A stretch of DNA of 20,000 nucleotides from an uncultured virus (IMG/VR IMGVR_UViG_3300015371_000019) (lineage: Duplodnaviria > Heunggongvirae > Uroviricota > Caudoviricetes). This document shows positions 1-20,000 of this stretch, piece after piece. The position numbers were made by a program, and so were the translations under genes. The stretch lies in IMG/VR virus record IMGVR_UViG_3300015371_000019; one strand, given 5' to 3'. The first letter of the stretch is position 1. Every line of letters begins with the position of its first letter. Under the pieces are notes generated by a model. That model was not told where the DNA came from. It worked only from the letters and a program-made list of their open reading frames with translations, and ran no database searches.

Positions 1-374
1 AGCCGGACCACGATATCGTCGGCCGAGCGATCCTCCCCGTCCTCCGTCACCTCCCACGGGAAAACAATCCATTGACCGTGGACGTGGGGAGGATCCAGAT
101 AGTCGGTGAGGGCTAGAAAGGGAGCCTTCGGGAACCGCTGCCGGTAGCGATCCCGTGTCGCCCCACTGTCCACAATATCATCAACAATGAAGTCCGCCTC
201 CGATGCGTGCTCCACCTCCATTAACTTATTGCTCGCCTTGCCGCAAAGTCTGGCCACCTCGGTGCCTCCACGCGGGACACCATACACACGAAACCCGTTG
301 AAGATCTCCTCGTCCTTAATCAGCCGGTGGACGGCCTTCATGCAATCCGCTTGGCTTAGAATCCTTTTATCCAT
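1..374 (-). CDS. Type I phosphoribosyltransferase domain protein (xanthine-guanine PRT-like), partial; possibly an N-terminal fusion to GTP cyclohydrolase I
   Basis: Not in the ORF track. Manual translation from ATG 374 gives MDKRILSQAD...VYGVPRGG...FIVDDIVDSGATR...WIVFPWE-VTEDGEDRSADDIVVR. It has the PRPP-binding loop VDDIVDSGAT and the GxPRGG and WIVFPWE motifs, and it stays open to the window edge. Confidence 0.8.
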   Translation of the reverse strand, partial: MDKRILSQADCMKAVHRLIKDEEIFNGFRVYGVPRGGTEVARLCGKASNKLMEVEHASEADFIVDDIVDSGATRDRYRQRFPKAPFLALTDYLDPPHVHGQWIVFPWEVTEDGEDRSADDIVVR

Positions 375-419
375 AATTGTCTTCGTTCAAAACCGCGTTT
401 GTCTTCGCTTTTCCGGCGT

Positions 420-1115
420 TTAGTATCCCTTCCTCAGGTCCCCGCCGAGGGGAACTAAGACTTGCGTGCGGGCGTCCCGACTATCCACCCGGTAAGGTTT
501 GTGAATCTGCCACCCGGCCCGGAACCGTCCCCGGCCTTCCTTGACCGCGTCACTGATCGCTCCAAGCGTCACGGGATCCTCCCGGTGTCCCCACTCAGGG
601 TGGAGCCAAATCGGGGCGTGTAGCTTCCCCTCCTTCATACTGAACACTTCTCCAATAGCATCGGAGTAGTACTTGATGTCCGACGGCTGTTCAACGATCA
701 CCTTGAACTCGTGGGCCCTCTGGACGTTCTCCCTCAGCGGCATCCTCCACTTCTTCGGGGACAGGGTAATCCAATCAATAGTCCCCCTGATCGGGAACGT
801 CCCGCTCGTCTCGAGGTGGATCCGGCACGCCAACTCCTCAGTCAGCTCGGTCAGGTCATGGACGGCCGGCTCACCCCCGGTGATGACGACGAAGTCCACC
901 TCCGGCCCGTCCCGGTGCTCCTGGACGAGCTGCGCCACGGGTATCCGCTCGACGTGTTGCGGGACCCAGGAAGGATGCCAAGTCCCGGCGCTATCACACC
1001 AAGGGCATTGGACCGGACACCCGAAGGTGCGGATGAAGAAGGCCGGGCAACCCATATACACACCCTCCCCTTGGAAGGTGTGGAACCGTTCGTGGATGGG
1101 AAGTGGGAAGCTCAT
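420..1115 (-). CDS. queE: 7-carboxy-7-deazaguanine synthase (radical SAM)
   Basis: Motifs ERFHTFQGEG, FIRTFGCPVQCPWCDS (CxxxCxxC), VITGGEP, HLETSG, WITLSPK and QIHK. Start placed at ATG 1115, which overlaps the queD stop (ATGA). Confidence 0.92.
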   Translation of the reverse strand: MSFPLPIHERFHTFQGEGVYMGCPAFFIRTFGCPVQCPWCDSAGTWHPSWVPQHVERIPVAQLVQEHRDGPEVDFVVITGGEPAVHDLTELTEELACRIHLETSGTFPIRGTIDWITLSPKKWRMPLRENVQRAHEFKVIVEQPSDIKYYSDAIGEVFSMKEGKLHAPIWLHPEWGHREDPVTLGAISDAVKEGRGRFRAGWQIHKPYRVDSRDARTQVLVPLGGDLRKGY

Positions 1116-1615
1116 TCGTGTCGATAGGTTGCCCGGTTCTTGGAGTCCTCCCAACAAACGACCTCCACCACAAGCAGGCCCCGCTCCTTTGCTCCGGGGA
1201 CCTGCTTGGTCACGATCCCTTGAACTTCCTCAAACACCCACTTCGCCAATCCCTCCATCCCGCAGTTGGGGACGAACACTATCTTTGCGACCGGAGACTG
1301 CACCGTCTCAGTATCCTCCTCCCCTACCCCGCCGGGCGTAACCTTGAGCTCCGATGTGAGCCCGGCGACAAGATATTCCAACCGCGGATCGTCCGAGTTG
1401 AGGAGAAGGGTGTGGTCGAAGCTCTCCACGAGGAAGGCCTTCACTTCCTCCAACTTGCCCACGTCCACCACGAAGCCATTCTCATCTAGGAAATTACACC
1501 CGAAGGTTATATCGAAGGCGAAATTATGACCATGAATGAGTCGGCAGTGGCCATCGTGATTGGGTTGTCTATGAGCTGCTGGTAAGTCCCGGTAGGATTT
1601 GGTTACTGTGTTCAT
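1112..1615 (-). CDS. queD: 6-carboxy-5,6,7,8-tetrahydropterin synthase
   Basis: Motifs AAHR...GHCRLIHGHN, GFVVDVG, FDHTLL and a C-terminal WED. Adjacent to queE. Confidence 0.92.
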   Translation of the reverse strand: MNTVTKSYRDLPAAHRQPNHDGHCRLIHGHNFAFDITFGCNFLDENGFVVDVGKLEEVKAFLVESFDHTLLLNSDDPRLEYLVAGLTSELKVTPGGVGEEDTETVQSPVAKIVFVPNCGMEGLAKWVFEEVQGIVTKQVPGAKERGLLVVEVVCWEDSKNRATYRHE

Positions 1616-1875
1616 TTCTTCTTTCTCTTGAGCAGACGATCCAAGGACTTCCGACCGTCGAGGCGATACTGGATTTGCTTCCGGTACTTCACGGCCCCGA
1701 CCCTCCGCAAGTAGTGGAGCGCCGGCCGGACGACGGAGAGGGGCAAGCCGGTGAGTTTGGACACCTCATGGTCGTGCCACCAACCTTCCCGCTGCTGGAG
1801 CAATTCCAACAGCCTCCAGCTCATACCCTGCCGCCGCCCTAGGTTGTTAACTGCTTGGTTCATCTTCTTCTTCAT
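1612..1875 (-). CDS. Small basic winged-helix DNA-binding protein (87 aa)
   Basis: From ATG 1875, just after the helicase stop: RLLELLQQ...HEVSKLTGLPLSVVRPALHYLRRVGAV is a wHTH pattern. The longer start in the track overlaps the helicase gene. Confidence 0.6.
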   Translation of the reverse strand: MKKKMNQAVNNLGRRQGMSWRLLELLQQREGWWHDHEVSKLTGLPLSVVRPALHYLRRVGAVKYRKQIQYRLDGRKSLDRLLKRKKK

Positions 1876-1883
1876 CCTATTAT

Positions 1884-3281
1884 CTACGGCAATTTGGAAA
1901 CGAAGCAAGGGCATCCGACGGCCAGGTTCCCCGCCGTCCAGACTACTTGGAAGTCCGCCCACTTCCCGTCCCGGAGGAACACCCAGTTCAATCGGTAGAT
2001 GCCGTGCACCTTCTCCTCGGCCGTCTGGTTGATCCCGATCATACCCGTCACATGGGCATTCTTCCTCTTGTCCTCGGAGAAATCCTTCTTCGTGATCAAC
2101 TTCCGGTCGTAGGATGTAGCGGCGGCCTGGGTAGCAGTCACAAGCAGGAGGTGATACTTCTGCGAGATGCTCCGGAGCAAAGCCCACGTCATATTGACTT
2201 GGTGACGGAAGTCCATCTTCACCGTGTGCGGTTCCGGGGCCAACAGGTCGGCATAGTCGATCACCACCACGTCCGGTACATCCTCCGGGTCCAAGTGTCG
2301 TAGTTCATTCTCGATCTCCCCGGCCGTGATAGAATGGGCGGATCGACATTGTAATGACAGGAGCCCTCCTCTTTTCCCGGCGATCTTCTCCCAATCTAGG
2401 ATCCGTCCCTTCAAGGTGACCTCCCCACTATCATAAACCTCCGACTCGACCTTCGGCTTCCGGTCCGCCCCCTCCTTGATGATTTGAAGGTCCCTAGGAA
2501 TCTTTATGGACTTGGCATCCAACGGACGTCGGGAGGATCTCACCATCAATCGTTGGATCACCTCGTCCTCGCTCATATCCCCGACCACATAGTAACGGAC
2601 CCGCCGGCGTTGGCGTAAGGCCTGCCAAACGGTTTCCTGGAGCCAGTAGCTCTTGCCCCGCTTCTCCGGGCCCACAAACGAGATGAACCGATCCCGCGAA
2701 AAGTGGGGCGAGAGGAACTTGCCCAAATCCTTAGGCCATATCACCACTTGGTTCTTCTCCCGGTTCAGCAAGGACCGGGCTATGGACTCCGCATCCACTT
2801 GGATCTCGCCACTACTACCCAACTGGATCCTCTTGTAGGACAGGAGAACCTCCCTCGCCTGGTCGATGTCCTTTTGTCGGAGGGCTTCGTCCATCTCCCC
2901 TTGGATCCGGTTCAACTGGGCCCCGTCGAAATAACGGGCGGCCAAATCCACAATGAAGTCCTCGTTCAGATCCTCCGACCGGCTGGCCTCCTTACCCAAT
3001 CCCTCCAACATAGATTCCACCAACTCCACCGCCCCGTTGTCCTTACACTGTAAGGCCCAATCCTGAAAGATGGGGAGAAGAGCCTTGCCCGGAGCCTTCC
3101 CATACTTCCGCCAGTAATCCAAGCACCATCCCGCTATGAGATCCGCCCACTTGCCTCCAAACAAGTTCTCGTGGCCCTTGGTAATGGAGGCGATCCGACC
3201 CAACACCCCGCTATGAATCATCATAGCTATTAACACTGGCCGACTTTCCTTACCCGAGTAGTCCCTGACTATTATTGGCAT
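1884..3281 (-). CDS. Replicative SF4 DnaB-like DNA helicase
   Basis: Walker A-like GPEKRGKS, Walker B VVVIDYADLL, LVTATQ and FSED motifs. 465 aa, directly downstream of the replication initiator. Confidence 0.85.
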   Translation of the reverse strand: MPIIVRDYSGKESRPVLIAMMIHSGVLGRIASITKGHENLFGGKWADLIAGWCLDYWRKYGKAPGKALLPIFQDWALQCKDNGAVELVESMLEGLGKEASRSEDLNEDFIVDLAARYFDGAQLNRIQGEMDEALRQKDIDQAREVLLSYKRIQLGSSGEIQVDAESIARSLLNREKNQVVIWPKDLGKFLSPHFSRDRFISFVGPEKRGKSYWLQETVWQALRQRRRVRYYVVGDMSEDEVIQRLMVRSSRRPLDAKSIKIPRDLQIIKEGADRKPKVESEVYDSGEVTLKGRILDWEKIAGKRGGLLSLQCRSAHSITAGEIENELRHLDPEDVPDVVVIDYADLLAPEPHTVKMDFRHQVNMTWALLRSISQKYHLLLVTATQAAATSYDRKLITKKDFSEDKRKNAHVTGMIGINQTAEEKVHGIYRLNWVFLRDGKWADFQVVWTAGNLAVGCPCFVSKLP

Positions 3282-3282
3282 A

Positions 3283-4176
3283 CTATCCTTTCCTATGTCT
3301 TATCACTTCGACGATTGAGCTACCGACTGTTTCTGGATCAATAATCTCCTCCGGGTCCTCGTCCCGGCTGTGCCCGTTCTTCTTGGCCCCGGCCCGACGC
3401 ATAGCCTTCCTGATCTCAAAGAACGAGTCACAAAAGTGATTAACACCGTTCCACTTGGGAGTCCAGTCGTCATCCACATGTTCAAGATACCAGTTGGCGA
3501 CGGTGCGGAACTCTTCCAAGCTGACGCCGGACTCGAGGAGGCGTTCAACCCTATTCCTCCACTTGGGGGCGAGGACCTGGAAGTTGTCTTGGGAGGAATA
3601 GCGGGTACTACCGGTCCGTCTCCACAGCTTGAAGAAGCCTTGGAGGATTGTTGATATCTCTCCATTAACAAGGATGCCCAACCCGGTGTCCTTCGCCGCC
3701 CCGGCAGGGGCGTGCGGGGGAAACTTTAGTTTCCCCTCCGGGGTATTCTCTGGGGTACTCTCTGTATTAGTTCTGCCGATTCGGCATGGCTTGTCAGACA
3801 CCTCCGGTCCAACTAGCCTTTCCCCTTCGGCATGGCTAGGCTTTCCCAATCGGCATCGCCTATCAAATTCCGACCAAACAACACGGAAGTACAACTTGGC
3901 CGGTACTCCGCACAGGAGCTCCTTCATCAGCTGGAGTCTCCTCAATTGTAACCTCGCAGTACGTTGGTTCTTGTAGGACAATCCTGTCTCCCTTTCCCAA
4001 TCCTCCGCCGTCTTATACACCCAACCTTCCTTGTTGCTGGTCCGACTGCTCCAATACACAAGTTGGGAGAGCATTAGGGCGGCGTGGACACTTCCGGTCC
4101 AATCTACGAAAACCCGATGGAAAGCCACCGGCCGAGCAAAGATCCGCGAGTACTTCTCTTGAATGTCCATAGGCAT
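3283..4176 (-). CDS. Phage replication initiator / replisome organizer (N-terminal HTH)
   Basis: RPVAFHR...AALMLSQLVYW...GWVYKT..DWERETGLS...Q..AR..L...GVPAKLYFRV is typical of phage replication proteins. Start uncertain (GTG 4239, ATG 4176 or ATG 4170). Confidence 0.75.
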   Translation of the reverse strand: MPMDIQEKYSRIFARPVAFHRVFVDWTGSVHAALMLSQLVYWSSRTSNKEGWVYKTAEDWERETGLSYKNQRTARLQLRRLQLMKELLCGVPAKLYFRVVWSEFDRRCRLGKPSHAEGERLVGPEVSDKPCRIGRTNTESTPENTPEGKLKFPPHAPAGAAKDTGLGILVNGEISTILQGFFKLWRRTGSTRYSSQDNFQVLAPKWRNRVERLLESGVSLEEFRTVANWYLEHVDDDWTPKWNGVNHFCDSFFEIRKAMRRAGAKKNGHSRDEDPEEIIDPETVGSSIVEVIRHRKG

Positions 4177-4244
4177 TAAGACTACGTAGGTCGGAGGACC
4201 CGACGCAACGGATCCTCCGGCGGTGAACGGTCCCGCCACCTATA

Positions 4245-4547
4245 TTATCTGCGGGACTTTTTGGGCGGGGCCGGCCGGCGTTTGGACTTCTTTTGCCAGA
4301 GGGCCCACGCCTTCGCCAGGCGGTCGGAGAAGGCGTAGAGGTTCTTCAACGACTGCTCGACGGCCAGCTCCCGGGCGAAGTGGACTCCGTCAATGTCCGT
4401 CGGGCAGGTGAGCGTGATCAACATCCTTGCCTCCTCCTCCGTATCCACGGAGAAGACGGGCAAGGATCCTTCTGGGATGCTACGACCGTAGCCTACGACG
4501 ACTGCTCAGAAGATCTTGATCGGCTTTTTCAGTCTATCGGCTTTCAT
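4245..4547 (-). pseudogene. Hypothetical protein interrupted by an in-frame TGA at codon 14
   Basis: ATG 4547 is coupled (ATGA) to the upstream stop and is in frame with track ORF 4245..4463. It reads MKADRLKKPIKIF*AVVVGYGRSIPEGSLPVFSVDTEEEAR..., with the TGA at 4506-4508. Confidence 0.55.
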
Positions 4548-5002
4548 GGTTTGATCTCCTGCCGGTGGATCTTAGCCCGCTCCCGCAAGGCTTCGAGCTC
4601 CCGCTTGTCCTTGTCGTTCATCCCGACCTCGCCTGGGACCCTGGAGCCGAACCGGGCTAGGATCCTGACGTGACTCTCGAGGACTTTCCACCGCTCCAGC
4701 TCCTCATACTCGAGGCGCTTGGGTTCCTGGAAGGTTCTCCCGGTGAGGAGGTCGTAGCGGAAAACCCTCCGCCCCTTCTCCCACCGGGCGTAACAGATAC
4801 CCTCGAGCCCGACCTCTTGGGCGAGGGCTTGTCGCTCCTCCCCTTCTGCTCCCTCCAAGATATGTTGGTAAGATTCCTTCTCCTGCGCGGCGACGTGCAT
4901 ACAGGTCATCATATCCACCATGGCTCCCGACCCGCAGGTGTAGCGCGGGTGGACGTGGAAGTTGGCTTTGCGTGGAAGGCTTTCGATTTCTTCGGTGATC
5001 AT
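4544..5002 (-). CDS. Hypothetical protein (152 aa)
   Basis: ATGA overlaps at both ends within the minus-strand operon. Confidence 0.7.
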   Translation of the reverse strand: MITEEIESLPRKANFHVHPRYTCGSGAMVDMMTCMHVAAQEKESYQHILEGAEGEERQALAQEVGLEGICYARWEKGRRVFRYDLLTGRTFQEPKRLEYEELERWKVLESHVRILARFGSRVPGEVGMNDKDKRELEALRERAKIHRQEIKP

Positions 5003-5322
5003 GGTTTGAATCCTCCGGTGTATTCGTGATACGGAATCCGCTTTTTCTTGGGCTTGTCGAGTCGGGCTTTAACATCGAACAATGGCGGGCCCACCTTCCG
5101 GAGGTCGCTCAAGTAGGCCAGCGACCAGCTGGTTCCCGTGGGCCCGCCGCTACTCGAGGTCTGCCAACCAATCTCAATTACAGGTTGGTTGCGATACCAT
5201 TTGCCTTTATCATTCCTCTTGTGATGACAGACGAGGACGAAGGTGTACTCCACCTTCCACTTATGCCGGCGGGTAGGCCGGGTCCAGATGGATACGAACT
5301 TACCAACTAGGTTTCCTTTCAT
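4999..5322 (-). CDS. Hypothetical protein (107 aa)
   Basis: Start at ATG 5322 (MKGNLVGK), overlapping the upstream stop, with GGAGG upstream. Confidence 0.65.
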   Translation of the reverse strand: MKGNLVGKFVSIWTRPTRRHKWKVEYTFVLVCHHKRNDKGKWYRNQPVIEIGWQTSSSGGPTGTSWSLAYLSDLRKVGPPLFDVKARLDKPKKKRIPYHEYTGGFKP

Positions 5323-5555
5323 GGAGCCTCCGGCGGTCGGAAGATTAGGTTGTGACAAAGCTTCTCCCGGATGTAGCCGGCCTCCTCGAGGCCTTTCACC
5401 GCCGCCGCGTCGTTGTCGAACCGGGCAATGATCCCGTCCGTCCCGGCGACCACATGTCCCTCCGCGACTATGAGGAAGATGTTCCTCGCCCGGTAACTCT
5501 CCGCCGCCCGGCGGAGGAGCTGAGGGTCGTTGTTGAAGTTGTAGTTTGCGTTCAT
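5319..5555 (-). CDS. Hypothetical protein (78 aa)
   Basis: ATGA coupling at both ends and GAGGAGG upstream. Confidence 0.7.
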   Translation of the reverse strand: MNANYNFNNDPQLLRRAAESYRARNIFLIVAEGHVVAGTDGIIARFDNDAAAVKGLEEAGYIREKLCHNLIFRPPEAP

Positions 5556-5956
5556 GCTTCCTCCTCGTCCCGGTAGAGATCCTCGGTGACCGCCTCCAAG
5601 GCGGCTTGGATCCGCTCTTTGTACACGACCTCGAACACCCGGCCGATCAGCGGGAACGGATTGACGGTGTACTTCCCGTTCGGCACCTCGACGGGCTCGG
5701 AGGAAGGTGGCTCAATGACCTCTCCCATCCGGGTGGAGCCGGGGAAGTGTTGCATAGTGTGGAGCTGGAAGACTAAACCTTCCCGGCCGGCCTTCCACCC
5801 GGTGAGGAGGAAGTCGATCCCGTCCACGTTGAACCCGAAGTCTCCGCCCGTAGCGTCGTCGAGCTCCTCCACCCGCTTGTAATCCAACCCTAGGCGCTTG
5901 GCCGTGAGGCCAATCTGGGTGAAAAACTCCTGCATCCAATCGTTTATCGTTTTCAT
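5552..5956 (-). CDS. Hypothetical protein (134 aa)
   Basis: ATGA coupling at both ends. Confidence 0.7.
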   Translation of the reverse strand: MKTINDWMQEFFTQIGLTAKRLGLDYKRVEELDDATGGDFGFNVDGIDFLLTGWKAGREGLVFQLHTMQHFPGSTRMGEVIEPPSSEPVEVPNGKYTVNPFPLIGRVFEVVYKERIQAALEAVTEDLYRDEEEA

Positions 5957-6705
5957 GCTTCGATCTGTTCCTTTCCATTATCTCCGCCGGTTGTTTGGCG
6001 GAGGTTTATCTTCTCACCCTCCCGTTGCCCGTGGGCGTGGGCCCGGTAATCCATGGCCAGCTTCTTGGCTTTCCCCTCCGTCGCGTTGGGGAAGTCCTGT
6101 TCCATCTTCTGCTTGATCAATGCCTCCTTGGACCGGACGACGAGGGCCCAGCAAGTGGCTTGGGCTTGAGTCAGCTTCTCCTCCTCCCGCTTGTTCACGG
6201 CGATGATTCCCCCGGCGAGGCCCCAGAAGAACCCGTTCTGGCTGGCACGATCCCGGCCGGCCACCTTCCCTTGGCGGATCCCGACGGAGAACAACCGTGG
6301 GAACAGCTTCTCCAACCACGGGTAAACTACGAGGACCAGCGCCACGTCCGTCTCTTCCCCGATCACGAAGATGTGTGAGATGCTGACGTGGGTGGACGAG
6401 TGGCCCCGGTGTTTGCGTATCAGGATCTTCACCCCGAACGCCTCCTGAAGGACCGCGAAGATCGGGTCGTGATAGGCGTGTTTGAACCGAGTCTTCGGCA
6501 CGAGGTTGCTGTTAGTCTCGACGTTGAGGGCCGGACCGGACTTCGATCCGGCCTTCGGCGGGACGGAGGCGAGACTGACCCCGTAGCGGAGCGCGAGCTC
6601 CTTAGCCTTTCCCATCGCGGCCTCCACCTCGCCGGCCGTTGCTGCCGAGTCGGCAGCTAGGGCCAGGATCTTCTGTAACTTCTCTATGACTTCTTGGTTG
6701 ACCAT
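5953..6705 (-). CDS. DUF2786-like domain protein (250 aa)
   Basis: N-terminus VIEKLQKILALA...TAGEVEAAMGKAKELALRYGVS fits the DUF2786 pattern. AAGGAG RBS precedes ATG 6705. Confidence 0.75.
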   Translation of the reverse strand: MVNQEVIEKLQKILALAADSAATAGEVEAAMGKAKELALRYGVSLASVPPKAGSKSGPALNVETNSNLVPKTRFKHAYHDPIFAVLQEAFGVKILIRKHRGHSSTHVSISHIFVIGEETDVALVLVVYPWLEKLFPRLFSVGIRQGKVAGRDRASQNGFFWGLAGGIIAVNKREEEKLTQAQATCWALVVRSKEALIKQKMEQDFPNATEGKAKKLAMDYRAHAHGQREGEKINLRQTTGGDNGKEQIEA

Positions 6706-6722
6706 ATTGCTCCTTATTAAAT

Positions 6723-7682
6723 CTACGCGTCGTCCTCTTCCCCGTTGCCGTCCCCACCGAGAACACCTTCCCGGTTGACTTCCACCAGGGTAATGCCCCG
6801 CTTGACCATAGCCTCCAGCTCGGCCATCTCCTCGTCGCCCTTGACCACGTATTGGATCTCGGTGGGACGGAACACCTGGAAGATCCCCGGCCCGTAGGCG
6901 ACACCCGATCCTCCGCACACCTTGCAGGCCCCGGTGAAGTTCTCCGGGAGGCGACACTTGGCCGGGCATTCCTTCTGGATCGCCTTGGCGTGGGCCACGA
7001 ACACCTGAGTCTTGCCGAGCTCAAACCCGTGAGGGAGGCTGTGGATCCTCCGGGAGACACCCTGCTGCCGGACCTCTTTCAGGAAGTCCGCCGGGGTCTC
7101 GTAATACATCTCTCCAACCCACAGGAGGCCGGCCTGCTCCGGCAACTTCTTGAGCGAGCACCGTCCGCACTTCGACGGGGTGGAGCACTCCCGGTCCTTA
7201 AACATGAGGGCCGGGTTGATCCACGTCCACCCGCGGGCCGGCTTGACGCCTTCCCCGCAGCATGGACAAACCGATAGCGGGAGCGGGAGGAGTCCACAGC
7301 TCGTGAACACCGCCTTGGATATGAGATAGAGGCCACCGGGTTTCCTCCAGCCGCACCCGCGCTTCTGGTCGGTGACCGTTTTGATTTCGATTTCTGTTGT
7401 GTCTTTCATTTGGTTTGATTGTTTATCTCCGAGTGCGAGGATCGCCTTGTACAAAGCACCCTCGCGATCCCCGCCGTTGACGGCGGAGGACCGGGACGGC
7501 GACGGCCCGTAGCGTAGGGCCCCGGCCTTCCCGATGAAGAGGCTGGTATATCCTCCACCGACGACTGAACCGTCCGACGCCCCGGCGACATCCTTCTTGA
7601 AGTGTCGGTACTTCCCGCGGACTCCCGCATCCCGATAACCCATGGCCAATAGGCCCCGCACCAATCGATCCTGCAATGTCAT
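6723..7682 (-). CDS. Cys-rich hypothetical protein (319 aa), possibly two in-frame genes with an internal start at 7409
   Basis: ATG 7682 is coupled to the upstream stop. The C-terminal part has RGCGWRKPGGLYL, CPCCG, CxxxxxCxxC and CKVCGG. An A-rich stretch precedes internal ATG 7409. Confidence 0.65.
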   Translation of the reverse strand: MTLQDRLVRGLLAMGYRDAGVRGKYRHFKKDVAGASDGSVVGGGYTSLFIGKAGALRYGPSPSRSSAVNGGDREGALYKAILALGDKQSNQMKDTTEIEIKTVTDQKRGCGWRKPGGLYLISKAVFTSCGLLPLPLSVCPCCGEGVKPARGWTWINPALMFKDRECSTPSKCGRCSLKKLPEQAGLLWVGEMYYETPADFLKEVRQQGVSRRIHSLPHGFELGKTQVFVAHAKAIQKECPAKCRLPENFTGACKVCGGSGVAYGPGIFQVFRPTEIQYVVKGDEEMAELEAMVKRGITLVEVNREGVLGGDGNGEEDDA

Positions 7683-7888
7683 ACTTTTCCTTTCTGCTTG
7701 AGGTCCGGGCAAAACCCTTTCGGGGTGGACCGGACGTGTTTGACCGCATCCCGTATGTCCGACCACGCCGCCCCGCCTTGGAGCAACGTGGTCACAAAGT
7801 GTCGGAGGCATTGGCCGTGGGACGTGTTGGCGTCCGCCCGGTTGAGGGTTCCCGCCTCCTGCTGGCAATCTGCGCAAGCCCGGTTCAT
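7679..7888 (-). CDS. Small putative zinc-binding protein (69 aa)
   Basis: MNRACADC...SHGQCLRH (CxxC...HxxCxxH). ATGA coupling at both ends. Confidence 0.6.
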   Translation of the reverse strand: MNRACADCQQEAGTLNRADANTSHGQCLRHFVTTLLQGGAAWSDIRDAVKHVRSTPKGFCPDLKQKGKV

Positions 7889-8109
7889 CGGGATCCTCCG
7901 ATTGCCTTGACCAATGCCTCGAGCTTGGCCCGGTCCAGGTGGGTGTTGTTGGCCGCCCGTCGTCCCATTATCTTCTCGAGGGACGGAAGATCCCAACGGT
8001 CGGAAAGTTTCAGGAACCCGGCGAGGGCATCCTTCAGGAGGGTGACTTGCTCCGGGGTCAGCGTGACCGGCGGGGCGTTGTGCGCGTTGATAATGATGTC
8101 GATTTTCAT
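7885..8109 (-). CDS. Hypothetical protein (74 aa)
   Basis: Fits the tightly packed minus-strand operon. Confidence 0.65.
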   Translation of the reverse strand: MKIDIIINAHNAPPVTLTPEQVTLLKDALAGFLKLSDRWDLPSLEKIMGRRAANNTHLDRAKLEALVKAIGGSR

Positions 8110-8114
8110 GGTTG

Positions 8115-8390
8115 TTAGTCGTTGTAAATTACCACCTTAGTTCCCTTGGCCGCCGGGCATCGGACCACGCCCCGGCGGGTAGGCTTGAGGACCCAATACT
8201 CCACGTCTCCCTCGCCGTCCCGCTCCACCCGCTCCACCTCATACTCGACCTCAGCCCCGGTCCGGTGGGACTTCAGCGTCATGTAAGCCGTGGCCCAATG
8301 CCCTCCGGTGGATCCTTCGAGGGTAGAGATCTCCTGCGAGAACGTCCGGGTTTCCTTGTCGTAATTGAATAGGTTGGTGGAGGCGATCAT
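8115..8390 (-). CDS. Hypothetical protein (91 aa)
   Basis: GGAGGT RBS and ATGA overlap with the upstream stop. Confidence 0.7.
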   Translation of the reverse strand: MIASTNLFNYDKETRTFSQEISTLEGSTGGHWATAYMTLKSHRTGAEVEYEVERVERDGEGDVEYWVLKPTRRGVVRCPAAKGTKVVIYND

Positions 8391-8602
8391 TGGACACCTC
8401 CGTGCTTCTTCTCGAGCCGTCGGAATGCCGCTCCAATACGGGAGGTCAACTCCGAATACTCAATGGCGGCCGTCGCCTTCCGAAGGCCGTGGGCCAGCTT
8501 GCGGGCTTCCTCCTTGGTTAGCTCGAATCGCATGGCGGGTGAGCCGATCATTAGTTGGACGAGGCGACGACGCCCGCCCACTCTTTCAACCTTGACGATC
8601 AC
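8387..8602 (-). CDS. Hypothetical protein (71 aa)
   Basis: GTG 8602 overlaps the upstream stop (GTGA), with GGAGGT upstream. Confidence 0.55.
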   Translation of the reverse strand: MIVKVERVGGRRRLVQLMIGSPAMRFELTKEEARKLAHGLRKATAAIEYSELTSRIGAAFRRLEKKHGGVQ

Positions 8603-9006
8603 AGCCCACCTCCCAAGTGCTTGATGCACTCCGGCCCGATACCCGCCTCGACGGACTCCGGCGTCGTGAGCTTGCGCCCGCACCGGCAGCACTTACCTTC
8701 GTGGAAGATCTCCACCTTGCCCTCGAGCCCGTTCCCGATGTGGGCCCACACCCAATTGAAGGCGACGGCGGACGGGGCCTCCGGGGTGATCCGGGACTTG
8801 CGCCCGTGGACGAACTTCTCCCCGTTGAAGATGGTTCCCAGGAACGCGTAGTTCGATTCGTTGTCCGGCCCGTTGAGGACCGAGACGAAATGCGGGGCGT
8901 CGTCCTTGGGTTGGCGAACCCGGAAGGTGAACCGGGTTCCCGTCTTGCAGGACCGGACGGTGAACGTGGCATTGCCCATGAGGGCGAATTGTTTGAGCGG
9001 GATCAT
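8599..9006 (-). CDS. DUF6011-like zinc-finger protein (135 aa)
   Basis: C-terminal CCRCGRKLTTPESVEAGIGPEC signature. ATG 9006 is coupled to the upstream stop. Confidence 0.8.
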   Translation of the reverse strand: MIPLKQFALMGNATFTVRSCKTGTRFTFRVRQPKDDAPHFVSVLNGPDNESNYAFLGTIFNGEKFVHGRKSRITPEAPSAVAFNWVWAHIGNGLEGKVEIFHEGKCCRCGRKLTTPESVEAGIGPECIKHLGGGL

Positions 9007-9377
9007 TGGACGGCAGGGGTGGAGGGTTTCACGGCATATTCGGACGCTTCTTCCTTCTTCAAATCGGCGATCGCATAGTTGGCGGACCACAACCCGCGGG
9101 ATCCTTTGCCCTTGCGGTCGTAGTCCATCCGGGTGTTGATCGAAACGGTCATCCGGCCGAAGCGCCGGTCGGTGTTCCGGAAGCTCACGAAGACGTGGGC
9201 GTATCGGATAACCGCACCCCGGTGCATCTCGACCGTCTTGGACAGGCAAACCAGGACCGAGAACGGACGGGCGCCCGGAACACCAAGGCGTTGGGCGGTG
9301 ACTTCGCGGGTCCAGCCCGCAGCTACGGCGCGGCGGATCAACTCCACCGCTTGTTTTTTTGATGCAATGTTGCTCAT
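9003..9377 (-). CDS. Hypothetical cassette protein (124 aa)
   Basis: ATG fixed by repeat copy R1. Confidence 0.7.
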   Translation of the reverse strand: MSNIASKKQAVELIRRAVAAGWTREVTAQRLGVPGARPFSVLVCLSKTVEMHRGAVIRYAHVFVSFRNTDRRFGRMTVSINTRMDYDRKGKGSRGLWSANYAIADLKKEEASEYAVKPSTPAVQ

Positions 9378-9407
9378 ATGGGTATGTATTAGCGGGTTAT
9401 AGGCCCA

Positions 9408-9629
9408 TCACTTCTGGGAAGCGGTGGCTCCGACGTGTTTGTTGTAAAGTTCTTGGGCCTTGGACCGGTCGCGGGTTTCCACGATCACGACCGTGTGGCC
9501 GACGGGGTAAACACCCACAACCGGGACCAGCAACGGACGGTTGAACCGTTTGAGGGCCATGTTAAGGGTGTGGATGTCCGGGGACGTTTCCCAGGTCAGC
9601 ACTTCGTATTTGATTTCGGTTTTGTTCAT
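9408..9629 (-). CDS. Hypothetical cassette protein (73 aa)
   Basis: Starts at R2 and ends ...SQK* inside R1. Confidence 0.75.
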   Translation of the reverse strand: MNKTEIKYEVLTWETSPDIHTLNMALKRFNRPLLVPVVGVYPVGHTVVIVETRDRSKAQELYNKHVGATASQK

Positions 9630-9649
9630 ATGGTTCCTATAAGCGGATG

Positions 9650-9856
9650 TTAGGCCCGTCTCAGGGCGGCGATCGCACCCGCGATCGCGGTGAGTCGGTC
9701 GAGACGGTCCTCCGGGGTGATGACTTGGACCATCTCCCGTTTGCCCGTCGCCGTCCGGCGGATCTCGGTGTAACCCGATCGGGTGGCTTCGCTAACGACC
9801 TCCACCCGGCCTTCCCGGATCGCCCGGGCCAAACTTGCTTGTGTCATTGTCTTCAT
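9650..9856 (-). CDS. Hypothetical cassette protein (68 aa)
   Basis: Starts at R3; stop lies inside R2. Confidence 0.75.
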   Translation of the reverse strand: MKTMTQASLARAIREGRVEVVSEATRSGYTEIRRTATGKREMVQVITPEDRLDRLTAIAGAIAALRRA

Positions 9857-9896
9857 ACTTGTGATATAAGCGGGTTAAAGGCCCACTCAAAATTGA

Positions 9897-10088
9897 TCAG
9901 CACCCTTTCCAGGAGGCCCGTCCCGCATACGGGTAATCCGTTCCTTTACCCAGTTTTGTGGCGGCCTCGAGGGCTTCACTCCGGTCGCTGGCTTCCACAT
10001 CCACCGACATCCACATCCCCCGTCCGGCCGGATCTGCGTGCATACGGACCGTCCATGTCCTTCTCATTGTTGTGATCGTTTTCTTCAT
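9897..10088 (-). CDS. Hypothetical cassette protein (63 aa)
   Basis: MKKTITTMRRTWTVRM..., with ATG 10088 fixed by R4. Confidence 0.7.
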   Translation of the reverse strand: MKKTITTMRRTWTVRMHADPAGRGMWMSVDVEASDRSEALEAATKLGKGTDYPYAGRASWKGC

Positions 10089-10440
10089 ACTCGTGATATA
10101 AGCGGGTCGCAGGCCCATTACTTCTGGGAAGTCCGGTGACCATCTCGTTCCCGATCTTGCGGGCGGCGGCGAGGGCCCCGTCCCGGGCGAAGTCCTCCGG
10201 GCCCATCGGGAGGCCGAGGACTTCCCGGAGCCACGGGAACGTCTTGATATTGTTAGGGGTAAACTGGAGGGTGTCCCGGCGGCGGCGGATGTAATCCTTG
10301 AGCAAGGCCACCTGGCGCTTAGGACCGGGCCGGCCCGCACCGTAATCCGCCAGGAGGAAGTTCACCGGCTCGTTCCCGACCAGGAGGGTCAAGGAGTGCC
10401 CCGTCATTAACAGCGTTGCATTTTGTTTCATATTTGACAT
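9976..10440 (-). CDS. Hypothetical cassette protein that reads out of frame through R4 (probably truncated or rearranged)
   Basis: ATG 10440 is fixed by R5; an in-frame alternative ATG is at 10500. The ORF misses the TAA in R4 and overlaps the next gene. Confidence 0.55.
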   Translation of the reverse strand: MSNMKQNATLLMTGHSLTLLVGNEPVNFLLADYGAGRPGPKRQVALLKDYIRRRRDTLQFTPNNIKTFPWLREVLGLPMGPEDFARDGALAAARKIGNEMVTGLPRSNGPATRLYHEYEENDHNNEKDMDGPYARRSGRTGDVDVGGCGSQRPE

Positions 10441-10497
10441 ACGGGTTCTATAAGCGGGTCGTTGGCCCATCGTTCTTGCGAATCGTTCGTTTACCAT

Positions 10498-10584
10498 CAT
10501 GCCGTAATATAACCCGGTCCTGGATCCCGTCAACGTCCCAATTCTATATTTTTAGAATTATCTTCTGGACCATCCCGGTGGACC
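10498..10584 (-). promoter_or_regulatory. Sigma70-like leaderless promoter module P1 with upstream palindrome and TGGACC repeat pair
   Basis: TTGACG (10528-10533), 16 bp, TATATT (10506-10511), 5 nt, ATG. Palindrome AATTCTA-N6-TAGAATT at 10540-10559. TGGACC-N7-TGGACC at 10566-10584. Confidence 0.65.
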
Positions 10585-10645
10585 GCCGGGCCGGATTCTT
10601 GGCCATGCCATCGTAGTGCCATTTCCAAGCCGCCGGTGGACCATC

Positions 10646-12961
10646 TTACTGGACCACCGGGTTCCCGGCCGGGGCCTTCTCCAGCCCGGCCACATCCACC
10701 GGGGCGGCGGGAGCCAATCCTTTCCGGCCGGCATTGAGCTGGATCCGGATCGTATTGTCCGCCACCGTTGCCCCGATCCGGTTGAGGACGGCCCGGGTCC
10801 GCTTGAAGTCCCACCCGGCTACTCCACAGGCCCGGATGATTGCCACGGCGGAGTGTCCCCCGAAGGCGGCCGGCGTCGAGCGGGTCCGCTTCAACGGACC
10901 GGGTGTGCCCTTGGCTTCCTTGCCCGACTTGGACGGGGTGAGGCCCAAGCGGGTCCGGAGATCCACCGGGAGCTGCCGGTAATACTTGCGGAGCATCTTC
11001 AGCGCCACGGCCACTTGGCGGGGCGTGAGGGTGGCTTGAGCGGCCAAGGACTTTCCGTAGGCGGTGTCCATAGCGTTGAACCCGGCTTCATCCTTCCGAC
11101 GGGCCCCGTCGCACATCCCGGCCAGGATCTTGAGGGCTTGGTGGGTGTCGGTAATGACCTCAGCGGGTAGGGCCGGATCCTTCCGCGGCTTCATACCGGG
11201 TTCCTTCGGTCCGCCTTCTTCCTCCGGGTGGACGACCGGGATGATGGGCGATCCGGCCGCGGGTTGCGGTTGCGGCTCCGGGATGTCCTTGATGATTTCC
11301 TCCGGCCGGTTCTCGTTGAGCTTCAGGTCCCCGTCGTTCAGCAAGTCGATGCGGCCGATCTTCTCCCGGACTTGATCGCAGATCCGCTCCTCGATGGTCT
11401 TCGCGGCGAAGAAAATCCGTTGGAGGGATTTGACCCCGCCGGCCCGGTGGACCCGGCCGAGGGCTTGCTTGAGGTCCTGGCCACTCCAGGTCGGACAAAT
11501 GATTGCGAGGCGCATCCGTTTCCCGGGTGAGCCGTGGAGGGATACTCCGACGCCGCCGGCCTTGATGTTGCAGATGATGATCTTCTCCCGGTCCTCTTGG
11601 AACCCTTGGATGTTGTTCTCGCGGACCGTATCGGATTGCCCGCCCCGGATCACACACTCGGTTTTGAGCTTGGCCACGAGCGCGTCGGCCGACTCATCAA
11701 AGTTCACGAAGATCGCCACGGACATCCCTTCCTCGACGGCATCTTGCGCCATCGCGGCGATCGCCGGGACCTTGAGGATCTCGGCCTTCTGGCGGGCCCG
11801 GAGCATTGCGACCAGGATGCAGGCCCCGGTGTCCGCGTTCATCCGTTCCTGGAGGCGGGCGATCTCGTCCTTCATCTCGTCGTACACCGCATTGATCTTG
11901 GACTCGTTCCCGTTCGTGTCGTAACACTCCGCCGTGATTTGAGTCTCCGGGAAAGCGTTGCCGAGGTCGGCGATCCGAACGCGGGTCCCGTGGAGCGGAA
12001 AGATCTCCCGGTGGATGTGGTTGAGTTCCTCCACCCCGCCTTCAAAGCTCATGCCCCAACGACCCTTCTTGCAAGCGTGCGATTGGGCCCACGCCCAGAA
12101 TCGCTTCTCCGGGAAGCAACCCGTCAGGAACCCGCTGAACTTCATCTGGAGCGGGTTGTCCGCAGCCGTGGCCGAAAGCCCGATCACCATGTACTTCTGG
12201 CGGATGGCGGAAAGGCCGAGGGCACAATTCCAAGTCCGGTGATCCTTCAGCCGGTGGCACTCGTCGAAGATGATGATCGTGGTCGGATCCAAGTGCCATT
12301 GGAAGTCCTCGTTCTTGCCCTCGCCGACGATCCGGACGGCGGCTTGCTCACCCCGGCGGAGGAGCTCGTAGTTGCAAACGAAAATGCTCATCCCGAAATG
12401 AGCGGCGGCCCGTTTCCAGCTCGGCCGGACGGCCTTCGGGCAAACGACGTACACCGGGCGATTAAGGATGAAGGCGGCGGCGAGACTCGCGTAAGTCTTC
12501 CCGGTTCCCGTGTCGGACGCGTCGAGGGCCCCGTTATAGGTCGAGAGGGCTTTGACGAGCCGGCGGACCGAAGGGATCTGGAACGGGAGGAGTTTCTTCT
12601 CGATGAGCTTGAACCGGGCGTACTGCTCGGCCGTGAGCTTGGCGTGCTTACCCTCGAGGGCTTCCTTGAGCTCGAGCCGTTCCTCTTCCCGGCGGAGCCG
12701 CTCGGCTTCGACCACGGCGGGATCCAGCGGGAGCCACCAAAGGATTTCATACACGGGCAACCCGGCGTCGTCGTGCTTGACGTATTTGACGGTGATCCCG
12801 GCGGACCGGAGGGCTTCCCGGTTTGCGTTCCAGGTGTCCCAAAAGGAGTGCCCCCGCTCGGCCGGGGCCTTGCGGAGCATTCGGTCGCCGTTCTTCGTGG
12901 CGACCCGGACGGGTGCCGTCCACGGGAGGATTGTTTCGAGGTTGATATTCATATTTGACAT
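10646..12961 (-). CDS. SNF2-like SF2 helicase with C-terminal accessory domains (771 aa)
   Basis: Motifs DTGTGKT, IFDECH, LSAT, KAGGVGVSL and QALGRVHRAGG, followed by a Pro-rich linker, a CDGA...GFN..D...GKSLA segment and a terminal ~55-aa domain. ATG fixed by R6. Confidence 0.85.
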   Translation of the reverse strand: MSNMNINLETILPWTAPVRVATKNGDRMLRKAPAERGHSFWDTWNANREALRSAGITVKYVKHDDAGLPVYEILWWLPLDPAVVEAERLRREEERLELKEALEGKHAKLTAEQYARFKLIEKKLLPFQIPSVRRLVKALSTYNGALDASDTGTGKTYASLAAAFILNRPVYVVCPKAVRPSWKRAAAHFGMSIFVCNYELLRRGEQAAVRIVGEGKNEDFQWHLDPTTIIIFDECHRLKDHRTWNCALGLSAIRQKYMVIGLSATAADNPLQMKFSGFLTGCFPEKRFWAWAQSHACKKGRWGMSFEGGVEELNHIHREIFPLHGTRVRIADLGNAFPETQITAECYDTNGNESKINAVYDEMKDEIARLQERMNADTGACILVAMLRARQKAEILKVPAIAAMAQDAVEEGMSVAIFVNFDESADALVAKLKTECVIRGGQSDTVRENNIQGFQEDREKIIICNIKAGGVGVSLHGSPGKRMRLAIICPTWSGQDLKQALGRVHRAGGVKSLQRIFFAAKTIEERICDQVREKIGRIDLLNDGDLKLNENRPEEIIKDIPEPQPQPAAGSPIIPVVHPEEEGGPKEPGMKPRKDPALPAEVITDTHQALKILAGMCDGARRKDEAGFNAMDTAYGKSLAAQATLTPRQVAVALKMLRKYYRQLPVDLRTRLGLTPSKSGKEAKGTPGPLKRTRSTPAAFGGHSAVAIIRACGVAGWDFKRTRAVLNRIGATVADNTIRIQLNAGRKGLAPAAPVDVAGLEKAPAGNPVVQ

Positions 12962-12990
12962 ATGGGTTGGTTAAGCGGGTTGCTGGCCCA

Positions 12991-13212
12991 TCAAAGGTGG
13001 GAAAGTCCTTGGGACTTGAAGAGGTCCATCGTCGCGTCCCGTTGGAGCCCGGTGAGCTGCCCCCAATCGGCGGAAGCCCAACGGTCCGCCAAGGCGGTCC
13101 AATGGGGATGTCTCATTGTTGCATCCGTCCGGATCAGGGCAAGGCGCTCGGCTTTGCTCATACGGTCCCACCTGTATCCGGCCGGCCCGACGTTTTTCGT
13201 GTTCTTACTCAT
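12991..13212 (-). CDS. Hypothetical cassette protein (73 aa)
   Basis: Starts at R7 and ends SHL* inside R6. Confidence 0.75.
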   Translation of the reverse strand: MSKNTKNVGPAGYRWDRMSKAERLALIRTDATMRHPHWTALADRWASADWGQLTGLQRDATMDLFKSQGLSHL

Positions 13213-13253
13213 GGGTATGTATTAGCGGGTCGTAGGCCCACCAGGTTTGAGAA

Positions 13254-13541
13254 TCACTCCGCGGCCCATCCGCCCACAAGCCAATACTCCTCGGTGGCCG
13301 TTTTAACGGTAACGGCGAGGACCGGGCCCCACTTCTCGGTGTTTTCCCAAATGTAATCCTCGGCGGCGTCCCGGTCCTTGAAAACCTGGGAGGACGTTTT
13401 GATCCCGCGGGTTGTGGAGATGGTCCCGTTGTATTGGTCCTGCCCGTATTCGCGGGTTGCCCCGTCCACGGCGGCCCGATACCACTTGGTGAGGTCGGTG
13501 CCCTTGGTTACTTTGAATCCTCCGATGTTCGTTGCGCCCAT
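13254..13541 (-). CDS. Hypothetical phage protein (95 aa)
   Basis: EYGQDQYNGTIST...KWGPVLAV...GGWAAE. Lies downstream of R8 behind an A-rich leader; its stop abuts R7. Confidence 0.75.
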   Translation of the reverse strand: MGATNIGGFKVTKGTDLTKWYRAAVDGATREYGQDQYNGTISTTRGIKTSSQVFKDRDAAEDYIWENTEKWGPVLAVTVKTATEEYWLVGGWAAE

Positions 13542-13589
13542 ATTCTCGTTTGTGTTAATTGTTTACCGTCGGGTATGTATAAGCGGGTG

Positions 13590-13850
13590 TCAGGCCCGTT
13601 TCCGTTTGAGAACTTGCTTGGCGTCGAGTTGGGCGGAGTAGGTGCGCCCGTGCGTTTCGTGGACCACCGAGGCCCGGCCCGCTTCGTAGGCGGCCTCGAG
13701 CGCGGCTTTGATCTGCCAAACTGCTTGATCGCTAAAGTCGAGCCCGTCGGAACGGCGGGTGTCGAGGGTTTCCAAATGGAGGGTTTCGCGGGCGATCCCG
13801 AGGAGGGTCGCGTCCCGGCCCGTTGTTTCGTTTTTGTTCATGTTCTTCAT
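13590..13850 (-). CDS. DUF6900-like protein (86 aa)
   Basis: IARETLHLETLDTRRSDGLDFSDQAVWQIKAALEAAYEAG is the recognised pattern. ATG 13850 fixed by R9. Confidence 0.75.
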   Translation of the reverse strand: MKNMNKNETTGRDATLLGIARETLHLETLDTRRSDGLDFSDQAVWQIKAALEAAYEAGRASVVHETHGRTYSAQLDAKQVLKRKRA

Positions 13851-13881
13851 ACGAGATGATATAAGCGGGTCGCAGGCCCAT

Positions 13882-14247
13882 TCATTTTGGGAAAGAGTCC
13901 ACTTCGACGGTCCACGGGTTCCCGCAGGAGGATCCGTTGTTGTAACGGACGCTGATCCCGCCGGCCTGGGCCCGGAAGGCATCGGCCTCTTCCTTTGTAG
14001 CGAACGTTCGTATGGTCCGGGCGGCGGGCGGAGTAAGCGGGTTGCCGGATCCGACTTGGACCGCCATCCCGCGGAAGATCCCACGGTCCTTCATAAAGGC
14101 CTTGGCTTCCTCCTCGGTGGCAAACCGGGTGGACTTCCTAAGGTTGAGGGTGGATTTGAACCCGGTCGGAGGAGCGTCCACGACCATCCGGCCCGAGGGT
14201 TGGAGCATTATTGCCCAGGTGATTGTTCGTTGTTTCATTTTTGTCAT
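13882..14247 (-). CDS. Hypothetical cassette protein with an internal duplicated FATxEEAxAF motif (121 aa)
   Basis: Starts at R10 and ends FPK* in R9. Contains RFATEEEAKAF and TFATKEEADAF. Confidence 0.75.
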   Translation of the reverse strand: MTKMKQRTITWAIMLQPSGRMVVDAPPTGFKSTLNLRKSTRFATEEEAKAFMKDRGIFRGMAVQVGSGNPLTPPAARTIRTFATKEEADAFRAQAGGISVRYNNGSSCGNPWTVEVDSFPK

Positions 14248-14277
14248 ACGGGTTGATATAAGCGGGTCGCAGGCCCA

Positions 14278-14679
14278 TTACTTCTGGGAAACGAGGTAGG
14301 TGGTCCAATTGTCCCCGCCGTTGATATCCCGCCAAACTTCCCACCGGGTCGCCTCCGGCCAACCCGGTTTCTTGAGCAACTTCTTCAGCCACCCGACCGC
14401 CTTCCCGGCGGACGTGAAGGACCCGTTCGTGTAGGGCCCGTGTCCCCACGGATCCATCCTCCACCCGGCGGCCTTGCGCTTGTTCCATTCCTCGACGGTG
14501 AGGGCGGAGTCCACGACTTCGATCGTATGGACGGCGGCGAGCCCCTGGACCGGATGCTCTTTGACCTTGCCCACGGCCCGGAGCAGATCCAGGGTGGAGG
14601 CGTTGAAAAGCTTCGAGGACGCGATCACCCCGGCGGCGGCGATCCCCGCCTCGATTGTGTCTTTGATCGGGTTGCTCAT
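14278..14679 (-). CDS. Hypothetical protein (133 aa)
   Basis: ATG 14679 lies 1 nt after the upstream stop. Ends SQK* in R10. Confidence 0.7.
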   Translation of the reverse strand: MSNPIKDTIEAGIAAAGVIASSKLFNASTLDLLRAVGKVKEHPVQGLAAVHTIEVVDSALTVEEWNKRKAAGWRMDPWGHGPYTNGSFTSAGKAVGWLKKLLKKPGWPEATRWEVWRDINGGDNWTTYLVSQK

Positions 14680-14680
14680 G

Positions 14681-15049
14681 TTAATCCGTTCCCTCGAAGT
14701 GATGGGTGTGCTTGTTCCCGTCCCGGACGGTGACCAGGATCCCGTGGGAGGTTTTGCTCGCAATGTCCTTGTCCCCAATGCCCCAACCGAGGTTGTAAAT
14801 CTCGATTCGGTGCTTGGCGGCATAAGCAACGTGGGCGTCCGTCATCCGCATTTCCTCGAGCTGGTTCACGTCCTCGTCCGGGGAGAGGATGTCCTCCGAC
14901 GGGAGGGCTGTGGACTCCGCCCGGATCTCGCGTTTGCCGTCGTTCCAAATCTTCCGGACCCGCTTGTCGTGGGCGATTGCTTGGGCCCGGTCCGCGAACG
15001 GGCCGACGAACATGCCCGCAACGTTGGAGTGGATGTAATAGTGTTTCAT
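14681..15049 (-). CDS. Hypothetical protein (122 aa)
   Basis: Separated by 1-nt gaps from both neighbours. Confidence 0.7.
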   Translation of the reverse strand: MKHYYIHSNVAGMFVGPFADRAQAIAHDKRVRKIWNDGKREIRAESTALPSEDILSPDEDVNQLEEMRMTDAHVAYAAKHRIEIYNLGWGIGDKDIASKTSHGILVTVRDGNKHTHHFEGTD

Positions 15050-15050
15050 A

Positions 15051-15212
15051 TTAGTTGACGCGTTTGGTTACCCGGAGGCCGTCCGCCGAAAGGTAAGTGT
15101 GGGTGATTATGACGGATCCACGTTTGGATACGGTGCGGGAGACGGTGACGTCCACCCACCCCCACTGCTCGCAGACCCGGAAGGTTGTTTCGTTTTTGTT
15201 CATGTTCTTCAT
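15051..15212 (-). CDS. Small hypothetical cassette protein (53 aa)
   Basis: Not in the track. MKNMNKNETTFRVCEQWGWVDVTVSRTVSKRGSVIITHTYLSADGLRVTKRVN*. ATG fixed by R11; stop lies 1 nt before the next ATG. Confidence 0.7.
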   Translation of the reverse strand: MKNMNKNETTFRVCEQWGWVDVTVSRTVSKRGSVIITHTYLSADGLRVTKRVN

Positions 15213-15242
15213 ACGAGATGATATAAGCGGGTTGCTGACCCA

Positions 15243-15698
15243 TTATTTGTGGGAAACGGCTTCGGCCTTCGTCCGATACACGGCGACCATCTTCCGGCCG
15301 GATCCTTTGTTCCACCGGGCCCACTCTTTAAGGGCAATCGCCCGGGCAACCTCTTCGCTCCGGGTCCAGGTCCAAATCTCGAAGGCCTCGACGGCCCGTA
15401 AGTCGTTGACCGTGTAGAACATAAATTGCTTGAGGATGCCCTTGTCCGGCACCGGGCGTTCGGCCGGGACGCAGGACCGGATCTCCGCCAACTGCCCGTC
15501 CGTCAACGGGGCGGGTTCGCCCCGCTCACCGAGCCGGCCGGCCGATTGCTGGGCCCGGATGGTCGCGTCCGCCACGGCGATCCCGGCTTTGGCCAGGAAG
15601 GCCCTAATGGTTTGAAATTCAATGTGCTCCCGACCGCACCGGCGGATCACCGCCGTGGGAGCGAACCCGAACACCGTTTGTTTCTCGTTTGTTACCAT
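15243..15698 (-). CDS. Hypothetical cassette protein (151 aa); N-terminal domain homologous to the C-terminus of the 771-aa helicase
   Basis: Starts at R12 and ends SHK* in R11. Contains FG...AVIRRCG...VADATIRAQ..AGR. Confidence 0.8.
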   Translation of the reverse strand: MVTNEKQTVFGFAPTAVIRRCGREHIEFQTIRAFLAKAGIAVADATIRAQQSAGRLGERGEPAPLTDGQLAEIRSCVPAERPVPDKGILKQFMFYTVNDLRAVEAFEIWTWTRSEEVARAIALKEWARWNKGSGRKMVAVYRTKAEAVSHK

Positions 15699-15731
15699 AT
15701 ACGAGTGATATAAGCGGGTTCGTGGCCCGTC

Positions 15732-15833
15732 CTAGCCGAGAAAAGTAAGGGCGACCCATAGGAGGGCATAGGCCCCGATCCCGATGGAGGCGAGCTTTAC
15801 TTTAATGTCTAACATGTTGATATGGTGGATCAT
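15732..15833 (-). CDS. Putative single-pass membrane peptide (33 aa)
   Basis: ATG 15833 overlaps the upstream stop (ATGA). Hydrophobic stretch LASIGIGAYALLWVALTFLG. Stop lies inside R12. Confidence 0.5.
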   Translation of the reverse strand: MIHHINMLDIKVKLASIGIGAYALLWVALTFLG

Positions 15834-16090
15834 AGACCCTTGAATTGGTGGTCGAGTTCGATCTGCCGCTTTTGGAAGTCCTCGGCCCGACCAATGTTCT
15901 CTTTCCAGCTGAACGAGTAACCGTTCCAGGTGGTCCATTGGACCACGCTCGTAAACCGGTCCTCTCCCCGGCCGAACCGGGCCAAGATGATTTTACCCGG
16001 CTCGATGACCTCCGTCACCGTCCCGGTGAGCCGGTTGCCCGACTCAAACGTGACCTTTACTTTATCACCGACTTTAACATTTTCGTTCAT
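15830..16090 (-). CDS. Small beta-rich (KOW/SH3-like) protein (86 aa)
   Basis: VKVGDKVKV...TGTVTEV. ATG 16090 fixed by R13. Confidence 0.7.
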   Translation of the reverse strand: MNENVKVGDKVKVTFESGNRLTGTVTEVIEPGKIILARFGRGEDRFTSVVQWTTWNGYSFSWKENIGRAEDFQKRQIELDHQFKGL

Positions 16091-16124
16091 ACGGGTTGAT
16101 ATAAGCGGGTTAGAGGCCCGTCGT

Positions 16125-16358
16125 TTACGAGAACCACGAGTTGAGGACACCCTCGACCGGGCCACCGGACTCGGGTTTGGTTTGGTCGGACATGCCGACC
16201 ATGAGCTCGAGCTCGGCCCGGGCCGTCCGGCTTAATTGGTTGTCGAGCAGGGCGAACCGGAGGGCTTTATGGAGGATGGCCATTTGGATACCGGACAGCT
16301 CAATGGTGAACGCCCGCGGGTGTAATTTGATTGTTTGTGTTTTCGAATTTTTACTCAT
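16125..16358 (-). CDS. Hypothetical protein (77 aa), first gene of the cassette block
   Basis: ATG lies 5 nt after the -10 box of promoter P2. Stop lies inside R13. Confidence 0.7.
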   Translation of the reverse strand: MSKNSKTQTIKLHPRAFTIELSGIQMAILHKALRFALLDNQLSRTARAELELMVGMSDQTKPESGGPVEGVLNSWFS

Positions 16359-16444
16359 GCGCTAATATGGCCCCGGCTTGATATCCCGTCAACACCGGGT
16401 TCTCTAAAATTTTAGAATAATCTGCTGGACCATCGGGATGGACC
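16356..16444 (-). promoter_or_regulatory. Sigma70-like leaderless promoter module P2 (paralog of P1)
   Basis: TTGACG (16387-16392), 17 bp, CATATT (16364-16369), 5 nt, ATG. Perfect palindrome TCTAAAATTTTAGA at 16403-16416. TGGACC-N7-TGGACC at 16426-16444. Confidence 0.7.
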
Positions 16445-16491
16445 TTCGGAGGGTCCCGACGGACCGGGAAGGCATGGAAAAGGTAGTGCCT

Positions 16492-17349
16492 TTACATAGC
16501 CACAAATCGGCGGAGCCGGGCGAGCTCCCGGTCGTCCATCGTCCCGGGATCGTCGGACCGGGAATTGAGGAGGACCGTCCGGCCGGGTAGGGCACCGAGC
16601 TCCCCGGCCAACCTCCGGGCAACGTGGCCGGCGTCCCGGTCCAGAAGGATGAACCGGCGGGGCACTTGGGCGATCAGCCGGACCTGGGCCGGGGTATAAG
16701 CAGAGCCGAACAGGGCGCCCGCTCCGGGCCCGATCCTCCACACATCCGCGGGACCCTCGACCACAACGATTGAATCCCGGACGAAGTCCAACCCGTAGAT
16801 CAAGTCCTTGATCGGGGTGGCTTCTTCCTCCGGTGCGGCGGAGATGTACCGTGGCTGGGCCTTCCCGACGGCCCGGGTTGTCCACGATACCCGTTGCCCG
16901 CGGAACAGGACCGGGATGTAAAGTCGCCACGGGAGGACCGGGAGCAGACCCAATCCCTCCAGGCCCCACATCCGCTCCAGCTCCAGCGCGTCGAACCCGC
17001 GGCCCTTGAGATATCGTCGGTGGACGGGAAGCAACGGGCCCCGGCCGGCGGGTTCCTTCAACCGGCCGGCCACCTTCTCCCGGACCTCACGGACCGGGCG
17101 GACCTCCCAGAAGGACCGGATCCTCTCCTCCGGCACCCTCCAGAGGGTAAGGACTTTCCGGGCAGGCATCCACCCACATCTCCAACAATGAAAGTAACGG
17201 CCGGCGAGGTTGAACCCTAGGTGGAACTTATTGGAACCCGGCCCGCAGGACGGGCAGTCGAGTTGGAGCCAGCCTTCGCGGGCATGCCGGTGGCCTCCCT
17301 CGACGAAAGGGACCTTCCATTCCCGGAACATTTCCTGGGCTGAATCCAT
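16492..17349 (-). CDS. DNA primase (zinc-binding domain plus TOPRIM)
   Basis: CPSC...FHCWRCG zinc ribbon. TOPRIM motifs VVVEGPADV, LLDRD and DDPG. Confidence 0.85.
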   Translation of the reverse strand: MDSAQEMFREWKVPFVEGGHRHAREGWLQLDCPSCGPGSNKFHLGFNLAGRYFHCWRCGWMPARKVLTLWRVPEERIRSFWEVRPVREVREKVAGRLKEPAGRGPLLPVHRRYLKGRGFDALELERMWGLEGLGLLPVLPWRLYIPVLFRGQRVSWTTRAVGKAQPRYISAAPEEEATPIKDLIYGLDFVRDSIVVVEGPADVWRIGPGAGALFGSAYTPAQVRLIAQVPRRFILLDRDAGHVARRLAGELGALPGRTVLLNSRSDDPGTMDDRELARLRRFVAM

Positions 17350-17370
17350 AGCGTTGTCTTTGCGTTGTCT

Positions 17371-18723
17371 TCAACGATTCCTTCCAAGGCCGCGTAGTAG
17401 CTCGTCAAACACGTCCAAGTCTGTCGAACGCGCTTTCCCGTCCAAGACTGCGTCGAGTATCGAAGCCTTGCGCTTTAATATCTTCATGAGCTTCTCCTCC
17501 ACGGTGTCGATGGCGACCAAATAGTAAATGAGGACCGGGTGCTTCTGGGTGATGCGGTGCGTCCGGTCCTCTGCTTGGAGGAGGTCGCCCGGTGTCCAAG
17601 GGAGGTCGAAGAAGAAGGTCCGCCAGGCCGCCGTCAAAGTGATGCCCGTCCCGGCGGCCTGGAGGTTGCCGAGGAGGAGCCGGATCCGCTTGTTCGTTTG
17701 GAAAGCCCGGTGGACGGTTTCCCGGTGCCGCCCAGTCACCCGGCCGTCGAGGATAACCGCGCGGTGACCATACTCCTTGTAAAGGGTATCGACGACGAAG
17801 GTGTGCCGGGTAAAGCCCACGATCTTCTCCCGCGGGTTGGCCTCGAGGAGATCGTCAATCCACCCCTTCGCTTGGTCGAGCTTGAGCTTGGCGACGAGCC
17901 GGAGCAGATACCCGATGCGGGTGAGGGCCTGGCTGCGAGCTGCCCGTAAGGCCCGGGCTGGGCTGATGGACCGGAGCCAACCTAGGAAGTCCTGTTCTGC
18001 TTGGTCATACTCCTTCCGGTCCTCCAACCGGAATGGAACGACCTGTCGGGTTTTGGCCGGGAGCTCTGTCTGTACATCCTTTTTGAGGCGGCGGATCATA
18101 CAGGACTCCGCCAACAACCGGTTCAGCTGTTTCAGATCCTGAGCCCCGTCATACTTCCAGCCCCAAGGCGTCCACCGGGGAGCACAATACTTCCAAGCGT
18201 AATGACGGACGGAGGGAAAGAGGTCCGGGCGGATCATATGTAAGGCCGGCCACAATTCGATCGGCCGGTTCACCAACGGGGTGCCTGACAACCCGATGAC
18301 GGACGGGACACCGCGGGTTAAAGCTAGCGCGGCCTTCGTCCGTTTGGCCCGGAGGGACTTGCAGTAATGGACTTCGTCTATGATCACACACTCCGGCCTC
18401 AACCGGAGGAGGATCGGGAGCCAGCTGTGGAGGATGTCGTAGTTGATGATGTAGATGCCCCGCTTCGAGAGGGAATCACGGCCTCCGTTCCGCCCCTCGA
18501 GCACTTCAGTCCGTAGGTCGAAGTGGTCGGAGGCCTCCAGCTGCCACACATACTTCATGGAAGCCGGGGACACAATGATCACCGGGCGTCGGGTTGGAAT
18601 CTTCGTCACCCAGTAGAGGGCTTGGATTGTCTTGCCCAAGCCCATCTCATCGGCGAGTAAGGCCCGTCCACGAAACTGGTAGATCTGTTTGACGCCTTCG
18701 AGTTGAAAGGGTCGTAGCTTCAC
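17371..18723 (-). CDS. SNF2-family (HARP/SMARCAL1-like) helicase (450 aa)
   Basis: Motifs LRPFQ, LLADEMGLGKT, IIDEVH, LSGTPLVNRPIELW, MIRRLK, AAGTGITL and QAEDRTHRI. Confidence 0.92.
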   Translation of the reverse strand: MKLRPFQLEGVKQIYQFRGRALLADEMGLGKTIQALYWVTKIPTRRPVIIVSPASMKYVWQLEASDHFDLRTEVLEGRNGGRDSLSKRGIYIINYDILHSWLPILLRLRPECVIIDEVHYCKSLRAKRTKAALALTRGVPSVIGLSGTPLVNRPIELWPALHMIRPDLFPSVRHYAWKYCAPRWTPWGWKYDGAQDLKQLNRLLAESCMIRRLKKDVQTELPAKTRQVVPFRLEDRKEYDQAEQDFLGWLRSISPARALRAARSQALTRIGYLLRLVAKLKLDQAKGWIDDLLEANPREKIVGFTRHTFVVDTLYKEYGHRAVILDGRVTGRHRETVHRAFQTNKRIRLLLGNLQAAGTGITLTAAWRTFFFDLPWTPGDLLQAEDRTHRITQKHPVLIYYLVAIDTVEEKLMKILKRKASILDAVLDGKARSTDLDVFDELLRGLGRNR

Positions 18724-19331
18724 GATGCGCGAAACCGGGTGAGCAGGGCAGCACCCAGTTCCTGCACAGCTTGTTCAATACGGGTAGGGCATTCGACCTG
18801 ACGCTTCAGCTTGGCCTTGGCTTTCCTGAAGTGGGTGTGAGCCGTTCCCCGAAAGTCCTGCGGAATCTCCATTAGCAGTAATACCAGCTCCTGGCCGTCC
18901 TGGGAAAGCCCGGCCATGAGGTCCCATAACTCCGCTGGTGTTTCGTGTAACATCCGCCAGATTATCTGTCCGCAGTGTCGGGGCGGGGTGGAAGCGGATA
19001 GGACCGGGGTAGGTGGATCCTCGACGGCGACCTCCGGGAGGGTTTCAGCGAACTCGTAGTACACGATCTTCGCCGACCGTTTGGACTCCCGCATGATCCA
19101 GCTCTTCATTTGTTGGGTAACTACGAAGTGGCACCAGGAGGAGAACTTCATCTTGTGGCCCGTCCGGTACAGCCGGCACGCTTTCAGGAAGCACCAGTAA
19201 GCCTCGCTCTTAGCCTCCTCAAAGGTGACGGGGTACATTTGCGAATACCTCCAAGCAATCTTCCATAACATAGGCTGCACGTCCTTGAATACCTTGCGCG
19301 GGTTTAATCCGACGGCGGTCGATGATTTCAT
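18720..19331 (-). CDS. Sigma-70 region 2-like protein (putative phage sigma factor)
   Basis: MLWKIAWRY...FEEAKSEAYWCFLKACRLY....MKFSSWCHFVVTQQMKSWIMRE parallels sigma regions 2.1-2.4. No clear region 4 HTH is visible. Confidence 0.65.
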   Translation of the reverse strand: MKSSTAVGLNPRKVFKDVQPMLWKIAWRYSQMYPVTFEEAKSEAYWCFLKACRLYRTGHKMKFSSWCHFVVTQQMKSWIMRESKRSAKIVYYEFAETLPEVAVEDPPTPVLSASTPPRHCGQIIWRMLHETPAELWDLMAGLSQDGQELVLLLMEIPQDFRGTAHTHFRKAKAKLKRQVECPTRIEQAVQELGAALLTRFRAS

Positions 19332-19407
19332 AGTTTCATTTCACGGTGTCTTAGTTAGTTGGTTTTTAGCAACGGGGTAGGTTTAATATGCCAGCGTAGG
19401 TGGAATC

Positions 19408-19427
19408 AATTCTAAAATTTTAGAATT
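19408..19427. promoter_or_regulatory. Perfect 20-bp palindrome in the divergent intergenic region (putative operator)
   Basis: AATTCTAAAATTTTAGAATT, the third copy of the P1/P2 palindrome. Confidence 0.7.
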
Positions 19428-19467
19428 TTAGGGCCTCGTCCGGGGCCGCCGAAGATAATACGGTGCG

Positions 19468-20000
19468 ATGCTGAAACTTGAGTCATTACAACTGGAGAAC
19501 TTCCAATGCCATGGGAGGGTTGTCGTCGTCTTCTCTCCCACGATCACAACCATCAAGGGACCCTCCGACGTAGGCAAGTCCTCCATCCTCCGGGCCCTAG
19601 GTTGGGTTTGTCTCAACAACATACCCGGTGACGAGTTCATTAAGGAGGGGGAAAAGGAAACCACCGTCACCCTTACCCTCTCCGACGGGAAGGAGAAGCG
19701 GGTTATCGTCCGGCGGCGGGGCAAACACGACAACGCCTACGAGCTCGACGGGGAGGAGTACAAGGCCTTCGGGCAGGATGTCCCACCCGACATCCGGGAC
19801 CTGCTCCAACTCAACAATATCAACTTCCAGAACCAACATGACAGTCCGTTTTGGTTCAACGAGTCAGCCCCGGAGATCTCGCGGAGGCTGAACGCCGTGG
19901 TGGACCTAACCGTGATTGATACGGCCCTCTCCAACATCGCGGCGTCGGTCCGCCAAGCCCAAGAGAGGGTCGCCCTCACCGACGAGCGGCTGGTGGAGGC
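19468..20000 (+). CDS. SbcC/Rad50/SMC-like ATPase, partial
   Basis: Not in the track because it runs off the window. MLKLESLQLENFQCH...IKGPSDVGKSSILRAL (Walker A)...INFQNQHD (Q-loop), then the start of a coiled coil. Confidence 0.88.
   Translation, partial: MLKLESLQLENFQCHGRVVVVFSPTITTIKGPSDVGKSSILRALGWVCLNNIPGDEFIKEGEKETTVTLTLSDGKEKRVIVRRRGKHDNAYELDGEEYKAFGQDVPPDIRDLLQLNNINFQNQHDSPFWFNESAPEISRRLNAVVDLTVIDTALSNIAASVRQAQERVALTDERLVE

Follow-up and report, generated by a model that had tools for sequence, protein, structure and literature searches.

The window (the whole stretch of DNA analysed here, 20,000 nt) belongs to an uncultivated tailed phage from soil. Between 9375 and 16133 it carries thirteen co-oriented copies of a short element, all on the minus strand, each followed by the start of an ORF. 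A gene of a phage sigma factor (18720..19331, minus strand, 203 aa) lies 2.6 kb upstream of this array, and replication genes without a further copy lie downstream of copy 13. The genome records reach a CheckV completeness of 31% for each 23-kb record, and a 72.9-kb contig has the same sigma gene, so roughly 27 kb of the genome is unseen.

The copies, numbered along the minus strand, are as follows. Copy 1 (16088..16133) reads TTCTCG-N7-CGGGCC-N4-ACCCGCTTATAT and is followed after 8 nt by the ATG of an 86-aa ORF; it scores 47.5 bits with the weight matrix described below and holds the stop (FS*) of the upstream 77-aa ORF. Copy 2 (15696..15742, 44.0 bits) contains the upstream stop LG* and leads a 151-aa ORF. 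Copy 3 (15210..15255, 55.2 bits), a GGGTC variant with the upstream stop SHK* inside, leads a 53-aa ORF, and two further ORFs follow before copy 4 (14245..14290), which has the highest score (60.2 bits), encloses the upstream stop SQK* and leads a 121-aa ORF. The ORF behind copy 5 (13848..13893, 56.6 bits) has 86 aa and matches DUF6900. Copy 6 (13539..13611, 40.0 bits) is separated from the ATG of its 95-aa ORF by a 35-nt A/C-rich leader.

Copies 7 (13210..13253, 43.7 bits) and 8 (12959..13003, 46.7 bits) are TAATAC and TTAACC variants, respectively; the former leads a 73-aa ORF and the latter a 771-aa helicase-type protein with ResIII, DEAD and Helicase_C domains (PHROG DNA helicase). Copy 9 (10438..10482, 45.5 bits), with the ATG of a 154-aa ORF, lies 32 nt past a sigma70-type leaderless start (ATG 10500) and in the same frame. 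Copy 10 (10086..10130, 55.9 bits) leads a 63-aa ORF and lies, in another frame, within the 154-aa ORF, which starts at ATG 10440, passes through the copy and ends at 9976. The TTCYCR block is missing from copies 11 (9854..9898, 37.9 bits, 68-aa ORF) and 12 (9627..9671, 73-aa ORF); the latter is an ATCCGC variant and has the lowest score (28.1 bits). Copy 13 (9375..9420, 51.9 bits) leads a 124-aa ORF.

Sequence and distribution of the element

The core GGG[C/T]C-N4-A[C/T]CCGCT[A/T]A occurs 13 times, with minus-strand starts (copies 1 to 13) at 16119, 15728, 15241, 14276, 13879, 13597, 13239, 12989, 10468, 10116, 9884, 9657 and 9406, and its N4 gap is constant in 13/13 copies; number, common orientation and spacing are those of the original prediction. 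The longer pattern TTCYCR-N7-YGGGCC-N4-ACCCGCTWATA, with at most two mismatches, gave 10 matches, all on the minus strand, while the same search in 200 shuffles gave a mean and a maximum of 0. The TTCYCR-N7 block is also present upstream in 10 or 11 copies. In the weight-matrix alignment the TTCCCA and TGGGCC blocks contain a short inverted repeat (CCCA-N7-TGGG), whose centre is about 32 nt upstream of the ATG; the partner is CGGG in the two copies with CTCG, and two of the 13 copies keep the core without the repeat.

The scan with a weight matrix, a step proposed from the beginning, used 40 columns and covered both strands of a composite of this phage (46,239 b). Scores of the 13 sites lie at 28-60 bits; the best site after these, both strands considered, has -1, and no 14th copy was found in the composite. 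The element is limited to 6.8 kb of the 46 kb scanned, in the early region. Its copies match no Rfam family. They had been called structured, which the folding results do not support: the 13 copies have minimum free energies between -5.3 and -11.3 kcal/mol, within about 2 sd of mononucleotide shuffles, and folding all 13 with RNA parameters revealed neither a common structure nor a conserved hairpin. No terminator-like site was found at the copies on the minus strand, and the element has no T-run. A sigma70 scan of the window returned 6 sites against 5.5 expected, none of them at an element. The element is a DNA signal without earlier description.

The analogy with an integron cassette array is not supported. 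Integrase and recombinase families gave no match among the 34 + 31 ORFs over 46 kb of this incomplete genome, in line with the earlier remark that no integrase was visible, and no attC-like conserved hairpin was found.

Start codons and neighbouring genes

An ATG stands 6-9 nt past the 21-nt core (which ends in TTATAN), or 12-15 nt past ACCCGC, in 12/13 copies, the same count as predicted. The exception is the copy at 13597 (copy 6), where this distance is 35 nt from the core. R-T-ATG is found in 11 of the 12 close copies. The motifs GGAGG, GAGG, GGAG and AGGA are absent from the 17 nt before the element ATGs in 12/13 copies (the copy at 9629 has AGGA 2 nt from the ATG), so the predicted lack of a Shine-Dalgarno sequence is confirmed. 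It is weak evidence, since about 11/20 other genes also lack the core; GGAGG precedes 5/20. In the 13 genes behind the elements, A makes up 37-60% of the first 30 nt and 21-28% of the gene as a whole.

In-frame stops of upstream ORFs of at least 30 aa lie inside the element in nine of the 13 copies (FS*, LG*, SHK*, SQK*, FPK*, RA*, SHL*, RA*, SQK*) and 15-17 nt before the core in two further copies. The original prediction was right that such stops occur and counted eight; the SQK* ending that it placed at the copy at 10116 is out of frame with any ORF of at least 30 aa and had to be withdrawn, the ORF from ATG 10440 reading through. The units between copies, described there as unrelated ORFs, contain 1-3 ORFs each, not always one, and two ORF pairs have segments in common. 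At the cut-offs used, Pfam and PHROG gave no match for nine of the 13 ORFs led by an element; two have clear matches and two weak ones only.

The sigma gene and sigma70-type promoters

The product of the gene at 18720..19331 matches Pfam Sigma70_r2 (E 4e-8), a PHROG sigma factor and the profile of RpoD region 2 (E 2e-4). The 50 matches listed from a fold search are all sigma chains, mostly in RNA polymerase complexes, with weak E-values (2e-3 to 0.1). Its C-terminal half matches no region-4 family, and its region-2 residues are unlike those of RpoD at what we take to be the positions reading the -10 box.

Before the sigma gene, at 19385..19425 on the minus strand, the palindrome TTCTAAAATTTTAGAA is combined with a promoter-like site TTGATT...TGgCATATT. 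This site is fully conserved in the relative L119, where the surrounding matches are only about 78-81% identical. A palindrome also accompanies two sigma70-type promoters on the minus strand, TTGACG-N17-CATATT at 16361..16417 and TTGACG-N16-TATATT at 10503..10557, which are the two best sites in the sigma70 scan. Considering that both have an ATG 5 nt after the -10 box, leaderless starts would be used elsewhere by this phage.

Discussion

We presume, with a probability of roughly 0.55, that the elements are phage-specific middle-type promoters for mRNAs with no leader or a 2-nt leader, and that they are read most likely by the phage sigma factor. Promoter activity, start site and the identity of the reading protein are proposed from the arrangement of the sequence. 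The A/T block TATAT(C) would be the -10 region, and transcription would start either on the A of the start codon or 2 nt upstream, on a purine, so that every unit of 1-3 small genes would have its own leaderless or 2-nt-leader mRNA; A-rich, unstructured first codons may aid the expression of such mRNAs. The ACCCGC, YGGGCC and TTCYCR blocks would substitute for the normal -35 box; the factor that reads them would be specified by the phage and is most likely the sigma of 18720-19331, itself presumably expressed from a sigma70-type early promoter. As a by-product, 13 near-identical patches of 40-45 nt could provide homology for recombination adding, removing or reordering small genes.

Several observations count in favour of a promoter. 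All 13 copies are oriented with the genes and none occurs elsewhere in the 46 kb. If the -10 hexamer is taken as TATATC (with variants), in 12/13 copies the start codon begins with the 6th to 9th base downstream of it, and this is the usual start-site window of sigma70-family promoters. Every core position is kept in both copies of the diverged relative L078 (2/2) despite different flanking genes. Together with the missing Shine-Dalgarno sequence, the A-rich codons and the sigma gene upstream, these points lend indirect support to the original view of the element as an expression signal.

Other facts count against it. With TATAT as the -10 box, YGGGCC is only 11 nt and TTCYCR 24 nt upstream, which is unlike the standard -35/-10 geometry, and TTCYCR-N17-ACCCGC is an equally regular geometry that would place the start about 7 nt before the ATG. 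A search for RNA runs that contain the region found none. As to the sigma factor, its targets could be late promoters beyond the 46 kb seen; sigma and element have been observed together in this phage only, L119 having the sigma gene but stopping short of the array and L078 having the array without the sigma region.

SPO1 gp28 is an example of a phage sigma serving middle promoters. This phage likewise encodes a sigma factor (Sigma70_r2, E 4e-8), and the system as the cited part of the source presents it also has an early phage sigma gene beside promoters unlike the host consensus (PMC13401047). The differences are that the link to sigma is proposed here, that the element consists of 3-4 blocks over about 36 nt, and that leaderless mRNAs are predicted.

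Middle promoters of T4 consist of a MotA box at -30 and a sigma70 -10. The element resembles them in having a -10-like block and a conserved box about 11 nt upstream in place of the -35; it differs in the box sequence and in the extra upstream block, and no MotA/AsiA relative was recognised here.

Possible exchange between copies

The array is covered by one diverged relative, L078, in which the elements appear as homology islands of about 60 nt between unrelated or reordered genes; apart from these islands, L078 and the window have only three genes in common, whose order is not the same. In L078 a 13597-type copy precedes the homologue of gene 14247, and that of gene 7888 lies about 500 nt further on, compared with 6 kb in the window. 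The first L078 copy is nearest to copy 11 (9884), with 84% identity over 61 nt, and the leader of the second resembles that of copy 6 (13597). The comparison of cassettes between relatives that had been suggested at the outset gives differences in content and order around the elements for L078; G001 and G002 are collinear with the window at 99.99-100% identity. The elements thus also mark places at which the genes of relatives differ, as seen in this one relative.

Within the window, copies 3 (15241) and 5 (13879) are alike from 15 nt before the core, with 2 differences there; the 37 nt past the core are identical, 12 codons are in common, and then the genes are unrelated. Copies 4 (14276) and 10 (10116) share 37 nt without a difference, made up of the 21-nt core, 14 nt upstream and 2 nt downstream. 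These abruptly ending flanks and the L078 islands, which are mosaic joints at or near copies, would fit modular exchange like that at the PeSLs of T4-type phages, without proving it.

It is tempting, and we consider it a tentative possibility, that the element is kept mainly as such an exchange point, at which homologous recombination between copies would excise, insert and reorder cassettes of a promoter and an ORFan, possibly via small circles; this is compatible with a promoter role. The out-of-frame position of copy 10116 within an ORF, the element-encoded C-terminal tails of upstream proteins at 9/13 copies and the nine element-led ORFs without a Pfam or PHROG match agree with it, and PeSLs are described as acting so in the cited parts of the literature (PMC2839356; PMC4122927). 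On the other hand, functional promoters would stay conserved beside fast-changing genes under any recombination mechanism, only one diverged relative covers the array, G001 and G002 show no rearrangement, and no copy-to-copy joints were found in the contigs of 4 DNA runs, a search of low power (depth about 4-5, short contigs). The exchange half of the original prediction has some support, from the islands in the one relative, the shared flanks and the out-of-frame copy.

The comparison with PeSLs suits the locus better than that with integrons, although only in part. As the cited passages describe PeSLs, both are short, repeated, co-oriented regulatory motifs flanking small, mostly function-unknown genes in a variable early region (PMC2839356; PMC4122927), both form homology islands between otherwise unrelated genes of relatives, and each cassette has its own promoter, which for the element is the presumed one. 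The surroundings of the element, too, are variable, gene content being different in L078, and its neighbours are small genes with no known relatives. PeSLs, according to the same passages, combine a sigma70-consensus promoter, AT-rich on its upstream side, with a terminator in the form of a stable G/C stem-loop, whereas the element has no sigma70 geometry, no stable hairpin and no T-run; it overlaps the upstream stop and is predicted to start the next gene without a leader. Mini-circles have been demonstrated for PeSLs in these accounts; for the element they are conjectural.

A stronger combination of the promoter and exchange roles seems unlikely to us as a whole. The phage's own sigma would read a long, multi-block promoter that also supplies the preceding gene with its final codons and stop and from which the next mRNA would begin at the ATG. 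Since the element would be promoter, stop and ATG start in one, an ORF inserted between copies by recombination would be expressed at once, without a ribosome-binding site or terminator, and the array would be an independently evolved set of PeSL-like cassettes insulated from host transcription. If true, this would be a siphovirus-type soil phage with a plug-and-play gene nursery.

Other readings of the element

Returning to the sigma-read middle promoter that we prefer, the elements may be promoters with another reader: host RNA polymerase with its main sigma and a phage activator, or a single-subunit RNA polymerase encoded in the unseen region. We find this doubtful. Such activators are MotA/AsiA at T4 middle promoters and cII at lambda PRE. 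With TATAT as -10, an activator might bind the CCCA-N7-TGGG inverted repeat or the GGGCC-N4-ACCCGC block, and on the repeat, about 32 nt before the ATG, it could replace the missing -35 box; but the repeat is missing from 2/13 copies that retain the core, and none of the 65 ORFs scanned was recognised as a member of an activator family. With its conserved part that closes with TTATA, the element is reminiscent of promoters of single-subunit polymerases (T7 class; Syn5), in which, in the part of the source cited, a long conserved sequence likewise has TA(T)A at its end, just before a possible start (PMC3950665). The Syn5 promoter given there even has TGGGC, ACCCG and TAA in the same order, although its spacing is shorter by 5 and 2 nt and the element has variable N4 and N7 gaps (PMC3950665). 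No polymerase gene was found in the 46 kb, RNA_pol (PF00940) being unmatched in G001 and G002, and the control genomes were likewise without signal. The roughly 27 kb unseen leaves room for a reader of this kind; the sigma gene directly before the array is the simpler candidate.

We regard it as very unlikely that the elements have no promoter activity and are sites where a bound regulator blocks or tunes transcription. In common with stoperators of Cluster A mycobacteriophages as outlined in the cited passages (PMC9283540), they show asymmetry and a single orientation, are placed in short gaps and extend over stop codons; stoperators, however, are 13-bp sites found genome-wide and bound by the immunity repressor, while the element is three times as long and all its copies stand within 6.8 kb of the 46 kb. 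Among the 65 ORFs neither a repressor nor an integrase was recognised, and this reading would explain neither the TATA-like block nor the constant 6-9 nt to the ATG.

We find it hardly credible that the element serves to start translation in the manner of the SAS/ESAS of Cluster K mycobacteriophages. Judging by the cited part of the description, the two are similar in their asymmetry, their single orientation, their restriction to the non-structural half, the ATG a few nt downstream, the upstream stops inside and the optional upstream inverted repeat (outer GGG-N7-CCC symmetry). SAS, however, is a 13-bp sequence with the Shine-Dalgarno core AGGAG 3-7 nt from the start (PMC3203893), whereas AGGAG is missing from the element, a TATA-like block forms its end, and most of it would lie outside the mRNA if the start is downstream. 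Its distance to the ATG ranges from 6 nt to the 35-47 nt seen in copy 13597 and the second L078 copy, which argues that the element is not a ribosome-binding feature.

Results

The repeated element is non-random and is limited to window positions 9375-16133. Searched as a full 34-nt pattern with at most two mismatches, the repeat of the original prediction (TTCYCR-N7-YGGGCC-N4-ACCCGCTWATA) gave 10 matches, all on the minus strand, and none in 200 shuffles. The core GGG[CT]C-N4-A[CT]CCGCT[AT]A recovered all 13 co-oriented copies, with the N4 spacing constant. The proposed weight-matrix check (40 columns, built from the 13 copies) scored them at 28-60 bits and the runner-up site at -1 on either strand of a 46,239-b composite, in which the element is also the commonest 10-mer repeat family. 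This working composite joins two IMG/VR records of the same phage (G001 and G002), which have 99.99-100% identity to the window where common and extend it on both sides. The element had been called structured; this does not hold, since the 13 copies fold no better than shuffled sequence and have no structure in common. A hairpin reading, with no terminator-like stem-loop to be seen either, is ruled out. No tRNA genes were found.

An ATG was expected shortly after the element and lies 6-9 nt past the 21-nt core in 12 of the 13 copies; in the exception, copy 13597 (copies are named by core start), it lies 35 nt past. Eleven of the 12 close starts read R-T-ATG, and in six of the 13 element-led genes codon 4 is again an ATG. 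The Shine-Dalgarno sequence is missing as predicted: 12 of the 13 element-led genes lack any core. Of 20 other genes, five have GGAGG before the start. The absence is weak evidence, as about 11 of those 20 lack a core as well. The A content of the first 30 nt is 37-60% in the element-led genes vs 21-28% over the whole genes, as expected if ribosomes load onto an unstructured 5' end. Two copies, 13597 and the second one in a diverged relative (L078), have their ATG 35-47 nt off behind a similar A/C-rich leader; thus, the element itself is not a ribosome-binding feature.

Stops of upstream genes do lie inside the element, although in nine of the 13 copies instead of the eight claimed; in two further copies the in-frame stop of the upstream ORF is 15-17 nt before the core. 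The "SQK*" ending assigned to copy 10116 should be withdrawn: it is not in frame with any ORF of 30 aa or more, and the copy is embedded, out of frame, in an ORF running from 10440 through it to a stop at 9976. This ORF also overlaps the gene 10088-9897 in another frame. The ORF units between copies are present, but they are not single ORFs; each contains one to three. ATG 10500, a leaderless start of the sigma70 type, is in frame with ATG 10440 (174 aa vs 154 aa), and the long form would translate through copy 10468. A short ORF (34 aa, 15732-15833; a longer start is possible at 15938) encodes a hydrophobic segment, overlaps the stop of an 86-aa ORF (ATGA) and ends within copy 2.

The window belongs to a tailed phage, and all genes of interest are on the minus strand. 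In the order of that strand, a divergent control region (~19385-19470) is followed by a sigma-factor gene (18720-19331), an SNF2-type helicase (17371-18723), a primase-like protein (16492-17349), and a 6.8-kb stretch of small ORFs with a 771-aa helicase-type protein. After the array come genes of replication and DNA modification (DUF6011, DUF2786, DnaD-like, DnaB-like, QueD, QueE). Downstream of the window are a DpdA-like transglycosylase, a sliding clamp, a family-A DNA polymerase, a clamp loader, MazG and a gp32-like protein. On the upstream side are tail genes, among them those for the tape measure and the tail tip. The nearest counterparts of the tail-tip protein are in a Janthinobacterium phage (43%) and in other phages of Gram-negative hosts. 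Amid the tail genes is a 496-aa hybrid histidine kinase/response-regulator gene (HATPase_c, Response_reg; L115:5736-7226, in G002), and near it a protein with a prepilin-type N-methylation motif (L114:9667-10044). QueD-like and QueE-like genes (window 3-1615) and a DpdA/queuine-transglycosylase-like gene (L117:3962-4996) are also present; the phage probably modifies its own DNA with a 7-deazaguanine.

No Rfam family matched the element beyond one chance-level hit (mir-1468, E 0.19), and a DNA search for relatives gave no match among 50,697 phage records. The motif scan of IMG/VR returned only the two near-identical records of this phage. In a metagenome collection it returned at least 100 stretches, nearly all of them single chance matches; the multi-copy stretches among the matches listed belong to the same phage and to L078. 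Among 185,579 representative genomes there were seven single matches, all in MAGs that are unrelated and show no similarity by tblastx. An element array was not found outside this small lineage in IMG/VR, the metagenome matches listed and the 185,579 genomes; papers were searched for related concepts only. Three small proteins of the array and its flanks retrieved no new relatives. The primase search gave 42 distant loci (21-42% identity), in which repeated 9-mers are tandem or coding repeats and no site exceeds 18 bits with the element matrix.

Discussion

We believe that the 13 elements are most likely a phage-specific promoter-like array in front of leaderless genes. The proposed role of expression signal agrees with the layout (orientation, A/T block, leaderless-type starts), from which activity is inferred. 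All copies are oriented with the genes and stand immediately before start codons. TATAT(C) is the sole A/T-rich block in a context of 60% G+C, and in 12 of the 13 copies the ATG begins at the 6th-9th base past it. The 6th-9th base past the -10 box is the usual start-site window of sigma70-family holoenzymes. The two best matches of a consensus scan in the window are sigma70-type promoters, TTGACG-N16/17-(T/C)ATATT, and both have an ATG 5 nt past the -10 box; therefore, leaderless starts are used elsewhere in the phage. The element does not fit the sigma70 geometry: with TATATC as the -10 box, YGGGCC is 11 nt upstream of it and TTCYCR 24 nt. Equal regularity is seen in TTCYCR-N17-ACCCGC, a different geometry that would place the start about 7 nt before the ATG. 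No RNA run with window 9300-16500 was found; the runs carrying the phage are rhizosphere metagenomes.

Which factor would read such promoters? The product of the sigma-factor gene upstream of the array matches Pfam Sigma70_r2 (E 4e-8), its N-terminal half corresponding to RpoD region 2; for the helical C-terminal domain no region-4 family was recovered. With a structure model (7 homologues, mean pLDDT 71) the 50 fold matches listed are all sigma chains, most of them in RNA polymerase complexes, and their E-values are weak (2e-3 to 0.1). The residues aligned to those RpoD positions that we take to read the -10 box differ from RpoD. No match was found among cultured phages in a protein search, and the search for relatives returned only L119, which has the sigma gene and ends before the array; an identical sigma is also on a 72,880-b contig, and further sigma homologues lie on other contigs. 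Ahead of the gene stands a promoter-like site that contains a 16-bp palindrome and is unchanged in L119 vs ~78-81% identity of the surrounding matches. The simplest reading is that a phage sigma, made early, would steer the host polymerase onto the 13 private promoters.

The same sigma could instead serve late promoters in the part of the genome beyond 46 kb. A phage activator could also read the element through a short inverted repeat, CCCA-N7-TGGG (CTCG/CGGG in two of the copies). A single-subunit RNA polymerase is possible, as the Syn5 promoter (PMC3950665) has TGGGC, ACCCG and TAA in the order of the element; however, the spacing of these blocks differs. For a T7-type enzyme, no RNA_pol family match was found in the 46 kb, and control genomes gave no signal either.

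If confirmed, the early sigma and its 13 sites would provide a new phage promoter consensus with a candidate sigma factor, and the pair could be usable as an orthogonal expression system. In uncultivated soil phages, confirmation would also aid the annotation of transcription units and of gene starts, which gene callers reliant on Shine-Dalgarno sequences likely misplace.

The 16-bp AT palindrome (TTCTAAAAWTWTAGAA) occurs in three copies (19410-19425, 16402-16417 and 10542-10557) and nowhere else in 46 kb, each adjoining a sigma70-type promoter. The one before the sigma gene overlaps the -35 region between divergent genes and is fully kept in L119; it is probably an operator of an early-gene regulator. 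Besides this lineage, the palindrome-promoter pattern was found only in unrelated AT-rich phages. Two of the palindrome promoters have a conserved block upstream (16425-16500 and 10565-10640), GGCACTAC...ATGGCC...GGTCCA-N7-TGGTCCA, which recurs at the L078 5' end (L078 1-95).

Among known systems, the element would work most like a promoter-early stem-loop (PeSL) of T4-type phages or a phage-sigma middle promoter. The suggested PeSL analogy is retained for limited signs of modular exchange; PeSLs combine a sigma70 consensus with a terminator stem-loop, and the element lacks both, hence it is not a PeSL. The integron analogy is not supported, with no integrase match in 65 ORFs and no attC-like fold. 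Stoperators are genome-wide, whereas within the 46 kb the element is confined to the array. Much of its layout recurs in the start-associated sequences known from Cluster K mycobacteriophages (PMC3203893), which differ by a Shine-Dalgarno core that the element lacks.

The predicted role of exchange point is supported in part, by L078 and by abruptly ending shared flanks; no joints were seen in contigs, and a single relative covers the array. L078, a 1,887-b metagenome contig, has two copies with all core positions kept. The first is a 61-nt DNA island of 84% identity, nearest to window copy 9884; the second, with its leader, is an island of 55-57 nt nearest to copy 13597. Further DNA similarity is limited to the homologues of three genes (14247-13882, 7888-7679 and 7392-7230), and nothing in the window corresponds to the genes directly after the two copies. 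In L078 the homologue of gene 14247 comes after the 13597-type copy, whereas gene 14247 itself comes before such a copy in the window; the homologue of gene 7888 is ~500 nt further on vs 6 kb in the window. Within the window, copies 15241 and 13879 resemble each other from 15 nt ahead of the core onwards, without a single difference in the 37 nt that follow it, giving a common 12-codon gene start (11/12 residues) beyond which the genes are unrelated. Copies 14276 and 10116 are identical across 37 nt, and the out-of-frame position of copy 10116 within an ORF is a further such sign.

These marks are as expected of homology patches for recombination, a role that PMC2839356 and PMC4122927 report for the PeSLs of T4-type phages; they fit such a role of the copies without proving it. 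An element kept purely as a promoter beside fast-changing genes would in any case be conserved, whatever the recombination. No joints between copies, and no variants, were found in contigs of four DNA runs, where a depth of ~4-5 and many short pieces give little power. If confirmed, the finding would add a second, independent example of gene cassettes bounded by promoters outside T4-type phages, built on leaderless mRNAs, and would point to dense sets of private promoters as a general means by which phages keep and swap small accessory genes. Two cassettes have a small domain in common: residues 702-748 of the 771-aa helicase-type protein (10646-12961) align with residues 11-57 of a 151-aa protein (15243-15698) at 47% identity (E 6e-8).

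Follow-up and report, generated by a model that had tools for sequence, protein, structure and literature searches.

A 20,000-nucleotide stretch of DNA from an uncultured virus of the Caudoviricetes (IMG/VR record IMGVR_UViG_3300015371_000019; hereafter, the window) holds an open-reading frame that starts at position 10440, passes through a 37-bp sequence in which other genes terminate, and ends at 9976, on top of the next gene. The locus raises the question of whether this read-through is real and, if so, how a gene could come to lose its stop at a sequence that ends its neighbors.

A repeated gene end that one reading frame passes through

The window covers the replication/early region of a soil phage, and all of its genes lie on the minus strand. 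On the plus strand, positions 10094-10130 and 14254-14290 both read TGATATAAGCGGGTCGCAGGCCCATTACTTCTGGGAA. The neighboring bases are unlike at either end (10093 g vs. 14253 t; 10131 g vs. 14291 a), which sets the identity at exactly 37 bp, as the first-pass annotation of this DNA had stated. Its further statement that 9401-9420 matches the distal 20 bp (10111-10130) with one mismatch was likewise correct. On the minus strand, the junction reads TCC CAG AAG TAA/TGA, that is, S-Q-K-stop, which closes the genes 14679→14278 and 9629→9408; the two proteins, described earlier as unrelated, gave no mutual match in blastp at E ≤ 1. ORF 10440 meets its copy as CTT CCC AGA AGT AAT, skips the TAA, and overlaps 10088→9897 in another frame. 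Three-frame translation thus confirmed the out-of-frame entry and the run to 9976 that had been reported, and the stop is lost because cassette 10097 is met in the wrong frame.

A family of cassettes packed over gene ends

The 37-mer, presented in the first-pass annotation as a recombination scar, does not stand alone; it belongs to a family of 13 cassettes of ~ 45 bp each, all on the minus strand and all within 9387-16100 (6.7 kb), with the consensus TTCYCA-N7-YGGGCC-N4-ACCCGCTTATA-N7-10-ATG (Table 1). The 13 motif matches compare to 1.81 ± 1.37 expected, a count reached by none of 200 shuffles, and two longer records of the same phage (23,877 and 23,224 bp) contained no cassette outside 9387-16100. 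The ATG follows 7–10 nt beyond the cassette in 12 of the 13 copies. Conservation throughout the family covers ~ 26 of the 37 positions, and the other ~ 11 are freely variable. The abrupt edge of similarity at TTCCCA, previously taken as the mark of a crossover, is the limit of a block (TTCYCR) conserved in 11 of 13 copies, beyond which unrelated upstream genes begin.

Because packing is so tight, upstream genes normally end inside the cassette, with the stop in N7 or N4. The upstream stop lies within the cassette in nine of the 13 copies and just before it in two, one copy has no abutting gene, and cassette 10097 is the sole copy without an upstream stop. The "variable" N7 is therefore made up of the upstream gene's last codons and is frame-specific; in three-frame translation, the left half of the cassette provides a stop in only one frame of three. 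An alternative start at the ATG inside RATGGGCC was considered and rejected, as it is in frame with the annotated ATG only in N8 copies. A stem-loop test found a 4-bp stem only (CYCR/YGGG; 88.5% of cells paired), for which covariation amounted to one A-U to G-C change in two related copies, a score equaled by 12 of 500 shuffles. The possible hairpin GGG-N7-CCC was set aside as evidence since it is invariant and, therefore, uninformative. Terminator-like sites showed no excess (11 vs. 10.8 in shuffles), and a search of Rfam returned 0 matches.

Table 1 Features of the window, with positions counted from its first letter
Feature	Positions	Strand	Remarks
Cassette 10097 (R4 of the first-pass annotation)	10086..10130	-	TTCCCA-GAAGTAA-TGGGCC-TGCG-ACCCGCTTATA-TCACGAGT-ATG
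TAA of cassette 10097	10118-10120	-	Out of frame for upstream ORF
Cassette 14257 (R10)	14245..14290	-	TAA at 14278-14280 is in-frame stop of 14679→14278
Cassette 9387 (R1)	9375..9420	-	TGA is in-frame stop of 9629→9408
Cassette 9638	9627..9671	-	No TTCYCA block; upstream stop TAA in N4
Cassette 9865	9854..9898	-	No TTCYCA block; upstream stop 11 nt before TGGGCC
Cassette 10449	10438..10482	-	Putative promoter of read-through ORF; sigma70-like site 10533-10506 precedes
Cassette 12970	12959..13003	-	In front of 771-aa helicase; ATGTCAAATATGAA common with 10449
Cassette 13220	13210..13253	-	
Cassette 13578	13578..13612	-	N8 spacer; 36-nt leader to ATG at 13541
Cassette 13860	13848..13893	-	N4 TGCG as in 10097 and 14257
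Cassette 15222	15210..15255	-	N4 AGCA as in 12970; right half as in 13860; upstream gene ends SHK*
Cassette 15709	15696..15742	-	TTCTCG...CGGGCC
Cassette 16100	16088..16133	-	TTCTCG...CGGGCC; putative promoter, gene 16090→15830 downstream
Read-through ORF, 154 aa (MSNMKQN...)	9976..10440	-	Reads through cassette 10097
Part of ORF with coding signal	10132..10440	-	Residues 1-103
51-codon tail	9976..10131	-	Out-of-frame reading of cassette and following gene
63-aa gene downstream of cassette 10097	9897..10088	-	Overlapped by ORF 10440 tail
133-aa ORFan	14278..14679	-	Ends ...YLVSQK* inside cassette 14257
73-aa ORFan	9408..9629	-	Ends ...ATASQK* inside cassette 9387
Sigma-70-family protein	18720..19331	-	203 aa; region 2 alone recognized

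The cassettes occupy the small-ORFan part of the phage replication module. Scans covered 14 small proteins from here, a set that leaves out gene 13590-13850; 13 of them matched no Pfam family (E ≤ 0.01) and 13 no PHROG family (E ≤ 0.001). For protein 13882-14247, every Pfam/PHROG match either fell short of the curated cut-off or had a marginal E-value. A blastn search of window 9000-16500 against cultured phages gave no match, and a search of the ESM Atlas gave no usable one. The SNF2 helicase is just 30–35% identical to helicases of Thermus and Rhodothermus phages and is, therefore, uninformative on the host. A homologue search with the 133-aa SQK* protein returned itself alone among 84 candidates. 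The gene starting at 14679 is an internal one with GAGGGAA upstream, unlike the cassette spacers, which are devoid of Shine-Dalgarno-like sequences.

Integrity of the junction

An exact 37-bp repeat can confuse de Bruijn assemblers, and the read-through might then be an artefact, whether from a chimeric join induced by the repeat or from an error of 1 bp between the copies. Some single-run contigs do have an end within the repeat (10123 for X1 record 1, 10101 for the start of X5 record 26, and 14283 for X1 record 8). However, the same junction, with 0 gaps, appears in the source of the window and in another two assemblies: over 10,297 nt, IMGVR_UViG_3300015372_000028 differs from window 14139→3843 by 1 mismatch and has 0 gaps, and AR_comb_assmDRAFT_10213700 equals window 7365-12967 at 100%. 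Two single-run contigs bridge copy 10097 with 0 differences and 0 gaps (X2 record 9, 9400-10377; X3 record 17, 9980-10388). A different contig, IMGVR_UViG_3300000440_000090 (13278-14677, 100%), spans the second copy, 14254-14290; among the matches listed, no single-run contig does so. No indel, variant, or joint was present among the matches listed from four runs (contigs at a depth of 3–5x). The agreeing assemblies may all sample one phage population. The read-through is real DNA and an assembly error is very unlikely, so much so that we give the artefact almost no weight; at the level of contigs, the two other assemblies and the two single-run contigs show the same junction, free of indels.

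The coding signal ends at the cassette

The coding signal of ORF 10440 ends at the cassette. Codon log-odds in the ORF frame are 0.55 for residues 1-77, 0.94 for residues 78-103, and -0.01 for the tail, and GC3 stays at 0.9–1.0 in the ORF frame to ~ 10130 and is then lost. Residues 4-77 are homologous to P0002 and P0003; the homologues are two in number and distant (71 and 77 aa), and the match stops at residue ~ 77 (window ~ 10210). The proposal that homology would end at about 10131 was thus not borne out, although the coding signal does continue to ~ 10132. Residues 78-103 have no homologue, yet carry the strongest codon bias, and they lack a comparison because both remote homologues end ~ 26 residues before the cassette. 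Toward the C-terminus, residues 98-152 are predicted to be disordered (AlphaFold pLDDT < 50, from an alignment of only three sequences). Since the 51-residue tail lacks a coding signature, it is probably a young, unselected by-product. The gene that it overlaps, 10088→9897, has a weak coding signal (LLR 0.14), yet the highest of the three frames.

It is improbable that the 154-aa product with its overprinted C-terminus is intended or that a -1 ribosome shift leads to SQK*. The frame is open for 154 codons and was accepted by gene callers (P0001 and P0004, at 143 or 151 aa with the same stop), and a formal X XXY YYZ heptamer, G GGC CCG, is found at 10204. Against an intended extension, the tail has neither codon bias nor a homologue and its sequence is predicted to be disordered; against recoding, a shift at 10204 would swap the strongly coding residues 78-103 for a low-GC3 Pro/Arg/Gly frame, and no slippery site lies near the cassette.

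Searches for relatives of the locus led back to the same phage. In a word-indexed database, ORF 10440 matched only itself among 94 candidates; in viral contigs, queries with the ORF, the ORF alignment, and the helicase returned the same phage only; and in genome contigs, 0 of 38 pattern matches were confirmed. A tblastn search of P0003 against phages gave no match. P0003 is encoded by one contig of 9,892 bp, and the longest contig with P0002 measures 1,461 bp. A metagenome pattern scan gave at least 118 stretches; among those listed, only L076 and L103 belong to this phage, and the rest are single chance matches. The condition that preceded the event is seen in no related genome, and the only contigs gained from the metagenome matches listed are those of the same phage.

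Origin of the identical pair

Cassettes 10097 and 14257 agree at 37 of 37 positions, while column shuffles among the 13 family members reached at most 35 of 37 (0 of 5000 reached 37). The copies next closest to this pair are 13860 (34) and 15222 (32), and the remaining pairs score 18–31. The two share N7 GAAGTAA and N4 TGCG at the variable positions, beyond what column frequencies give, which argues for common descent or copying. This comparison of sequences points to sister cassettes rather than convergent promoter selection, in which the 37-mer would be an optimal promoter arrived at without copying. Conservation of ~ 26 of 37 positions across the family is what could recommend convergence; against it, N7 and N4 are free to vary in the remaining 11 copies, the shuffles never produced the full match, and what constrains N7 is the end of the upstream coding sequence and not a common optimum, all of which makes convergence highly improbable. 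The earlier reading of recent movement in place of convergence, therefore, stands in its second half, while "recent" rests on ~ 11 freely variable positions.

Judged from their sequences, the cassettes of this genome demonstrably exchange parts. All four combinations of N4 type and right-half type occur within one genome (13860, TGCG/a; 15222, AGCA/a; 14257, TGCG/b; 12970, AGCA/c), and such incompatible groupings of left, middle, and right parts argue for exchange between cassettes. Cassettes 13860 and 15222 match at 37 of 38 nt over the right half and the first 10 codons, and their genes are otherwise unrelated. The points of exchange that can be demonstrated fall within the invariant core ACCCGCTTATA and not at the 5′ edge, where the first-pass annotation had placed its crossover; a crossover at the cassette edge behind ORF 10440 is plausible.

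On these grounds, the left half of cassette 10097 (TTCCCA-GAAGTAA-TGGGCC-TGCG) would belong to a lineage that is in frame for 14679→14278 and 9629→9408; the left part of cassette 9387, TTCCCAGAAGTGA, agrees with 10097 and 14257 at 12 of 13 positions. It was most likely gained by short-patch copying between cassettes, which may have proceeded by gene conversion or template switching with the conserved blocks as bounds. As the left half stops one frame of three and ORF 10440 arrives in another, termination would have been lost and 51 extra codons added, which run across the putative promoter into the beginning of the following gene. A point against copying is that, to the left of N7, the 6-nt TTCCCA is the sole homology available to bound the tract, and this block is very short for ordinary homologous recombination. 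With a confidence slightly better than even, we regard the whole, i.e., promoter cassettes, cassette copying, and a lost stop in ORF 10440, as the best explanation.

A terminal indel would yield the same picture. Gene 10440 could once have ended ...SQK* in a cassette shared by descent with 14257 and 9387 and later lost one nucleotide within its last two or three codons (ACC GGA C|TT), just upstream of TTCCCA. One base inserted before TTCCCA gives ...T-G-x-S-Q-K-*, the left half TTCCCAGAAGTRA is present in three cassettes and used in frame in two, and descent explains the 37-bp identity equally well. However, the coding frame is unambiguous to ~ 6–9 nt from the cassette, so the deletion must fall in a very small target; GC3 in the last ten codons is 8/10 for the ORF frame and 3/10 for the SQK frame, and the LLR of the ORF frame over residues 78-103 is 0.94; and the variant with the extra base is absent among the matches listed, which were contigs at low depth. 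We consider this deletion unlikely, though deserving of more than passing weight. Of the earlier claim that N7 was copied along with the element, then, the sharing of N7 and N4 beyond column frequencies holds, and copying as its cause competes with descent followed by a 1-nt deletion.

A putative leaderless promoter and the phage sigma factor

We read the cassette as a putative promoter specific to this phage, with the sigma-family protein that the phage encodes as its probable partner. Transcription would begin at the ATG or no more than a few nt away from it and yield a leaderless or near-leaderless mRNA without a Shine-Dalgarno sequence. None of the runs listed with this sequence is an RNA run. 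A sigma70-consensus scan of the minus strand found three sites (10533-10506, 16392-16364, and 16018-15990), none of them in a cassette, and no Shine-Dalgarno-like sequence was found in the cassette spacers. The sigma gene at 18720-19331 matches PF04542 (Sigma70_r2, E 4e-8) and scores 21.2 bits with TIGR02937, below the cut-off of 42.9; we infer its product to be a candidate reader of the cassettes.

A distant relative, L134, whose sigma protein is 42% identical, carries three related elements, TGGGCCTAGCGCCCGCTTAT[AC]-N7/8-ATG. The other 13 of 14 sigma-related loci have no such cassette, most of them being short or of sigma identity ≤ 32%. One weak PWM match each in L131, L132, and L133 (15.4 bits, the same sequence) was taken as chance, and the remaining 10 of 14 loci had no PWM match. 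The closest sigma relatives, L127 (79%) and L128 (57%), have no cassette in the available DNA, where the downstream part is non-syntenic or too short. A tblastn search of the sigma protein against phages gave no match. Paired with the region-2-only sigma factor, the motif ACCCGCTTATA-N8/9-ATG could represent a new class of leaderless phage promoter, a candidate that lends itself to testing.

A bolder reading, which we hold to be doubtful, is that the cassettes are portable expression modules that move or convert among ORFans of an undescribed phage lineage, with ORF 10440 caught soon after the event. Such a module would comprise an upstream stop, a leaderless promoter specific to the phage sigma factor, the ATG, and an A-rich first few codons. 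If so, conversion removed a stop and made a 51-residue overprinted extension across a promoter and a neighboring gene, from which new coding sequence could naturally arise by overprinting.

Comparison with known repeat families

The closest known analogue appears to be the PeSL (promoter-early stem-loop) cassettes of T4-type phages, which are described as containing -35/-10 boxes of sigma70 consensus, a Shine-Dalgarno sequence, and a stem-loop that is stable and acts as a terminator, as running from upstream stop to downstream start, and as serving as exchange points between unrelated genes (Arbiol et al. 2010, PMC2839356; Comeau et al. 2014, PMC4122927). As described there, PeSLs resemble the present family in being short repeated cassettes, putatively regulatory here, that are concentrated among small ORFans, and in the chimeric copies that are expected there and seen here; the two may further share the span from stop to start and a role as exchange points that bring a promoter along. 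In contrast, the cassettes here have no sigma70 match, a stem of ≤ 4 bp, and no Shine-Dalgarno sequence, and they combine a GC-rich core, ACCCGCTTATA, with a phage sigma gene nearby. The PeSL accounts concern T4-type phages, whereas the present family comes from one genome of an uncultured phage.

The SAS/ESAS repeats of Cluster K mycobacteriophages are given as a 13-bp GGGATAGGAGCCC with AGGAG (the Shine-Dalgarno core), 3–7 bp from the start, with a proposed role in translation (Pope et al. 2011, PMC3203893). According to that account, they share with the cassettes a single orientation, a place in the non-structural half of the genome, a position immediately upstream of the ATG, an upstream stop that is sometimes inside the repeat, and an outer symmetry (GGG-N7-CCC there, GGGCC-N4-ACCC here). 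The cassettes differ from this description in the sequence YGGGCC-N4-ACCCGCTTATA, in having no AGGAG or Shine-Dalgarno sequence, in a spacer of 7–10 nt, and in conservation over ~ 45 bp. In halovirus HF2, intergenic repeats conserved among relatives were reported to be promoters by reporter assay (Russ et al. 2021, PMC8707807). Both viruses thus carry families of intergenic repeats, promoters by assay in HF2 and putatively so by sequence here; HF2, however, infects archaea, its archaeal promoters are AT-rich and fall into classes of 58 bp and 29 bp, and the published abstract mentions neither overlap with an upstream gene end nor read-through.

The identical pair and the lost stop are fairly ordinary phage mosaicism, and current understanding is not overturned by any of these findings. 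What they add is a clean, internally documented case, outside T4-type phages, of repeated cassettes, putatively promoters, as exchange points in an ORFan region, together with the cost of packing promoters over gene ends: since the cassette provides a stop in one frame only, copying it can remove a neighbor's stop. For annotation, the protein catalogued at 143, 151, or 154 aa probably combines a native protein of ~ 103 aa and a tail gained by accident.

An exact 37-bp repeat within a family of gene-start cassettes

The 37-bp sequence described by the first-pass annotation was exactly identical in its two copies, which lie in cassettes 10097 and 14257 (gene-start repeats, named by window position), and a third copy, in cassette 9387, had 19 of its 20 distal bp in common with them. 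The repeat encodes the SQK* C-termini of two unrelated proteins, and the 154-aa ORF that starts at 10440, referred to here as the read-through ORF, traverses its own cassette in a different frame and overlaps the next gene. The feature is real and was correctly described; the interpretation placed on it was right in part.

The 37-mer belongs to a 13-copy family, all on a single strand, with the consensus, in gene direction, TTCYCA - N7 - YGGGCC - N4 - ACCCGCTTATA - 7 to 10 nt - ATG (13 motif matches against 1.81 +/- 1.37 expected; 13 was attained in none of 200 shuffles). The outer block reads TTCYCR in 11 of the 13 copies, and the ATG follows at 7-10 nt in 12, with one copy having a 36-nt leader. 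No copies were found beyond 9387-16100 in two public records of the phage (23,877 and 23,224 bp). Most of the genes behind the cassettes are small ORFans: 13 of 14 small proteins scanned from the cassette region had no Pfam family and 13 of 14 no PHROG family, the fourteenth giving marginal matches only. Starts behind cassettes are generally A-rich (K/N/T codons), and ATGTCAAATATGAA (MSNM...) opens both the read-through ORF (10438-10440) and the 771-aa helicase (12959-12961).

Since conservation across the whole family extends to about 26 of the 37 positions, the informative identity comes to about 11 positions, in the variable blocks N7 and N4. Column shuffling among the 13 copies gave a best pair of at most 35/37 in 5000 trials, compared to 37/37 for 10097 and 14257, which are closer than family membership accounts for. 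Their subfamily also takes in 13860 (34/37) and 15222 (32/37), the remaining pairs scoring 18-31. The abrupt end of similarity at TTCCCA, previously read as a crossover mark, is present but reflects the end of the cassette, where unrelated upstream genes start.

An assembly artefact at the junction is very unlikely. At cassette 10097 two assemblies besides the window's source concur without a gap, single-run contigs X2 record 9 (9400-10377) and X3 record 17 (9980-10388) cross with 0 differences, and no variant, indel or joint rows were present in four runs (contigs rather than raw reads, at a depth of 3-5x), while cassette 14257 is crossed by a separate public contig; all of these agreeing sources may come from one population.

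Features of the window
Feature	Position	Strand	Remark
37-bp repeat, cassette 10097	10094-10130
37-bp repeat, cassette 14257	14254-14290
Third copy, cassette 9387	9401-9420
Read-through ORF	10440->9976	minus
Gene overlapped by it	10088->9897
81-nt repeat, copy 1	13814-13894		reaches into 13850->13590
81-nt repeat, copy 2	15176-15256		reaches into 15212->15051
47-nt repeat, copy 1	10543-10589		also 10566, 10637
47-nt repeat, copy 2	16403-16449		also 16426
Sigma70-like site	10533-10506	minus	TTGACG-16-TATATT, 10/12
Sigma70-like site	16392-16364	minus	TTGACG-17-CATATT
Sigma70-like site	16018-15990	minus
Sigma-70-family protein	18720-19331	minus	Pfam/PHROG matches
SNF2-type helicase	17371-18723	minus	Pfam/PHROG matches
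Primase	16492-17349	minus	Pfam/PHROG matches
Second helicase, 771 aa	10646-12961	minus	Pfam/PHROG matches
Replication-initiator-like protein	3283-4239	minus	Pfam/PHROG matches
DnaB-like helicase	1884-3281	minus	Pfam/PHROG matches
QueD-like and QueE-like proteins		minus	Pfam/PHROG matches

Loss of the upstream stop in the read-through ORF

The upstream stop falls inside the cassette (N7 or N4) in 9 of the 13 copies and just ahead of it in two, whereas cassette 10449 has no abutting upstream gene and cassette 10097 no upstream stop at all, indicating that N7 consists of the upstream gene's last codons and stop and is frame-specific. Gene endings encoded in N7 include SQK* (twice), SHK* and FPK*. 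In the version present in 10097 and 14257, two of the three frames are open and the third alone contains a stop; one of the open frames continues in frame into the next gene, and the read-through ORF takes the other.

Codon log-odds in the frame of this ORF were 0.55 for residues 1-77, 0.94 for residues 78-103 and -0.01 for the 51-codon tail beyond the cassette edge, and GC3 stayed at 0.9-1.0 as far as about 10130 and collapsed beyond; no coding signal was found in the SQK*-reaching frame across the preceding 120 nt. In an AlphaFold model (mean pLDDT 62, alignment of three sequences), most of residues 1-80 reach pLDDT 73-89 and residues 81-99 form a weaker helix; from 98 to 152 the values are below 50 and there is no secondary structure. 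A word-indexed homologue search returned only the protein itself. Two relatives emerged when 1.84 billion representatives were searched exhaustively with HMMER: P0002 (77 aa) and also P0003 (71 aa, probably complete, as it lies on a 9,892-bp contig), 55-58% identical and matching query residues 8-77 and 4-73. A test of whether homology ends at 10131 had been proposed; it ends near 10210, about 80 nt ahead of the cassette, and the tail is conserved in neither homologue found.

Exchange between cassettes

When the cassettes were divided into left (TTCYCA and N7), middle (N4) and right parts (spacer and the gene's first 30 nt), the nearest neighbours of the three parts were mutually incompatible. 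The left part is common to 10097, 14257 and 9387 (13/13 and 12/13); N4 is TGCG in 10097, 14257 and 13860 and AGCA in 15222 and 12970; and the right part is 37/38 alike in 13860 and 15222, including the first ten codons (MKNMNKNETT) of otherwise unrelated proteins. All four combinations of N4 and right type were found, which points to exchange inside the invariant ACCCGCTTATA block, unless identical multi-base mutations recurred. This pattern supports copying between the putative promoter cassettes rather than convergence, as first proposed, but the demonstrable breakpoints would lie in the core, and a crossover at the 5' edge is unproven. An 81-nt repeat (89% identity), made up of the cassette right half and the first 10 codons of two otherwise unrelated genes, forms a further junction like that of the 37-bp repeat, this time downstream in the cassette.

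Ordinary recombination in the cassette core leaves each gene joined to its own N7, so the stop cannot be lost that way. For the missing stop we lean towards overwriting of the cassette's left half, including N7, from a sister copy, by a template switch or a short-patch conversion that would have had TTCCCA and the core as its limits. This origin is favoured because cassette exchange is evident in this genome, because the left-half type is in frame at its two other occurrences, and because the alternative, that the gene formerly ended ...SQK* and lost one base in its last two or three codons, needs a deletion within a target of just 6-9 nt; that alternative is the less probable of the two.

Putative promoter function

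The cassette, of about 45 bp, has a fixed position relative to the ATG. No Shine-Dalgarno sequence was found in the cassettes, in contrast to the GAGGGAA upstream of gene 14679 (internal and translationally coupled), and a sigma70 consensus scan gave no match in them, the minus-strand sites lying elsewhere. Because TATA stands 7-10 nt ahead of the conserved T-ATG, the simplest reading is that transcription would initiate at or beside the ATG, giving leaderless or near-leaderless mRNAs. Only region 2 of the phage sigma-family protein is recognisable. A distant relative, IMGVR_UViG_3300044776_000102, whose sigma is 42% identical, has three TGGGCCTAGCGCCCGCTTAT[AC]-N7/8-ATG elements, and two of its cassettes (9043-9064, 9323-9344) are identical over 22 nt, N4 included. 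It also carries a sigma70-like repeat, TTGCGC-N17-TATAGT (8978-9022, 15416-15460; 89% over 45 nt), immediately upstream of a cassette. A 4-bp stem (CYCR/YGGG) flanking N7 is weakly supported, and no Rfam match was found.

The two copies of a separate 47-nt repeat, 81% identical, carry TGGACC-N6-TGGACC repeats together with an AT-rich near-palindrome (TCTAAAATTTTAGA at 16403). Both follow directly on the stop of a large gene, the helicase at 10646 and the primase at 16492, and both stand just ahead of a minus-strand sigma70-like site, and these repeats and sites may be host-polymerase early promoter/operator regions.

Known systems and genome context

Among known systems the nearest counterpart is found in T4-type phages, whose PeSL cassettes extend from the stop codon of one gene to the start of the next, cluster among ORFans and bring about modular shuffling (PMC2839356, PMC4122927); the window's locus would work alike, although its cassettes, unlike PeSLs as described there, show no sigma70 boxes and no Shine-Dalgarno sequence, and have at most the weakly supported 4-bp stem in place of a strong terminator stem-loop. 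With the Cluster K mycobacteriophage SAS they share start association, single orientation, stops within the repeat and GGG-N7-CCC symmetry, whereas SAS are 13-mers with a Shine-Dalgarno sequence (PMC3203893). Intergenic repeats of halovirus HF2 have been demonstrated by experiment to be promoters (PMC8707807).

All convincing genes of the window are on the minus strand, and on its annotation the window is a phage replication/early module. Its sequence recurs in three public contigs: IMGVR_UViG_3300015372_000028 (14139->3843; 1 mismatch, 0 gaps over 10,297 nt), IMGVR_UViG_3300000440_000090 (= AR_comb_assmDRAFT_10319966; from 13278 onward, 100%) and AR_comb_assmDRAFT_10213700 (7365-12967, 100%). 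A 72,880-bp contig on record has the same proteins, and blastn of window 9000-16500 gave no DNA-level resemblance to any cultured phage. Public assemblies break at 13278-13317 (two contigs of one assembly, 40-bp overlap) and 14139 (start of another record), and the 37-bp repeat is the site of neither break.

The 771-aa helicase, at its C-terminus (residues 702-769), and a 151-aa ORFan (15243-15698), at its N-terminus (residues 11-83), have in common a domain of about 70 residues (40% identity, E 4e-8). Cassette 16100 is followed by the 86-aa gene 16090->15830, after which the coding signal changes frame at an ATGA overlap and passes into a short peptide, hydrophobic and 33 aa long (about 15833->15732); the automatically listed 68-aa ORF 15938->15732 is probably over-extended.

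Follow-up and report, generated by a model that had tools for sequence, protein, structure and literature searches.

Repeated promoter cassettes are known to drive mosaicism in phages. The closest known systems to the repeats described here are the promoter-early stem-loop (PeSL) cassettes of T4-type phages and the start-associated sequences (SAS/ESAS) of Cluster K mycobacteriophages. According to the available portions of the PeSL accounts, recombination at these elements shuffles genes that keep their own expression signals, crossovers have been mapped to the interval from the -10 box to the ATG, and G-T pairs occur in the G/C stem (PMC2839356, PMC4122927). The SAS, in the part of its description available to us, is a 13-mer with the Shine-Dalgarno (SD) core AGGAG, lying 3-7 nt from the start codon, for which a translational role has been proposed (PMC3203893).

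The DNA analysed in this study, called the window, is the whole stretch of 20,000 nt from an uncultured siphovirus-like phage, whose non-structural region holds an array of 13 cassettes (9387-16119), which all lie on the gene strand and run in the direction of the genes (Table 1). Each cassette consists of the end of the preceding gene with its stop, GGGCC-N4-ACCCGCTTATA, 7-10 nt without an SD, an ATG and about 8-10 A-rich codons. All 13 are placed between a stop and an ATG, directly before the ATG except for e13597, which has a 36-nt leader. The 12-mer of the box gave 14 matches at two or fewer mismatches versus 0.73 expected, and the 10-mer CCCGCTWATA is confined to the array in the 46 kb covered by the virus records G002 and G003. 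On the plus strand, which is the template, a hairpin is possible whose 5-bp stem includes G-T pairs and in which 93% of cells are paired; none of the pairs changes on both sides (no covariation), and pairing on the mRNA strand is poor.

As far as the available accounts describe them, PeSLs resemble the cassettes in being a repeated motif that fills the stop-to-start gap in a variable, orphan-rich region, and the ORFs of the present array are indeed small and mostly without family matches. However, PeSLs have a full sigma70 -35/-10, an SD and a stem-loop shown to act as a terminator, whereas the cassette has no -35, no SD and a weak stem. Further, the PeSL as defined there ends just before the ATG, while the cassette unit runs about 27 nt into the downstream ORF and also takes about 12-15 nt from the tail of the upstream ORF. 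No mention of shared N-terminal codons was found in the available portions of the PeSL accounts (PMC2839356, PMC4122927), and one search of the literature for first codons common to genes that follow intergenic repeats in phages returned nothing relevant, although earlier publications may exist.

The SAS/ESAS, so far as the available description goes, share with the cassettes a short asymmetric form, a single orientation, restriction to the non-structural half of the genome, a position a few nucleotides upstream of the ATG of unrelated genes, an upstream stop that sometimes lies inside the repeat, and a GGG-N7-CCC outline; the functions of both are putative (PMC3203893). Unlike the SAS, the cassette lacks AGGAG, its box has a -10-like TATA end 7-10 nt from the ATG, and an A-rich coding head follows. 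Leaderless mRNAs, in the parts of the reports available to us, are like the cassettes in having a -10 box a few nucleotides before an ATG that would form the 5' end of the mRNA, no SD and an accessible, unstructured start region (lambda cI from PRM, PMC10491246; Caulobacter reporters, PMC8459731), but elsewhere they concern single genes or host regulons, whereas here a 13-fold repeat family exchanges first codons. Morons, phage genes with their own promoter and terminator, are likewise small accessory genes with their own expression signals, but as described in the available text they have no conserved flanking repeat and no coding ends in common (PMC2839356).

Table 1. Features of the window discussed in the text (positions in the window; all on the minus strand).
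Feature	Position	Strand	Remarks
Sigma-70-family protein, region 2	18720..19331	-	PF04542, E 4e-8; upstream of cassette array
Canonical sigma70-type promoter	16364..16392	-	TTGACG-17-CATATT; -10 box ends 5 nt before ATG 16358
Cassette core e16119	16100..16119	-	GGGCC-N4-ACCCGCTTATA; before gene 15830-16090
Cassette core e15728	15709..15728	-	before gene 15243-15698, head MVTNEKQT
Cassette core e15241	15222..15241	-	GGGTC variant; before 53-aa ORF
Repeat copy 2, 49 nt	15184..15232	-	heads 53-aa ORF
53-aa orphan ORF	15051..15212	-	MKNMNKNETT + FRVCEQ...; stop 1 nt before next ATG
122-aa gene	14681..15049	-	TAA-T-ATG junction with 53-aa ORF; no SD, no cassette
133-aa gene	14278..14679	-	VSQK-stop within 5' part of next cassette
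Cassette core e14276	14257..14276	-	before 121-aa gene
121-aa gene	13882..14247	-	head MTKMKQRT
Cassette core e13879	13860..13879	-	before DUF6900 gene
Repeat copy 1, 49 nt	13822..13870	-	3' part of box + 9-nt linker + ATG + 26 nt of DUF6900 gene
86-aa DUF6900 protein gene	13590..13850	-	MKNMNKNETT + GRDATLL...; PF21841, E 1.1e-22
Cassette core e13597	13578..13597	-	no ATG at usual place; before gene 13254-13541
Untranslated A-rich leader of e13597, 36 nt	13542-13577	-	between core and gene 13254-13541
Cassette core e13239	13220..13239	-	TAATA variant; before gene 12991-13212
Cassette core e12989	12970..12989	-	TTAAC variant; before 771-aa helicase gene 10646-12961, head MSNM
Canonical sigma70-type promoter	10506..10533	-	TTGACG-16-TATATT; -10 box ends 5 nt before ATG 10500
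Cassette core e10468	10449..10468	-	before ORF starting at 10440, head MSNM
Cassette core e10116	10097..10116	-	before gene 9897-10088
Cassette core e9884	9865..9884	-	before gene 9650-9856, head MKTM
Cassette core e9657	9638..9657	-	ATCCGC variant; before gene 9408-9629
Cassette core e9406	9387..9406	-	TAATA variant; before gene 9003-9377

The preliminary description of this DNA had reported that positions 13822-13870 equal 15184-15232. This was confirmed letter for letter over 49 nt, and the identity goes no further in either direction (0 nt). In the orientation of the gene (minus) strand, the repeat comprises the final 11 nt of the box, a linker of 9 nt, the ATG and 26 nt more; because it spans the ATG and these 26 nt, the DUF6900 ORF and the 53-aa ORF both start with MKNMNKNETT. 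Codons 2-9 show no synonymous difference, codon 10 differs in its third base only (ACG/ACC), and similarity then breaks off abruptly. The two proteins have residues 1-10 in common and unrelated bodies: BLASTP aligned residues 1-12 only, 11 of them identical, and the full-length homology that the preliminary description had named as contrary to its reading was not found. Local alignment of the 36 nt after the ATG scored 53, whereas 5000 shuffles that preserved composition gave at most 30, and the likeness of the two heads is beyond chance.

A second pair of copies, e10468 and e12989, for which a common MSNM start had also been reported, indeed run on alike into ATGTCAAATATGAA, with 14 nt from the ATG common to the pair. 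Over all head pairs, 8 of 105 lie above the 99th percentile of shuffles, where about one is expected. The sharp junctions in the two sister pairs argue for past exchange between cassette copies, and the shared 49-nt head most likely arose by recent recombination between them. More specifically, we favour, at somewhat better than even confidence, a recent exchange between two of 13 (near-)leaderless promoter cassettes that carry first codons.

The preliminary description had also proposed that the repeated unit extends into coding sequence as an A-rich head, and this holds for every cassette-led gene. The mean A fraction at nt 4-33 was 0.49 in these genes versus 0.32 in other genes (p 5e-5), and the mean MFE of the first 40 nt was -1.7 kcal/mol versus -5.8 in other genes (p 0.001) and -9.5 in internal windows. 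The six reported MxxM starts were recovered among 12 cassette-led ORFs, where shuffled heads expect 0.13; with one gene per sister pair dropped, 4 of 10 remained versus 0.12 expected, and 0 of 20000 shuffles reached four.

The MKNMNKNETT head is outside the DUF6900 domain, since the PF21841 match on the 86-aa protein (80.1 bits versus a cut-off of 24.1) covers residues 12-61. The first 10 residues are missing from all 35 aligned DUF6900 homologues, a comparison that the preliminary description had proposed; the first 15 nt of the head occur in 0 of 78 IMG/VR DUF6900 loci, and of the 65 such loci in which the core could be recognised, 56 offer a candidate start led by an SD. In an AF2 model, head residues 1-9 lie outside helices, with a mean pLDDT of only 65. 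A homologue search with the 121-aa protein returned only itself. In the related metagenomic locus L087, the homologue of the 121-aa gene carries no cassette and no head, its Met1 being aligned to residue 9, a comparison that would fit head gain and head loss alike. The leader of e13597 is homologous to that of L087 copy b (score 32), and between the proteins that follow there is no similarity; a single A-rich leader type stands ahead of unrelated genes in two phages. The view that the head behaves as an add-on to the gene is supported by these comparisons.

Concerning the function of the cassette, each of the two canonical promoters in the window ends its -10 box 5 nt before an ATG, and for this reason the cassettes are read as (near-)leaderless promoters. 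The palindrome TCTAAAATTTTAGA lies just upstream of the promoter at 16364..16392, and a related palindrome precedes that at 10506..10533. The cassettes have TATATC or TAATAC 5-8 nt before the ATG and no SD; an SD-like motif is found upstream of 1 of 12 cassette-led genes versus 6 of 15 others. In L014, a relative identified through its helicase, a TTGAAG-16-TAATAT promoter precedes the sigma-factor gene, and ACCCGC-TAATAT stands there as the -10 box. A sigma70 consensus scan found no site on any cassette, and GGGCC-N4-ACCCGC fills the spacer. Several observations count against the reading: there is no -35 box, the -10-like hexamer lacks the usual final T, 4 of 10 independent heads have an in-frame ATG at codon 4, and e13597 and L087 copy b have leaders of 36-42 nt. 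Published reporter work, in the part available to us, speaks for the reading in one respect, as leaderless initiation there required an AUG at the 5' end and accessibility of the start region, and against it in another, as even short leaders depressed such initiation (PMC8459731). The linker varies from 7 to 10 nt, and therefore a fixed start distance cannot put +1 on the A of the ATG in every copy. The geometry suggests leaderless or near-leaderless mRNAs from the cassettes. An archaeal TATA/BRE promoter was considered and rejected, as the TATA is too near the ATG and the phage has bacterial features, and so was ECF-type -35/-10 spacing, as no AAC...CGT pair occurs at 16-17 nt.

In the mechanism that we propose, the cassette would be a phage-specific promoter with a -10-like TATA(T/A)C and a GC-rich box in the place of the -35, perhaps read by the phage's own sigma factor or by an activator. 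By gene proximity, the sigma-70-family protein of the phage is a candidate reader; TIGR02937 scored 21.2 bits on it, under the cut-off of 42.9. Transcription would begin at, or a few nucleotides from, the cassette ATG and yield leaderless or near-leaderless mRNAs. Promoter, start codon and unstructured first codons would form one inseparable module of about 60-80 nt, and recombination between copies would therefore carry the first codons along. When the module is copied or homogenised, unrelated proteins would gain an identical N-terminal peptide, and the 49-nt identity, with its sharp limits, would be what is left of a recent exchange of DNA by duplication or as a gene-conversion patch. Here we infer promoter activity, transcription start, acting sigma factor, and the direction and mechanism of exchange.

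The same recombination history may have acted on a different kind of element, namely an RNA-level intercistronic translation-initiation or regulator-binding element within long transcripts started by the two sigma70-type promoters (16392 and 10533), which we consider rather unlikely. A canonical promoter does stand at the head of each array half, the cassettes sit between a stop and the next ATG at a fixed distance and with the GGG-N7-CCC outline, both as in the available SAS description (PMC3203893), and two copies have long A-rich leaders. However, that description gives the SAS the SD core AGGAG, which the cassette lacks, and the other genes of the phage rely on GGAGG or on close stop-start coupling and have no cassette. 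The box also ends in a -10-like TATA at promoter distance, its counterpart in L014 belongs to a -10 box, and pairing in the possible hairpin is poorer in the mRNA than on the template strand.

The 53-aa ORF had no true homologue except itself in 5.8 billion proteins or 1.84 billion cluster representatives; its eight non-self phmmer matches, long repetitive proteins with 5-11 stretches each, were judged compositional and set aside. It had no usable match in the Atlas, and none of the frames of the phage DNA examined contained a paralogue of it. Only 1 nt separates its stop from the ATG of the 122-aa gene, which has no SD and is probably translationally coupled to it, judging from this junction. 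These features would suit a translated adapter that hands ribosomes from a leaderless AUG to the SD-less 122-aa gene by stop-start coupling, an explanation that we regard as quite improbable. The body of the ORF carries the coding-type pattern of the genome (GC1 0.57, GC2 0.50, GC3 0.79), although over 42 codons only, and orphans are common among genuine phage early proteins. Because of this composition, it looks like an existing ORF given a new promoter and head rather than new coding sequence. The preliminary description had seen in the head a translation leader grafted onto new coding sequence, a route to gene capture or birth; this is supported in part, in that the head behaves as an add-on missing from homologues, but de novo birth finds no support, the body having the composition of existing coding sequence.

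Selection at the protein level, for instance for a targeting or degradation tag, could in principle have kept the shared decapeptide, and similar K/N/T-rich peptides do occur in several heads. It is very improbable as the cause of an identity that reaches 20 nt upstream of the ATG with no synonymous difference in codons 2-9, that involves a leader type left untranslated in two copies, and that concerns a head absent from homologues.

We likewise find it highly unlikely that the cassettes serve as attachment sites for gene cassettes in a site-specific system of the integron type. Small co-oriented orphan ORFs with a repeat between them recall such a system, but the repeat has no imperfect inverted-repeat architecture of the attC type, its possible stem being just 5 bp, and stands at promoter distance from each ATG. 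In addition, no integrase family was found among the window and flank proteins scanned (about 46 kb of an estimated genome of about 73 kb).

The preliminary description had also named an assembly artefact as contrary to its reading; two assemblies break near cassettes, at 13278-13317 and at 14139, but this explanation has a negligible probability, as an independent assembly agrees, virus record G002 being 100% identical to window positions 13500-15700 over 2201 nt with both repeat copies at unchanged spacing, and as per-run contigs bridge, with 0 differences and no sign of a chimeric join, copy 1 (X1 record 3, X4 record 25) and copy 2 (X2 record 13, X3 record 22). The bridging runs are not all independent, since some may be the window's own source. 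The contigs of the four runs contained no recombinant or pre-exchange variants, no versions lacking one of the two heads, and no deletion or circle junctions between cassettes. One joint from 13240 to 16097 (side of 23 nt, 85% likeness) was examined as a deletion variant and rejected, as it sets two cassettes out of register and was taken as a paralogous cross-alignment.

Relatives of the array are few. The SNF2 helicase search gave 10 loci, one of them the phage's own record and the other nine at 42-88% identity, and no cassette array or small-gene homologues were found among these nine, in the little DNA available. At 80-88% SNF2 identity, L013 and L014 show no array in their short stretches; L013 stops within the primase gene, and L014 carries different DNA there. 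Relatives of the 771-aa helicase in IMG/VR were confined to the same phage, megablast against GenBank phages gave no match, and a box scan of viral records returned the same phage's two records only. Among 100 loci of a metagenome box scan, five belong to the same phage (L049, L050, L057, L072 and L085), one is a true relative (L087), and the rest are single, chance-like matches. The scan of genome contigs gave 73 single matches in unrelated taxa and no prophage array. The portability proposed in the preliminary description is seen as exchange within one phage and as leader types in common with one relative, rather than as the autonomous mobility of an element.

Returning to the favoured promoter reading, a broader form of it is possible and is offered tentatively: a self-homogenising promoter-plus-head cassette, reaching about 27 nt into the gene that it drives and about 12-15 nt into the preceding one, would plug genes into the expression programme of the phage and stamp N-terminal (MKNMNKNETT, MSNM...) and C-terminal (-SQK, -SHK) peptides on unrelated proteins. 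Its A-rich segment would serve as coding head or untranslated leader according to frame, an exon-shuffling-like route to capture, re-head and possibly create small genes. If the cassette promoter fires leaderless mRNAs, the regulatory unit is inseparable from the first codons, and cassette shuffling would edit protein N-termini and, here, C-termini too. This would account for the variable low-complexity ends, unrelated to folded domains, of many small phage proteins, would caution against taking shared termini as homology, and would provide a concrete way to capture an ORF into a phage expression programme. The box, linker and A-rich head also form a compact candidate expression module for high-GC hosts.

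Cassette genes further show gene callers mis-starting, as in the 121-aa gene, which was called as 101 aa.

Several results indicate, at the level of sequence, that the head, namely the first 8–10 or so A-rich codons of a cassette-led gene, travels with the cassette. The exact identity claimed in the preliminary description was recovered, since 13822–13870 equals 15184–15232 over 49 nt and extends 0 nt further on either side. On the gene strand, this repeat reads ACCCGCTTATA, followed by a 9-nt linker, the ATG, and 26 more nt; because the ATG and these 26 nt lie inside the repeat, both ORFs open with MKNMNKNETT. Codons 2–9 of this main pair show zero synonymous differences, and codon 10 differs at the third base only. 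The two proteins are not homologous over their full length, as the BLASTP alignment was confined to residues 1–12.

Coordinates of the main-pair genes and of other features in the window
Feature	Position	Strand	Remark
86-aa DUF6900 protein gene	13590–13850	minus	Pfam match on residues 12–61
53-aa ORF, no relative	15051–15212	minus	starts MKNMNKNETT
121-aa gene	13882–14247	minus	publicly called as 101 aa, from Met21
ORF starting 10440 (MSNMKQ...)	9976–10440	minus	crosses cassette e10116 in frame without the usual stop; continues 47 codons over the next gene
Cassette 5' parts within upstream ORFs	9406–9425, 10116–10135, 12989–13005, 13879–13895, 14276–14295, 15241–15260	minus	
AT-rich palindrome TCTAAAATTTTAGA(AT)	19409–19426, 16401–16418, 10541–10558		at or just upstream of a sigma70-type -10/-35 region

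An assembly artefact as the origin of the duplication was ruled out by an overlapping virus record (G002), 100% identical across window 13500–15700, and by run contigs that bridge copy 1 (X1 record 3 and X4 record 25) and copy 2 (X2 record 13 and X3 record 22) without differences, although the window itself may derive from some of the bridging runs. The junctions of the identity are sharp at both ends. Its left end falls inside the near-invariant box, where a crossover would amount to ordinary homologous recombination. At the right end, past codon 10, there is no flanking homology (6 of the next 10 nt match, which is not significant); therefore, the event was either a conversion patch ending in already-similar heads or an illegitimate join of promoter and head onto another ORF.

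Both 49-nt copies belong to a family of 13 cassettes located from 9387 to 16119, every one on the gene strand. Each cassette runs from the final codons and the stop codon of the preceding gene through the box, (A/G)(T/C)GGGCC, four variable nt, then ACCCGCT(T/A)ATA, and a linker of 7–10 nt to the ATG; e13597 alone has no ATG at the usual place, and a 36-nt A-rich leader precedes its gene's own ATG. The 12-mer of the box had 14 matches at ≤2 mismatches vs 0.73 expected, and the 10-mer CCCGCTWATA fits 11 of the 13 copies and does not occur elsewhere in 46 kb. The upstream tail often reads TTyCCCAnAAnTAA, giving protein endings such as -SQK, -SHK, and -FPK. The 5' part of the cassette sits within the upstream ORF at six places, and unrelated upstream proteins end alike (-VSQK, -VSHK, -ASQK, -LSHL or -SFPK), so that C-terminal tails, like the heads, are common to unrelated proteins; a gene of the relative L087 ends in -FSQ. 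The cassette could form a 5-bp stem, paired better on the template strand (with G-T pairs) than in the mRNA, which is given no weight because covariation was not seen.

The second sister pair, e10468 and e12989, both continue ATGTCAAATATGAA, as previously described, and have their first 14 coding nt in common, with boxes that have already diverged. Over the 36 nt after the ATG, 8 of 105 pairs exceeded the 99th percentile of composition-preserving shuffles (~1 expected), and the main pair scored 53 against a null maximum of 30. The metagenome scan returned 100 loci, of which five are this same phage and one, L087, is a true relative; the remaining loci are single matches that look like chance. 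L087 has two cassettes; behind one of them come a six-codon mini-ORF and an A-rich leader that is homologous to that of e13597 (score 32, null maximum 27), although the proteins that follow the two leaders have nothing in common. Thus, one leader type is coding at 15698 (related head MVTNEKQT) and untranslated in other places.

Homologues were also compared from their N-termini. In L087, the 121-aa protein has a homologue (50% identity over 50 residues, E 1e-16) that has no preceding cassette and starts 1 nt past the upstream stop. Alignment places the Met1 of this homologue opposite residue 9 of the window protein, and the eight residues of the head (MTKMKQRT) are thus found only where the cassette is. 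The coding sequence of the 121-aa gene is conserved from residue 9 on, and cassette-led genes without a Shine–Dalgarno (SD) sequence appear to be mis-started by gene callers. In the DUF6900 alignment, which took in 36 of the 63 proteins found, the N-terminal tails of the 35 homologues range from 0 to ~40 residues and have no common sequence; detectable similarity to the closest homologues begins at G11-R12-D13, the exact end of the shared head. The first 15 nt of this head were found in 0 of 78 non-self IMG/VR DUF6900 loci, and an SD-led candidate start was present in 56 of the 65 with the core motif, the other 13 being dropped. The AlphaFold model of the DUF6900 protein (mean pLDDT 65), in which residues 1–9 lie outside the helices, lends weak support to the head as an add-on.

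The 53-aa protein matched only itself among 5.8 billion proteins; among 1.84 billion cluster representatives, it matched itself and eight long proteins, in 5–11 stretches only, which we took as compositional. There was no Atlas match and no paralogue in any frame of the phage DNA examined. Its body shows the coding-type pattern of the genome (GC1 0.57, GC2 0.50, GC3 0.79), which argues for the re-heading of an existing ORF rather than for coding sequence arisen de novo. The proposal of a portable leader stands insofar as the exchanged unit includes the head, which behaves as a graft, but gene birth was not supported. Since only 1 nt separates the stop of the 53-aa ORF from the ATG of a 122-aa gene without an SD, the ORF may additionally deliver ribosomes to that gene.

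The A fraction in cassette-led genes is 0.5–0.63 over nt 7–24 and drops to the body level (0.1–0.2) past ~nt 30; its mean over nt 4–33 is 0.49 vs 0.32 in 16 other genes (p 5e-5). The mean folding energy of the first 40 nt is -1.7 kcal/mol vs -5.8 in other genes (p 0.001), and internal 40-nt windows average -9.5 kcal/mol. In passages of a study using Caulobacter reporters, leaderless initiation requires that the AUG lie at the 5' end and that the start region be accessible, and short leaders depress it (PMC8459731). The head therefore fits a nucleic-acid-level rather than a protein-level requirement. Six of the 12 cassette-led ORFs indeed begin MxxM; with sister pairs counted once, the count is 4 of 10 vs 0.12 expected, reached by 0 of 20000 shuffles. 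In the genes starting at 15212, 14247, 13850, 12961, 10440, and 9856, a second in-frame ATG lies exactly 9 nt past the first, at codon 4; it could act as a back-up start where transcription initiation wobbles, or could stem from a 9-nt duplication.

We infer that the cassette is most likely a promoter, which would fire at or just before the ATG. Two textbook sigma70-type promoters in the same region (TTGACG-17-CATATT and TTGACG-16-TATATT) lie behind an AT-rich palindrome, and because their -10 boxes end 5 nt before an ATG, leaderless geometry is already used by unambiguous promoters here. The cassette box ends in TATATC or TAATAC, 5–8 nt before the ATG; the same ACCCGC-TAATAT recurs in the relative L014, where it serves as the -10 box of a TTGAAG-16-TAATAT promoter located upstream of the sigma-factor gene. 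An SD motif precedes 1 of 12 cassette-led genes; among the other phage genes, GGAGG-type motifs occur in 6 of 15, and tight stop-start coupling is also used. The consensus scan put no sigma70 site on the cassette, where GGGCC-N4-ACCCGC occupies the space of the absent -35 box. We therefore suspect a dedicated reader, either an activator or, going by position only, the phage sigma-family protein encoded just upstream of the array. The main rival, which we consider unlikely, is that the cassette acts in translation like the start-associated sequences of Cluster K mycobacteriophages; as passages of PMC3203893 describe them, these share its distribution, single orientation, and GGG-N7-CCC outline, but they contain an SD core, with a proposed role in translation, and the cassette has none.

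Repeated, recombining regulatory cassettes are already known. The closest system is the PeSLs of T4-type phages, which, in passages of PMC2839356 and PMC4122927, are repeated promoter/stem-loop cassettes from upstream stop to downstream start that cluster among orphan ORFs and recombine mutually, with crossovers mapped between the -10 box and the ATG. The present cassette would work likewise, but lacks three features that define a PeSL there (a complete sigma70 promoter, an SD sequence, and a terminator shown to function). Moreover, the PeSL as defined ends before the ATG, those passages do not mention shared codons, and the unit exchanged here reaches into coding sequence. What appears to be new is a putative leaderless-type cassette in which the conserved unit that is exchanged extends into the coding ends of the genes on either side.

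The palindrome TCTAAAATTTTAGA(AT) has 7 matches over both strands vs 0.04 expected, and also lies upstream of the sigma-factor gene in L014 (1909–1924); it looks like a candidate operator for a repressor of early promoters. The sigma70-type promoter at 10506–10533 would yield a leaderless ATG at 10500, whose frame (10441–10500, minus) crosses cassette e10468 (…GQRPAYRTR…) directly into the MSNM ORF; thus, one protein could be made in a long and a short version from two promoters. For the ORF starting at 10440, the frame ending in -TSQK-stop at e10116 is open for just 38 codons (10118–10234), and a natural frameshift in the 3' part is possible; the stretch is identical in two other assemblies. 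Two public assemblies of the phage break in or near the array (contigs end at 13317 and start at 13278 and 14139), probably because the cassette repeats hamper assembly.

Every gene in the window is on the minus strand, and these phage genes include QueD/QueE-like enzymes, a DnaB-like helicase, a replication initiator, two SF2 helicases, a primase, and a sigma-70-family protein. Two overlapping virus records (100% or 99.99% identity) lengthen it to about 46 kb, and the flanks encode a tape-measure protein, a lambda-J-like tail protein, DNA polymerase, clamp, clamp loader, MazG, and further 7-deazaguanine pathway genes. Based on this gene content, the CheckV completeness of 31% for each 23-kb record, and a 72,880-nt contig carrying identical proteins, the element is a siphovirus-like phage with a genome of about 73 kb and a G+C content of 60%. 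Scanning one genome for each prokaryotic species revealed no prophage copy. Among the phage genes are those for QueE-like, QueD-like, GTP cyclohydrolase, and queuine tRNA-ribosyltransferase-like proteins (window 420–1615 and 3–374; locus L012, 30–1897), a set that suggests 7-deazaguanine modification of phage DNA.
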